Shown: piece by piece, positions 1 to 34,247 of the stretch
How positions within the stretch are numbered: the first letter of the stretch is position 1
How the letters are laid out: every line of letters begins with the position of its first letter
Assembly (NCBI GenBank): GCA_045863215.1
Contig: BTUB01000001.1
Coordinates: 1 to 34,247 of the forward strand
Reading direction: 5' to 3'
Source: Candidatus Babeliales bacterium
Lineage (GTDB): Bacteria; Babelota; Babeliae; Babelales; Vermiphilaceae
DNA length: 34,247 bases
Program-made: the position numbers and the translations under genes
The notes under the pieces: generated by a model
Told to the model about the DNA's origin: nothing
Databases searched by the model: none
What the model saw: the letters and a program-made list of their open reading frames with translations, nothing else

Positions 1-8199: not shown

Positions 8200-8805
8200 A
8201 TGAAGTATATGTACGCTGCCCTTTTATCACTGGGACTTCTGGCCACGGGACTTGCGCAGGCAAAAGCTGAAGAAACTAAAAAAACACACGTGATTAAAAA
8301 GAAAAGCACCAAAAAAGCAGCCAAGCCAAAAGCCAGAGCGGCAAAAGTTCAACCAAAAACTCGTAAATTAAAAGCAAAACCTAAAAAACAAGTTTATAAA
8401 AATGTTAAGCCGGCACGAAAACCGGCTGAAATAAAAGAATCAGTTCCTACAAAAACCGCTGAACCAATTTCGACCCCTAAAACTACTGAAGAAACCGCAT
8501 ATCAAAAATTCACCAATTGGCTCGGATTGGGAACCGGCGCAGGTACTGCCGCAAAACAAGCATTAGTGGGACACCACAGAGCAGCAGGCTATCATATTGG
8601 GCCTCGTGATTGGCATGATAATTTTCCTGACTGGTGGGTAAAACAAGGACGTGGATGGACCTCAGCCGATGTTAATGGCACCTGGTATTTTGGTGGCCAC
8701 CCGTATGAATGGTGGGAAAATAAAGCATTAAAAGGAGAATATGATTCATATTTCAAAAACGTAATTCGCCCTACATATTATCACGCACATCCTGAAAAGA
8801 GATAA
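8200..8805 (+). CDS. secreted lysine-rich protein with Trp-rich C-terminal domain
   Basis: GGAGAGAG upstream. The signal peptide MKYMYAALLSLGLLATGLAQA is followed by an H1-like K/A/P-rich stretch of about 70 aa (KKKSTKKAAKPKARAAKVQPKTRKLKAKPKK) and then a W/G/Y-rich globular end. A strong terminator follows. Confidence 0.6.
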   Translation: MKYMYAALLSLGLLATGLAQAKAEETKKTHVIKKKSTKKAAKPKARAAKVQPKTRKLKAKPKKQVYKNVKPARKPAEIKESVPTKTAEPISTPKTTEETAYQKFTNWLGLGTGAGTAAKQALVGHHRAAGYHIGPRDWHDNFPDWWVKQGRGWTSADVNGTWYFGGHPYEWWENKALKGEYDSYFKNVIRPTYYHAHPEKR

Positions 8806-8812
8806 TTTTAGA

Positions 8813-8836
8813 GGGCCGCTTAATGCGGCCCTTTTT
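8813..8836. terminator. intrinsic terminator between convergent genes
   Basis: GGGCCGC-TTAAT-GCGGCCC followed by TTTTT. It sits between the stop at 8805 (+) and the stop at 8838 (-). Confidence 0.65.
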
Positions 8837-8837
8837 C

Positions 8838-9503
8838 TTATTCTTTAAAATTGAATGTTCCCTCACATACAATTTCATACAACGCTTTTCTCCCTGATGG
8901 TTTTTCACGGGCTTGCAAATCTGTAGAAAGTACTTTCACATCAGCCGGCTTGCCAATCACACACATAGCTTCAACTTGATAATTGTTAGGAATATTCAAC
9001 ACTTTTTGGGCTCTTTCATAATCAAAACCTCCCATCCCATGCACCACAAGCCCTTTCATATATCCTTGCAAAGTGAGATTTTGCCATGCAGCACCTGTAT
9101 CAAAACTATGGCACCGATTTACGCCACCATTTTTAGATACTCTTTTGGATACCATCACCACAAGTACCGATCCATTTTTACACCATTCTTGATTAAACGG
9201 TACCAATAAATCAAACATTGTATCCCATTCAGCCGTTCCACGATACGCATACATAAAGCGCCATGGTTGCTCATTAGATGATGAAGGAGCCCAGCGAGCC
9301 GCTTCAAAAAGAGGCATTAATTCTTGCTCAGTCACCACCTGGCCCGACATTGCTCTGGCAGACCATCGATTTAAAAAGAGACTATCTACCTCCGCCACCT
9401 CAGGCTGACGATTTGTTTTGATCATCGCAGAAGGATTCACACTGTAAATTGAGGTATTTAGCGCCATTAGAGACACACAAATGGCAAAAAAGATAAGATT
9501 CAT
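8838..9503 (-). CDS. nitroreductase-family flavoprotein with hydrophobic N-terminal leader
   Basis: LFLNRWSARAMSG...LMPLFEAARWAPSSSNEQPWRF matches the nitroreductase-fold signature (R-x-S-x-R ... A-P-S-x-x-N-x-Q-P-W-x-F). The first ~22 residues (MNLIFFAICVSLMALNTSIYS) look like a signal peptide or membrane anchor. Confidence 0.85.
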   Translation of the reverse strand: MNLIFFAICVSLMALNTSIYSVNPSAMIKTNRQPEVAEVDSLFLNRWSARAMSGQVVTEQELMPLFEAARWAPSSSNEQPWRFMYAYRGTAEWDTMFDLLVPFNQEWCKNGSVLVVMVSKRVSKNGGVNRCHSFDTGAAWQNLTLQGYMKGLVVHGMGGFDYERAQKVLNIPNNYQVEAMCVIGKPADVKVLSTDLQAREKPSGRKALYEIVCEGTFNFKE

Positions 9504-9675
9504 TTTTTTCTCCTTAAAAGGTTAAAAACTACTGATTTTTTACGGCATTAGCTTATCAAGGACCGGAACAAAATTATAGGGAAAAACTCTTGTTTTTCAC
9601 CATAAATAATTGCTATTATGAAATTGATACAGAGCCGTCCAGCTACGGAATTTGCATATTTGAAAGGAGAAAATT

Positions 9676-9960
9676 ATGAGATTTATATTAAAAATTATTT
9701 CTTTAGTAATGATCTTTGTAAGCATTACTAATTTTGCACATATTTATCACCAAACAAAAAGTTACGATCGGGTTGGCTATTGCTGTTATCGAGAAGATGG
9801 CACTTTTGTGCCTCAACAAACCATTCGTTGGGCAGATGATTTTGCCGATGAATGGCCACGACGCGGTGTTACCAATGAAGGCATAGTAGGCTTTGCTGAT
9901 ATGTCTGAACAACCGCTTATATCAGGCTTTGAACGAAGTGCTTACAACACTCCAAAGTAA
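9676..9960 (+). CDS. small secreted/membrane-anchored protein, unknown function
   Basis: AGGAG upstream. 94-aa ORF with a hydrophobic N-terminus (ILKIISLVMIFVSITNFA). It is the first of four same-strand genes (9676-11960). Confidence 0.5.
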   Translation: MRFILKIISLVMIFVSITNFAHIYHQTKSYDRVGYCCYREDGTFVPQQTIRWADDFADEWPRRGVTNEGIVGFADMSEQPLISGFERSAYNTPK

Positions 9961-10008
9961 TAAAAATGGAATAGGTAAAATAGACAAAAACGAAAATAGG
10001 AGAGTGAT

Positions 10009-10944
10009 ATGAATAAAAAAGTAATGAGTATAATCCTCCTGCTTCTTGCAGGAATTAACGGCCTTTCATTTGCACGAGGTGCTCGTGGTGGAGGCTTTGG
10101 TGGTGGCCGTGGTGGCTTTGGTGGAGGTCGCGGTGGAATCGCACGCGGTGGCGGATTTGCTGGTCGCGGATTCGGCGGGGGTAGAAGCTTTGGCGGTGGC
10201 CGTAGCTTTGGAGGAAGAAGTTTTGGTGGCGGTCGTAGTTTTGCCGGTGGAAGATCCGGATTTGCACGCCCTTCAGGATTCACCAGATCTGCAGGAATTT
10301 CAAGGCCAGGCGGTATCGCAACTCGTCCCGGGGGCATTTCTTCTAGGCCCGGTGGTATAAGCCGTCCCGGTGGAATTGGTACCCGTCCGGGTGGCATTTC
10401 TAGGCCAGGCGCCAGCACTCGTCCCGGCGGAATTTCAAGACCCGGCACTGGTACTCGTCCAGGCAGACCGGGTGATAGACCAGGAAGACCGGGCAACAGG
10501 CCAGGTAGACCAGGACATCCAGGAGATAGACCAGGTAGGCCTGGTGGACGTCATCGTGGAGACAGATTTGGTCGTCGTGGTGATAGATTTGGCCGTCGAG
10601 GAGATCGTTGGGCAGGTCGTGGCAGAAGATGGTGGGGCGGCTATTGGAATGGTGGCTGGTATGCACCAAGCTGGTGGTTATGGGGTTCATTGCCATTGTT
10701 AATCGGTGGCTTATGGTATTACAACGGTCTCACTTACCCGCAATGGCAAGAATATGCTGAATCAGATCCAGAGGTATACAATTATTACACTACCTATGTA
10801 GTACCTGCATATGAACAATATCAGGCTAATCCTTCATCAGTACAAACTAAGGATGTAGAAGTTCCAGAATATGATGATGAAGACTACAATTCAGAAGATG
10901 AAGAAGTAGAAGAAATAGAAAATAATGGAAACATTATTACGTAG
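10009..10944 (+). CDS. secreted, membrane-anchored Arg/Gly-rich repeat protein (RGG/GAR-box-like ectodomain, acidic tail)
   Basis: AGGAG upstream. After the signal peptide MNKKVMSIILLLLAGINGLSFA come four successive repeat modules: RGGGFGGGRGGFGGGRGG; GGGRSF x4; RPGGIS x~8; RPG(D/N/H) x~6; and RRGDRFG x3. These are followed by a W-rich/TM-like segment (WWLWGSLPLLIGGLWYY) and a D/E-rich C-terminus. Terminator downstream. Confidence 0.75.
   Translation: MNKKVMSIILLLLAGINGLSFARGARGGGFGGGRGGFGGGRGGIARGGGFAGRGFGGGRSFGGGRSFGGRSFGGGRSFAGGRSGFARPSGFTRSAGISRPGGIATRPGGISSRPGGISRPGGIGTRPGGISRPGASTRPGGISRPGTGTRPGRPGDRPGRPGNRPGRPGHPGDRPGRPGGRHRGDRFGRRGDRFGRRGDRWAGRGRRWWGGYWNGGWYAPSWWLWGSLPLLIGGLWYYNGLTYPQWQEYAESDPEVYNYYTTYVVPAYEQYQANPSSVQTKDVEVPEYDDEDYNSEDEEVEEIENNGNIIT
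10075..10630 (+). repeat. in-frame tandem repeat region (four repeat families) inside gene 10009-10944
   Basis: 15-21-nt periodic units encode GGRSF, RPGGIS, RPGD and RRGDRFG. The region is locally far more GC-rich than its surroundings. Confidence 0.7.
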
Positions 10945-10952
10945 TAAAAATG

Positions 10953-10980
10953 GGGCGGGAAGATTTCCCGCCCTTCTTAT
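10953..10980 (+). terminator. intrinsic terminator after the Arg/Gly-rich gene
   Basis: GGGCGGGAA-GAT-TTCCCGCCC (9-bp stem) followed by TTCTTATTT. Confidence 0.5.
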
Positions 10981-10991
10981 TTAGGAATGCC

Positions 10992-11288
10992 GTGAAAAAA
11001 AAATTATATATTTTTCTTTTAATCACCGGAAACATATATGCGATTAATGAGAATTGGTATATGGGTGGGCAACCCTATTATAATTTTGGCTCAAGTTATT
11101 ATAACAATTATGGCCAAAATTATTACTGGGGCGGTGATGGCTGGATATTCAAAACAGGTTATAAAGCTCCCACTGAGCGCTGCTGCAGACGCGTAAAATG
11201 CATTCGACCATGCACCTGGTGCAGAGCATATAGAAAATCTTTACCAATCGAAAATAATAGTTGTTGTAACGGGGTATGCCAACCCTAA
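10992..11288 (+). CDS. small secreted Tyr/Gly/Asn-rich protein with 8-Cys C-terminal module
   Basis: The track start at 10950 lies inside the terminator hairpin. The in-frame GTG at 10992 sits 4 nt after AGGAA and gives VKKKLYIFLLITGNIYA (signal-like). The C-terminus, CCRRVKCIRPCTWCRAYRKSLPIENNSCCNGVCQP, has 8 Cys. Confidence 0.45.
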   Translation: MKKKLYIFLLITGNIYAINENWYMGGQPYYNFGSSYYNNYGQNYYWGGDGWIFKTGYKAPTERCCRRVKCIRPCTWCRAYRKSLPIENNSCCNGVCQP

Positions 11289-11297
11289 GGAGATTTT

Positions 11298-11960
11298 ATG
11301 AAGCACTTGTTTTTACTGCTGGCCATGCTGGCAACAAGTCTATCTATAAATGCCGATCCATTTCCTCATCCGTGTGATGCAAATAGCCGAGTAACTAATA
11401 ATAAGTGTCGCAAAAGTTGCGGTGATGCGTGCGCTATGGCTGCAAAATGCGCCAACAATCATGGCTGCAATGCCAAAGAATGTGTGCCCTTTGCCAACTG
11501 TTGTTTGCAAAGATGTGGGCCCTTCACACGCATACTTCCGGGCGATTATGATTCATATAAGGAAACTAAGCATACTTTTTGGCATGTACCACCCTGCACT
11601 CCACGCAATGATTCAAAATTCAAAGGATATTTATATAAAGGCATGTGGTGGGATAATATGGGTGTACGCTTCTGGGCCTTTAGAAATAGCACTAATAATA
11701 CTATCACTATCCAGGCTTTAAGTGGGGGAGAAATTAAGGATATCCCAGCTGGTGATGTCGCAAACATCAACAGAGGAGAAAGCTATGCCTTTAGAGTGCA
11801 ATCTCCTGCTCGCCGCTTTGAACTCTTTAATAGCGATATGCATCATATTGAAGTGTTTATCAATATCCGGGGAGACTTGGATTATAGGGTTGAGCCTATA
11901 CTGGAAAAAACAGCCAAAAGAGGATCTGTACGCGATCAAGATATAATACCCCGGTTCTAA
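11298..11960 (+). CDS. secreted protein with Cys-rich N-terminal module
   Basis: AAGGAG upstream and signal peptide MKHLFLLLAMLATSLSINA. There are 11 Cys in the first ~60 mature residues (CDANSRVTNNKCRKSCGDACAMAAKCANNHGCNAKECVPFANCCLQRCG), followed by a ~140-aa Cys-free domain. Confidence 0.6.
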   Translation: MKHLFLLLAMLATSLSINADPFPHPCDANSRVTNNKCRKSCGDACAMAAKCANNHGCNAKECVPFANCCLQRCGPFTRILPGDYDSYKETKHTFWHVPPCTPRNDSKFKGYLYKGMWWDNMGVRFWAFRNSTNNTITIQALSGGEIKDIPAGDVANINRGESYAFRVQSPARRFELFNSDMHHIEVFINIRGDLDYRVEPILEKTAKRGSVRDQDIIPRF

Positions 11961-11997
11961 AGAATTCGACGTTTTAAACCCGCAAAGTAGCACATTT

Positions 11998-12029
11998 GGC
12001 CTCTTTTTAGACTATAAAAGGGGCCTTTT
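11998..12029 (+). terminator. hairpin + T-run after gene 11298-11960
   Basis: GGCCTCTTTT ... AAAAGGGGCC (10-bp stem with one G-U pair) followed by TTTT. It overlaps the last codons of the recombinase ORF on the opposite strand. Confidence 0.4.
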
Positions 12030-13637
12030 CATTGCCAAGACTTTACAATTAGAAAAATAAACACTCCCGTAGTATATCAGCCGGTAACGCCATACTATAG
12101 CTGCCAGGCCCCGGTATATGAAGTGTATCAACCCGTAATTTACCGCCCCGTGACAAAAAAACCACACTTTGGGTTCTCTTTTGGCACGCCATACATGACG
12201 ATCAGTACATTCTAGTATCAAATTAAAGGGCGAATGAGCCTCCCAGACGAGCTTTTCATCTTTTAGGCTCAAGTTCTGAAGTATCAGCTTGATTAATTGC
12301 CGTTTTTCCTCAACTTCAGAACTCATAAAAAGCTCATACGCTCGGGAAGTCAGATTCAGAACGTATTTAGCGGTAATATAATAATTGTCTTCTGCTTCTT
12401 GTAATTGCTCAAGGCGAATACTAATATCGGTTACTTGATCACGTAATGAAGTGTAAAATTTGTCATAAGCGCTCTCAGTAATTCTCCCTTTGAGTTTATC
12501 TAGGTAGAGATTATCCATCATCTTGGTGATTGTTTTTTGTTCTTGTATAAGCTTGTTAGTTTCTTTTTGATGGAATTCCATTTTGTCTTGATGAGAAGCA
12601 TTTAGTGTTTCAGTAAGTTCATCAAGAATTTCTGTAGGTAGCTGTAAGTTTTTAAATACAGCGCTCAATTGGCGGGTAATTTCTTCTTCTCGCAGCCATT
12701 TTGCGTCATGCTTGCCATTGTATTGGGTGCAGTGATAATACACATACCCTTTATGTATTTCGGGCGTAATAGATAGGCCGCAATGAGCACATCTAATTAA
12801 TCCGCGATAGATATAGGGCTTACCGGCAAATTTATATTTCTTTTTAGCAAAACTATTTTTCACAGCTTGAACATCCTCAAAAAGGGTGATGCAGATAATG
12901 GGAGGATATTTATGGGGATATAGTTTGCCTTTCACCAGCATTTGACCGTGGTAAAAAGGATTAGCCAGAACCTTACCCAAGTATCCTTTAGGCCATACGA
13001 TGCCATAATCAGCTTTTAATTTATTACAGGCCAGCTCTAATGAATAGGCGCCAGTGCCATACCATTCGAATACTTTTTGAATGATACGGGATTCATACTC
13101 ATCCACAACAACATCTGATTTACCATCTTCAGTTTTAACATTCTTATATCCGTAGGGAGCTTTAGCTAGCCATTCCCCACGGCGGAGCTTAGCCTCAATC
13201 GCGCGGCGCACGTTATCACTAATAGCATCTGAATAATATTTTGCTAATCCTAAGCTGATACCAAAATGAAATTTCTCAGCAGCAGAAATACGGCTATTGA
13301 TTATTTGCCCATCAGATACAAAATGCAATTCAACCTCATCTCGCAAAGCTTTTTCATACAGTTCAGAAACCCGTTTATCAAACATATTACGAGATAGGCG
13401 ATCAACCTTATCGCAGCATACGGCAATCTTTTGCTTTTGCTCGATTACAAAATCAAGAATGCCATCAAACTCATCGCGTTGATTTTTATAAGCACTTTCA
13501 TCAAAGCTAAAGCTTTTAAGGATCTCTAAGCTTTTATTTTCGCAATATCTTTCTAGGCGCAGCATTTGCGCAGGAAGTGAATTGCCGGCTTCCTTTTGTT
13601 CTTCAGTGCTTACACGGGCGATGAGAATAGCTTTCAT
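12012..13637 (-). CDS. large serine recombinase (resolvase domain + recombinase domain + zinc ribbon + coiled coil)
   Basis: The N-terminus MKAILIARVSTEEQ carries the catalytic Ser motif. Other elements are VDRLSRN, the recombinase-domain block PYGYK, the zinc ribbon CAHCG...YYHC and a long coiled-coil region. The last ~60 residues (VWFFCHGAVNYGLIHFIYRGLAAIVWRYRLIYYGSVYF...) are compositionally aberrant, so the true C-terminus is uncertain. Confidence 0.9.
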   Translation of the reverse strand: MKAILIARVSTEEQKEAGNSLPAQMLRLERYCENKSLEILKSFSFDESAYKNQRDEFDGILDFVIEQKQKIAVCCDKVDRLSRNMFDKRVSELYEKALRDEVELHFVSDGQIINSRISAAEKFHFGISLGLAKYYSDAISDNVRRAIEAKLRRGEWLAKAPYGYKNVKTEDGKSDVVVDEYESRIIQKVFEWYGTGAYSLELACNKLKADYGIVWPKGYLGKVLANPFYHGQMLVKGKLYPHKYPPIICITLFEDVQAVKNSFAKKKYKFAGKPYIYRGLIRCAHCGLSITPEIHKGYVYYHCTQYNGKHDAKWLREEEITRQLSAVFKNLQLPTEILDELTETLNASHQDKMEFHQKETNKLIQEQKTITKMMDNLYLDKLKGRITESAYDKFYTSLRDQVTDISIRLEQLQEAEDNYYITAKYVLNLTSRAYELFMSSEVEEKRQLIKLILQNLSLKDEKLVWEAHSPFNLILECTDRHVWRAKREPKVWFFCHGAVNYGLIHFIYRGLAAIVWRYRLIYYGSVYFSNCKVLAMKRPLL

Positions 13638-13818
13638 GAATATGTACCTGCTGTATGGTTGAAAAGTTTAGAACCGTAAGCAGTGTAATAAGAACAGAGA
13701 AATTTTCCAGAACCAATATACGTCCATCCATTTAATAGACATAAAGCACCAATACTGCGTTTTAAATTATAGCTGCGCATAAATTGCGTGTAAGTATATA
13801 AATAAAAATACCCGAAAA

Positions 13819-13856
13819 GGGGAAAGTGGGGGCTTGTGGGGGAGTATATTGTGGGG
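13819..13856 (+). other. G-quadruplex-type motif / triple GTGGGG repeat in the recombinase-nuclease divergent intergenic region
   Basis: GGGG-AAAGT-GGGGG-CTTGT-GGGGG-AGTATATTGT-GGGG: four G-runs of 4 or more with loops of 5, 5 and 10 nt, in an otherwise AT-rich spacer. Confidence 0.4.
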
Positions 13857-13996
13857 TCTATGCTGGCTTGGTCTTATAATAATTTCAAATAGAAACTTAA
13901 TGCCGTTTGGTACCCGATATTCGCTCAAGAGTTTATATTTTTTTAGATTAAGATAAAATAAATACAAAGGTTATAATCATTGTAAATGCAGGTTAT

Positions 13997-14812
13997 ATGA
14001 TTTCCAAATACAATCCTCAAAGAAAGCGAAATCTATTTTCTTTCTTTTCAGATAAGGCATATAAAATTAGTCGTTCAAAAATCGAAGATTTTATAAAATG
14101 TCCCCGATGCTTTTATTTGGATAGAAAATGCGGCACTAAGCAGCCACCATCTTTTCCATATACTCTCAATAATGCGATTGATGCTCTTTTAAAAAAAGAA
14201 TTTGATCAATATAGATTGAAAGAGGAAAGGCATTCTTTATTGATTCAGCATGGCATTGATGCGATTCCTTTTTCACATCCTGATTTAGAAGAATGGCGAG
14301 ATAATTTTAAGGGAATTAAATTTCATCATATCGCTACCAATTTAATTATTAGTGGGGCCATGGATGATATTTGGATTAAGCCTGATGGCGAACTAATTGT
14401 TGTTGATTTTAAAGCAACTAGTACAACCAAAGAGATTACTCTTGAAAAAAGGGATGCTTATAAAAGACAGCTAGAAGTCTATCAATGGTTGTTACGTCAA
14501 AATGGATTTAAGGTTTCCAATATTGGTTATTTTCTAATTTGCAATGGAGATTCAAGCGAAGCTGGATTCACGGGCAAACTTTCTTTTGATTTTTTATTAC
14601 TTCCACACGAAGGGAATGACTTTTGGATCGAAGATGCTTTAGTGCAAATAAAAGATTGTCTTGGCAAGAATACCATGCCTGCTATGTCAGAGAATTGTGA
14701 TTACTGCAAGTATTGGGAAGCTGTTAAAAAGCATATGTATTCCCATAACTTGTTACTGGAAAATTATTCCCGCGCACTTCCGAGATCAATACAGAAATTA
14801 TTTAGATTATGA
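13997..14812 (+). CDS. PD-(D/E)XK nuclease, Cas4/RecB-like with four-Cys cluster
   Basis: GAMDDIW (motif D), LIVVDFKAT (D-x-K) and QLEVYQWLL (Q-x3-Y) occur in the order typical of RecB/Cas4-family nucleases. An N-terminal C-P-R-C plus a C-terminal C-D-Y-C fits a Cas4/AddB-like Fe-S or Zn site. Confidence 0.7.
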   Translation: MISKYNPQRKRNLFSFFSDKAYKISRSKIEDFIKCPRCFYLDRKCGTKQPPSFPYTLNNAIDALLKKEFDQYRLKEERHSLLIQHGIDAIPFSHPDLEEWRDNFKGIKFHHIATNLIISGAMDDIWIKPDGELIVVDFKATSTTKEITLEKRDAYKRQLEVYQWLLRQNGFKVSNIGYFLICNGDSSEAGFTGKLSFDFLLLPHEGNDFWIEDALVQIKDCLGKNTMPAMSENCDYCKYWEAVKKHMYSHNLLLENYSRALPRSIQKLFRL

Positions 14813-14962
14813 TGTTTAAGAGATTTCAAAAGTAATACAAAAATAATGATAAGAATTCTTTATTATTACTATTTAAACAATAGTATACTTAGATACATAG
14901 CATATACTTTTTTATTTTTAGCGATTTTCTCTATTGTGTATCAAAGAGCAGGAGATTCTTTC

Positions 14963-15871
14963 ATGTTACAAACAAGCAAAAGTTCAACGAACAATGAACA
15001 AGTTACGTTTATTGACCTTTTTGCGGGAATTGGAGGATTTCATGTTGCATTACATCAGCTGGGTGGCAATTGTGTATATGCAAGTGAGTGGGATGAACAT
15101 GCGCGTAAAACCTATGAAGCAAATTTCTCCAAATTAAGTCCTGAATTATTTAAAGCAGGCTTATTTAGGGGCGATATTACACTGGATGAGAATCAGGCTT
15201 GTATCCCTGAAAATACAGATATTTTGTGTGCAGGTTTCCCATGCCAGCCCTTTAGCCAAGCAGGTGTTAAAAAGGGGTTCAATGAAACCAGAGGTACACT
15301 TTTTTTTGAAATAGCAAAAATAATAAAAGATAAGCGGCCCAAAGCCATTTTTCTTGAAAATGTACGTGGTCTTTTAAATCATGACAATGGAAAAACATTC
15401 GAAGTTATTCGCAATATCTTAGAAATTGAACTTAATTACACCATTTACTATAAAATCATAAAAGCTTCTGATTATGGATTGCCTACTCACAGGCCTCGTA
15501 TTTATATCATAGGCTTTAGAAGCGATGTTAAATACAAAAAAGATTTTAAGTTTCCTAATCCAATCCCTTTAAAATTTAACATGTCAGATATATTTAATAT
15601 GCCCTGCAATAAAGATGTCGGATATACTTTGAGAGTTGGTGGTAAGGGTTCAGGTATAAACGATAGAAGAAATTGGGATTCATATTTGGTAGGTGGAGCT
15701 GTTAAAAAAATAACGCCCTACGAAGGGAAAAAAATGATGGGTTTCCCTGACGATTTTATGTTTCCTGTAACTAATGCTCAGGCAATGAAACAATTAGGAA
15801 ATAGTGTTGCGATTGATCCGATCAGATTAACATCAGAAAAAATAATCGAAATTTTAAGGAAGTCTGCATGA
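14963..15871 (+). CDS. DNA (cytosine-5) methyltransferase, M.HpaII-like (probable CCGG specificity)
   Basis: The track start at 14846 adds a hydrophobic extension. The ATG at 14963 sits 8 nt after AGGAG. Motif I is FIDLFAGIGGF, motif IV GFPCQPFSQAG, motif VI FLENVRGL, motif VIII RPRIYIIGF and motif X QLGNSVA. The blocks SEWDE.A.KTYEANF and TRGTLFF match what I recall of M.HpaII. Confidence 0.92.
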   Translation: MLQTSKSSTNNEQVTFIDLFAGIGGFHVALHQLGGNCVYASEWDEHARKTYEANFSKLSPELFKAGLFRGDITLDENQACIPENTDILCAGFPCQPFSQAGVKKGFNETRGTLFFEIAKIIKDKRPKAIFLENVRGLLNHDNGKTFEVIRNILEIELNYTIYYKIIKASDYGLPTHRPRIYIIGFRSDVKYKKDFKFPNPIPLKFNMSDIFNMPCNKDVGYTLRVGGKGSGINDRRNWDSYLVGGAVKKITPYEGKKMMGFPDDFMFPVTNAQAMKQLGNSVAIDPIRLTSEKIIEILRKSA

Positions 15872-16932
15872 TACTTAAAAAAGGCAATAAAGGTGAATGG
15901 AGTGAGCTTTACGCCTTATTAAAAATATTATCTGATAAAGTTCTTTATTCTGCCGACGAAAATCTTGCATTAATTCCGAAAGCTTTTATAAAAGTACTTA
16001 ATGTTAAGCTGGAAGAGAAAGCTAATTTAATATACGAAATAGATCATATTAATGATCGAATTATCGTAAAAGAATATAATAATGTTATAGCATCTATACC
16101 TATTATTAAAATTTCTTCTAAATTATCGGCTATCCTAAAAAAAATTAAAATTGGCGCAGCATCTAAAGGCGCTTTTGAATTACTTGAAGCTCAAGAGCTC
16201 ATGACTGAAATTCATGCCAAAAAGCTTAAATCGGCAAGCACTTTAAAGGCTGATATGTATGTTACATATGAGGATCCAAGTACAGGTATGCAGCCGACAG
16301 AAGGGTTTAGTGTAAAGTCGCAGATAGGTGGAATGTCTACTTTGCTGAATGCTTCAGGTTCGACGAATTTCGAATTTAAAATAATTGAATCCATGCATTC
16401 TGAAAAAATAGGAAAAAAACCCTTAATAAGCTTAGAAAACATTTTGGCACCCAATCAGGTATTAGAATTTGTTGGTGTTTCTAATTCGAATTTTAAAGAG
16501 AATTTAGAAATGATTGATTCTCATATGCCATTAATTATTGCTGTAATGATAAAAGGATATTATTTGGGGTTTGGAAAAACTATTTCTCAATTAACCGAAT
16601 ATATTAAATTAATTAACCCATTAGAAAAATCTAAGTCGTCACATTTTTATGAGCATAAGATTCAAGAATTATTAAGAGCTGTTGCTTTTGGTATGCAGCC
16701 TGCAAAAATATGGACGGGTAATTATGAGGCACATGGCGGATATATTATCGTAAAAAAAAATGGTGAGTTAGCTTGTTATCATACTTATGACAGGGATAGT
16801 TTCGGTAAATTTCTCTATTTAAATACCAAATTTGAAACGCCCAGTCGTTCTAAACATTACTTTGGCGAGATTGAGCAAAGAAACGGCTCTAAATTTATTA
16901 AACTTAATTTGCAAATCAGATTTACGAGCTAA
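15868..16932 (+). CDS. type II restriction endonuclease, HpaII family
   Basis: The start overlaps the methyltransferase stop (ATGA). At 354 aa it is the size of R.HpaII. The N-terminal block KGNKGEWSELYALLKILSD matches the HpaII-family N-terminal signature as I remember it. An M.HpaII-like methylase lies upstream and vsr downstream. Confidence 0.72.
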   Translation: MILKKGNKGEWSELYALLKILSDKVLYSADENLALIPKAFIKVLNVKLEEKANLIYEIDHINDRIIVKEYNNVIASIPIIKISSKLSAILKKIKIGAASKGAFELLEAQELMTEIHAKKLKSASTLKADMYVTYEDPSTGMQPTEGFSVKSQIGGMSTLLNASGSTNFEFKIIESMHSEKIGKKPLISLENILAPNQVLEFVGVSNSNFKENLEMIDSHMPLIIAVMIKGYYLGFGKTISQLTEYIKLINPLEKSKSSHFYEHKIQELLRAVAFGMQPAKIWTGNYEAHGGYIIVKKNGELACYHTYDRDSFGKFLYLNTKFETPSRSKHYFGEIEQRNGSKFIKLNLQIRFTS

Positions 16933-16933
16933 T

Positions 16934-17353
16934 ATGGAAAATGCTCCAAATATAAGAAGCAAAATGATGGCAGCAGTAAAAAATAAAAATACTGCTCCTG
17001 AAATTAATGTACGTAAGGCTTTATACGCTAAGGGCATGCGATACAAATTGCATAATAAGAAATTACCTGGCAATCCTGATTTAGTATTTGCTAAATACAA
17101 AGCAGTTATATTTATTAATGGATGTTTTTGGCATAAACATAATTGCCGCCTGGTTCAAATTCCCCAAACAAATCAAGAGTTTTGGATTGATAAATTGAAT
17201 AAAAATGCCTACAGAGATGAAATGAATCTTGCTAAATTGCAAGAAATTGGATGGCGAGTAAAAGTTATTTGGCTTTGTGTTTTAAAAAATAAAAAGACTT
17301 TTTCTTCAGCAGAACAACTAGATGATATTGTTCAGTGGATAAAGCAATCATAG
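16934..17353 (+). CDS. vsr: very-short-patch repair endonuclease
   Basis: The track ORF starts at 16832, inside the REase gene. The ATG at 16934 lies 1 nt after the REase stop. The blocks NTAPEINVRKALYAKGMRYKLH, LPGNPDLVF and VIFINGCFWHKHNC are the canonical Vsr blocks. Confidence 0.9.
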   Translation: MENAPNIRSKMMAAVKNKNTAPEINVRKALYAKGMRYKLHNKKLPGNPDLVFAKYKAVIFINGCFWHKHNCRLVQIPQTNQEFWIDKLNKNAYRDEMNLAKLQEIGWRVKVIWLCVLKNKKTFSSAEQLDDIVQWIKQS

Positions 17354-17362
17354 CTCATATTC

Positions 17363-18481
17363 CTAAAAAGTTATTTGAGTAATTTTTTTAAGAATATGAG
17401 TTCGAATTATTTCAAAGAGTCTAGTAATATTAGAAAGCTTTATTTCTTTTGCATCTGCGTTAAGACGATTCCAGTCTCTTTGGTTGCGCTTGGATAGCAT
17501 GCCTCTCAATTCACGCACATTAACTATTTCAAGTGCTTTTGCCAATCCAAACATCTGTAGGATTTTTTTAGATCCAAGTTCAGGGTTATTTAAAATAATA
17601 TCACTTAGTAAAGCTTTATCGCTTACAGCCTTATAATTAAGCCAGACGGGCCGTTTGCTTCCTAACTCATCCAGATAATGCAAAAGAACTTTCTTAGAAA
17701 TAGCTGGCTTGAATAAGCTTTTTAAAGTTAAATTTGATTTAATCCCAAGTTTTGCAAATATTTGCTTCATCTTTGCCCGTTTATTAAGCCGCACTTCCAT
17801 GCGTAAAACCTCTAGCTTCTTTTTTTTGCGTAATCGTGGGAACATCTCAAGCTGGATTGCATTATCTTTCTCTATAGAGCGTTTTTCGCTTTGTTTTGCC
17901 TTTTCTAAATCCTTGAGCTTATCGTAAAAGACTATTTCATAAGAATTGCAGTGCCATTTATAGCTATGGCCTTCATTACGATAATCGGTTTGATTAGTAT
18001 CCAAACTCATCTTTATATTCGATTCCTTGATCTTATTTATATAGTGATAGGGGGTTGAGCCATCTTTAAGAATAATATTCTTGGAATAATGCACCGCAAC
18101 TATCGGAGCACGAACTAAATCAGCAGGAGCCACAATAACCTCCATTTGGCCTAAAGTATCAGATAGCCGTTGTAGTAGAGGCTGCAGATCTTTCCCTTTA
18201 AGCTCTTGGAAATTATTACCATAAAAGAGCTTGGGTAAGGAAAGTTCAACTTTCAATACTATATCAAGTGTATTACGTGTATTGGTTCTATAAGCAAGTG
18301 TGAGCCTTGGCTTATATATACCGGCAAGTAACTCTTTCTTAGTTGGATTTTGTTTTGATTGGATTCCGTGAACGGCACTTGATCTATTATTTGTAATCCA
18401 TCGTGCTGATGGCACAAATTTATCTGGATCAGTAATTTTATACATATCTGAAGAAAGAAGTAATACTACAGTATCGATCAT
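17363..18481 (-). CDS. rolling-circle replication initiator / relaxase-like protein (phage gpII - Rep_trans-like)
   Basis: The N-terminus MIDTVVLLL resembles the MIDMLVLRL start of filamentous-phage gpII. SLPKLFYGNNFQEL, YEIVFYDKLKDLEK (candidate catalytic Y-D-K) and LRMEVRLNK resemble conserved blocks of gene II/X and Rep_trans families. Motif-level recall only. Confidence 0.55.
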   Translation of the reverse strand: MIDTVVLLLSSDMYKITDPDKFVPSARWITNNRSSAVHGIQSKQNPTKKELLAGIYKPRLTLAYRTNTRNTLDIVLKVELSLPKLFYGNNFQELKGKDLQPLLQRLSDTLGQMEVIVAPADLVRAPIVAVHYSKNIILKDGSTPYHYINKIKESNIKMSLDTNQTDYRNEGHSYKWHCNSYEIVFYDKLKDLEKAKQSEKRSIEKDNAIQLEMFPRLRKKKKLEVLRMEVRLNKRAKMKQIFAKLGIKSNLTLKSLFKPAISKKVLLHYLDELGSKRPVWLNYKAVSDKALLSDIILNNPELGSKKILQMFGLAKALEIVNVRELRGMLSKRNQRDWNRLNADAKEIKLSNITRLFEIIRTHILKKITQITF

Positions 18482-18588
18482 GGCTGTGCTTAAATACTAA
18501 GGTGTAGATAATTATTAGTTGTTTAAGATAACCTGCAACTTAGGAAATACAAGATATTTTTAATTCAATATGTTAAGGAGATGGTTGA

Positions 18589-19557
18589 ATGAATAAGTAT
18601 GTTGGAGTGCTATTAATTGGTATCTATTTTAATAGCCTGTTTTCAATGCAAATGCCTGAAGGTCAGCAGCACTGGCAAATTTCAAATCAGTCACCTCAAG
18701 CCATTGTGATTTGGTATCCCATTTTTATGGGCGGAGGGAAAGATGTTTGGGAGCGTGAAAAATTAGGTGCCATGGAAGATGGCAAAGATTCTATAGTTAG
18801 AGCAACTGATAGACCAATGTATATTTATACCTTGGCAGGAAGCTATTCTATTTATGTAAAGAATAATACGTTATATATTGAAAAAGAATCTTTAGAGGAT
18901 AAAATATCGAGTCCTCCTGTACAGCACCCAATGCATTCAGCGATGGATCTTATTGTGCTAGTAAATCCTAATGGAACTGTTTCTATTGTTGATAGATTAA
19001 GAAAAGAGCACCCAGCTTATTTAAATACTATCACTCCAAAAGTTATTGAATTAATTTTATTGGCATTGGAAAACAAAAGTTACGATTTAAAAGTGTTATC
19101 CACTGAGCATCTAAAAGATATTTTAAGACTTACTGAACACACATCTGCTGGTAATTTTCATGCTATTAAGGATGCAATAGAGAAATCAAAATATTTTACC
19201 AGTATGAACCCAATTCAACAGCGCAGATATCTGAGCAATATTGATTCGTTTGTAAGAAGCCATTTAGATTCTTTAAAAGCCAAAGTTCAAAATGAACTAA
19301 AAGCCAGAGATACTGATGGGACTTTGGTTCAAATGCTGCAAGGAGAGGTAGGTGGATCACCATATCCACTGAATATACTTTCGGTTGATGTAAAACAGGG
19401 ACTATTGAGTGCAATAAACAGACTTGAAGAAAACACTGCGCAGCAGCAAGAAATTTCACGCGCTATGGGTACTAAAAATGTGGAGCAATTGATGCAACAT
19501 GCAAAGCAGCTTAAGCAAAAAATCGAGAAGCATTTGAAAGAGATTCTGCCTTACTAA
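18589..19557 (+). CDS. hypothetical protein with hydrophobic N-terminus, helical C-terminal half
   Basis: AAGGAG upstream, a 322-aa ORF and a strong terminator downstream. No motif recognised. Confidence 0.55.
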   Translation: MNKYVGVLLIGIYFNSLFSMQMPEGQQHWQISNQSPQAIVIWYPIFMGGGKDVWEREKLGAMEDGKDSIVRATDRPMYIYTLAGSYSIYVKNNTLYIEKESLEDKISSPPVQHPMHSAMDLIVLVNPNGTVSIVDRLRKEHPAYLNTITPKVIELILLALENKSYDLKVLSTEHLKDILRLTEHTSAGNFHAIKDAIEKSKYFTSMNPIQQRRYLSNIDSFVRSHLDSLKAKVQNELKARDTDGTLVQMLQGEVGGSPYPLNILSVDVKQGLLSAINRLEENTAQQQEISRAMGTKNVEQLMQHAKQLKQKIEKHLKEILPY

Positions 19558-19581
19558 TAAAGTGATATTTAAATTGAAGAG

Positions 19582-19608
19582 GGCTCGCAGTTGTTGCGAG
19601 CCTTTTTT
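19582..19608 (+). terminator. intrinsic terminator
   Basis: GGCTCGCA-GTTGT-TGCGAGCC followed by TTTTTTATTTT, 25 nt after the stop at 19557. Confidence 0.7.
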
Positions 19609-20148
19609 ATTTTGCCCTAAAAGGGGATCTTTAGCTTTTCTTAATTTTGCTCTGTTTGTTTCTTTGCCCGGAGCGCTAATACGCCTATCAATTTGAACAA
19701 GCAAAGCCACAAATGCAGCAAATTTTTTACGATCGTTAACATTCAAAACAGGATTCGCGGGAGGGCGAATTGCTGCTCTTCTATTTCTACGCAACATATA
19801 CGCTCGATTCTAGACGCTCGAGTATCATCTATAGCTGATCAATACCAGCAAAAGGGTAAATTATTTTTAATTAAGAGAGATTGGGATTATTCGCTTTTAC
19901 TTAGGCAGGTATCCTGCTGTGTATGCCAACACCCGAGTTGTGAGATCAGATTCAGAGATCTGAGGAGATTTAACTGGTTCATTGCCTATTCCTTTGATGC
20001 AAAAACAGCTTATTACAATTGCGAGAAGTGTATTCAGTATTTTCATGGATGGCAAGAGAAAAATTTTTCTTTTTTCATTGTGTCATTTGATTTTATGCCT
20101 CACGCTTATTACCAGTAAATTTTAAATCTTTTTTAAAGGGACCCAATT

Positions 20149-20724
20149 ATGAATACACAAAATACAAATACAAAAATATTAACCAAGCCTTTTATATCAC
20201 AGGGGGAGAGGTATCAATTGGTTAAAAATTTGCACAATATACAGCAAAAATTAAATGAAGCATCAGGTCTTGCTGTCGGAATAGAAACTCGAATACGATT
20301 GATTGGTGAGCTGTCAGAGCCTCTTAGGGTCAAGCTTAAAGAGATATATAAGAATAATGATCCAAAAATCACGAGAAAAAGAGCTTCATCTCCTAATTAT
20401 TGGAAATGTGAGTTATGGATGCTGGAAGAAGCCGTTATTGAGGTTTATAAAAAAGAGTTAGAGCCAAATGAGGTGAGCGCCCTGGAGAATTTTAGAGATT
20501 TGAGAAATAGTTTGCTCCATGGGAATTTGATCAACCTTTTGACACTAATGGGTATACCAGCAGAAGGGCGTATGATGTGCCCTAAAACTGGAAAAAGAAA
20601 TATTTTAACAGATGCAGACATCAAAGAATCAATTATTTGTATTGACAATAAGGGCGGCCTGGAGAAATTTCGCCCATTAGGTTTTGAAGTTATGCAAATC
20701 TTAGAAAAGATCATTTGTCTTTAA
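20149..20724 (+). CDS. hypothetical protein with HEPN-like R-x4-H motif
   Basis: 191-aa, mostly helical-looking ORF with AAGGGA upstream. The motif FRDLRNSLLHGN fits the HEPN RNase signature R-(N/H/Q)-x3-H. No adjacent nucleotidyltransferase or antitoxin-like partner. Confidence 0.45.
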   Translation: MNTQNTNTKILTKPFISQGERYQLVKNLHNIQQKLNEASGLAVGIETRIRLIGELSEPLRVKLKEIYKNNDPKITRKRASSPNYWKCELWMLEEAVIEVYKKELEPNEVSALENFRDLRNSLLHGNLINLLTLMGIPAEGRMMCPKTGKRNILTDADIKESIICIDNKGGLEKFRPLGFEVMQILEKIICL

Positions 20725-20730
20725 TATCAT

Positions 20731-20760
20731 GGTGTTTTCAGTTTTAAAGCTGAAAACACC
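20731..20760 (+). terminator. 11-bp-stem hairpin after the HEPN-like gene
   Basis: GGTGTTTTCAG-TTTTAAAG-CTGAAAACACC followed by GTTTGG. The T-tract is weak, so terminator function is uncertain. Confidence 0.4.
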
Positions 20761-20984
20761 GTTTGGATGTGCGTTAAGCTAAAAGTGTATTTAATTTGGC
20801 CTTTACTGAACGTGTCAACTAAGTTACCCATGGCGCAGGATTTAGCTTTTGGTCATAAAAAATATAAAGGCGTGATTTGAAATAGAATCGTGACTTTAGA
20901 AATGGAAGTAGATAAAATTACATTTACCATAAAAACATAACCATTAACAAAAAATAGTTATTAACTTTTTCTAAATGACATCAT

Positions 20985-21737
20985 ATGAAAAAACTACTCA
21001 TTCTTACTCTCTTATTTCCCTTTTTTACCCAGTCCATGCATCAGCCAAAATCATTGCAAGAATTGGTTGCACTAAAAGTATCAAAAATGCAGCTGAAGAG
21101 CCTTCCTTTAACCGTTCAAAATCATGTGCAGGATGTTCTTAATAAAAAGCTTTTAGAAATTATAAAAGCATCTGGGTGGAAAATTTTAAAAGATAATGAT
21201 GCGCAATATCGATGCAATCTTACTGAGATTCAGGCCATATTAATCGCAGGCGCTGACCCCAATTATATTAATTCCGAAACAACCATTCCTATTCTTAATG
21301 ATGCATTAGAATGCATCAAACCCTATGCTGAATGGCAAGCTTCATCTCACCCTGAAACAGATCGATACGAAGTATTAAAACTACTTCTCTCTCATGGTGC
21401 AAATTCTGATATAAGAACTAATCCAATGCTCATACCTTTTTTGTGGGCAGCGAAAAAAAATATTCATGCGACACAAATATTTTTAGAACATGGAGCAGAC
21501 CCAAATCAGATTGGATGCCAAGGTTGCCCACTCACACACAACCTATTATTTGATATATGTGCCTATACTAATGGTGAACCTGTTAAAGTGGCTCAATTAC
21601 TCCTGCAATATGGTGCTGATCCGTTACATCCAAGAATTGATAAAAATGCAAAGAATGCTTTATGGAATGCACAAGAGTGGAGAAATACCCATCTCATTTC
21701 CTTGTATGAAAAAGGCGGCATGCAAAAAATTCTTTAA
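20985..21737 (+). CDS. ankyrin-repeat protein with signal-peptide-like N-terminus
   Basis: Four ANK-type repeat ends are present: LIAGADPN, LLLSHGANSD, FLEHGADPN and LLLQYGADP. The N-terminus is MKKLLILTLLFPFFTQS. Confidence 0.85.
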   Translation: MKKLLILTLLFPFFTQSMHQPKSLQELVALKVSKMQLKSLPLTVQNHVQDVLNKKLLEIIKASGWKILKDNDAQYRCNLTEIQAILIAGADPNYINSETTIPILNDALECIKPYAEWQASSHPETDRYEVLKLLLSHGANSDIRTNPMLIPFLWAAKKNIHATQIFLEHGADPNQIGCQGCPLTHNLLFDICAYTNGEPVKVAQLLLQYGADPLHPRIDKNAKNALWNAQEWRNTHLISLYEKGGMQKIL

Positions 21738-22360
21738 ATTCCTTCAATTAACACCGCTCGCGCTGGTGCCGCTTCTAAACCAACGATAGCCAATGGCAAA
21801 CAACAAAAAAAATAACTACCTTGGGTTATGGCTTGCAGCCGTAGACCCTCAATGATCGTGATGCCACGATCAAATAAAAGATTATGAGTCAGATGCCCTG
21901 CTTGCCCACGCTCAATACCTAAATAATCGATGCCCACTGCTTTTATGTTGCGCTTCACCAAATACTGCGCACCGGAAATTTCTAAGAAAATAAATTGAGG
22001 ATTGAATTTATCAGTCGGTTGCAAGGCACTATTACTTGTCTTAAACAAAATAATATCGTGCGGCTGAATATCCAAATTTTCTAAATGATCCTGTGTGATT
22101 CCATCGGTCACACTGCTCATATCAAATACTTTGCATGTTCCAACCACTTGCAATAAATCAAGTTGATCGATAGTTTCGCCTGCTTTTTGAAAATGGGATG
22201 GTGCGTCAATATGCGTACCCATATGCGCGCCAAGTGTAATTAAACTTTCTCGTACAGTATCTTTTTCAAATAATTTGATTTGCTCAAAGTTAACTGTTTT
22301 GCGATCTTTGTACGCAGTAATTTCAGGACTAATGGGCCAGCTAATATCAAATATTTTCAT
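21734..22360 (-). CDS. cyclase-family protein (kynurenine formamidase-like)
   Basis: The track ORF runs to 22435. The start MKIFDISWPI at 22360 gives the usual ~208 aa. HMGTHIDAPSHF is the cyclase/KynB metal-binding signature (H-x-G-T-H-x-D-x-P-x-H). Confidence 0.8.
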   Translation of the reverse strand: MKIFDISWPISPEITAYKDRKTVNFEQIKLFEKDTVRESLITLGAHMGTHIDAPSHFQKAGETIDQLDLLQVVGTCKVFDMSSVTDGITQDHLENLDIQPHDIILFKTSNSALQPTDKFNPQFIFLEISGAQYLVKRNIKAVGIDYLGIERGQAGHLTHNLLFDRGITIIEGLRLQAITQGSYFFCCLPLAIVGLEAAPARAVLIEGI

Positions 22361-22380
22361 AATTCGTTTTTCTTTTTTGG

Positions 22381-22460
22381 TCCGTTCGGGTCGATGGAAG
22401 CCCCAAGGGCTGAATGGAGACCTCTCCACTCGCACTTCGTGCTCTATCGAAGCGAACGGA
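22381..22460. other. GC-rich 80-nt element predicted to fold as a four-way junction, flanked by ~20-nt direct repeats
   Basis: The closing stem is TCCGTTCG/CGAACGGA (8 bp) plus TCGAT/ATCGA (5 bp). Three internal hairpins follow: AGCCC-CAA-GGGCT, TGGAG-ACCT-CTCCA and GCAC-TTC-GTGC. The flanking direct repeats are ATAATTCGTTTT(T)CTTTTTT at 22359-22378 and 22469-22488. Confidence 0.35.
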
Positions 22461-22466
22461 TTTGAA

Positions 22467-23375
22467 TTATAATTCGTTTTCTTTTTTTACTTCTATTGCA
22501 TGCCCACCAAAACTATGGCGAATCATCTGAATTAATTTACTCGCAAAATTTCCACCGGTTTCTCGTGATTCTTTACGCGCACGCAAAGAAGCTTCAAGCA
22601 CCGGAGCAGGCACATGATTTTTTTTCGCATTTTCTAAATTCCATGCCCCTGTGCCACCCTCTTGAATTTTGCCATCGATACTACCAAGATATTGATCATG
22701 CTTAAACACATCATGCGTTAAATCTAAAAGCCATGAGCGCACCACCGCACCATGTTGCCATACCTGTGCAATCTTTTGCAGATCAAGATCTTTATAATCG
22801 CCTTCGCGCAATAAATGGAATCCTTCGGCGTATGCTTGCAGCATGCCATATTCAATGCCATTATGAATCATTTTCACATAATGGCCCGCTCCTGATGGCC
22901 CCACATGGGCAACGCCATTTTTAGTTGCAATTACTCGCAATAAAGGAAGAATTTTTTCATACGCATGCAGATCGCCGCCCACCATTAAGCAAAAACCGTT
23001 TTTGAGTCCATGCACACCTCCGGATGTGCCACAATCTAAATAAGCAATCTTTTTAAGCGCTAATTCTTTTGCACGGCATACTGAATCATTAAAATTACTA
23101 TTGCCACCGTCAATTAAAATTTTGTTCTCTGCTAACGCAGGAACAATTTTTTTTAAGGTTTGATCCACAATATCACCAGCAGGAATCATGAGCCAAATAA
23201 TATCGGCTTCTTTGGCAAGCTCTTGCAAATCGTGGTAAATCTGAATTCCTTGTTTTTGTAGTTCTTTCTGAATTTCAATGTTGGGATCATATCCCAATAC
23301 ACAATATCCTGCATCAAATGCACGGCGTGCAATTGCGGCTCCCATGCGCCCAAGTCCTATTACGCCTAATTTCAT
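22467..23375 (-). CDS. gnd: 6-phosphogluconate dehydrogenase, short (~300 aa) decarboxylating form
   Basis: MKLGVIGLGRMGAAIA is a Rossmann motif, and the blocks GGNS..D, CGTSGG and GAGHYVKMIHNGIEYG are typical of 6PGDH. The start is placed at 23375, where ATGA overlaps the zwf stop; the track start at 23411 is the alternative. Confidence 0.85.
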   Translation of the reverse strand: MKLGVIGLGRMGAAIARRAFDAGYCVLGYDPNIEIQKELQKQGIQIYHDLQELAKEADIIWLMIPAGDIVDQTLKKIVPALAENKILIDGGNSNFNDSVCRAKELALKKIAYLDCGTSGGVHGLKNGFCLMVGGDLHAYEKILPLLRVIATKNGVAHVGPSGAGHYVKMIHNGIEYGMLQAYAEGFHLLREGDYKDLDLQKIAQVWQHGAVVRSWLLDLTHDVFKHDQYLGSIDGKIQEGGTGAWNLENAKKNHVPAPVLEASLRARKESRETGGNFASKLIQMIRHSFGGHAIEVKKENEL

Positions 23376-24793
23376 TTTTTGTTTCCTTTCTTTGGTGAGC
23401 GCATGAGCCACTGCATGCCATGCTTTTTTTCAAAATCGAATTCTTGCTCAGCAGGGCCCTGCGATCCGGCCTCATATAGATATAATTGCGGTCTTAATTC
23501 TTTGATGCTATCAATTATTTTCCACGCATATTCAATTTCATCAAAACGCACTGAAACAGATTGTTCCCCTTTTAAAATTTCTTCAAAAAGTGTCTCATAC
23601 GCTTCCGGGGCCATACCAAACGAAGGATGTGAAAATGCCATTTGCACCGGCATTACTTGATCAGATTTTCCCGGACGTTTTGCATTTAAAGAAAGTTCAA
23701 ACACCGGATCGGGACTCACCTCAATAGTTAAATAATTTGTCTGACTGGGACATGCACTGCGAGTAAGCAAACAATCCACTTGTTTAAATTTAATATAAAT
23801 TGCCGTCTCTTTTTTATTCAGCAGTTTTCCCGTTTTTAAATAAAACGGTACACCGGCCCAACGTGGATTATCAATGAGTAAATGCACCTGTGCAAACGTC
23901 TCCGTTTTTGAATCTGGTGCTACACCAGGCTCATTTACATATCCTTTAAATTGGCCTAATAATGCATCAACTACTTTTATTTTTTGCAACACTTTAGCAC
24001 GTTGTGTGCGAATATAATCACCGCTTAATTTTTCAGGCGATTCCATTGCCACCAACGCAACAAGCTGCATCATATGATTTTGCATCACATCTGCTAATGC
24101 ACCATATTTATCATAGAATGCGCCGCGCCCTTCTATGCCAATAGATTCATCAAACACAATTTGCACTTGATCAATGTAACGATTATTCCAGAGCGGCTCA
24201 AAAATAATATTGGTAAATCGCACCAGGGCAATATTGCCAACTAACTCTTTGGTAAGATAATGATCAATACGATAAATTTGATATTCTTCAAAATACCGCG
24301 CAATGCATTCATTCACTTCATGTGCAGACTTTAAATCGTGGCCGAATGGTTTTTCGTAAACGATTCTTTGCCATACAGAATCTTTCGTATTTACTGTTTT
24401 TTTTATAATTCCCGATTTTGCCAAACCATGAGTAATCGTACAATAAAAATAAGGAGCTGTGGAACAATAGACCAATCTATTGCCGCTCAACTTATATTTT
24501 TTTTCTAACTCACTCACAAACACCGCAAGCTCGTCAAATTCTTTCTCATGAGAAAAATTTATTGAATGATAAAACACGTGTTTACCAAATTCATGCCATT
24601 TTTCATTATCACAATCACGCACATATTTTTTTGCGTTCACTAAAAGCTGCTCAGCGCTTATCTGATCAAGCGCTGCGCCCACAATAATAGACTTATCTAA
24701 TTTATTTTGAATAAATAATTGATAGAGCGCGGGAAAGATTTTTTTTCGCGCAAGATCGCCGGTGGCGCCTAATATCACAATAAGATTATTCAT
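23372..24793 (-). CDS. zwf: glucose-6-phosphate 1-dehydrogenase
   Basis: ILGATGDLARKKIFPALY is the NADP-binding GxxGDLA motif. EKPFGHD and the active-site block RIDHYLTKE are present. Length 473 aa. Confidence 0.93.
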   Translation of the reverse strand: MNNLIVILGATGDLARKKIFPALYQLFIQNKLDKSIIVGAALDQISAEQLLVNAKKYVRDCDNEKWHEFGKHVFYHSINFSHEKEFDELAVFVSELEKKYKLSGNRLVYCSTAPYFYCTITHGLAKSGIIKKTVNTKDSVWQRIVYEKPFGHDLKSAHEVNECIARYFEEYQIYRIDHYLTKELVGNIALVRFTNIIFEPLWNNRYIDQVQIVFDESIGIEGRGAFYDKYGALADVMQNHMMQLVALVAMESPEKLSGDYIRTQRAKVLQKIKVVDALLGQFKGYVNEPGVAPDSKTETFAQVHLLIDNPRWAGVPFYLKTGKLLNKKETAIYIKFKQVDCLLTRSACPSQTNYLTIEVSPDPVFELSLNAKRPGKSDQVMPVQMAFSHPSFGMAPEAYETLFEEILKGEQSVSVRFDEIEYAWKIIDSIKELRPQLYLYEAGSQGPAEQEFDFEKKHGMQWLMRSPKKGNKK

Positions 24794-26027
24794 GAGCCAA
24801 AATCTCTCGCGTTGTTTGTTTATATAATTCTACTTGCGGTTGATCAAAACTATTAACTTCCATTAATACACCTAAATAAACCGTGGCTATCATTTGCGAT
24901 TGTAAAAATTGTCCTATATAGAATGCATTTTTTTCCGGTATTACAATAGTCATAAAAGGACGATTTGCTTTTTCATATGCTTTGAGAGTACCTTCAAAAA
25001 TAGCAGCCATAATAGTATGCAGAGATTTAGATTGTATATGTGGCACTAATGCATCGAATTCGGGCATGTTGGGAATGAGTATCCTTTCATCCTCTTTTTC
25101 TATCCATACGAAAGTAGTCACCCGATCATTGGGCCCACCCAAATATAATTGTCCCACTGAATGTAAATCGGTGCTTCCTATTGAAACGGTAGGAGTAATA
25201 CCAAGCGGTTCCCCGTGCGTATTAGGTTTGCCTAAACTTTCGCCAATCAACTGTCGTTGCCATTTGCCCATTGATTCTAAACAAGAATCAAATAAAAAAA
25301 GATCATGGATCCGAATCCCTTTGGCATAGTTTTGAGCAAGAACCAGCGCAAAAAGTGCTGCACGATTGCCATCATTTAATTCTAAGCAAGAATGGGTAAT
25401 CTGTTGAGCTCCCTCACATAATTGCTCAATATCTATTCCAGCCATCCCTAAAGGAAAAAGGCCTACCGCGCTCATCACCGAAAATCTACCCCCCACGTGT
25501 GTCGGAATCGGCAAAACATCAAAATTCTTTGAAAGCGCCAATTTCCAAAAAGGGGAATCTTCATCGCTTATTACCACCACTTGCTCATAATATTGATTCG
25601 GATGATGCTTCATTAAAACCGCTAAAAAACATTCAAAATTGGCAATTGTTTCAGTAGTACTGCCCGATTTGCTAATTGTTACAATCAGTAGCTTTTCCCC
25701 CTGGGCCAAAGAATCATTTACACGGGCTAACAAATGAGCCATGAACTGGCTATCCACCGTATCAGCAAAATAAATCGGTGTGGTTGAAGCTATTTTAAGC
25801 GCTTCATACACTGCCTGGGCACCCAAATTAGATCCTCCAATGCCCACAACCACGATGAATGCCGGAACCAGTTTCTTCTTTTTGGCTATCAGTTCTTTAA
25901 CCTGCTTCCTATATTCGACATCACCCGGCAGTTTAATAAATGAATGGGGACCGGCATACCCTTTTTGATCAAGCGATTTTCTGAATTGGGCAATGGAATG
26001 CTCTACGCGGGAAATAGCAACAGTCAT
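24786..26027 (-). CDS. pgi: glucose-6-phosphate isomerase (short ~410-aa type)
   Basis: VVVGIGGSNLGAQAV and ISKSGSTTET are the PGI/SIS-domain signatures. The stop overlaps the zwf start by 8 nt. Confidence 0.88.
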   Translation of the reverse strand: MTVAISRVEHSIAQFRKSLDQKGYAGPHSFIKLPGDVEYRKQVKELIAKKKKLVPAFIVVVGIGGSNLGAQAVYEALKIASTTPIYFADTVDSQFMAHLLARVNDSLAQGEKLLIVTISKSGSTTETIANFECFLAVLMKHHPNQYYEQVVVISDEDSPFWKLALSKNFDVLPIPTHVGGRFSVMSAVGLFPLGMAGIDIEQLCEGAQQITHSCLELNDGNRAALFALVLAQNYAKGIRIHDLFLFDSCLESMGKWQRQLIGESLGKPNTHGEPLGITPTVSIGSTDLHSVGQLYLGGPNDRVTTFVWIEKEDERILIPNMPEFDALVPHIQSKSLHTIMAAIFEGTLKAYEKANRPFMTIVIPEKNAFYIGQFLQSQMIATVYLGVLMEVNSFDQPQVELYKQTTREILAHE

Positions 26028-26153
26028 ACCATAATTCCTTTGTTTTTATATAACATTTTGTTTTACCATACCCGTAAATAGAAACATGGGCAAAAAATGA
26101 AAATAAGGAAAAATAAAATCTATTTCTATCTGATTAAAAAAACAATTTTAAAA

Positions 26154-26182
26154 TTGACAAATTTATCAATTCAGTCAATATT
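26154..26182 (+). promoter_or_regulatory. candidate sigma70-type promoter for the lipoprotein operon
   Basis: TTGACA (26154-26159), a 17-nt spacer and AATATT (26177-26182), about 50 nt upstream of the ATG at 26235. Confidence 0.3.
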
Positions 26183-26234
26183 AAAGCATCTATAGATTTA
26201 AACCTGTGAACTATACAATACACAGGGAGGGGTT

Positions 26235-27005
26235 ATGCTAAAAAAACATTACAGTATCTGGCTATTTTTGGGCTCCTTTTTATTAATGCTGCCCAGCTGC
26301 AAGCGCCCCTCTTATATGTGTCGGAATTTTGAATCTTTGACCCCGGCATTTTCCGGACAACAAACCAAAGAAAATGTAACGGTTAAAATAGCCCCCCTAT
26401 CTAAACAAGAATCTCAGGCCTTTTTTGATCATCGAGGTCATCGCTTGCATTCAAAGCGAAAGCCGTTGCGACCAGTAATGGTATCCATCCAAAATGAAAG
26501 CGATAAAACATATACGTTTGATCTAAAAAGTATGGAAATTAAACTTGCCAACCCACGCAGCGCGGCACGTAGAATGTATGGCCATACCAGTCGTCGCATT
26601 ATAGCCCCCCTTTTATTAGGCTCGTTGGGCGCCTCGATCTGCTTTTTTGGAGCAGCGTATTTAGTAATTTTGGGTACTATCCAGCAAGTTGCTATGCCTG
26701 CGCTCGTAAAAGCAGGATATAGCCTCTTGGGCATTTCCGGCTTAATAGCTGTTACTGCTCCGGCAACTAGCTACTACCAAGGATCTTTATCCTATGCAGT
26801 TAACAAACAAATTGATCAGGATATTTCCCAAAAAACGATTCACGGTCCTCTGAGTATCGCTCCAAGAAATAATGCAAGTTTTTTGATTTTTTGCAAAAAT
26901 CGCTCTGTGCCATTGAAATGGAACGTTATTTTAAATGAACAAGAAACCCAACAGCCCTTATTATTTGCAGTACATTTAAATAACGAAGGAGTATCCCATG
27001 CGTAA
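26235..27005 (+). CDS. lipoprotein, paralogue 1 of a four-member family (internal TM hairpin)
   Basis: GGGAGGGG upstream and lipobox LLMLPSC. It carries the family blocks TKENVTV...LSKQESQAFFDHRGHRL...PVMVSIQNESDKTYTFD, then two hydrophobic helices, then NKQIDQDI...SIAPRNNASFLIF. Confidence 0.7.
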   Translation: MLKKHYSIWLFLGSFLLMLPSCKRPSYMCRNFESLTPAFSGQQTKENVTVKIAPLSKQESQAFFDHRGHRLHSKRKPLRPVMVSIQNESDKTYTFDLKSMEIKLANPRSAARRMYGHTSRRIIAPLLLGSLGASICFFGAAYLVILGTIQQVAMPALVKAGYSLLGISGLIAVTAPATSYYQGSLSYAVNKQIDQDISQKTIHGPLSIAPRNNASFLIFCKNRSVPLKWNVILNEQETQQPLLFAVHLNNEGVSHA

Positions 27006-27963
27006 TCTTAAAATGATGGCACTCTCAGCACTCTTTGTTTGTACACCAATCATCGCCCATCTTGAAAATGTGGTATATCTTTTTGCGCATGGTTTATATA
27101 ACGATTATACCCTTGCTTATTACTATGAAAATATTCGCCGCCCGCATGAACTGTATATTATCAACAATAATGAATTGGGCTTGGGCCATATTCCTCATCA
27201 TTCACATCGCTGGAGCATTGATGATCAAGATGATATGCGCTTGTGGATCATCCAACAACCGCTCTATACGTTCAACTTTCCTGATGCTACACGAAAAGGA
27301 TTTGACGGGAATGAAACGAGCCTGGGGCAAGAAAATGAAATTAAGGCGCTCGCCAATGCCTATGAATATATTAAGCATAATACTATCGTGGTGATGGGCT
27401 ACTCGCGCGGAGCAGCAACGGTACTCAATTGGCTCGGCACAAAAAAACCTACTCATATCGCGGCAGCAATTGTAGAATCTCCCTATGATTCTATTACAAA
27501 TGCGTTGGATTTTTTCTGCAAAACTGCTGGTGTAGGCTGGATTCCTTACTCAATTTTATATACCTCTCCAAATCTCTTTTTTGGAAAGTTTAATCATAAG
27601 GGAATATTTCCCATCAAAGTAGTACAACAGATTGATCCGAATATACCTTTACTTATAATCGCATCCTTAGAAGATGCCCTGGTTCCGGCACACAACACGG
27701 CCAATATTTATACCAGACTTTTGCAATATGGCCATCAGCATGTTTATTTTCTTCTGTTGGAAAAAGGTACCCATGGCTATCTCTTAGAAAGCTATGATGC
27801 ACATATTTATCTTAACACCGTGCATGCATTTTATAAAAAATATGATCTGCCGCACAATAAGGCATTTGCGGCCCAAGGAGAAAAAATTCTGGCTCAGTGC
27901 CAACCCTCTAAAAAAGAAGTTGATGAAGCATTACAAAATAAAAAAAGTTTCATCAAAAGATAA
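26998..27963 (+). CDS. secreted alpha/beta serine hydrolase
   Basis: AAGGAG upstream, and the ATG overlaps the paralogue-1 stop by 8 nt. The N-terminus is signal-like. VVMGYSRGAAT is a G-x-S-x-G elbow, ASLEDALVP a candidate Asp and KGTHGYL a candidate His. Confidence 0.7.
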   Translation: MRNLKMMALSALFVCTPIIAHLENVVYLFAHGLYNDYTLAYYYENIRRPHELYIINNNELGLGHIPHHSHRWSIDDQDDMRLWIIQQPLYTFNFPDATRKGFDGNETSLGQENEIKALANAYEYIKHNTIVVMGYSRGAATVLNWLGTKKPTHIAAAIVESPYDSITNALDFFCKTAGVGWIPYSILYTSPNLFFGKFNHKGIFPIKVVQQIDPNIPLLIIASLEDALVPAHNTANIYTRLLQYGHQHVYFLLLEKGTHGYLLESYDAHIYLNTVHAFYKKYDLPHNKAFAAQGEKILAQCQPSKKEVDEALQNKKSFIKR

Positions 27964-27979
27964 TTTTTAGAAGGACACC

Positions 27980-28702
27980 ATGTTATTTACTCGTATTAGC
28001 TTGGCAACTAGTGTTACTTGCTTACTGCTATTGCCCGCATGTGGCCCACACTATCATAGAAATCAACTTCCGCAGATAACTAAAACTTCTGTTTCGCACG
28101 AAACTAAAAATAATGTCACGATATCTGCACATCATATGAATCGCGCTGATATTCAGCAAACATTTGGCACCCGCGGGCGCAAACTGGGCTACTATGGCTT
28201 GTGTCCGATTCAGCTTTCAATAAAAAATAATAGTACTGATACATTCATCTTCGATCCAATGCACACCACACTGCCAGCGGTGAATCACGCGGATGTTGTC
28301 TATTGCTTGCAAAATCATACCACACGCAATACCGCAGGATTAGTGGGATTAGGACTATTGGCCACTGGCGCCATTTGCATATATACCCTTCCTTTTGCAC
28401 TGTGGTATTATGCAACCGGCATCATCACCGCCGGCCTATATATCGGCTTGGGCACTGCAACCGGAACTTTACTATTAACCCCACCTGTGGCCGTTTATTA
28501 TGCAAAGCAGGCACACCGCGCTAATCGCAGAATATATCACAATATTAAAGAGGTAGCCGTAACTCATACACGCGCAATTGCCCCAGGGCAAGAGTTGGAT
28601 GTGATTTTATTTACCAAAAAAGAAAACTGTAAAAAAGATTTTTCCCTGAGTTTGATTAATGAAGCAACACAAGAAGTAACTAGATTTAATTTTATTCATT
28701 AA
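27980..28702 (+). CDS. lipoprotein, paralogue 2
   Basis: Lipobox LLLLPAC. It has TKNNVTI...MNRADIQQTFGTRGRKL...PIQLSIKNNSTDTFIFDP, two hydrophobic helices and ANRRIYHNIKE...IAPGQELDVILF. It starts 16 nt after the previous gene. Confidence 0.7.
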   Translation: MLFTRISLATSVTCLLLLPACGPHYHRNQLPQITKTSVSHETKNNVTISAHHMNRADIQQTFGTRGRKLGYYGLCPIQLSIKNNSTDTFIFDPMHTTLPAVNHADVVYCLQNHTTRNTAGLVGLGLLATGAICIYTLPFALWYYATGIITAGLYIGLGTATGTLLLTPPVAVYYAKQAHRANRRIYHNIKEVAVTHTRAIAPGQELDVILFTKKENCKKDFSLSLINEATQEVTRFNFIH

Positions 28703-28715
28703 TTGGAACAGCTAA

Positions 28716-29450
28716 ATGAAACAACTCTTAAAATTATTATTTATCTTTTTAGTTATCGCGGTATTACCAGCTTGTGGTCCACATTATCGTAAAAAATCTC
28801 TTTCTTATCTACGCTCCATCAAGCCAGGATACAGCCAAACAAAAGATCAAATGGCTTTAGAAATTACTCAGCTAAACGAGAATGATACCAATGCTTTATT
28901 TGATGGCCAAGGTCGAAAATTAAAAAAAATAGCTCGTCCTCTTTACTTTAGAATTATAAATCAAAGTAACTATAGTTTTTCACTCAATCCACAATCAATC
29001 ACCTTAGCTCAAGTAAGCGTTGAAGAACTCCAGGAAGCAATATGTTATAAAAAACTACTCCCTATTGCGGGAATAGTAGGCGCCGGAGCTTTATACATTC
29101 CACTCTTTTGGATTCATACTTTTGGAATTTATGCCGCAGTAATATACAATTATGTTTTTTTAACTGCTTGTTTGTGCGCATCCGGTGCATTACTCCTACT
29201 TGCCACCTCTTTTATTATTCCTGCAACAATGATTAGCAGCGTGAAATATTCAAACAACGTTAATCATGCCAATCAAGATTTACATGAAGATATTCACGAA
29301 AAAACATCGGGAAATTTTTTAAAAATCCCTGCAGATACCACTCAAGAATTCTTATTCTTCGCTAATTCAAAGCAGTTCAAGAACAACTTTGATGTAACTT
29401 TTACTGAAAAAATAACCCAAAAACCTTTAACTTTTAACGTAACCCTCTAA
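28716..29450 (+). CDS. lipoprotein, paralogue 3
   Basis: Lipobox IAVLPAC. It has TKDQMAL...LNENDTNALFDGQGRKL...PLYFRIINQSNYSFSLNP, two or three hydrophobic helices and ANQDLHEDIHEK...IPADTTQEFLFF. It starts 13 nt after the previous gene. Confidence 0.7.
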   Translation: MKQLLKLLFIFLVIAVLPACGPHYRKKSLSYLRSIKPGYSQTKDQMALEITQLNENDTNALFDGQGRKLKKIARPLYFRIINQSNYSFSLNPQSITLAQVSVEELQEAICYKKLLPIAGIVGAGALYIPLFWIHTFGIYAAVIYNYVFLTACLCASGALLLLATSFIIPATMISSVKYSNNVNHANQDLHEDIHEKTSGNFLKIPADTTQEFLFFANSKQFKNNFDVTFTEKITQKPLTFNVTL

Positions 29451-29460
29451 ATGGAGTTCT

Positions 29461-30159
29461 ATGAAACACTTGTTTATTTTACCACTTATACTAATTGCAC
29501 TTTTAGTGCTCCCAGCATGTGTGCCTTCCTATCAACAAAAGCAACTCAAGCACTTGCAAAGCAACACCAACATCTTTGAAGAAACCAAAGATGGAGTATT
29601 GCTCCGTGTGCATCCACTCAATAAAAAAGAATCGAATGATCTTTTTGATGGCCGCGGTTATTATTTATTACGCAATAAAAACCCATTGCAAGCGATTCAA
29701 ATCACGATCTTTAACAAAACTGATCATGCGTATATCTTAAACCCGGAAATGATCGATCTATCATTGGTGCGCCCGGAAGATGTGATTAAAGCAATCGAAT
29801 ATGATCGCACCGCGCAAACGGTAATTCCTCTTTTTATCGGCACTATGGGAATTATCGCGCGTAATGCCTCGGCGGGCAATTCTAAATATGAGCAAAACTG
29901 CGCCACTGCAGATTCAGTGGTAATCGGCGCCGGAACCGCAGCAACAGCACTTGCGGGCAATCAAGAAGCAAAAAATGCTAATGATGTACTTGCTGATGAC
30001 GTGCATGAAAAATTGCTCAATGCTGATGGATTAGTAATTAAACCGTTTGAAAAAATCAGCACCATAATTGTAGTAGAAAAAGAGATGATGCGCCCGGCAT
30101 TCATGATGAGTTTGCAACGTGGCGATCAATCATTACTTACTTATGAAGTAATGTTATAA
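29461..30159 (+). CDS. lipoprotein, paralogue 4 (TM hairpin replaced by Gly/Ala-rich amphipathic insert)
   Basis: Lipobox LLVLPAC. It has TKDGVLL...LNKKESNDLFDGRGYYL...PLQAIQITIFNKTDHAYILNP and ANDVLADDVHEK...IKPFEKISTIIVV. It starts 10 nt after the previous gene, and a terminator follows. Confidence 0.7.
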   Translation: MKHLFILPLILIALLVLPACVPSYQQKQLKHLQSNTNIFEETKDGVLLRVHPLNKKESNDLFDGRGYYLLRNKNPLQAIQITIFNKTDHAYILNPEMIDLSLVRPEDVIKAIEYDRTAQTVIPLFIGTMGIIARNASAGNSKYEQNCATADSVVIGAGTAATALAGNQEAKNANDVLADDVHEKLLNADGLVIKPFEKISTIIVVEKEMMRPAFMMSLQRGDQSLLTYEVML

Positions 30160-30183
30160 CTTTTTTCATCACATCAATTTATA

Positions 30184-30212
30184 AGGCCCCAGTAATTCTG
30201 GGGCCTTTTTTT
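30184..30212 (+). terminator. intrinsic terminator closing the lipoprotein operon
   Basis: AGGCCCCAG-TAATT-CTGGGGCCT (9-bp stem) followed by TTTTTTT. Confidence 0.75.
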
Positions 30213-30288
30213 ATAAATCTTTACTATCTGGTGGAAAAAAAATGTAACTGTGCTTAAATAGTACAAATTATTCCTACAGGAGCCTTCT

Positions 30289-33003
30289 ATGAAAATTCAT
30301 CCAAGAAAATTGCTTGGGCTTTTGATTATAGTCTTTATTATTCCTTACAAGGTTTTGGCAGTCGCTCTAACGAATTGCATTCCTTATCTTATAGAAATTG
30401 CCAAGCAAGCTTTATTAAGTTTAGCGCTTATTACTGGCTATTTAGTAAATACGAAGCCCGAATTCCCTTCGCAAGCAGATTCAATTGAGCATCAGGGAAT
30501 AAAAAATACTTATCTAAATCAATTTCTGCAAGATATAGCTAAACAAACGGGGGTGATAATAACACCTGAAACATTAAATCAACTGAGCAATGCTGGCATA
30601 CATCATGATTACCAAAAACTTGAAAGTCTTTTGGCGACATTACAGCCCACTGATAAGAACTTAAGCTCTTCCGCTGGTACTTTTAGCCTACAAAAATCTG
30701 AAATTAATCCCTATGCGCTTGCTAGAGGAATTAAACGATTTGAACAGCCAGGAGCTTATACACAAATAACAAACGGCAGCATACCAGACTATAACTCAAC
30801 AATAACAAGGGTTCAAACGTCTTCGACTGCATCAAAAAATACAGCTGATCCTGTCTTAACTGATATTCATTCTTTGCAATACAGTAATTTCGGTGAATAT
30901 TCAAATGAACTATCTATTCCTAATCCAGCTAACCCCACACTTGTTCTGCATGGTAATCATCAAAGCCCTCAAAAGAATCAAAGTGCTGCTCGATATATGC
31001 ATCAATTGATGCATCAGCAGGCCGTATACTCTCAAGGGAAAGCGTTTCATGAGTGGGAAAGAGCATTTTTTTCAGTCGCTGCTCACTTTCATAACTCTAC
31101 GCTCCGCCAACAGTTAAAAAAACATGTTCAAAGTTATCACAAAGTTCTTCATGATGCATGTCAACTTGGAGCATCAGCTCAAGCCATACAAGCACAAACG
31201 CAAATCGCTCTTCAAGGATTACCGCTTCCTGGTTTTTTACATGAATTTTCTGAAGTTCTTCAAGAAAAAGCCTCACGCATCTGTTTTAAACATAATGGCA
31301 CCTGGAAAGGTATTGAGACTTCAACTCAATTAGAAGAACTTAAGCAAGTATGCCAGGCTTATCAAACTCTTTTAGATAAACTCTCGTGGCATCTTGAATG
31401 GGAAAATTCAACCGATGCTCAAGACTGCATTGAAGAACTTTATTTGTTGGATCAAGGTAGAGGAAATTGGGCAGGTAGATTTTTTTCATGGATGGGAAAC
31501 TTTTTTGATAGCGAAGCTATTTCTTTGCAAGAATTTCAATCTCGAATTGCTACCAATTCTTTTAATAAACAAACATTTACTGCACTTGAACTCTTAGAAA
31601 ACAAAGAGTTCAAATTGGCACGATTACCGCTTGAACATATGGCACATTCTGCCAAAACAGTTAATGAGGTCTTGCTCCATCAAGCCCTTCTTAAACAATA
31701 CCAAGAAAAAATAGCATTCCACTATGGCAATACTAATATCCCTCTCAAATATCAAGACGATCCAGTCTTTTGGATGTATAAACCAACAACTGAACACATG
31801 CAATTCGATGATCCGGCACTAAGATCAATCGAAAATCATTTAATAATCCGCGATACAATATACAATGAAATATTGAATACTATTTGCAAAAAGCAACCGC
31901 CAACCCCATTCATTCGAAATCTCGCCTATACTCTTATAGATAAATTAAATGACCCTATTGCCCTCATTAATCATCTTGAGTTTTTAAGCTCAGATAGCCA
32001 AAATCCTGAAATCCAACAAGCTTGCAACGCTTTCTATGATAAAGGCGTTTTAACTCTATTTGGGCTTACTAAACAGGCCTCTGCCTCTCGCGTGCCAGTC
32101 TCAGATCTACTTAATCGATCCGAATATGCTCACATAAGAAACGCTTTGAATAAACTATTATTGGTAGATGCTCGCAGTGAGCAAAGCAAAAGATCGTTGC
32201 AGCTAGTGTTTGATTGTATACCACATGCATGTACCGATACTACTTTTTCAAAAGACTATCAAAATATCATTAAAGCAATCACTCAAGCCCATATTGACGC
32301 TAAAGCTCCTAAAGAGATTCTGCACATTAGTTGTTTTCCCATCAATCCGACAAAGGATTTACATATAACTCTTTTAAAAGCAATGTCCAAAGCGGCACAA
32401 GAAGACCTGGGAAAAGCCAATCCTGCAGCAAATTCACCCCTTACCACACGTGAGGCTTGGGCTTGCATACAAAAAGTGCAAGAGCTAGAAAATAGCGGTG
32501 AAACTGCTGAAGCAAACGCCTTAGCTAATACATATCTCAAGGGCTATCTCGATGAAAAAATGCCAACTCAAAAGTATATAAAGCCAATTATTATTACTGC
32601 CGCGACCGCCGGAATTTGGTTTGCCAATTCGCAAGAGCAACCAAAACAAACACCTAAAATCTCCCCGCAATTCTCTGTGAACTCCCCTGATCCCGATGAT
32701 GAGGAAAGCGAGGAGATAAAAAAATATAGAAGCATACTGAAAGAAATTTTAAAAGATGCAATACAAGGAAATAAAACTCGTGGCAAATCAAAAATTTATG
32801 AAAAATTAGGAGGATTTAAAAAAGCAGTGAAAGATTTTTTAAGGTTGAATCCCACTGAAATAAAAGATATTCCTACCGGAAAAACCGGAAAACTTCCAGA
32901 TGAAAATCATGTAAATGTACGCACAAAAAGTGATGATGGAAGGCCAACTTTAGAAATTATTAACTTAATAAATAAAAACAGAATTAAAATCAGATATAAC
33001 TAA
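30289..33003 (+). CDS. large (904 aa) membrane protein with helical body, late TM segment, acidic linker and toxin-like ~100-aa C-terminal module
   Basis: AGGAG upstream. There are N-terminal TM segments (LLGLLIIVFIIPYKVLAVAL; LLSLALITGYLV) and a late TM segment (IKPIIITAATAGIWFA), then the linker SPDPDDEESEE. The C-terminal module is GNKTRGKSKIYEKLGGFKKAVKDFLRLNPTEIKDIPTGKTGKLPDENHVNVRTKSDDGRPTLEI...IKIRYN. Confidence 0.65.
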   Translation: MKIHPRKLLGLLIIVFIIPYKVLAVALTNCIPYLIEIAKQALLSLALITGYLVNTKPEFPSQADSIEHQGIKNTYLNQFLQDIAKQTGVIITPETLNQLSNAGIHHDYQKLESLLATLQPTDKNLSSSAGTFSLQKSEINPYALARGIKRFEQPGAYTQITNGSIPDYNSTITRVQTSSTASKNTADPVLTDIHSLQYSNFGEYSNELSIPNPANPTLVLHGNHQSPQKNQSAARYMHQLMHQQAVYSQGKAFHEWERAFFSVAAHFHNSTLRQQLKKHVQSYHKVLHDACQLGASAQAIQAQTQIALQGLPLPGFLHEFSEVLQEKASRICFKHNGTWKGIETSTQLEELKQVCQAYQTLLDKLSWHLEWENSTDAQDCIEELYLLDQGRGNWAGRFFSWMGNFFDSEAISLQEFQSRIATNSFNKQTFTALELLENKEFKLARLPLEHMAHSAKTVNEVLLHQALLKQYQEKIAFHYGNTNIPLKYQDDPVFWMYKPTTEHMQFDDPALRSIENHLIIRDTIYNEILNTICKKQPPTPFIRNLAYTLIDKLNDPIALINHLEFLSSDSQNPEIQQACNAFYDKGVLTLFGLTKQASASRVPVSDLLNRSEYAHIRNALNKLLLVDARSEQSKRSLQLVFDCIPHACTDTTFSKDYQNIIKAITQAHIDAKAPKEILHISCFPINPTKDLHITLLKAMSKAAQEDLGKANPAANSPLTTREAWACIQKVQELENSGETAEANALANTYLKGYLDEKMPTQKYIKPIIITAATAGIWFANSQEQPKQTPKISPQFSVNSPDPDDEESEEIKKYRSILKEILKDAIQGNKTRGKSKIYEKLGGFKKAVKDFLRLNPTEIKDIPTGKTGKLPDENHVNVRTKSDDGRPTLEIINLINKNRIKIRYN

Positions 33004-33015
33004 CTAGGATAAAAA

Positions 33016-33417
33016 ATGCAAGAAACATGGACCCGCTGGGAACCAATAACTCGCCTATCACACAATTATTATTGTGAATCACTAATAGACACTCCAGATG
33101 ACGGATTTCAAATACGTTTATTCGATGAAGAAGGTAAAAAACTTTTAATTTCATTTTCTGAATCAGTAGATGCATATCGTAGTACGGATGGCAGCTTTTC
33201 ATATGATACAATTGAAAGTTTAGAAAAAAAATATGGTAAAGAATTTTATTCTACATGGAGTTTTTTTAAAATTGAAAATTCTGAATTTTTAGAATGGATT
33301 AAAAAAGAATCACAGGGAACATTTGAAATATATCAATTGCAGCATTTTTGCTTTTGGACAATAGATTGCAGAATTGATGTAATTAATAATTACGATCCCG
33401 AAATAAAGCATATTTAA
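33016..33417 (+). CDS. small cytoplasmic protein, immunity-protein-like position
   Basis: 133-aa ORF starting 12 nt after the 904-aa gene. It has no signal peptide and is acidic. Assignment is by position and size only. Confidence 0.5.
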   Translation: MQETWTRWEPITRLSHNYYCESLIDTPDDGFQIRLFDEEGKKLLISFSESVDAYRSTDGSFSYDTIESLEKKYGKEFYSTWSFFKIENSEFLEWIKKESQGTFEIYQLQHFCFWTIDCRIDVINNYDPEIKHI

Positions 33418-33502
33418 ATTTAAACAATCACTTGATTTTAATATCAAGGACGATAATCTATGCTCTAACCATTTTTAACAAGCATCATCAGGAGCATCTT
33501 CT

Positions 33503-34246
33503 ATGAAATACTCACTCGTATTATTACTCAGCATCTTTAGTTTTGCTTACGCCAACTCCCCGTTCCAAGAATTTCAAAGCGACTATGATCATGATGCAGA
33601 AATAGATAAGTCCTGGAATGAACATTATGAAAAAGCAAATACTTCGAGCATTAGTTCACAAAGTGTACCAACATCTGGCATTTTAGCAGATGAAATTTTA
33701 ACCGCAAAACGCAAACCACTTGATCCTGAACTTGCTGAACTTGTAATAAATATGTCATCTGAAGATCCTCGCAAGCTAGCTCTAATAATACAAGAATGCG
33801 CGCAAGATCCTAGTGAAAAGTGCCCGCCAAGGGTCCTCTTGGTAGGTGCTCCAGGTATTGGAAAAACAACTTATATACAAGCTGTCTCGGAAAAAGCTCA
33901 TATTCCTCTTACAATAATTAATGCGCCATTTGTATCGGATAAATATAAAGATTCAGGGCCAGAAAATCTTAAAGCTATTTTTAAATCTCTTTTGCAAACC
34001 AAAAGGAAAATTATTATAGCTATTGATGAACTGCATTGCCTTACCGATGGCCACAAAAATAGTAATGACCCAAACCCAAACACTGCCGCAGCACTTTGGA
34101 AATTAGTAGACCAATGTCGAGAGAATCCTAATATTATTTTAATAGGTATCATGAATTATGCTTCCAATATGCCTGAACAGCTGAAAAGTAGATTTGAAAA
34201 ATACATATGTCTCATGACATCTTCAGATGAAATTACTCAAATACAG
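33503..34246 (+). CDS. AAA+ ATPase with signal-peptide-like N-terminus (3' end outside window)
   Basis: My own translation from the ATG at 33503 (AGGAG 8 nt upstream) is open to the window edge. It begins MKYSLVLLLSIFSFAYA and contains Walker A (LLVGAPGIGKTT) and Walker B (IIIAIDELH). It is absent from the ORF track because there is no stop codon. Confidence 0.75.
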   Translation, partial: MKYSLVLLLSIFSFAYANSPFQEFQSDYDHDAEIDKSWNEHYEKANTSSISSQSVPTSGILADEILTAKRKPLDPELAELVINMSSEDPRKLALIIQECAQDPSEKCPPRVLLVGAPGIGKTTYIQAVSEKAHIPLTIINAPFVSDKYKDSGPENLKAIFKSLLQTKRKIIIAIDELHCLTDGHKNSNDPNPNTAAALWKLVDQCRENPNIILIGIMNYASNMPEQLKSRFEKYICLMTSSDEITQIQ

Positions 34247-34247
34247 C

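What the first reader, a model, noticed from the sequence alone, without database searches (positions are those of the whole stretch)
10009..10944. Secreted, membrane-anchored bacterial protein whose ectodomain mimics a eukaryotic RGG/GAR box
After a clear signal peptide, about 185 residues consist almost only of Arg/Gly modules. RGGGFGGGRGGFGGGRGG is essentially the glycine-arginine-rich motif of fibrillarin/nucleolin-type proteins. It is followed by GGGRSF x4, RPGGIS x~8, RPG(D/N/H) x~6 and RRGDRFG x3. Then come a Trp-rich/TM-like segment and a strongly acidic tail (EYDDEDYNSEDEEVEEIE).

The gene is a sharp GC-rich spike in an AT-rich region. RGG boxes in eukaryotes bind RNA, drive phase separation and are substrates of PRMT arginine methyltransferases. 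An exported bacterial copy next to ankyrin-type genes suggests host mimicry, or alternatively a nucleic-acid- or polyanion-binding surface layer. The nucleotide-level tandem repeats also make the gene a candidate for length variation.
Basis: partly seen in the sequence, partly recalled or inferred. Interest (0 to 1): 0.65.

Follow-up and report, generated by a model that had tools for sequence, protein, structure and literature searches.

The report
Exported arginine-glycine-rich disordered envelope protein
This is a real, strongly transcribed gene of an uncultured wastewater bacterium that encodes an exported, highly positively charged floppy protein from a tiny uncharacterised family, and its likeness to eukaryotic RGG boxes comes from amino-acid composition, not from mimicry or gene transfer.

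Summary
The ORF 10009-10944 (+) is real and is the coding strand. It has a ribosome-binding site, a canonical Sec signal peptide and a terminator-like hairpin. Intact orthologues exist, and the non-repeat parts are under purifying selection. In three wastewater metatranscriptomes its RNA contig is the deepest in the whole window.

The 185-residue Arg/Gly tract is confirmed (109 G+R, net +36). Only residues 22-54 meet formal RGG/GAR definitions. The GC spike is purely amino-acid driven, because GC3 is 0.29, the same as housekeeping genes.

The conserved, family-defining part is not the RG tract. It is a Trp/Gly-rich hydrophobic helix followed by a YPxW...VxPAYxQYQxNPxSV module. A scan of 1.84 billion protein clusters found about ten relatives, all in one clade of uncultured Pseudomonadota and at the same syntenic locus. 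Most of them carry His/Gly-rich arms instead of Arg/Gly-rich ones.

The gene sits in a co-transcribed cassette of small exported low-complexity and Cys-rich proteins whose domains are shuffled between relatives. These fusions argue that the acidic tail lies outside the cytoplasm, so a "TM anchor with cytoplasmic tail" is doubtful.

Most likely role (inferred): an abundant polycationic envelope or surface protein that binds polyanions or self-assembles. Host RGG mimicry is not supported. In-frame repeat-length variation between strains is confirmed.

The parts
9590..9619 (+). Candidate sigma-70 promoter for the operon (TTGTTT, 18 nt, TGc-TATTAT). Tentative.
   Evidence: Read from the sequence. 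The RNA contigs of two runs begin at 9643-9647, just downstream. The consensus scan did not list it because the -35 is weak.
9676..9960 (+). Upstream gene for a 94-aa exported protein with a CC motif. It is co-transcribed with the RG gene. In relatives its domain is fused to the C-terminus of the family core.
   Evidence: ORF. Orthologues in L003 and L009. It lies on the same RNA contig as the RG gene. Its mature domain matches the C-terminus of P0040 (E 2e-10) and of L006-254 (E 7e-8).
9998..10004 (+). Ribosome-binding site AGGAGAG, with 6 nt from GGAG to the ATG.
   Evidence: Sequence. An equivalent AGGAG lies upstream of the L003 orthologue.
10009..10944 (+). Coding sequence of the 311-aa Arg/Gly-rich exported protein. 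The mature form is about 30.7 kDa with pI about 11.
   Evidence: Intact orthologues of 283 aa (L003) and 297 aa (L009). Purifying selection. Transcribed.
10009..10074 (+). Sec-type signal peptide, residues 1-22. The n-region is MNKK, the h-region is VMSIILLLLAGI and the c-region is NGLSFA. Predicted cleavage is A22|R23.
   Evidence: Read from the sequence. Ala at -1 followed by 'RG' is conserved in all nine aligned family members. dN/dS is 0.07-0.13. AF2 models a helix at 3-26.
10072..10170 (+). The only stretch that meets formal GAR/RGG definitions (residues 22-54). The tri-RGG is at residues 34-48.
   Evidence: Regex test against the definitions quoted in PMC9957100.
10075..10629 (+). Polycationic, intrinsically disordered arm (residues 23-207). 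It holds the RGG/FGG, GGGRSF, RPGGIS, RPGx and RRGDRFG repeat blocks, has net charge +36, and varies in length between strains.
   Evidence: Composition. Tandem repeats. AF2 pLDDT is 32-54 with no secondary structure up to about residue 185. In-frame indels between strains. Orthologue lengths differ.
10630..10728 (+). Trp/Gly-rich hydrophobic segment (residues 208-240). Its core helix is about residues 219-238, SWWLWGSLPLLIGGLWYY. It may be a membrane-interface segment, a marginal TM segment or an oligomerisation element.
   Evidence: Wimley-White and Kyte-Doolittle scans. The Hessa-scale sum is +6.4 kcal/mol, which is marginal. AF2 models a helix at 219-238 with pLDDT about 70. Conserved across the family.
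10735..10842 (+). Family-defining juxta-helix module, YPxW...DP...YYxTxVxPAYxQYQxNPxSV (residues 243-278). It is predicted to form two short helices.
   Evidence: Alignments A4 and A5 show invariant W, Y, V-P-A-Y, Q and P. AF2 models helices at 243-250 and 254-273 with pLDDT 70-80. dN/dS is 0.19-0.48.
10843..10941 (+). Acidic tail (within residues 241-311, which have net charge -18). It ends in the conserved NGNII.
   Evidence: Across the family, tail charge grows with arm charge.
10952..10974 (+). G+C-rich hairpin followed by a T-rich tail. It looks like a terminator or attenuator, sits 8 nt after the stop codon and is conserved in L003.
   Evidence: In run X12 the RNA contig depth drops from 14 to 4 across it.
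10992..11288 (+). Downstream gene for a roughly 98-aa exported protein that is Tyr/Gly-rich and then Cys-rich. The likely true start is GTG 10992, with an AGGA ribosome-binding site at 10983, rather than ATG 10950, which lies inside the hairpin.
   Evidence: Orthologue N-termini in L003 and L009. It lies on the same RNA contig in runs X8 and X9.
11298..11960 (+). Downstream gene for a 220-aa exported protein with a Cys-rich N-terminal region and a C-terminal beta-type domain. In relatives that domain is fused to Gly-rich cassette proteins.
   Evidence: It is 83% identical in L003. Its C-terminal domain matches the C-terminus of L013-234 (E 9e-13).
8200..8805 (+). Neighbouring gene for a 201-aa exported protein with a Lys-rich arm and a Trp/Tyr-rich C-terminus bearing a related YFxxVIxPxY motif. 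It is also strongly transcribed and may be a distant paralogue of the cassette.
   Evidence: tblastn shows a cross-match to the L006 core. RNA contig depth is 15/14/8.
9942..10496 (-). Antisense Pro-rich ORF. It is a compositional shadow of the GGN/CGN/CCN codons, not a gene.
   Evidence: It has a TTG start and its ends are not conserved (in L003 the ORF spans 9244-9957). It reads through the + strand ribosome-binding site and signal peptide, which are under strong purifying selection in the + frame. Its third codon positions coincide with those of the + frame, so the substitution pattern cannot favour it (worked out from the coordinates).

Best explanation
The gene encodes an abundant protein exported by the Sec pathway. 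It belongs to a very small, uncharacterised, lineage-specific family found in uncultured Pseudomonadota from wastewater and bioreactors. These organisms are probably host-associated.

Proposed maturation and layout:
- Signal peptidase I probably cleaves after Ala22.
- The mature protein then has a 185-residue disordered polycationic arm (+36).
- Next comes the conserved family module, a Trp/Gly-rich hydrophobic helix plus two short Tyr/Gln/Pro-rich helices.
- It ends in an acidic tail (-18).

Shown by the analyses here:
- It is a real gene.
- It is transcribed.
- The signal sequence and the module are under purifying selection.
- The arm is fast-evolving low complexity whose repeats expand and contract in frame.
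- It lies in a conserved, co-transcribed cassette of small exported low-complexity and Cys-rich proteins that exchange domains.

Inferred:
- The whole mature protein reaches the extracytoplasmic side.
- The aromatic helix and module dock it to a membrane face and/or to partner cassette proteins.
- The cationic arm binds anionic polymers or surfaces through multivalent Arg contacts. Candidates are LPS, phospholipid head groups, peptidoglycan, exopolymers, eDNA or host glycans.
- The arm may also pair with the acidic tails of neighbouring molecules.
- Either way the result would be a dense envelope or surface layer, or an adhesive coat.

The RGG likeness is convergent composition, not eukaryotic mimicry.
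For: Gene reality and strand:
- RBS, ATG, signal peptide and a terminator-like hairpin are all present.
- Full-length orthologues exist in L003 (283 aa) and L009 (297 aa).
- dN/dS is 0.07-0.13 for the signal peptide and 0.19-0.48 for the C-terminal module.

Expression:
- One RNA contig covers 9643-11283 at word depth 21/20/14 in three metatranscriptomes.
- The pentose-phosphate genes of the same window sit at 0-5 in those runs.
- DNA runs are flat at 5-10 across the region.

Export:
- The n/h/c organisation is conserved, with a short h-region, a helix breaker, Ala at -1 and the boundary 'A|RG' in all nine aligned members.

Family:
- phmmer against 1.84e9 cluster representatives gave 29 hits at E<=1e-3, seven of them below 1e-10.
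- The true relatives share only the hydrophobic helix and the YPxW...VxPAYxQYQ module, and most have His/Gly-rich arms.
- Every relative whose contig I checked lies in the same syntenic locus.

Cassette and compartment:
- The neighbours all have signal peptides, and two of them are Cys-rich.
- The 94-aa domain and the 220-aa protein's beta domain occur either with their own signal peptide or fused C-terminal to family or cassette proteins (E 2e-10, 6e-30, 9e-13).

Disorder and charge:
- AF2 gives no structure for residues 27-185.
- The arm/tail charges are +36/-18, +31/-12 and +33/-18 in the RG orthologues, and +4..+11 / -1..-9 in the HGG paralogues.

Native origin:
- GC3 of the tract is 0.286, against 0.27-0.34 in housekeeping genes.
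Against: - No experiment or proteomic datum shows export, cleavage, location or any binding activity.
- The RNA evidence comes from assembled contigs with no strand information, and contig depth is a crude measure of abundance.
- Arg at +1 and +4 and 41 Arg in the exported part are unfavourable for Sec translocation by E. coli rules. This rests on established knowledge; the Sec-avoidance role of positive charges is summarised in PMC5875014.
- The charge dipole across the hydrophobic segment fits the positive-inside rule for a cytoplasmic arm.
- The hydrophobic segment could still act as a true TM anchor.
- The polyanion partner is unknown.
- The arm may be only a tolerated spacer, because relatives replace Arg with His.
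- Host association of the organism is inferred only from nearby Ank/LRR/Sel1 genes and the 1.6-Mb genome of a relative.
Confidence: 0.45

Rival explanations
1. This is a type I membrane protein: the signal peptide is cleaved, the RG arm is a periplasmic or surface ectodomain, residues about 220-238 form a stop-transfer TM helix in the inner membrane, and the acidic tail is cytoplasmic.
For: The signal peptide is canonical. The 19-residue segment has the best Wimley-White octanol score in the protein (-12.5 kcal/mol) and AF2 models it as a helix. It contains small-xxx-small packing motifs that are conserved in the family (WGATAALIGG).
Against: - Domains that carry their own signal peptide as stand-alone proteins are fused C-terminal to the tail in P0040, L006-254 and L013-234. 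That places the tail side outside the cytoplasm.
- The Hessa-scale sum for the segment is +3.6 to +7.4 kcal/mol across the family, which predicts poor stop-transfer.
- The flanks are the wrong way round for the positive-inside rule, with Arg-rich outside and acidic inside.
Confidence: 0.2
2. The function lies in the conserved helix and module. The RG tract is essentially a neutral, slippage-driven low-complexity spacer with no specific ligand. Under this view the protein is a small envelope or membrane component, like its 155-165-aa His/Gly paralogues.
For: The arm sequence is not conserved beyond close orthologues. Relatives have HGG or S/T/N/Q-rich arms of 67-76 residues. Strains differ by repeat indels. 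The RGD triplets are absent from L009.
Against: - The arm has stayed long (about 160-185 aa) and strongly cationic (+31 to +36) in three orthologues that diverge at dS 0.3-0.8.
- All indels are in frame, and the acidic tail grows with arm charge.
- Codon choice in the arm is biased towards GGT and CGT/AGA.
- These points suggest that composition and charge are maintained by selection.
Confidence: 0.15
3. Inverted topology. The N-terminal hydrophobic stretch is an uncleaved anchor, the RG arm is a cytoplasmic loop between two membrane segments, and the acidic tail is periplasmic. The arm would then bind RNA, DNA or polyphosphate at the inner face of the membrane, making it a true functional analogue of RGG proteins.
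For: The positive-inside rule fits: the loop is +36, both hydrophobic segments have Arg on the loop side, and the tail is -18. A tail outside the cytoplasm agrees with the fusion evidence. Arg immediately after the hydrophobic region disfavours Sec export (established knowledge).
Against: - The h-regions are only 9-14 residues long and are followed by Pro/Asn/Gly/Ser breakers and an invariant Ala at -1. That is the signature of a cleaved signal peptide, not of a 20-residue anchor.
- The N-terminus carries 2-3 Lys/Arg, which favours an N-in orientation.
- In the HGG paralogues the loop is only weakly charged.
Confidence: 0.08
4. Host mimicry. The protein is delivered to a eukaryotic host, where its RGG box binds host RNA, drives condensates or is methylated by PRMTs.
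For: A formal tri-RGG motif with Phe spacers, as in fibrillarin and nucleolin, lies at residues 34-48. Genes for ankyrin, LRR and Sel1 proteins occur in the same genomes.
Against: - The GAR-like stretch is 33 residues with 4 RGG. The nucleolar proteins have more than 10 (PMC9957100).
- No eukaryotic protein appears among the credible hits, and PDB gives only TDP-43 at E 7.6.
- GC3 is native.
- Relatives carry His instead of Arg in the arm.
- A Sec signal peptide is not a route into host cytosol.
- The Ank gene is 10 kb away, beyond a mobile island.
Confidence: 0.05
5. Periplasmic DNA binder linked to natural competence. The Arg-rich protein and the neighbouring Lys-rich exported protein would bind incoming DNA in the periplasm, next to a ComEC-like channel encoded 2-5 kb upstream.
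For: A multi-pass membrane protein at 7133-8113 has orthologues in L010-L012 with a weak Pfam 'Competence' (PF03772) hit. That gene arrangement is conserved. Polycations bind DNA.
Against: - Adjacency is conserved only within one clade, so it says little about function.
- The Pfam hit is weak.
- The 664-aa ORF next to the ComEC-like gene is deleted in the transcribed strain (joint 4661-6831).
- There is no ComEA-like helix-hairpin-helix domain.
- The nitroreductase gene between them is on the other strand.
Confidence: 0.04
6. The real gene is the antisense Pro-rich ORF 9942-10496 (-).
For: The reading frame is open for 184 codons in the window, and longer open frames exist in L003 and L009.
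Against: - An open antisense frame is expected for GGN/CGN/CCN-rich DNA.
- It has a TTG start and no ribosome-binding site, and its ends differ between orthologues.
- It does not cover the conserved C-terminal module.
- Its own C-terminus would be the reverse reading of the + strand signal peptide, which evolves at dN/dS 0.07-0.13 in the + frame.
Confidence: 0.02

Closest known systems
Eukaryotic RGG/GAR domains (fibrillarin, nucleolin, GAR1, FET proteins)
   Same: Residues 22-54 (ARGARGGGFGGGRGGFGGGRGGIARGGGFAGRG) meet the tri-RGG definition and use Phe spacers. The tract is disordered, Gly-rich and cationic (PMC9957100).
   Different: - There are only 4 RGG, against more than 10 in the nucleolar proteins.
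- The other roughly 150 residues are RS/RP-type repeats.
- The tract is preceded by a Sec signal peptide.
- There is no RNA-binding or methyltransferase domain.
- There is no sequence homology.
- Relatives replace Arg with His.
- Codon composition is native.
Polycationic surface adhesins with disordered basic regions: mycobacterial HBHA (Lys/Ala/Pro repeats) and Neisseria NHBA (Arg-rich region). Named from my own knowledge, not tested here.
   Same: These are exported or surface bacterial proteins whose basic low-complexity region binds sulfated glycans or DNA. The neighbouring 201-aa protein has an HBHA-like K/A/P-rich arm.
   Different: There is no homology. The arm here is far longer and Gly-rich. 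There is no lipobox or coiled coil. Surface exposure and heparin or DNA binding are untested.
Legionella collagen-like protein Lcl and other tandem-repeat envelope proteins with strain-variable repeat number. Named from my own knowledge.
   Same: A signal peptide, a Gly/Pro-rich repeat region whose copy number differs between strains, and a C-terminal non-repeat module.
   Different: The repeats are not strict G-X-Y triplets. GRP, GDRP and GNRP units are mixed, so a collagen triple helix is not expected. There are no Pfam collagen hits.
LbpB anionic domain of Moraxella and Neisseria (PMC11022072)
   Same: It is a secreted bacterial protein with a highly charged, low-complexity disordered domain that works through multivalent electrostatics, with condensate formation shown experimentally.
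   Different: The charge is the opposite sign (anionic). That domain is embedded in a folded lipoprotein with a known ligand. It is unrelated in sequence.
Plant secreted glycine-rich cell-wall proteins (signal peptide, Gly-rich repeats, sometimes a Cys-rich C-terminal domain). Named from my own knowledge.
   Same: The cassette as a whole resembles them: signal peptide, then Gly-rich arms with R, H, F, Y or W, sitting next to Cys-rich secreted proteins. This hints at a structural matrix role.
   Different: A different kingdom, no homology, and a Gram-negative envelope context.

Membership tests
Eukaryotic RGG/GAR box | Tri-RGG motif RGG(X0-4)RGG(X0-4)RGG (definition quoted in PMC9957100) | tested here: met
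   One match, residues 34-48, RGGFGGGRGGIARGG.
Eukaryotic RGG/GAR box | Long GAR domain as in fibrillarin, nucleolin and GAR1: 50 residues or more, with more than 10 RGG and few other residues | tested here: not met
   The GMF-like motif spans residues 22-54 (33 aa) with 4 RGG and 2 RG. A second motif at 182-205 has no RGG. The rest of the tract is RS/RP-type.
Eukaryotic RGG/GAR box | Intracellular nucleic-acid-binding context (RRM/KH or methyltransferase partner domains, nuclear or cytosolic location) or detectable homology to such proteins | tested here: not met
   An N-terminal Sec signal peptide is present. There are no Pfam or NCBIfam domains. phmmer against 1.84e9 clusters and against PDB found no credible eukaryotic relative.
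Eukaryotic RGG/GAR box | Arginine methylation by PRMTs, and RNA binding | not testable with these tools
   This needs biochemistry.
Sec (SPase I) signal peptide | Basic n-region, hydrophobic h-region of about 10-15 residues, polar c-region with small residues at -3 and -1 | tested here: met
   The layout is MNKK / VMSIILLLLAGI / NGLSFA|R, with Ser at -3 and Ala at -1. Ala at -1 is conserved in all nine aligned relatives. This was done by inspection, because no SignalP was available.
Sec (SPase I) signal peptide | Actual cleavage and export | not testable with these tools
   This needs N-terminal sequencing or fusion reporters. Arg at +1 and +4 is atypical.
Bitopic inner-membrane protein (stop-transfer TM anchor) | A hydrophobic segment of about 19 residues that is sufficient for membrane integration, with positive charges on its cytoplasmic flank | tested here: inconclusive
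   The Wimley-White octanol score is -12.5 kcal/mol and AF2 models a helix at 219-238. Against that, the Hessa-scale sum is +6.4 (+3.6 to +7.4 across the family) and the flank charges are reversed. Fusion evidence places the C-terminal side outside the cytoplasm.
Collagen-like triple-helix repeat proteins | Uninterrupted G-X-Y triplets | tested here: not met
   Residues 151-180 mix 3- and 4-residue units (GRP, GDRP, GNRP, GHP). There is no Pfam Collagen hit.
Known Trp/Gly repeat or glycine-zipper families (Pfam YXWGXW repeat, Gly-zipper/Rick_17kDa_Anti) | A match to the Pfam models | tested here: not met
   No Pfam family matched at E<=1 for the window protein or at E<=0.1 for the relatives.
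New family defined here (hydrophobic W/G helix plus YPxW...VxPAYxQYQxNPxSV module after a signal peptide and a Gly-rich basic arm) | Conserved module with invariant W, G, W, Y, V-P-A-Y, Q and P; signal peptide ending in A|RG; location in the syntenic cassette between transketolase and the cyclase-gnd-zwf-pgi genes | tested here: met
   Alignments A4 and A5. phmmer E values are 9e-26 to 2e-8 to P0024-P0030. Synteny is seen in L003, L006, L008, L009, L010 and L013.

The most novel reading that the evidence does not exclude
The cassette encodes a previously unknown kind of bacterial extracytoplasmic material. Diblock polyampholyte proteins (a +36 Arg/Gly arm, a docking helix and a -18 acidic tail) would self-coacervate, or coacervate with envelope polyanions, to form a condensate-like envelope or surface layer. 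Cys-rich and Tyr/Gly-rich partner proteins would cross-link or organise it. In effect this would be an exported, RGG-driven phase-separated coat in a host-associated bacterium.
Probability: 0.12. Interest if true: 0.8.

Novelty: new variant of a known kind. Interest (0 to 1): 0.5.

Why it matters
Exported bacterial proteins with Arg/Gly arms this long and this charged are very unusual. Such arms go against the usual charge rules for Sec substrates.

If the protein is truly exported and abundant, it becomes a natural test case in three areas:
- how polycationic disordered chains cross the Sec channel;
- what polycations do in a Gram-negative envelope;
- whether RGG-type multivalent chemistry (binding, coacervation) is used outside the cytoplasm.

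The work also defines a compact, strongly expressed, fast-evolving cassette of exported low-complexity proteins. It marks a clade of uncultured, probably protist-associated, Pseudomonadota common in wastewater systems.

It shows too that gene callers systematically shred such genes, so this kind of protein is under-counted in databases. JGI split the orthologue into three pieces, one on the wrong strand, and most database relatives are fragments.

As it stands the function is inferred, so the practical importance is moderate.

Tried and rejected
- A full-length word-indexed homologue search was swamped by low-complexity candidates. It returned only P0001, an architectural analogue, and did not even list the window protein itself.
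- The first genome-contig scan with the single protein found no relative.
- Pfam, NCBIfam, PDB sequence, Rfam and tRNA searches gave nothing informative for the gene, its neighbours or its relatives. The 4jqs match (E 0.011) was judged to be chance.
- AlphaFold2 gave only low-confidence helices, both on the single sequence and on a 10-sequence family alignment (mean pLDDT 51 and 55). I therefore ran no fold search.
- I tried using the third-codon-position substitution pattern to choose the strand. This fails, because the antisense ORF shares its third positions with the + frame. I used the signal peptide, the module dN/dS and ORF-end conservation instead.
- No strand-specific or raw-read RNA runs were available, only assembled contigs.
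- Taxonomy could not be refined beyond 'uncultured Pseudomonadota', taken from the record titles of the nearest GTDB genomes. Cluster look-ups carried no names.
- The RGD triplets as integrin-binding motifs were rejected, because they are not conserved in L009.
- Foreign (eukaryotic or HGT) origin of the GC spike was rejected, because GC3 is native.
- A collagen-like reading of the RPG repeats was rejected, because there is no strict triplet period.
- The literature searches found no described bacterial exported RGG protein or relative of this family.
Full report
**Observation**

The ORF 10009-10944 (+) exists exactly as described.
- It starts with ATG, 6 nt after a GGAG within AGGAGAG.
- It ends 8 nt before a G+C-rich hairpin with a T-rich tail at 10952-10974.
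- The protein has 311 residues.

The residue blocks are:

| Residues | Content |
|---|---|
| 1-22 | signal-peptide-like |
| 23-58 | RGG/FGG |
| 59-87 | GGGRSF-type |
| 88-150 | RPGGI(S/A/G) |
| 151-180 | RPG(D/N/H) |
| 181-207 | RRGDRFG x3 |
| 208-240 | 8 Trp in 33 residues |
| 241-311 | acidic tail |

- Residues 23-207 hold 68 Gly and 41 Arg, with net charge +36. The tail has net charge -18.
- G+R is 59% in that tract and 9.3% in the other 30 ORFs of the window, giving a binomial tail of about 1e-62.
- The GC spike is 0.574, against 0.31-0.45 elsewhere. The nucleotide tandem repeats have periods of 21 and 36. Both are real.

**Which strand**

The antisense ORF 9942-10496 is the frame whose third codon positions coincide with those of the + frame. 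So the fact that 22 of 25 strain substitutions fall on third positions does not discriminate between the strands.

Other evidence does:
- The + ORF is intact in two diverged orthologues, L003 at 283 aa and L009 at 297 aa.
- Its signal peptide evolves at dN/dS 0.07-0.13.
- Its C-terminal 72 residues, which the antisense ORF does not cover, evolve at dN/dS 0.19-0.48.
- The antisense ORF has a TTG start and no RBS.
- The antisense ORF's ends differ between genomes.

The antisense ORF is the expected shadow of GGN/CGN/CCN codons.

**Expression**

Runs holding this sequence are wastewater, bioreactor and sludge metagenomes and three metatranscriptomes.
- In the three RNA runs one assembled contig covers about 9643-11283. 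That is the upstream 94-aa gene, the RG gene and the downstream small gene.
- Its word depth is 21, 20 and 14. This is the highest anywhere in the 34-kb window.
- Transketolase, zwf, gnd and pgi are at 0-5 in the same runs.
- DNA runs are flat at 5-10, so this is not DNA carry-over.
- In run X12 the depth falls from 14 to 4 across the hairpin, which is compatible with partial termination.

Limits of this evidence: contigs carry no strand information, and their depth is a crude measure.

**Strain variation**

The transcribed strain and two DNA-run strains differ from the window by -3, +3 (three adjacent single-base insertions), -3, -9 and +36 nt within the repeat tract. All of these changes are in frame. 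The one single-base indel lies in the intergenic region. Orthologues have arms of different length.

**Origin of the GC spike**

GC at codon positions 1, 2 and 3 of the tract is 0.67, 0.85 and 0.29. GC3 of the housekeeping genes is 0.27-0.34. The spike is therefore purely a consequence of Gly, Arg and Pro codons. Nothing suggests foreign DNA.

**How RGG-like is it?**

- There is one tri-RGG, at residues 34-48.
- There is one GAR-type motif, at residues 22-54, with 4 RGG and 2 RG, 58% Gly, and Phe spacers.
- A second RG-type stretch at 182-205 has no RGG.
- In the remaining residues Arg is followed by Ser or Pro.
- Fibrillarin, nucleolin and GAR1 have more than 10 RGG over 50 residues or more (PMC9957100).

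So there is a short, genuine RGG motif inside a much larger Arg/Gly/Pro/Ser low-complexity arm.

**Relatives**

- Pfam, NCBIfam and PDB sequence searches found nothing.
- A word-indexed search with the whole protein was swamped by low-complexity candidates.
- A search with the C-terminal third found P0002, a 75-aa fragment. Its 449-kb contig (L003) carries the full syntenic orthologue. The JGI gene caller had split that gene into three pieces, one of them on the wrong strand.
- A filter-only HMMER scan of 1.84 billion cluster representatives gave just 29 hits at E<=1e-3 and seven below 1e-10.
- The credible relatives are P0024-P0030, P0033 and P0040, at 120-250 aa. They share a signal peptide ending in A|RG, a Gly-rich basic arm, a hydrophobic segment (WWxWGATAALxxGxWYxGGY) and a module T/YxxxWxExAxxDPxxxxYYxTxVxPAYxQYQxNPxSVP.
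- In most relatives the arm is His/Gly-rich, with 15-19 His and only 5-10 Arg.

The conserved, defining part of the family is therefore the helix plus the module. The arm drifts in composition.

**Locus**

Every relative whose contig I fetched lies in the same place. On one side are transketolase and a ComEC-like membrane protein. On the other are the cyclase, gnd, zwf and pgi genes. Within that place the relatives form part of a variable cassette of small genes.
- L009 carries both a 155-aa His/Gly paralogue (P0026) and the 297-aa RG orthologue. The window and L003 have lost the short paralogue.
- More distant genomes (L006, L010, L013, L014) have 349-408-aa proteins. These combine a signal peptide, an RGGGFGGG-type start, an S/T/N/Q/R-rich arm, a long Trp-rich region and a small beta domain. 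They also have 99-125-aa miniature versions.
- The nearest GTDB genomes by transketolase (70-74% identity) are titled 'uncultured Pseudomonadota bacterium'. One is a complete 1.6-Mb chromosome.
- Ank, LRR and Sel1/TPR genes flank the cassette in relatives.
- Many window ORFs have no Pfam match.

This picture fits a reduced, probably protist-associated lineage, but that is an inference.

**Compartment and topology**

The N-terminus is a textbook signal peptide. It has 2-3 basic residues, a 9-14-residue h-region, a Gly/Asn/Pro/Ser breaker and an invariant Ala at -1. An h-region that short argues against an uncleaved anchor.

Three results weaken it:

1. Fusion evidence.
   - The upstream 94-aa protein has its own signal peptide in the window, L003, L009, L008 and L010.
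   - In P0040 and L006-254 the same domain is fused C-terminal to the family module. The blastp E values are 2e-10 and 7e-8, and 6e-30 between P0040 and the L010 stand-alone protein.
   - The C-terminal beta domain of the downstream 220-aa protein (signal peptide plus a 12-Cys region) recurs at the C-terminus of the Gly-rich cassette protein L013-234 (E 9e-13).
   - The side C-terminal to the hydrophobic segment is therefore most simply extracytoplasmic.
2. Hydrophobicity. The position-independent Hessa-scale sum for the best 19-residue window is +6.4 kcal/mol here and +3.6 to +7.4 across the family. That predicts poor stop-transfer, although interfacial and octanol scales rate the segment highly.
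3. Flank charges. The flanks are Arg-rich on the N-side and acidic on the C-side. This is the opposite of what a type I anchor needs.

Two models remain:
- **Full export.** The aromatic helix acts as an interfacial, oligomerising or partner-binding element.
- **Cytoplasmic arm between two membrane segments.** This fits the positive-inside rule but conflicts with the signal-peptide features.

I favour full export. The caveat is that Arg at +1 and +4 and 41 Arg in the passenger are unfavourable for Sec in model organisms (established knowledge; see the Sec-avoidance discussion in PMC5875014).

AlphaFold2 predicts disorder for residues 27-185 and helices at 219-238, 243-250 and 254-273, with pLDDT at most about 80. 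That is too weak for fold comparison.

**Likely mechanism**

Shown here:
- The gene is strongly transcribed and is under selection.
- It belongs to a co-transcribed cassette of exported low-complexity and Cys-rich proteins that exchange domains.
- Its arm stays long and strongly cationic (+31 to +36) in three orthologues, despite repeat turnover.
- The negative charge of the tail rises with the positive charge of the arm. The pairs are +36/-18, +31/-12 and +33/-18 in the RG orthologues, against +4..+11 / -1..-9 in the HGG paralogues.

Inferred:
- The module docks the protein at a membrane face or onto cassette partners.
- The arm acts by multivalent electrostatic and cation-pi contacts with anionic envelope or external polymers.
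- The arm may also pair with the acidic tails of neighbouring molecules.
- The result would be a dense envelope or surface layer, or an adhesive coat.

The neighbouring 201-aa exported protein has a Lys/Ala/Pro-rich arm and a related C-terminal motif, and is also well transcribed. It suggests that this organism makes several exported polycations.

I put about 0.45 on this overall reading, and about 0.85-0.9 on 'real, expressed gene for a signal-peptide-bearing protein of a new family'.

**Comparison with known systems**

- It resembles eukaryotic GAR domains only in a 33-residue motif and in general chemistry.
- It fails the long-domain, context and homology criteria for membership.
- It is not collagen-like, because there is no strict triplet period.
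- It matches no Pfam Trp-repeat or glycine-zipper model.
- In function it is closest to bacterial polycationic or repeat-bearing envelope proteins (HBHA, NHBA, Lcl; my own knowledge). In principle it also resembles charged secreted disordered domains such as the LbpB anionic domain, for which condensate formation was shown (PMC11022072).
- None of these is related in sequence.

**Novelty and score**

- The family is undescribed and extremely rare: roughly ten to fifteen proteins, many of them fragments, among billions.
- The combination of a Sec signal peptide with a +36 Arg/Gly arm is unusual.
- The general kind, an exported low-complexity repeat protein of the envelope, is known. The striking host-mimicry idea is not supported, and the function remains inferred.
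- I rate it a new variant of a known kind, with interest 0.5.

Noticed in passing
window 12186-20825 (context 11947-20980): An 8.64-kb strain-specific island. It carries a large serine recombinase (12012-13637, -), a PD-(D/E)XK nuclease, a C5 cytosine methylase, an HpaII-type endonuclease, a Vsr nuclease and several ORFans. A 22-kb DNA contig of run X5 joins 12185 directly to 20826. L003 and the transcribed strain also lack the island. Window positions 11947-12056 are replaced by 265 other bases in X5.
   Followed up: partly
window 4661-6831: The 664-aa ORF 4816-6810 has no Pfam hit and sits next to the ComEC-like membrane protein. It is missing from the strain seen in the metatranscriptomes, where contigs in three runs join 4661 to 6831. 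It is a presence/absence polymorphism.
   Followed up: no
window 8200-8805: A 201-aa exported protein with a histone-H1/HBHA-like Lys/Ala/Pro-rich arm and a Trp/Tyr-rich C-terminus (YFKNVIRPTYY). That motif echoes the family module. RNA contig depth is 15/14/8, the third highest in the window. Orthologues exist in L003, L006, L008 and L009.
   Followed up: partly
window 4277-4621: A 114-aa signal-peptide protein with no family match. It has the second-highest RNA contig depth in the window (19.6/11/15).
   Followed up: no
window 10950-11288: The mechanical ORF start (ATG 10950) lies inside the terminator-like hairpin. The orthologues and an AGGA at 10983 point to GTG 10992 as the start of a roughly 98-aa exported Tyr/Gly-rich and Cys-rich protein.
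   Followed up: partly
L003 9377-10228; P0002, P0024, P0027-P0029, P0045, P0052-P0054: Gene callers shred these low-complexity genes. The JGI orthologue was called as 57 aa (+), 80 aa (-) and 75 aa (+). Most database relatives are N-terminally truncated or out-of-frame fragments. One fragment is labelled 'ABC-type taurine transport system substrate-binding protein' by its source. The family is therefore under-represented in protein databases.
   Followed up: yes
window 26235-30159: Four tandem paralogous genes of 232-256 aa. They have lipoprotein-type N-termini (LPACGPHY / LPSCKRP / LPACVPSY) and C-terminal hydrophobic segments, and no Pfam match. They were barely detected in the RNA runs.
   Followed up: no
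window 11684 (in gene 11298-11960): One RNA contig of run X12 lacks 19 nt here, which would frameshift the 220-aa Cys-rich protein in that variant. It could be an assembly artefact or a minority allele.
   Followed up: no
L002 4428-5582 (P0001); P0043: Proteins from unrelated metagenome contexts show the same order of parts: signal peptide, (RGG)n, RP-rich tract, GDRPGRPG repeats, Trp-rich stretch. Their C-terminal globular domains are different and they are not in the syntenic locus. The 'signal peptide plus RGG arm plus Trp-rich' architecture may therefore have arisen more than once.
   Followed up: partly

What the first reader, a model, noticed from the sequence alone, without database searches (positions are those of the whole stretch)
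12012..20760. Integrative element combining a large serine recombinase, a rolling-circle Rep/relaxase-like gene and a stacked defence cargo
Gene order:
- serine recombinase (-)
- Cas4-like PD-(D/E)XK nuclease
- M.HpaII-like methylase
- R.HpaII-like endonuclease
- Vsr
- gpII/Rep_trans-like initiator (-)
- 322-aa orphan
- 540-bp non-coding gap
- HEPN-motif protein

Serine recombinase plus a Rep_trans-type relaxase is the architecture of integrative mobilisable elements described in Firmicutes. Seeing it here with an RM system and two further nuclease-type genes suggests a compact defence island that may contain uncharacterised components: the PD-(D/E)XK gene, the 322-aa orphan and the HEPN-like gene. 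Neighbouring genes (Cys-rich secreted proteins on the left, ankyrin protein and PPP operon on the right) look like chromosomal context.
Basis: partly seen in the sequence, partly recalled or inferred. Interest (0 to 1): 0.62.

Follow-up and report, generated by a model that had tools for sequence, protein, structure and literature searches.

The report
Serine-integrase rolling-circle restriction-modification element
This is an 8.6-kb mobile DNA element from a very large, apparently undescribed family in intracellular Dependentiae bacteria; it carries a CCGG-type restriction-modification system between a rolling-circle replication gene and a serine integrase gene, and the integrase gene is itself cut by integration, so its last 32 codons are rejoined only in the excised circle.

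Summary
The element spans window 12186-20827 (8,642 bp) and is bounded by a 2-bp AC crossover at each end.

- **Gene content.** Large serine recombinase (LSR), Cas4-like PD-(D/E)XK nuclease, HpaII-like methylase, endonuclease and Vsr, Rep, a 322-aa secreted orphan, a small conserved ORF with promoter inside the supposed non-coding gap, and an R-x4-H protein.
- **Rep.** It has no Pfam hit itself. However, 12 of 103 relatives hit PF05144 (gene II/G2P), and a pLDDT 93.6 model matches predicted Inoviridae G2P folds. No Rep_trans match was found.
- **Family.** Rep relatives number over 1,200 clusters. In 24 of 27 long loci an LSR lies downstream of Rep, with a cargo slot between them that often holds type I, II, IIG or III RM systems.
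- **Mobility.** The same element, at 87% nucleotide identity and with the same cargo, sits in tRNA-Glu next to mgtE in another genome. The window copy occupies a non-tRNA secondary site.
- **New point.** attP lies inside the LSR 3' end. A conserved 32-codon tail, in frame with the LSR, is stranded at the far end after integration.

Excision, replication and defence activity were not shown. HEPN and orphan functions remain unproven.

The parts
12186..12187 (.). Left junction: the 2-bp crossover AC (GT on the element's coding strand). Element sequence, the P arm gccatacatgacgatcag..., begins here.
   Evidence: Alignment of the window with L026/L027 and L110/L111: homology starts exactly here, and the flanks differ (tRNA-Glu in the others).
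12012..13637 (-). Large serine recombinase ORF as it stands in the integrated state (541 aa). Residues 1-484 (12186-13637) are element-encoded. Residues 485-541 (12012-12185) are read-through into host flank.
   Evidence: Pfam Resolvase, Recombinase and Zn_ribbon_recom; phrog_95. 97.5% aa identity to the L026 copy over residues 1-484. The catalytic-Ser motif ARVSTEEQ aligns with the TP901-1 integrase catalytic domain. C-termini of 36 relatives.
13638..13996 (.). Divergent intergenic region between the LSR and the cargo operon, with promoter-like sites for both. It contains the G-run motif at 13819-13856.
   Evidence: Promoter scan. The G-run part is not conserved in the 87%-identical copy L111.
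13997..14812 (+). Cas4-like PD-(D/E)XK nuclease (271 aa), the first gene of the cargo block.
   Evidence: PF12705 4.9e-14; PADLOC Cas4 models 9e-10. Same gene in L110/L111. A 37%-identical homologue lies upstream of Rep in L072/L073.
14846..15871 (+). C5 cytosine DNA methylase (M.HpaII-like).
   Evidence: PF00145 4.3e-78; PADLOC MTase_II 1.9e-97.
15868..16932 (+). HpaII-family type II restriction endonuclease.
   Evidence: PF09561 4.8e-97 over the full length; PADLOC REase_II 2.5e-77.
16934..17353 (+). Vsr very-short-patch repair endonuclease. The likely ATG start is at 16934; the longest ORF starts at TTG 16832.
   Evidence: PF03852 8.6e-29; PADLOC Vsr 1e-35. Translation. L110/L111 gene calls of 128-138 aa.
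17363..18481 (-). Rep: gene II/G2P-like rolling-circle initiator (372 aa), the core gene of the family. Y186 in FYDK is invariant.
   Evidence: 1643 homologues and 1201 cluster representatives. 12 of 103 members hit PF05144. AF2 pLDDT 93.6. Foldseek BFVD hits at E 2.7e-8 to 7e-6, including Inoviridae G2P. Invariant D3 T4 E93 K134 N135 G171 Y186 K188 Q210 E229 R231.
18589..19557 (+). 322-aa orphan with a signal-peptide-like N-terminus. It is accessory cargo inserted between the small ORF and Rep in this sub-lineage only.
   Evidence: Only two homologues among 5.8 billion proteins. Both were fetched, and each lies beside a Rep homologue and the small ORF (L108; L110/L111). Absent from L026/L027.
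19456..19797 (-). Small conserved core ORF upstream of Rep. The conserved part is about 19600-19797, with motif DRKKFxxFVxLLVQIDRR followed by a Lys-rich stretch. Function unknown; a regulator or DNA-binding protein is suspected.
   Evidence: The blastp cluster links this window ORF to 10 ORFs in 9 related loci (L052 contributes two overlapping calls), and the same ORF is also present in L108 and L111. It is fused to Rep in some gene calls (P0056, P0077, P0111). No Pfam hit.
19798..20148 (-). Conserved promoter (TTGCCA-17-TACACT, 20055-20027) and a conserved leader of about 230 nt for the small ORF. This is the candidate location of regulatory elements or the origin.
   Evidence: Alignment of 9 elements; promoter scan. 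80-87% nucleotide identity to L026, L027 and L111. No Rfam family.
20149..20724 (+). 191-aa protein with a conserved R-x4-H (HEPN-like) motif. It is accessory cargo of this sub-lineage.
   Evidence: FRDLRN(S/K)LLHG is conserved in the 87% and 46% homologues. Pfam HEPN_Swt1 reaches only E 0.09. Only 2 homologues in the large database. Replaced by an unrelated 338-aa gene in L110/L111.
20730..20825 (-). Detached 3' end of the recombinase gene: 32 codons (NLVDTFSKGQIKYTFSLTHIQTVFSALKLKTP, stop at 20727-20729). They are in frame with LSR codon 484 once the ends are joined, and they also form the P' arm of attP.
   Evidence: The same peptide starts exactly at the element end in 24 ends. Over the first 87-90 nt of 18 of those ends, frame 0 has 1 stop against 54 and 56 in the other frames. 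The synonymous share of codon differences is 34% against 12% and 6%, and the third codon position is the most variable. Frame check.
20731..20760 (.). Hairpin ggtgttttcag...ctgaaaacacc, a bidirectional terminator-like structure after the R-x4-H gene. It lies inside the tail-coding stretch.
   Evidence: Sequence; inverted match.
20826..20827 (.). Right junction: the 2-bp crossover AC. Host sequence (ccatggcgcagg...) follows.
   Evidence: Homology to L026, L027, L108 and L110/L111 ends exactly here.

Best explanation
Window 12186-20827 is an integrated copy of a site-specific, self-replicating mobile element. I call the family Rep-LSR elements of Dependentiae.

**Core (shown)**
- A small ORF, a gene II/G2P-like Rep and a large serine recombinase at the element end.
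- attP overlaps the recombinase's own 3' end.

**Mechanism (inferred)**
- The LSR recombines attP, roughly CTGATCGTCA(A/T)GTATGGC-GT-AACTTAGTTGACACGTTCAG, with an attB that is normally the 3' CCA end of a tRNA gene. For this sub-lineage that is tRNA-Glu.
- Exchange is at a 2-bp GT.
- Here the element used a secondary, non-tRNA site between a Cys-rich secreted-protein gene and an ankyrin gene.
- After excision, Rep nicks an origin (not yet located) and maintains or amplifies the circle by rolling-circle replication. It may also serve as a relaxase.

**Cargo**
- The slot between Rep and LSR carries an HpaII-like CCGG RM system with Vsr and a Cas4-like nuclease.
- Two further accessory genes lie on the other side of Rep: a secreted orphan and an R-x4-H protein.
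- The RM module probably both defends the host and stabilises the element.

**Split recombinase gene**
- Integration detaches the last 32 conserved codons of the recombinase.
- The full 516-aa enzyme can therefore be encoded only by the circle or by the upstream member of a tandem array.
For: **Junctions and mobility**
- Exact junctions come from three independent comparisons.
- The same element with the same cargo, 87% nucleotide identity over 7.9 kb, lies at tRNA-Glu beside mgtE in L110/L111.
- Related elements with other cargo occupy that same site in L026/L027.
- The closest syntenic relative, L001, has other genes in the interval and no element.

**Family architecture**
- Of 27 loci with at least 7 kb downstream of Rep, 24 have the LSR downstream on the same strand. 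The gap ranges from 42 bp to 6.8 kb.
- In 29 of the 36 loci holding both a full Rep and a full LSR hit, a called opposite-strand tRNA gene (Asp, Glu, Asn, Arg, Pro or Gln) overlaps the LSR 3' end, and in one more (L057) it abuts the stop codon.

**Rep**
- PF05144 hits in 12 of 103 members, and fold matches to predicted Inoviridae G2P.
- Y186/K188 and acidic or basic residues are invariant.

**LSR**
- All three Pfam domains and the catalytic Ser motif are present.
- The 2-bp crossover is consistent with serine-recombinase chemistry.

**Tail**
- The coding signal is in the LSR frame.
- Real attP-like tandem junctions occur in L026, L029 and L106.

**Cargo**
- RM systems of types I, II, IIG and III occupy the same slot in other members.
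Against: - No circular form or empty site was seen.
- The window's Rep has no Pfam, PDB or PHROG hit of its own. The gene II link is therefore remote.
- No origin or nick site was identified, and no RDF/Xis candidate was found.
- The window copy sits in a non-canonical site, and its LSR carries a 57-aa foreign tail. It might be trapped.
- No conjugation or packaging genes are present, so the route between cells is unknown.
- Activity of the RM system was not tested.
Confidence: 0.8

Rival explanations
1. A fixed, no longer mobile island. The element integrated once at a pseudo-site and is now a domesticated RM or defence locus. Its LSR is disabled by loss of its tail and by the 57-aa read-through.
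For: - The site is non-tRNA.
- The LSR ORF is altered at its C-terminus.
- No excision products appear in contigs.
- Decayed copies exist elsewhere in the family: a frameshifted LSR in L098, and partial LSRs in L049, L086 and L087.
Against: - All core ORFs are intact.
- The LSR is 97.5% identical in protein to a copy that is only 92% identical in DNA, which indicates purifying selection.
- The tail ORF and both att arms are intact.
- In every integrated family member with an intact recombinase gene, that gene likewise ends without the tail.
Confidence: 0.15
2. Rep is primarily a relaxase. On this view the element is an integrative mobilisable element that hijacks a conjugative or type IV apparatus of the host or of another element, and it does not replicate autonomously.
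For: - Rolling-circle initiators serve as relaxases in Firmicutes ICEs and IMEs (MobT/Rep_trans; PMC5704250).
- The element has no transfer genes of its own.
- The family spreads among genomes and sites.
Against: - No oriT, coupling protein or conjugation genes were seen in any of the loci whose genes carried Pfam labels.
- The fold relatives are phage replication initiators.
- The two roles are not mutually exclusive.
Confidence: 0.25
3. A degenerate filamentous-phage (inovirus-like) prophage, or a satellite packaged by a helper inovirus.
For: - The Rep fold matches Inoviridae G2P.
- The phiRSM filamentous phages combine gene II with a serine recombinase and integrate at a tRNA-Ser 3' end (PMC4471427).
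Against: - No Zot/pI-type morphogenesis ATPase or coat-like genes were seen in the window element or in the gene lists of related loci.
- Minimal family members have Rep and LSR 42-103 bp apart, with little else.
- There is no tblastn match to 50,697 phage records.
- The recombinase is of the large type, not the resolvase/invertase type.
Confidence: 0.05
4. The conserved 96 nt at the far end are conserved as a protein-binding site plus terminator hairpin, not as coding sequence. The in-frame continuity with the LSR would then be coincidental.
For: - The stretch contains the P' arm and a hairpin.
- Both would be conserved as DNA or RNA.
Against: - In 18 ends spanning elements whose Rep is only 53-80% identical, frame 0 has 1 stop against 54 and 56 in the other frames.
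- Arg codons alternate among AGG, CGG and AGA, and Leu codons among CTA, TTA, CTG and TTG.
- The third codon position is the most variable.
- The frame matches the LSR frame through a shared in-frame TGG in every element with both ends known.
Confidence: 0.05

Closest known systems
Integrative and mobilisable elements (IMEs) of streptococci and other Firmicutes that encode a serine recombinase and/or a rolling-circle-type initiator or relaxase (PMC5704250, PMC5357655)
   Same: Small integrated elements with a site-specific recombinase, an RCR-family protein and a few cargo genes. Junction repeats are very short when the recombinase is a serine recombinase. Cargo such as TA or RM modules is reported.
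   Different: [quoted passage not shown]
- The host is Dependentiae.
- According to that review, serine-recombinase IMEs usually insert within dispensable protein genes, whereas this family targets tRNA 3' ends.
- attP lies inside the recombinase gene.
- No helper conjugative element is known.
phiRSM-type filamentous phages of Ralstonia (PMC4471427)
   Same: Gene II-type rolling-circle replication combined with a serine recombinase that integrates at the 3' end of a tRNA gene (tRNA-Ser, 13 bp).
   Different: - phiRSM is a complete inovirus with structural and morphogenesis genes.
- Its integrase is of the small resolvase/invertase type, and attP lies between orf14 and orf15.
- The present element has no virion genes, has a large serine recombinase, and has attP inside the recombinase's coding sequence.
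SSV-type 'suicidal' tyrosine integrases of archaeal viruses and plasmids (PMC8371274). Phage Mx8 IntP/IntX is a similar case (from my own knowledge).
   Same: The attachment site lies within the integrase gene, so integration changes or splits the gene and the intact gene exists only in the episome.
   Different: - Those are tyrosine recombinases.
- That review states that recombinases disrupting their own gene are known only from archaea.
- There the gene is split into two large halves. Here only the last 32 residues of a serine recombinase are detached, and the catalytic and DNA-binding domains stay together.
Pipolins (PMC11551731)
   Same: Self-replicating integrative elements, often at tRNA genes, that act as platforms for exchangeable defence systems (RM and others).
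   Different: - Pipolins use a primer-independent PolB and tyrosine recombinases.
- Here replication is predicted to be rolling-circle through a gene II-like Rep, and integration is by a large serine recombinase.
HpaII restriction-modification system with an associated Vsr
   Same: C5 methylase, RE_HpaII-family endonuclease and Vsr in one operon. All three domains are matched at full length.
   Different: - CCGG specificity is inferred from family membership only.
- The operon is preceded by a Cas4-like PD-(D/E)XK gene.
- It rides on a mobile element.
Phage-type large serine integrases (A118/LI, TP901-1, Bxb1, phiC31, SPbeta) and Ccr/XisF recombinases
   Same: The domain order Resolvase-Recombinase-Zn ribbon, the catalytic Ser motif, an imperfectly palindromic attP of about 40-50 bp, and a 2-bp crossover.
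   Different: - Only sub-threshold NCBIfam scores to XisF and CcrA/B/C.
- A tRNA 3' end as attB.
- attP within its own ORF.
- No RDF identified.

Membership tests
Large serine recombinase (serine integrase) | N-terminal resolvase catalytic domain with the nucleophilic Ser | tested here: met
   PF00239 3.6e-20, residues 3-156. The ARVSTEEQ motif aligns with the RVSTTNQ motif of the TP901-1 integrase catalytic domain.
Large serine recombinase (serine integrase) | Recombinase domain plus zinc-ribbon domain C-terminal to the catalytic domain | tested here: met
   PF07508 8e-07 and PF13408 4e-07, both above the gathering cut-offs.
Large serine recombinase (serine integrase) | Short att sites with a 2-bp crossover and no long direct repeats | tested here: met
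   AC/GT is the only sequence shared by the two junctions in the window. At the tRNA sites the identity block is 6-12 bp.
Large serine recombinase (serine integrase) | Catalysis of attP x attB recombination | not testable with these tools
   Needs an in-vitro or E. coli reporter assay.
Gene II / G2P rolling-circle initiators (Pfam PF05144 Phage_CRI) | Significant match of the protein itself to PF05144 | tested here: not met
   No Pfam family even at E up to 10 for the window protein.
Gene II / G2P rolling-circle initiators (Pfam PF05144 Phage_CRI) | Family-level sequence link to PF05144 | tested here: met
   12 of 103 diverse homologues match PF05144, best E 5.9e-07. One close homologue, P0116, carries it precomputed.
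Gene II / G2P rolling-circle initiators (Pfam PF05144 Phage_CRI) | Same fold as G2P | tested here: met
   The AF2 model (pLDDT 93.6, pTM 0.92) gives five BFVD hits at E 2.7e-8 to 7.3e-6, probability 1.0, over the full length. One is named Replication-associated protein G2P [Inoviridae sp.]. TM-scores are only 0.37-0.52, and the targets are themselves predictions.
Gene II / G2P rolling-circle initiators (Pfam PF05144 Phage_CRI) | Catalytic tyrosine and a cognate origin with a nick site | tested here: inconclusive
   Y186 (FYDK) is invariant in 103 sequences, but its role is not shown. No origin was identified.
Rep_trans (PF02486; RepC/RepD/MobT) | Sequence match to PF02486, or fold match to RepD/RepDE structures | tested here: not met
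   No PF02486 hit in any of the 103 members. The PDB profile search was empty. The best Foldseek PDB hit is E 0.066 and unrelated.
Type II RM system of the HpaII family with Vsr | C5 methylase + RE_HpaII endonuclease + Vsr in one operon | tested here: met
   PF00145 4.3e-78, PF09561 4.8e-97 (profile positions 1-359 of 359) and PF03852 8.6e-29. The M and R genes overlap.
Type II RM system of the HpaII family with Vsr | CCGG recognition and active restriction | not testable with these tools
   The only indirect sign is that CCGG is rarer in the element (4 observed against 7.8 expected) than in the flanks (68 against 33).
HEPN domain RNases | R-x4-6-H motif | tested here: met
   FRDLRN(S/K)LLHG is conserved in all three homologues compared in the alignment (the window, and the 87% and 46% copies), including the 46%-identical one.
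HEPN domain RNases | Domain-level sequence or fold match | tested here: inconclusive
   Only PF18731 HEPN_Swt1 at E 0.09, 13.5 bits against a cut-off of 27.5. No PADLOC, PHROG or NCBIfam hit.
Integrative mobilisable element (IME) | Own integration/excision module | tested here: met
   LSR plus defined att junctions.
Integrative mobilisable element (IME) | oriT/relaxase used by a helper conjugative system | not testable with these tools
   Rep could act as a relaxase. No oriT, coupling protein or helper was identified.
Inovirus prophage | Morphogenesis ATPase (pI/Zot) and coat genes | tested here: not met
   None among the window ORFs or in the precomputed Pfam lists of related loci. No tblastn hit of Rep in the phage collection.
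'Suicidal' integrase design (attP inside the integrase gene) | Attachment site within the recombinase's own coding sequence, so that integration alters the gene | tested here: met
   The crossover lies in codon 484. The conserved 32-codon continuation is at the other end of the element.
'Suicidal' integrase design (attP inside the integrase gene) | The integrated-state product is inactive or functionally changed | not testable with these tools
   Needs a biochemical comparison of the 484-aa and 516-aa forms.

The most novel reading that the evidence does not exclude
The split recombinase gene is a built-in state sensor or directionality switch for a serine integrase.

- The excised circle, or the upstream copy in a tandem array, encodes the full 516-aa enzyme with the conserved 32-aa tail. 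That form is competent for attP x attB integration.
- The integrated copy encodes a tail-less enzyme ending in arbitrary tRNA- or flank-derived residues. Its activity differs: it may be silent, which would lock the element in until a circle or tandem copy supplies the full enzyme, or it may be biased towards attL x attR.
- Either way it would replace or complement a separate recombination directionality factor.

This would be a bacterial, serine-recombinase counterpart of the archaeal 'suicidal' tyrosine integrases. It sits on an element family that shuttles RM systems among uncultivated intracellular bacteria.
Probability: 0.3. Interest if true: 0.85.

Novelty: new variant of a known kind. 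Interest (0 to 1): 0.66.

Why it matters
**A large overlooked mobilome.** Rep relatives form over 1,200 protein clusters and up to several copies per genome, in Dependentiae. These obligate intracellular bacteria are usually thought to have little gene exchange. My literature searches found no description of the family.

**How RM systems move.** RM systems of all major types occupy one defined slot in these elements. That gives a concrete vehicle for defence-gene flux in these hosts.

**Integrase biology and tools.**
- These serine integrases target conserved tRNA 3' ends.
- Their attP/attB pairs can be read directly from genome data for many orthologues.
- Their genes span their own attachment site. 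The held literature reports that design only for archaeal tyrosine integrases.
- If the detachable tail controls activity or direction, it is a simple natural solution to the directionality problem. The field currently addresses that problem with RDFs or engineered fusions.

Tried and rejected
I could not look for other copies in the window's own genome or for empty sites in close relatives.

**Searches that found nothing**
- Rep alone against Pfam at E up to 10, PHROGs, NCBIfam, PADLOC and PDB sequences.
- The profile of 13 close Rep homologues against PDB: only noise.
- tblastn of Rep against the phage and plasmid collections.
- Foldseek of the good Rep model against PDB: no significant hit.
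- Rfam at E up to 1: only two sub-threshold chance hits.
- phmmer of the reconstituted 516-aa LSR against PDB: only the TP901-1 catalytic domain. The tail therefore could not be placed structurally.

**Analyses that failed or were uninformative**
- The first AF2 run, with 13 close sequences, was poor (pLDDT 55). It was replaced by a 103-sequence alignment.
- Searching for long direct repeats as att sites mostly fails, as expected for a 2-bp crossover. It only picked up tandem junctions. The conserved P' motif and the protein-level tail search worked instead.
- ARAGORN on the window and on the joined flanks found no tRNA at the window's attB. The similarity to the tRNA-Glu 3' half is limited to 15 of 21 nt and is not significant by shuffling.
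- Laying the contigs of 4 runs showed only integrated junctions and no joints. The RNA-run search gave only a distant relative.
- L098, tested as a possible circular contig, has no terminal overlap, and its LSR is frameshifted.

**Ideas rejected**
- ORF 19693-20118 (+) as a gene: its homologous stretch is broken in L026 and L027, and it lies antisense to the conserved leader and small ORF.
- An Xis/RDF-like small ORF upstream of the LSR: none is conserved.

Full report
**1. What is there**

- A large serine recombinase (LSR) lies at 12012-13637 (-), with Resolvase, Recombinase and Zn-ribbon domains.
- A Cas4-like PD-(D/E)XK nuclease lies at 13997-14812.
- A C5 methylase lies at 14846-15871.
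- An RE_HpaII-family endonuclease lies at 15868-16932, matched end to end at 4.8e-97.
- Vsr most likely starts at ATG 16934.
- A 372-aa ORF lies at 17363-18481 (-), a 322-aa ORF at 18589-19557, and a 191-aa ORF at 20149-20724 with FRDLRNSLLHG.

Flanking genes place the window in a Dependentiae (TM6/Babeliales)-like genome. The cyclase, 6PGD and G6PD genes have their best matches, at 50-68% amino-acid identity, in Dependentiae MAGs. GC falls to 31-35% in the cargo, against 37-42% in the flanks.

**2. Exact limits**

Rep homologues led to related loci. DNA comparison showed that the window's recombinase gene is 92% and 89% identical to copies in L026 and L027. Homology breaks at window 12174-12187, and a second block of homology ends at 20827.

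Multiple alignments of both ends give the junctions.
- On the plus strand, the left junction reads ...ctcttttggc-AC-gccatacatgacg...
- The right junction reads ...gtcaactaagtt-AC-ccatggcgcagg...
- The only sequence common to both junctions is AC (12186-12187 and 20826-20827). This is what a serine recombinase with a 2-bp staggered cut leaves.

The element is therefore 8,642 bp, spanning 12186-20827. The recombinase ORF of 541 aa is element-encoded only up to codon 484. The remaining 57 codons are read-through into host DNA, ending in the terminator of the neighbouring Cys-rich gene.

**3. It is, or recently was, mobile**

- The two database homologues of the 322-aa orphan led to L110/L111.
- There the same gene order recurs: LSR, PD-(D/E)XK, methylase, R.HpaII, Vsr, Rep, orphan, small ORF. 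It is 87% identical in DNA over 7.9 kb and ends at the same two junction positions.
- That copy is inserted in the 3' end of tRNA-Glu next to mgtE.
- L026 and L027 carry related elements with different cargo at that same tRNA-Glu site.
- In the closest syntenic relative available (L001, about 68% amino-acid identity), the interval between the Cys-rich gene and the cyclase holds unrelated secreted-protein paralogues and no element.
- The window itself has no tRNA, either as it stands or when the flanks are joined. Only 15 of 21 nt next to the crossover resemble the tRNA-Glu end. I read this copy as sitting in a secondary attB.
- Contigs of three runs from one study reproduce both integrated junctions. 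No circle or empty-site joint was seen, but only low-depth contigs were available.

**4. The family**

- The Rep has 1643 homologues at E <= 1e-3 among 5.8 billion proteins. Named ones are Dependentiae or Babeliales, and several occur per genome.
- It has 1201 representatives among 50%-identity clusters.
- Eighty metagenome loci were fetched.
- Of 27 loci with at least 7 kb downstream of Rep, 24 have an LSR downstream on the same strand. It lies 42 bp to 6.8 kb away.
- In 29 of the 36 loci holding both a full Rep and a full LSR hit, a called opposite-strand tRNA gene (Asp, Glu, Asn, Arg, Pro or Gln) overlaps the LSR 3' end, and in one more (L057) it abuts the stop codon.
- The core is a small ORF, Rep and LSR. 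In one branch the small ORF is replaced by a SpoVG-like gene.
- Elements with both ends located are about 5-14 kb long.
- The slot between Rep and LSR is a cargo bay. Its contents elsewhere are:
  - type III RM in L079/L081 and L089;
  - type I RM in L084, with HsdR fused to a Schlafen/AlbA_2 domain;
  - an Eco57I-like type IIG enzyme in L088;
  - a C5 methylase plus an unknown gene in L082 and L106;
  - a YhcG-type PD-(D/E)XK, a Schlafen/AlbA_2 protein, SNF2-methyltransferase giants and a MerR regulator in other loci.

**5. Rep**

- The window protein has no hit of its own in Pfam (even at E 10), PHROGs, NCBIfam, PADLOC, PDB sequences, or the phage and plasmid collections.
- Among 103 diverse relatives (30-58% identity), 12 match PF05144, 'Replication-associated protein G2P N-terminal', with best E 5.9e-7.
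- With that alignment AlphaFold2 gives a confident model, pLDDT 93.6 and pTM 0.92.
- Foldseek finds nothing significant in PDB.
- Against predicted viral structures it finds five full-length matches at E 2.7e-8 to 7.3e-6 and probability 1.0. One is annotated as G2P of an Inoviridae.
- Invariant residues include Y186 and K188 in FYDK, plus E93, E229 and R231. From memory, the nicking tyrosine of f1 gpII lies at a comparable position. That is a lead, not a test.
- Nothing linked the family to Rep_trans (PF02486).
- I conclude that the protein is a remote gene II-class rolling-circle initiator. Whether it replicates the circle, mobilises it, or both, is inference.

**6. The 'non-coding gap', the orphan and the R-x4-H gene**

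- The gap is conserved at 80-87% with L026, L027 and L111.
- On the minus strand it contains the small core ORF (19797 downwards; motif DRKKFxxFVxLLVQIDRR). Some gene callers fuse this ORF to Rep in other genomes.
- Upstream lie a conserved TTGCCA-17-TACACT promoter and a leader of about 230 nt.
- The plus-strand ORF 19693-20118 is broken in relatives and is rejected.
- The 322-aa orphan has a signal-peptide-like N-terminus. It occurs only in this sub-lineage, inserted between the small ORF and Rep. I see no evidence that it is a defence gene.
- The 191-aa protein keeps its R-x4-H motif in a 46%-identical homologue. Otherwise it has only a sub-threshold HEPN_Swt1 hit and two database relatives.
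- It is exchangeable: an unrelated 338-aa gene replaces it in L110/L111, and in L026/L027 a HigB-like (Gp49) toxin-antitoxin pair lies between the homologous gene and the element end.

**7. The recombinase gene spans its own attachment site**

- In every tRNA-integrated copy, the conserved LSR sequence ...KPFDLILxCSDxQx is followed by W (TGG, the complement of the tRNA's CCA) and then a few arbitrary residues read from the tRNA.
- At the other end of the elements, starting exactly at the junction and in the frame set by the same TGG, lies a conserved peptide: (W-R/L-x)-LVDxFRNxEIKFxISLxHIQTVFSxF... It has about 32 residues and was found at 24 ends.
- Over the first 87-90 nt of 18 of these ends, the LSR frame has one stop (the natural end of the short L052 tail), against 54 and 56 stops in the other two frames.
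- 34% of codon differences are synonymous, against 12% and 6% in the other frames. Variation peaks at the third codon position. Arg alternates among AGG, CGG and AGA.
- In the window the tail is intact: 20825 down to 20730, stop at 20727-20729. It is in frame with codon 484, giving a 516-aa protein once the ends are joined.
- Real DNA junctions of this joined type exist as tandem-array joints in L026, L029 and L106. In L106 a 572-codon recombinase ORF runs straight into the next element's tail.
- So attP (P arm, GT, P' arm) is entirely coding, and integration swaps the enzyme's C-terminus. What this does is not known.
- The closest precedent in the papers I could read is the archaeal 'suicidal' tyrosine integrases. 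The review describing them says such recombinases are known only from archaea (PMC8371274). I found no report for serine integrases.

**8. Comparison with known systems and earlier notes**

The general kind is known: a small integrative element with a site-specific recombinase, an RCR initiator and defence cargo.
- Firmicutes IMEs (PMC5704250).
- phiRSM phages, which combine gene II, a small serine recombinase and tRNA-Ser (PMC4471427).
- Pipolins, as replicating defence platforms (PMC11551731).

What differs here:
- the gene II-like Rep family, which is absent from Pfam as such;
- a large serine recombinase that targets tRNA 3' ends;
- the att site inside the recombinase gene;
- the host phylum.

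Literature searches for Dependentiae or Babela combined with recombinase, mobile-element or integrase terms returned nothing relevant.

Earlier notes of this scan describe the same family in other genomes, including the split gene and an extension to Patescibacteria. I read them after deriving the points above. They are AI notes, not independent evidence.

**9. Limits**

- Not shown: excision, replication, transfer route, RM activity, the role of the tail, and the roles of the PD-(D/E)XK, orphan and R-x4-H genes.
Copy number in this genome and empty sites in close relatives could not be examined.

**10. Verdict**

This is a real, precisely delimited mobile element. It is a new variant of a known kind, belongs to a large undescribed family, and has an unusual recombinase-gene design.

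Noticed in passing
window 1-34247 (element 12186-20827 against the rest): CCGG is rarer in the element than in the host flanks. The element has 4 sites against a mononucleotide expectation of 7.8. The flanks have 68 in 25.6 kb against an expectation of 33. The L111 copy shows the same contrast: 2 against 8.1 inside, 12 against 7.5 in the 3.6-kb flank. This is consistent with a CCGG-specific RM system riding on an element that avoids its own target.
   Followed up: partly
L079, L089, L106: 9736-10032: In one branch of the family, the small ORF directly upstream of Rep (overlapping its start) is a SpoVG-family protein (PF04026, E 1.9e-9) instead of the DRKKF-motif ORF.
   Followed up: partly
L026 7808-8004; L029 about 4190-4260; L031 2912 and 6411; L046 349 and 1307; L057 362-420; L106 5828-7510: Tandem arrays or remnants occur. 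A recombinase 3' end, or in L106 a whole divergent recombinase ORF of 572 codons, reads directly into the P' tail of the next element, making attP-like junctions inside chromosomes.
   Followed up: partly
L027 about 6530-6565, L028 about 7765-7793, L031, L035, L063, L070 (just outside the P' ends): The host-side sequence next to the P' end is similar in loci at different tRNAs and genomes (..GAAGCYTTRGCSAAGTATGGCG..). It could be a conserved attB half-site, a relic of older elements, or a tRNA-downstream motif. Unresolved.
   Followed up: no
L084 14409-17861: The type I RM cargo has an HsdR subunit fused to a C-terminal Schlafen/AlbA_2 domain (PF04326, 1.9e-15).
   Followed up: no
window 13819-13856: The G-run motif between the recombinase and the cargo operon, flagged by another first-stage note, is not conserved in the 87%-identical element copy L111.
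   Followed up: partly
L001 8976-11042: In the closest syntenic relative, the interval that holds the element in the window contains three tandem paralogous secreted proteins (215-230 aa) and a 197-aa gene. This interval is a variable region independently of the element.
   Followed up: no
window 14461-15612, in run X4: A metagenome from a different study holds the methylase region at about 98% identity (22 differences in 1152 nt). Next to none of the endonuclease, Vsr or most other parts of the element is recovered (only short pieces of the recombinase and Rep genes). It is possibly a related element with other neighbours.
   Followed up: no
L098 4069-5662: This contig has a recombinase that is contiguous with its tail (the un-integrated configuration) but frameshifted. 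The contig has no terminal overlap, so a circular episome could not be claimed.
   Followed up: partly

Follow-up and report, generated by a model that had tools for sequence, protein, structure and literature searches.

What brings four diverged lipoprotein genes and the gene of an exported hydrolase together in one tight cluster of a Candidatus Babeliales bacterium, and do their products act together? We addressed this question in a 34,247-nucleotide stretch of its genome (contig BTUB01000001.1 of assembly GCA_045863215.1; hereafter the window). All five same-strand ORFs of the original prediction (LP1, HYD, LP2, LP3 and LP4) were found where it had placed them, and the features of the cluster are as follows, with the basis of each in parentheses.

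26154..26182, plus strand: promoter-like site TTGACA-17-AATATT upstream of LP1 (consensus scan, 10/12 matches)
26203..26226, plus strand: inverted repeat CCTGTG-N12-CACAGG, lying downstream of the -10 site and ahead of the ribosome-binding site (conservation)
26235..27005, plus strand: LP1, 256 aa, lipobox LPSC, predicted split beta-sandwich with two hydrophobic helices (ORF, alignment, hydrophobicity)
26998..27963, plus strand: HYD, 321 aa, predicted exported alpha/beta hydrolase with triad S136/D226/H259 and elbow G-Y-S-R-G (Pfam, invariance, AF2, Foldseek)
27980..28702, plus strand: LP2, 240 aa, lipobox LPAC, architecture as LP1 (ORF, alignment, hydrophobicity)
28716..29450, plus strand: LP3, 244 aa, lipobox LPAC, the paralogue chosen for the structure model (ORF, AF2)
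29461..30159, plus strand: LP4, 232 aa, lipobox LPAC, Gly/Ala-rich non-hydrophobic segment instead of the hairpin (ORF, hydrophobicity)
30183..30214, plus strand: intrinsic-terminator-like hairpin and T run ending the operon (stem prediction, folding energy)

The measured intergenic gaps of 16, 13 and 10 nt lie within the claimed range of 10-16 nt, and the 8-nt LP1/HYD start/stop overlap (ATGCGTAA) is as had been described. The promoter candidate proposed upstream of the set was also recovered and is conserved in relatives: its -35 hexamer is identical across the window, L091, L006 and L008 and its -10 hexamer is kept save for single substitutions, though coding dS against these lineages is saturated or high (>1 against L006). 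Both 6-nt arms of the inverted repeat downstream of it are invariant in four lineages, with a spacer of 11-14 nt that differs in sequence and length, and the repeat may form a 5'-UTR hairpin or an operator. At the other end, the strong terminator that had been predicted consists of a 10-bp stem (30183-30207, 7 GC pairs) followed by TTTTTAT; its folding energy of -20.6 kcal/mol (z = -7.25) was equalled in 0 of 200 shuffles. The tiny gaps, the overlap, the promoter-like site and the terminator together bear out the earlier view of one operon-like unit that includes an exported serine hydrolase. The 3' end of LP1 holds the Shine-Dalgarno site and the overlapping start of HYD, and this arrangement (GGAG, and a HYD ATG overlapping the LP1 stop) is kept in 8 loci that span LP1 identities to the window down to 36% (L010). 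As judged from this conserved signal, LP1 and HYD are translationally coupled.

The four lipobox ORFs are related far beyond chance, as claimed, with pairwise BLASTP identities of 25-31% (E 4.8e-12 to 3.1e-21), and their alignment reproduced the shared N- and C-terminal motifs that had been listed. The expected lipoboxes, LPSC in LP1 and LPAC in the other three, each follow a hydrophobic h-region, as the sequence criterion for signal peptidase II substrates (a signal peptide ending in [LVI][ASTVI][GAS]C) asks of bacterial lipoproteins; Pro at -2 of the lipobox is non-canonical under the PROSITE PS51257 rule. Of 131 full-length members of the family, 119 have a lipobox-like motif, and among these 131 relatives LP[GSA]C is the commonest form, with the canonical LSGC, LAGC, LTGC and LVAC alternating at the same position. 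LP1-LP4 are accordingly predicted lipoproteins whose signal peptide ends in a lipobox.

Kyte-Doolittle profiles agreed with the description of two hydrophobic helices that are replaced by a Gly/Ala-rich insert in the fourth copy. LP1-3 carry a hydrophobic core of 55-65 residues with a 19-residue maximum of 1.88-2.08, and across the family the median hairpin hydrophobicity is 2.15, with 91% of members at 1.8 or above; the uncharged core has a median of 62 residues and K/R on both flanks. No segment is better conserved than the hairpin in an alignment of LP1 orthologues. With this hydrophobicity, the helices of LP1-3 are predicted to be able to cross a membrane. In LP4, no segment exceeds 1.5 (maximum 1.29 versus the family median of 2.15), and the insert is conserved in two orthologues (L006 and L008), which points to a hairpin turned into a conserved soluble Gly/Ala-rich segment.

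The AlphaFold2 model of LP3 (pLDDT 88.9, pTM 0.77) gave high-confidence support to the suggestion that the N- and C-terminal halves fold as one beta-sandwich broken by a hairpin: strands within 39-90 and 202-243 form the sandwich, and the hairpin, where pLDDT is only 67-79, consists of helices 115-142 and 147-196. A Foldseek search with the model core returned Ig-like sandwich matches only. The only recurrent, though weak, likeness of the sandwich is to the DUF4352/DUF5067 Ig-like lipoprotein domains (B. subtilis YjhA, PDB 3cfu): a DUF4352 structure ranked 38th among the PDB matches (TMt 0.49) and several BFVD DUF4352/DUF5067 entries were also returned, all below significance, and hmmscan matched DUF4352 (PF11611) in 2 of 73 members (best E 0.007, below significance) and in none of the window copies. 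These weak Ig-like and DUF4352 similarities come back in three independent tests. Many DUF4352 proteins are lipoproteins; to our knowledge, their domains are contiguous, with no inserted transmembrane hairpin. With LP3 as the modelled case, each LP is therefore predicted to consist of a single Ig-like (DUF4352-like) beta-sandwich, into whose chain two long helices are inserted. In line with the claim that the LPs lie outside characterized families, profile searches of Pfam, NCBIfam and PDB sequences gave no match, and at E≤1 the four paralogues and 73 family members matched neither Lif, Tli nor any other named Pfam family. An exhaustive profile search recovered at least 1003 clusters (50% identity) of relatives with the same length. 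LP1-LP4 go back to old duplications within a large family of envelope lipoproteins that has no counterpart in the family and structure libraries searched.

The closest known architecture is that of TraT (PF05818; PDB 9fs5, 9fsm and 9e2v), which shares a length of about 240 aa, an N-terminal lipobox Cys, small-residue-rich helices and a short-turn helix pair splitting a globular domain; the two membrane helices inserted in a lipoprotein globular domain that typify TraT are predicted in LP3 at 115-142 and 147-196. Membership in PF05818 was nevertheless rejected by sequence, profile and fold. Neither the four paralogues nor 73 family members matched Pfam TraT at E≤1, hhalign gave probabilities of 7.6% and 11.7% in alignments that reached no further than the signal peptide and the beginning of the N-terminal region, and the three TraT chains were not among the best 50 Foldseek matches of the LP3 model. 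TraT, which forms decameric rings in the outer membrane, also differs in being plasmid- or conjugation-associated and in having no hydrolase partner, whereas the LP locus is chromosomal and gave no match in plasmid records. SlyB and other glycine-zipper 2TM outer-membrane lipoproteins likewise combine a small-residue-rich helical hairpin with a beta-rich domain, but the SlyB hairpin precedes the beta domain whereas the LP hairpin splits it, and LP hairpins are longer and more hydrophobic. The glycine-zipper Pfam families (SlyB/Pcp; PF05433, PF13488 and PF13441) had no match at E≤1 among the paralogues and 73 members.

The G-x-S-x-G alpha/beta hydrolase with a signal peptide that had been predicted after copy 1 was found with its triad, fold and signal peptide. 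HYD matched Pfam Peptidase_S9 at 36.2 bits (cutoff 22.6) over profile positions 52-209 only; the S9 prolyl oligopeptidase family proper was rejected because HYD, a single alpha/beta domain of 321 aa, has no N-terminal beta-propeller. G134, S136, R137, G138, D226 and H259 do not vary among 56 sequences, and the AF2 model (pLDDT 93.7, pTM 0.90) shows one alpha/beta domain with the G-x-S-x-G elbow and Ser-Asp-His in the canonical order of alpha/beta hydrolases. Foldseek returned 823 PDB matches at E≤1e-3, and all matches listed were alpha/beta hydrolases. The neighbours are small esterases and acylaminoacyl-peptidase catalytic domains, a generic likeness at a TM-score of about 0.5. HYD resembles such enzymes (P. 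furiosus Pf2001, PDB 5g59; P. horikoshii PH0594, PDB 4hxe) in fold, elbow and triad order at only 16-19% identity, and differs from them in being exported, in carrying an additional beta-hairpin at residues about 52-73 and in its conserved C-terminal helices, which contain a QCQP motif. An N-terminal signal peptide is present in HYD and in 72 of 79 scorable homologues. HYD is thus predicted to be an exported Ser-Asp-His esterase, and it is conserved at the level of housekeeping genes: its identity to L006 is 81% versus 83% for zwf and gnd, and its dN/dS is 0.05-0.06.

The linkage of lipoproteins and hydrolase, expected to recur in other genomes, does so at a pgi-zwf-gnd-flanked locus in L001, L006, L008, L010, L091 and the cultured isolate Noda2021, which holds two LP and two HYD genes together, as well as in the short metagenome contigs L012-L015. 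In part, this adjacency may reflect shared descent. The relative L003 has an LP at the same locus with HYD missing, the linked subfamily of hydrolases looks far smaller than the LP family with its 1003 or more clusters, and HYD-family genes stand in tandem arrays of their own at other sites (L020 and L065). Only one distant HYD homologue, L060, has an LP neighbour, in the order HYD-LP; since most distant homologues have none, obligate partnership with the esterase cannot be a general property of the LPs.

The original prediction had also called the four LPs diversifying paralogues, a wording that the comparisons do not support. Each of LP1, LP2, LP3 and LP4 has its own L006 orthologue at 45-72% identity, versus about 25% between paralogues (for LP2, 66% to L006, 51% to L001 and 86% to L091), and dN/dS of 0.05-0.24 for every gene indicates purifying selection, with LP3 the fastest-evolving copy (45-48% identity to L006, dN/dS 0.235) and LP4 at 0.106. 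Because the duplications are old, all genes are under purifying selection and HYD is conserved like zwf and gnd, these are not fast-diversifying paralogues. Between two near-identical strains, however, the LP genes show much higher local divergence than their flanks, and a thioredoxin gene takes the place of LP3-LP4; the locus is thus variable at strain level and mosaic between close strains. LP3 is missing from L091.

We tentatively propose, as the most plausible reading though not a probable one, that a membrane-embedded lipoprotein scaffold docks the periplasmic esterase, a mechanism that we infer. The lipid anchor and hairpin would hold the sandwich flat against the periplasmic face of a membrane, likelier the inner one given the hydrophobicity of the hairpin. 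LP1 would dock or position the esterase made along with it, at a ratio of roughly 1:1, and HYD would act there on membrane-bound acyl esters, with envelope lipids, host-derived lipids or acylated envelope components as candidate substrates. LP2-LP4 might join a hetero-oligomer as further subunits, packed through their conserved helices rich in small residues, or might serve as adaptors for additional exported proteins. The earlier suggestion of a part in lipid or surface remodelling or in host interaction is conjectural. The host is probably an intracellular, parasitic member of the Dependentiae (TM6, Babeliales-like). Dependentiae are diderms with Sec export and an encoded Lol system (PMC6561590). 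Counting against an inner-membrane hairpin, the K/R-rich flanks on the predicted periplasmic side oppose the positive-inside rule; counting against the reading as a whole are the L003 locus, the size of the LP family relative to the HYD subfamily, the missing LP neighbour of most distant HYD homologues, the share of common descent that may lie in the adjacency, the generic structural neighbours of HYD and the hairpin pLDDT.

Those basic flanks on the domain side would pose no problem for insertion into the outer membrane, and a rather unlikely alternative takes this course: the LPs would be TraT/SlyB-like lipoproteins, sorted by Lol, whose hairpins insert and whose protomers form rings serving as surface shields, exclusion factors or outer-membrane stabilizers, HYD being simply co-transcribed. 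Lol is present in Dependentiae (PMC6561590), and the TraT-like layout, in which a globular domain behind a lipidated Cys is interrupted by two helices with a very short uncharged turn (PMC11733297, PMC12658005), the small residues of the LP helices and the TraT-like amphipathic Gly/Ala segment of LP4 all fit, as do copy numbers and alleles that differ between strains, expected of surface molecules. Yet hhalign, Pfam and Foldseek gave no support for TraT homology, and the Ig-like sandwich differs from the TraT core, an LptE-like alpha/beta fold with a long beta-hairpin (PMC12658005). The LP hairpins are also much more hydrophobic than the outer-membrane hairpin of TraT (2.15 versus 1.63), which should cause inner-membrane retention during Sec export, and rings leave the conserved LP1-HYD translational coupling unexplained.

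In Lif/LipA foldase and Tle/Tli pairs, a membrane-anchored, periplasm-facing partner is encoded beside an exported GxSxG hydrolase and expressed along with it, and the arrangement of the operon-like LP-HYD cluster is similar. It seems quite improbable, however, that HYD serves as a toxin, in the form of an exported lipase or esterase, with the LPs as periplasmic immunity proteins and LP2-4 as an orphan immunity array as in T6SS Tle/Tli loci. The array of diverged, periplasm-facing LP paralogues beside the hydrolase and the strain-level mosaic would suit such a system, and the locus abuts a polymorphic-toxin-like gene whose L006 orthologue has Ntox21 and precedes a tandem trio of candidate immunity genes. 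But the housekeeping-like rates of HYD are unlike those of toxin-immunity pairs, HYD holds a fixed chromosomal site across deep lineages with no match in plasmid records, and L003 has an LP without HYD. A T6SS Tle/Tli pair, which evolves fast, has an effector with no Sec signal and is linked to VgrG/Hcp/PAAR genes, was rejected: HYD evolves slowly and is furnished with a Sec signal peptide of its own instead of a domain for contact-dependent delivery, and no T6SS component was matched by Pfam among the window ORFs scanned. Finally, the genes could be unrelated neighbours, the LPs belonging to a general Dependentiae envelope family (adhesin, transporter accessory or structural) and HYD sharing an ancestral operon without interaction. 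We regard this as unlikely: a very large LP family mostly away from HYD, HYD arrays of its own and the L003 locus are in its favour, but the Shine-Dalgarno site and overlapping start/stop are kept in 8 loci despite saturated synonymous divergence, Noda2021 keeps its two LP and two HYD genes together, and L060 independently pairs HYD with an LP.

The predicted five-ORF layout was borne out by coordinates, alignment and folding energy, as were its lipoboxes, paralogy, intergenic gaps, overlap, promoter candidate and terminator, and the operon is real and conserved. It comprises genes for four paralogous lipobox lipoproteins (LP1-LP4) and, after LP1, for an exported alpha/beta hydrolase (HYD).

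Features of the lipoprotein-hydrolase operon
26154-26182, promoter-like site TTGACA-17-AATATT
26203-26226, inverted repeat CCTGTG-N12-CACAGG, between the -10 hexamer and the ribosome-binding site
26235-27005, + strand, LP1 ORF
26998-27963, + strand, HYD ORF
27980-28702, + strand, LP2 ORF
28716-29450, + strand, LP3 ORF
29461-30159, + strand, LP4 ORF
30183-30207, strong terminator (-20.6 kcal/mol, z = -7.25)

The intergenic gaps are 16, 13 and 10 nt, and LP1 shares its last 8 nt with HYD (ATGCGTAA). At this junction a GGAG Shine-Dalgarno lies within the end of LP1 and an ATG overlaps the LP1 stop, features kept in all eight loci examined, including one (L010) whose LP1 is 36% identical to that of the window. 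Both arms of the inverted repeat were invariant across four lineages, with a spacer variable in sequence and length; the repeat could serve as an operator or form a hairpin in the 5' UTR.

Each of the four lipoproteins opens with a hydrophobic signal sequence whose last residues are LPSC or LPAC. The proteins were colinear in alignment, and their significant relatedness was confirmed by pairwise E-values of 4.8e-12 to 3.1e-21 at identities of 25-31%. The original prediction could name no family for them, and none emerged from Pfam, NCBIfam, PDB sequence or Foldseek searches: LP1-LP4 matched nothing in Pfam and NCBIfam at E≤0.1, a profile search of PDB sequences returned no match at E≤10, and Foldseek with a model of LP3 found nothing at E≤1e-3 in the PDB and BFVD. 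No Pfam family recurred among 73 members, and ten distant relatives yielded nothing significant in Pfam/NCBIfam, their one SH3_2 match (E 9e-4) falling under the Pfam cutoff and sitting in the N-terminal extension of a single relative. In an exhaustive HMMER search of 1.84 billion representatives, clustered at 50% identity, at least 1003 clusters passed E≤1e-3, of which 524 also passed E≤1e-10 and 82 passed E≤1e-30; almost all were end-to-end matches of 230-270 aa. A word-indexed search gave only 37 close relatives and, with the 73-sequence alignment, nothing beyond close relatives already known. The novelty thus lies in the family itself; for the architecture, a single recent analogue exists.

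A lipobox-like motif was found in 119 of the 131 full-length members, most frequently as LP[GSA]C. Because canonical LSGC, LAGC and LTGC occupy the same position in other members, we argue that a genuine lipobox can accommodate the unusual proline at -2. The sole invariant column of the 73-sequence alignment is the asparagine of I-x-N-x-(S/T), at the end of a sandwich strand (N87 in LP1), where the four paralogues read NES, NNS, NQS and NKT. This motif is probably a structural turn; a PglB glycosylation site was considered for N-x-S/T and set aside because position -2 carries no D or E.

The prediction of a split domain with an inserted hairpin was supported by modelling. LP3 was modelled with AlphaFold2 from an alignment of 37 sequences (mean pLDDT 88.9, pTM 0.77); strands at 39-90 and 202-243 scored 92-98, and between them lie two long helices (115-142 and 147-196) scoring 67-79. 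The weak Foldseek matches in the PDB were Ig-like sandwiches (gamma-adaptin ear, PCuAC, ApaG and YjhA/DUF4352) that span both halves, with about 220 alignment columns on targets of about 120 residues, as expected of a single sandwich with an insertion. BFVD gave only weak DUF4352 and DUF5067 matches, and 2 of the 73 members touched Pfam DUF4352 (E 0.007); on these sequence and model comparisons, the sandwich may be a remote relative of DUF4352.

The hydrophobic core of the hairpin extends over 55-65 residues in LP1-3. Family-wide, the median length of the uncharged core is 62 residues, with basic residues flanking both sides and a very short uncharged turn; the maximum hydrophobicity over 19 residues has a median of 2.15, reaching at least 1.8 in 91% of members, compared with 1.63 for the outer-membrane hairpin of TraT, a surface-exclusion lipoprotein (PF05818). 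The hairpin (CFFGAAYLVILG...GYxxLGxSG) is the best-conserved stretch of LP1 orthologues, which suggests a specific packing of its helices. LP4 is an outlier: it has a Gly/Ala-rich segment in place of the core and no Kyte-Doolittle window above 1.5 (maximum 1.29); just 0.8% of the family falls below 1.5. Since this polar insert is kept in orthologues and the gene is under purifying selection, LP4 is a stable derivative rather than a decaying copy, and probably one that does not span the membrane.

HYD is a predicted exported serine esterase. It matched Pfam Peptidase_S9 above threshold (36.2 bits) and lacks a beta-propeller; G32, G134, S136, R137, G138, D226 and H259 are invariant in 56 homologues, and 72 of the 79 scorable homologues carry an N-terminal signal peptide. 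Its AlphaFold2 model (pLDDT 93.7, pTM 0.90) had as Foldseek neighbours small esterases and the catalytic domain of acylaminoacyl peptidase, at a TM-score of about 0.5 and 16-19% identity. The named homologues belong to 'Candidatus Dependentiae bacterium Noda2021' and 'Candidatus Babeliales bacterium'. Two cysteines, C174 and C301 (in QCQP), are conserved between the window and L001, a related locus in MAG MFD09495.bin.1.131, and could form a periplasmic disulfide. The HYD orthologue of L001 (8774-9688) starts 9 residues ahead of the first beta-strand, without a signal peptide and with merely 9 in-frame codons upstream; this may be a frameshift or assembly-indel artefact, or a real loss.

Linkage of lipoprotein and hydrolase, also part of the original prediction, recurred in six other genomes or metagenomic loci when the cluster divergent from pgi-zwf-gnd was compared. 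One of these is the cultured Dependentiae isolate Noda2021, with a complete genome (AP025250.1; PMC8812299), whose pgi-zwf-gnd-flanked locus holds two family lipoproteins and two hydrolases. Together with the named HYD homologues, this synteny makes Dependentiae (TM6) the most likely source of the window.

Gene order in the cluster divergent from pgi-zwf-gnd
Window and L006: LP1-HYD-LP2-LP3-LP4
L091: LP1-HYD-LP2-Trx
L008: LP1-HYD-LPx-LP2(split)-LP4
L001: LP1-HYD-LPb-LP2
L010: LP1-HYD
Noda2021: LP-LP-HYD-HYD
L003: LP alone

A metagenome scan with the hydrolase profile yielded 79 loci, in which a lipoprotein adjoined HYD in 4 of 4 loci at ≥56% HYD identity and, at ≤38%, solely in L060 among about 70 loci. 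Distant HYD-family members (about 30-38% identity) were found in tandem arrays of three to five with no lipoprotein neighbour (L020, L023, L048, L051, L065 and others), so the esterase family has expanded independently. In L008 (9496-10205), and also in L009, overlapping ORFs of 136 and 105 aa take the place of an intact LP2 orthologue, which is either a pseudogene or affected by a frameshift in the assembly. A thioredoxin-fold gene lies just 3' of the lipoprotein cluster in L001 (11990-12424), L008 (11452-11880), L091 (8167-8601) and L003 (14426-14854) and is absent from that position in the window; in L001 and L008 its N-terminus is hydrophobic and signal-like.

The paralogues had been described as diversifying, a view that the evolutionary rates do not support. 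Between the window and L006, identity was 81% for HYD, 72% for LP1, 66% for LP2, 45% for LP3 and 65% for LP4, with 83% for both zwf and gnd; between the window and L001, it was 75% for HYD, 53% for LP1, 68% for zwf and 71% for gnd. With dN/dS at 0.05-0.24 across all genes compared, these values indicate that the paralogues are old and individually conserved, not rapidly diversifying. The near-identical strain L091 differs from the window in a mosaic fashion. Between 21.2 and 26.3 kb, nucleotide identity lay mostly at 97-100%, and the 213 nt between pgi and LP1 were identical; past 26.3 kb, identity was 82-88% for LP1, 91-96% for HYD, 84-87% for LP2 and 73% for the downstream toxin-like genes, and a thioredoxin gene stands in place of LP3-LP4. 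Synonymous divergence climbed in step, being 0.03-0.08 at first, then 0.25-0.46 and finally 1.2. The pattern suggests a recombination hotspot and would be explained by allele replacement through recombination.

TraT is the closest architectural match to the LP family: this lipoprotein, about 240 aa long, has a globular domain interrupted by two helices and forms an outer-membrane decamer (PMC11733297, PMC12658005). With a query sequence verified against PDB 9fs5, homology to TraT was rejected by hhalign, Pfam and Foldseek ranking, leaving it as an architectural analogue only; the core folds also differ, being LptE-like in TraT and, as modelled, Ig-like in the LP family. Unlike TraT, the family showed no plasmid context, since tblastn with LP2 found no match in plasmid records. 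SlyB-type glycine-zipper lipoproteins, DUF4352, Lif/LipA and Tle/Tli were also considered, and the LP family could be assigned to none of them.

We tentatively favour, at somewhat less than even probability, a membrane-held lipoprotein in which LP1 docks or regulates the esterase and LP2-4 are subunits or adaptors. Two anchors would hold the sandwich at the periplasmic face of a membrane, more likely the inner one, because such hydrophobic hairpins should exit the Sec translocon laterally, making Lol extraction impossible; LP1 would then dock or regulate the esterase at the membrane surface, and LP2-4 would be additional subunits or adaptors. The basic flanks of the hairpin conflict with the positive-inside rule for the inner membrane and leave room for a TraT/SlyB-like insertion in the outer membrane; a ring of that type, with the hydrolase incidental, is possible but rather unlikely. 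That the lipoproteins and HYD have no functional interaction at all is somewhat less probable still; the LP1/HYD junction is, as read from sequence, the strongest evidence of deliberate co-production of the two. A lipase-immunity module is the alternative that we consider most doubtful.

Beyond the docking reading, we regard as quite improbable a more far-reaching proposal: a new, possibly Dependentiae-specific class of membrane-embedded lipoproteins that would form a ring or alpha-helical barrel, as homo- or hetero-oligomers via the hairpins, and recruit an essential exported esterase, with LP3 and LP4 as strain-variable accessories tuning host interaction. Such an assembly would be analogous to TraT and SlyB yet of independent evolution and, if real, an envelope machine not known before, with which obligate intracellular bacteria would process lipids of the host or of the envelope.

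The Dependentiae, a candidate phylum of obligate parasites of protists, are widespread and known from only a few isolates. A large part of their exported proteome lacks annotation (PMC6561590). The analysis defines one large lipoprotein family, of at least 1003 clusters (50% identity), absent from Pfam and NCBIfam. Its predicted topology is unusual in joining a lipid anchor to an Ig-like sandwich that a transmembrane hairpin interrupts. The family also adds an independent example of a lipoprotein with an inserted helical membrane hairpin, an architecture familiar only recently through the TraT structures. One subfamily is tied to a housekeeping-grade exported esterase via conserved translational coupling, which offers a testable way into Dependentiae envelope biology and possible host-lipid use. 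If the family is merely structural, it would be a new DUF-level family, of annotation value and unsurprising.

The window as a whole has a GC content of 37% and gave no rRNA, tRNA or Rfam match; besides the operon it carries genes for an ankyrin-repeat protein and for pentose-phosphate enzymes, together with many ORFs that matched nothing in Pfam.

Other features of the window
12012-13637, - strand, large serine recombinase
PD-(D/E)XK nuclease, C5 cytosine methyltransferase and HpaII-type restriction endonuclease (14846-16932)
30289-33003, + strand, gene for a 904-aa protein that has an N-terminal signal/TM and matched nothing in Pfam
33016-33417, + strand, 133-aa gene
About 33500 to the window end, AAA ATPase gene

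The last three genes co-travel in L006, L010 and L091. The L006 orthologue of the 904-aa protein (60% identity over residues 1-849) has a C-terminal Ntox21 toxin domain, and directly after it come three candidate immunity genes, tandem paralogues of about 175 aa; the 904-aa protein therefore resembles a polymorphic toxin whose C-terminal tip has been exchanged. GC content spikes to 0.51 at 10-11 kb, against about 0.37 elsewhere in the window, and the region from about 10000 to 17000 is probably an integrated mobile element with a restriction-modification system.

Follow-up and report, generated by a model that had tools for sequence, protein, structure and literature searches.

The genes at 30289-33003 and 33016-33417 of the window, which is the whole stretch of 34,247 nucleotides that was analysed, very probably encode a polymorphic toxin and its cognate immunity protein for use in interbacterial competition. 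That the two form a toxin-immunity pair of the polymorphic kind is held with slightly greater confidence still. The candidate toxin is the C-terminal module of the larger gene product, referred to here as module A. It was called a toxin because of its genomic context and not because of similarity to a known family. A nuclease activity is a tentative assignment, judged somewhat short of an even chance. The features of the locus are listed in Table 1.

Table 1. Predicted features of the candidate toxin-immunity locus (positions in the window; residue numbers of the 904-aa protein)
Feature	Position	Strand	Remark
Terminator-like hairpin, 10-bp stem, 7 G-C pairs, T-run	30183..30207	+	consensus scan only
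Candidate polymorphic toxin gene, 904 aa	30289..33003	+	conserved scaffold and putative exchangeable C-terminal toxin module
N-terminal hydrophobic region, residues ~5-53	30301..30447	+	hydropathy; kept in all homologues
Conserved scaffold body, residues ~54-765	30448..32583	+	42-63% identity across 11 homologues
Short Gly/Ala/Thr-rich hydrophobic segment, residues 766-779, PIIITAATAGIWFA	32584..32625	+	
Pro-rich acidic linker, residues 783-807, including DPDDEES (acidic stretch DPDDEESEE at 801-809)	32635..32709	+	
Candidate toxin module A, residues 808-904, ~95 aa	32710..33000	+	helix a1, strand b1, helix a2, strands b2-b6
Junction motif NKTRGKSK, residues 828-835	32770..32793	+	Ntox21 variants can be aligned up to the motif and diverge after it
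Shine-Dalgarno-like AGGA, 6 nt before the immunity start codon	33006..33009	+	
Candidate cognate immunity gene, 133 aa, acidic	33016..33417	+	follows every module A copy examined
AAA ATPase, signal-like N-terminus	33503..34246	+	gene cut by the window end

The translated product of ORF 30289-33003 ends in ...KIYEKLGGFKKAVKDFLRLNPTEIKDIPTGKTGKLPDENHVNVRTKSDDGRPTLEI...IKIRYN. The sequence-only reading had described this tail on a 904-aa protein as a discrete module set off by an acidic Pro/Asp/Glu linker and a transmembrane segment. The protein, the tail and the linker were found as described, and the module is basic (pI 9.99, family median 9.6). Of the transmembrane segment only the hydrophobic stretch before the linker stood. 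It has ~14 residues of moderate hydrophobicity, with a Kyte-Doolittle mean below 1.5 (19-residue window), and a membrane-spanning role is plausible rather than established. The segment is also present in the homologues that end in the Ntox21 domain and therefore belongs to the scaffold. A hydrophobic segment lies no more than 120 aa upstream of the module in about half of all module A carriers.

By hydropathy the N-terminal region comprises a signal-peptide-like or transmembrane segment and, after it, a second helix of amphipathic or hydrophobic character. It is presumed to direct Sec export, membrane anchoring or both. No Pfam or NCBIfam domains were found in the scaffold body, which is presumed to be a trafficking or presentation domain. 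Pfam and NCBIfam searches of the 904-aa protein and its homologues found no domain other than Ntox21, and none with a recognised role in secretion or trafficking. Only one relative of the carrier, from a MAG, was present in a species-level genome collection. The ~830-residue carrier is conserved in a small group of uncultured bacteria, which are probably Dependentiae/Babeliales. The DNA across the toxin-immunity junction recurred with zero differences in contigs of three bioreactor metagenome samples, and the assembly is thus reproduced in all three.

The hairpin lies 3' of an upstream lipoprotein gene and 5' of the toxin gene, and as a terminator-like element it would make the toxin gene the first of its own transcription unit. 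The upstream lipoprotein array was considered as a part of the system and rejected, as the array is missing upstream of one homologous locus (L004) and the hairpin separates it from the toxin gene. An AAA ATPase gene is located downstream of the cassette array in all seven loci of this scaffold type. A role for the ATPase in the toxin system is possible but unproven. The scaffold, together with an ATPase at every one of these loci, suggests that delivery follows a route not yet described.

The 133-aa protein has a pI of 4.63, with 25 Asp and Glu residues against 14 Lys and Arg, and the median pI of its family is 4.9. It has no N-terminal hydrophobic leader and is predicted to be cytoplasmic. 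The gap between the two genes is exactly 12 nt (TAA at 33001-33003, ATG at 33016), so the earlier description of an acidic, leaderless ORF 12 nt downstream was accurate. No terminator was detected between the genes by consensus scan. The 133-aa family has 84 members found, one of them from a Dependentiae/Babeliales MAG.

The module A family comprises 1,432 representative clusters (50% identity) at E ≤ 1e-3, of which 571 remain at the stricter E ≤ 1e-10. The module lies 10 residues or fewer from the C-terminus in 153 of 159 carriers. In these carriers K839, G841, A846, D849, F850, G864, G867, L869, V877, R878, S881, T887-L-E889-I, K900 and R902-Y903 are each 88-100% conserved, and the motif picked out by the sequence-only reading is therefore real. 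Ten polar residues are conserved at this level (K839, D849, D871, R878, S881, T887, E889, K900, R902 and Y903). There is no conserved His in module A. The charge of the module and its conserved Arg, Glu, Lys and Tyr suggest a putative nucleic-acid target.

Module A caps at least 15 unrelated N-terminal regions. These include the RHS-repeat and PT-HINT types, seen in unrelated bacteria, besides at least 13 further N-terminal clusters. One carrier of 1,654 aa (P0179) has 23 RHS repeats. The PT-HINT matches of two other carriers (P0101 and P0213) were weak and below the cut-off. RHS/YD repeats and the DPxGL cleavage motif are absent from the window protein and present in other module A carriers (L006, P0179). 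In RHS proteins the toxic cargo sits downstream of the DPxGL motif. An RHS-repeat protein of Orenia marismortui ends in module A (E 2e-28) and has a DPYGL motif ~150 residues before its C-terminus.

Of eleven homologues with a common ~830-aa body, six retain module A, and the other five have the Pfam domain Ntox21 in its place (E 1e-22 to 6e-22), so that with the window protein counted one body bears module A in seven proteins and Ntox21 in five. Ntox21 (PF15526) scored 78-81 bits in homologues P0005, P0007, P0009 and P0010. The divergence of the tips begins directly after a common ...G(D/N)KT(K/R)GKSK motif, which is a candidate recombination site.

The downstream gene changes with the tip. 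In the loci examined, which include four scaffold types, a gene of the 133-aa family follows module A at 8-35 nt in 11 of 11 copies, two of these copies being decayed orphans inside Ntox21 loci. The Ntox21 tip is followed in all cases by a gene of an unrelated ~175-aa family, and this includes an orphan Ntox21 fragment (L001:9886-10050). In Orenia marismortui a 133-aa-family gene lies 35 nt after the RHS-module A gene. The same pairing is found on two further carriers (L008 and L009), with two tandem immunity copies in L008. The 133-aa family was found at every locus of the scaffold type seen in the window. A scaffold-linked accessory role for it is excluded because the pairing recurs on other scaffolds and at orphans.

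One module A orphan (L001:10615-10794) has an in-frame stop, degraded motifs and its own junction motif, NKTKSREYKK. The other is located at L010:8818-8991, and both are directly upstream of an intact 133-aa-family gene. No orphan cassette is present in the window itself. This comparative evidence shows that in relatives an incoming Ntox21 and immunity cassette has displaced module A, leaving a decaying fragment with an intact immunity gene further downstream. It likewise shows the last ~95 residues to behave as an exchangeable toxin tip, of which each type travels with its own downstream small gene. The polymorphic toxin-immunity pair proposed by the sequence-only reading is supported by the tip swap and the tip-specific downstream genes, and both C-terminal swapping and a linked downstream ORF had been put forward there as checks.

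In the proposed mechanism the toxin and immunity genes would be co-transcribed, as judged from gene spacing only, and translationally coupled. The carrier would be exported and anchored in the membrane by its N-terminal hydrophobic region, and the tip would be presented or released to neighbouring cells. The short hydrophobic segment before the tip may aid entry. In the target cytoplasm the tip would most likely attack nucleic acid, probably RNA, by means of its conserved residues. By strand alternation, R878, T887, E889, K900 and R902 would lie on one face of the beta-sheet, with K839, D849, S881 and Y903 nearby. The producer would be protected by the acidic cytoplasmic 133-aa protein, which would bind and block the basic toxin. 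New tips could be gained through recombination at the conserved ...PG.eTKGK.K... motif.

Neither the toxin protein, module A nor the 133-aa ORF matched a Pfam or NCBIfam model, and Ntox21 (PF15526) did not match the window protein or its module at E ≤ 1. Among 50 diverse members of the module A family no catalogued toxin family (Tox- or Ntox) was matched consistently in either database. For 58 members of the 133-aa family only single chance matches to catalogued immunity families (Imm*, SUKH, barstar and others) were obtained. PDB sequence searches found no solved relative of either family. Designed TPR/PPR repeat proteins were returned by PDB profile searches and were dismissed as an artefact in which a short Y-K-G-Y--A--DF-K-L-P-N motif scored repeatedly with no significant single stretch.

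The structure models of module A and the immunity protein had pLDDT values of 94.8 and 93.7, respectively. The only high-probability Foldseek matches of the module A model were to teneurin-2 (PDB 9g42, 6vhh and 6fb3), with a probability of 0.97-0.99, a TM-score of ~0.6 on the query and an E value of only ~0.1. The superposition had an rmsd of 3.5-4.8 Å over 95-101 columns with 16-19% identity and is without sequence-level support. From its secondary-structure content the matched part of teneurin looks more likely to be the antibiotic-binding-like domain than Tox-GHH. Matches of module A to a complex I subunit and a nucleotidyltransferase were rejected, as the rmsd was ~10 Å. The Foldseek search of the PDB gave no RNase or DNase fold for module A and no BECR-type match (barnase, EndoU, colicin E5/D or RelE folds) with a probability above 0.15; MqsR reached only 0.13. 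Nothing significant was found among viral structures. The likeness to named nuclease or RNase families of the Tox/Ntox type that had been suggested was not borne out by any Pfam or NCBIfam model or solved RNase. The immunity model has no PDB analogue, and protein kinases, its sole Foldseek returns, were meaningless (TM-score ≤ 0.25). No toxin-immunity complex matching module A was found in the PDB searches. Nine "PT" toxins are given by Nachmias et al., and PT1 and PT7 were solved with their immunity proteins.

Module A could act on a eukaryotic host cell, with the 133-aa protein as its secretion chaperone. In favour of this, the lineage is probably Dependentiae/Babeliales, since MAGs of this group are the source of the closest named G6PD and of one member of the immunity family. 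The window also contains a gene for an ankyrin-repeat protein, at 20985-21737. Toxin domains in intracellular bacteria mostly target the host, but host-directed toxins are typically without immunity partners (Zhang et al., 2012, PMC3482391). Tip-specific partners, tandem immunity copies and displaced orphan cassettes are signatures of interbacterial conflict, and the same pair is found on carriers of the RHS-repeat and PT-HINT types, among them that of the free-living Firmicute Orenia marismortui. A host-directed effector, which the sequence-only reading had kept as its alternative, is thus very unlikely given the co-varying immunity genes and orphan cassettes. A sorting or adaptor domain, similar to export tags and served by the 133-aa protein as a dedicated adaptor or chaperone, is just as improbable. 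It would fit the placement of module A at the very end of a wide variety of proteins and its lack of a recognisable catalytic fold, the sole structural likeness being to a non-catalytic part of teneurin-2. However, Ntox21, a recognised toxin domain, occupies the same position in homologues with a different partner gene, and in the Orenia RHS protein module A lies downstream of the DPxGL motif, which is the position of toxic cargo. The decay of orphan fragments beside intact partners is expected of a toxin and its immunity gene and not of a tag and chaperone, and ten strongly conserved polar residues fit an active site.

The locus may also encode a polymorphic toxin pair of which the tip in the window is attenuated or dead, with immunity as the main reason for the retention of the locus. 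Such a variant does not conflict with the main explanation and is considered unlikely, though less so than the two readings above. The window copy has E872 where 152 of 159 carriers (96%) have Gly, within the LPDG turn, and N873 where 76% have Arg. Against this, the open reading frame preserves every one of the ten strongly conserved polar residues. The turn also differs among the closest homologues (LPDGK, LLSGI and LPGGA), and the model is confident there, though it rests on alignment.

If a polymorphic toxin and its immunity protein are encoded here, a widespread pair would be added to the polymorphic-toxin repertoire, with ~1,400 toxin clusters at 50% identity and 84 immunity members. Many C-termini of RHS and HINT proteins that are now labelled "hypothetical" could be interpreted, as members of families that Pfam and NCBIfam miss and that have no solved structure. 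A presumed intracellular-parasite lineage would maintain an interbacterial weapon that recombines actively and is accompanied by immunity genes, and this would imply that strains compete inside or around host cells. The carrier lacks any known secretion domain, and this suggests that it is exported or delivered by a mechanism not yet described.

Module A is similar to the BECR-fold RNase toxins (barnase, colicin E5/D, RelE/YoeB) in being a small basic alpha+beta domain with an acidic partner, and its conserved Arg, Glu, Lys and Tyr are predicted to lie on one sheet face. Like YoeB and RelE, module A carries an Arg-Tyr pair at its very C-terminus. The a1-b1-a2-b2..b6 topology of module A is not canonical for these RNases, and the likeness is a functional analogy only. 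Teneurin-2, an animal protein, has its origin in a bacterial YD-repeat toxin, and module A too occurs on bacterial RHS/YD proteins. A more far-reaching reading, which is doubtful as a whole, would make module A a new toxin fold with structural kinship to the extra-shell C-terminal domain that came down to teneurins from bacterial YD toxins, the 133-aa protein a new immunity fold, and the 830-aa membrane scaffold with the AAA ATPase an undescribed delivery route by which obligate intracellular Dependentiae fight co-infecting rivals in the same host cell.

Ntox21, the class of RNase toxin to which Enterobacter cloacae CdiA-CT belongs, occupies exactly the position of module A in the five homologues and has its own immunity genes. 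Both are small basic C-terminal tips, but they have no sequence relationship, their motifs differ and their partner genes are unrelated. The conserved residues of Ntox21 include a His and two Asp (Zhang et al., 2012, PMC3482391).

Immunity-bearing polymorphic toxin systems are reported to be rare in intracellular bacteria (Zhang et al., 2012, PMC3482391), which agrees with the earlier remark that such a pair would be unusual in a host-associated genome. A polymorphic system on a new carrier in such a lineage, probably an obligate intracellular parasite, is unusual. A literature search on polymorphic toxins in Dependentiae found nothing relevant. The carrier in the window differs from those of the Rhs/YD, CDI (CdiA-CT/CdiI), PT-HINT and LXG systems (Zhang et al., 2012, PMC3482391) in having no RHS, HINT, filamentous-haemagglutinin, LXG, PAAR or other known trafficking domain. 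The system has the same plan of a carrier with a swappable C-terminal toxin, with a tip-specific immunity gene directly downstream, one tip on unrelated carriers, a junction motif before the tip, displaced orphan cassettes and tandem immunity copies. The system is therefore of a kind already known, the polymorphic toxins, and what is new is the carrier and the two families, module A and the 133-aa domain, which are absent from the catalogues searched.

Going by its genomic context, the gene pair of the window is a genuine toxin-immunity system of the polymorphic kind. The 904-aa protein had only 11 homologues in a search of 5.8 billion proteins, with identities of 42-63%. All 11 share an N-terminal hydrophobic region, a body of about 700 residues, a short hydrophobic segment and an acidic linker. 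The C-terminal toxin module of the window (module A, residues 808-904) is retained in six of the 11, and the remaining five carry the Pfam toxin domain Ntox21 instead (PF15526, E 1e-22 to 6e-22). The two classes align up to ...G(D/N)KT(K/R)GKSK (window residues 828-835) and are unrelated beyond it. The carrier shows C-terminal polymorphism in the strict sense, and this swap bears out the kind of system proposed by the sequence-only reading.

Both ORFs were found with the sequences quoted in that reading. The toxin gene ends with TAA at 33001-33003 and the ATG of the small ORF is at 33016. The 12 nt spacer (CTAGGATAAAAA) has AGGA six bases upstream of the ATG, and no terminator was found between the two genes. 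The last ~97 residues of the toxin are strongly basic (pI 9.99). As described earlier, the 133-aa product is acidic (pI 4.63) and has no hydrophobic leader. The module had also been described as flanked by a transmembrane segment and an acidic linker. The linker was present (DPDDEESEE, residues 801-809), but the segment before it (residues 766-779, PIIITAATAGIWFA) has little length and only moderate hydrophobicity, so it may or may not have a membrane role. The terminator-like hairpin divides the upstream lipoprotein operon from the toxin gene. The locus, including the toxin-immunity junction, was recovered with 0 differences in contigs of three bioreactor metagenome samples.

Features of the window locus and orphan toxin tips in loci L001 and L010 from other genomes
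Feature	Position	Strand	Remarks
Toxin gene, 904 aa	30289-33003	+	ORF translation
Small ORF, 133 aa	33016-33417	+	ORF translation
Terminator-like hairpin	30183-30207		Strong hairpin, 10-bp stem, 7 G-C pairs, T-run; right after last lipoprotein paralogue
AAA ATPase, runs off window end	33503-34246		Signal-like N-terminus
Orphan Ntox21 fragment, 5'-truncated	L001:9886-10050
Decayed orphan module A	L001:10615-10794
Second orphan module A	L010:8818-8991		Directly 5' of intact 133-aa-family gene

All retrieved loci were translated in six frames and searched with four profiles, for module A, the 133-aa family, the Ntox21 tail and the ~175-aa ORFs located after Ntox21. A gene of the 133-aa family was located 8-35 nt 3' of module A in 11/11 cases. 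Every Ntox21 copy was followed by a gene of the ~175-aa family, which is unrelated to the 133-aa family. The assignment of the downstream ORF as an immunity gene was upheld by this partner specificity. The ~175-aa family had no Pfam match and is thus a candidate for a new immunity family of Ntox21 that differs from both Imm41 and Imm-Barstar. The ~175-aa ORFs at L001:8849-10573 and L010:6256-6771 are paralogues with 44-72% identity, three of them in L001.

Among the 84 members of the 133-aa family, one comes from a Candidatus Babeliaceae MAG and another from Orenia marismortui, a free-living Firmicute. The Orenia gene (L006) lies 35 nt downstream of a 406-aa RHS-repeat protein with DPYGL ~150 residues before its end and module A as its C-terminus (E 2e-28). 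The L008 carrier, 573 aa long and with a faint PT-HINT match, has module A as its tip; two 133-aa-family genes follow in tandem, and a Tox-HNH-EHHH toxin gene is nearby. L009 has the same pairing on a third carrier type. The Babeliaceae MAG member (L007:6001-6417) stands alone between housekeeping genes for tRNA synthetases and YbeY with no module A upstream, and looks like an orphan immunity gene retained without its toxin.

The gene order in L001 is Ntox21 carrier, two ~175-aa genes, the truncated orphan Ntox21, a third ~175-aa gene, the decayed module A, an intact 135-aa member of the 133-aa family and the AAA ATPase. The orphan module A reads ...SNKTKSREYKKI*AMNDFEKLNLSN...VVVRYTSKRGEPILEMF...IIRYT. 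An in-frame stop interrupts it, its motifs are degraded, and it has a junction motif of its own. The simplest reading of the orphans in L001 and L010 is cassette displacement. An Ntox21 and immunity cassette would enter by recombination at the junction motif and move the previous tip downstream together with its immunity gene. The displaced, useless tip would then decay and the still-useful immunity gene would be retained. Such tip displacement with a retained immunity gene is textbook behaviour of CDI and Rhs loci (Zhang et al. 2012, PMC3482391).

Module A could be a host-directed effector with the 133-aa protein as its chaperone. This is disfavoured, since unrelated bacteria have the same pair on carriers of the RHS and HINT type; the tip-specific partner genes and orphan cassettes also count against it. 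A non-toxic sorting domain served by the 133-aa protein as an adaptor is likewise disfavoured, as a known toxin (Ntox21) takes the place of module A at the same position. In addition, module A of the Orenia RHS protein follows DPxGL, the position of toxic cargo, and the partner genes of orphan tips survive the decay of the tips. A toxin and its immunity protein remain the preferred reading.

Among 1.84 billion representative proteins the module A profile matched 1,432 with an E-value of 1e-3 or below, of which 571 reached 1e-10 or below. Of the 159 carriers examined, 59 to 2,093 residues long, 153 have the end of the module no more than 10 residues from the C-terminus. The regions upstream form at least 15 unrelated clusters. 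The largest (47) contains P0101, with a weak PT-HINT match, the second (15) contains RHS-repeat proteins such as P0179 with 23 RHS repeats, and the third (9) is the carrier type of the window. All carrier types have a pre-module motif, roughly t-v-E-D-I-l-x-x-a-x-P-G-x-e-T-K-G-K-t-K-Q-y-E-K-p-G-G. A hydrophobic 17-mer was present within 120 residues upstream of module A in about half of the carriers (61/128). Many short carriers (e.g. P0105, P0111, P0113, P0130, P0152) have a glycine-rich, glycine-zipper-like hydrophobic segment just before the module, which may be a membrane-entry element moving together with the tip. In P0213, P0226 and P0235 (1,558-2,093 aa) module A is internal, at about residues 255-358 with more than 1,200 residues after it, and in P0213 it follows a HINT/intein-like region. 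These could be gene fusions, stop-codon read-through or mis-called genes.

Pfam and NCBIfam models gave no match to the 904-aa or the 133-aa protein, and the suggested likeness of module A to nuclease or RNase toxin domains was not borne out by any named family. The module A model, built from a 50-sequence alignment, had a pLDDT of 94.8 and a pTM of 0.85, with the order helix a1, strand b1, helix a2, strands b2-b6. Ten polar residues are kept in 88-100% of the 159 carriers (K839, D849, D871, R878, S881, T887, E889, K900, R902 and Y903). Strand alternation would place N876/R878, T887/E889 and K900/R902 on a single sheet face. The lack of any conserved His or Cys speaks against an HNH nuclease, a deaminase or a papain-like peptidase, and the domain lacks the size of an ADP-ribosyltransferase. 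A metal-independent nuclease fits best, with RNA the likelier substrate, given the basic tip, the acidic cytoplasmic inhibitor and the predicted Arg/Glu/Lys/Tyr group on the sheet face. This assignment is tentative, at somewhat below even odds, because no RNase or DNase fold turned up for module A among the structure search matches.

The only high-probability Foldseek matches were to teneurin-2 (probability 0.97-0.99, TM-score ~0.6), but with E ~0.1; the rmsd was 3.5-4.8 A over 95-101 columns and the output did not specify the matched part of teneurin-2. Teneurins, which descend from bacterial YD toxins, have two domains outside their shell, one antibiotic-binding-like and one Tox-GHH. The model comparison is compatible with a possible common origin of module A and part of the teneurin C-terminal region in bacterial YD-toxin tips. 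The first helix-turn of module A (window residues 836-856, Y-E-K-x-G-G-Y-E-x-A-x-x-D-F-x-K-L-N-P-x-N) mimics the TPR/PPR repeat consensus in all members. Matches to designed repeat proteins in the PDB were rejected, their whole-sequence E-values being spurious sums of this motif over many repeats. The immunity protein was modelled as a mixed alpha/beta domain (pLDDT 93.7) with no PDB analogue (best TM-score 0.25). In the LPDG turn the window copy reads LPDEN rather than LPDGR, with E872 in place of a Gly shared by 152/159 carriers and N873 in place of an Arg present in 76% (residues 872-873, 32902-32907). Its closest relatives are likewise variable there. Judged by these substitutions, the tip of the window may be attenuated.

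The locus is chromosomal, downstream of PGI, G6PD and 6PGD genes, a peptidase S9 gene and the lipoprotein paralogue array. This upstream synteny is common to L001, L003 and L011 and absent in L004. The AAA ATPase was downstream of the cassette array in 7/7 loci of this carrier type, even in L004 and in the distant L005 (35% identity). Its first residues resemble a cleavable signal peptide (MKYSLVLLLSIFSFAYA, which would be cleaved before NS). Since export of an AAA ATPase would be unusual, the protein may be anchored in the membrane and have a link with toxin export. A role in export or extraction of a membrane-anchored toxin is speculation. The source lineage is probably Dependentiae/Babeliales, as the closest named G6PD (58% identity) and one member of the immunity family are from MAGs of that group. 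Relative to Pfam and NCBIfam, the toxin domain family, the immunity family and the carrier together with its linked AAA ATPase are all new, the last of these in what are probably intracellular parasites. A literature search turned up no report of polymorphic toxins from Dependentiae. According to Zhang et al. 2012 (PMC3482391), most toxins of intracellular bacteria have no accompanying immunity gene, Odyssella being one of the rare exceptions.
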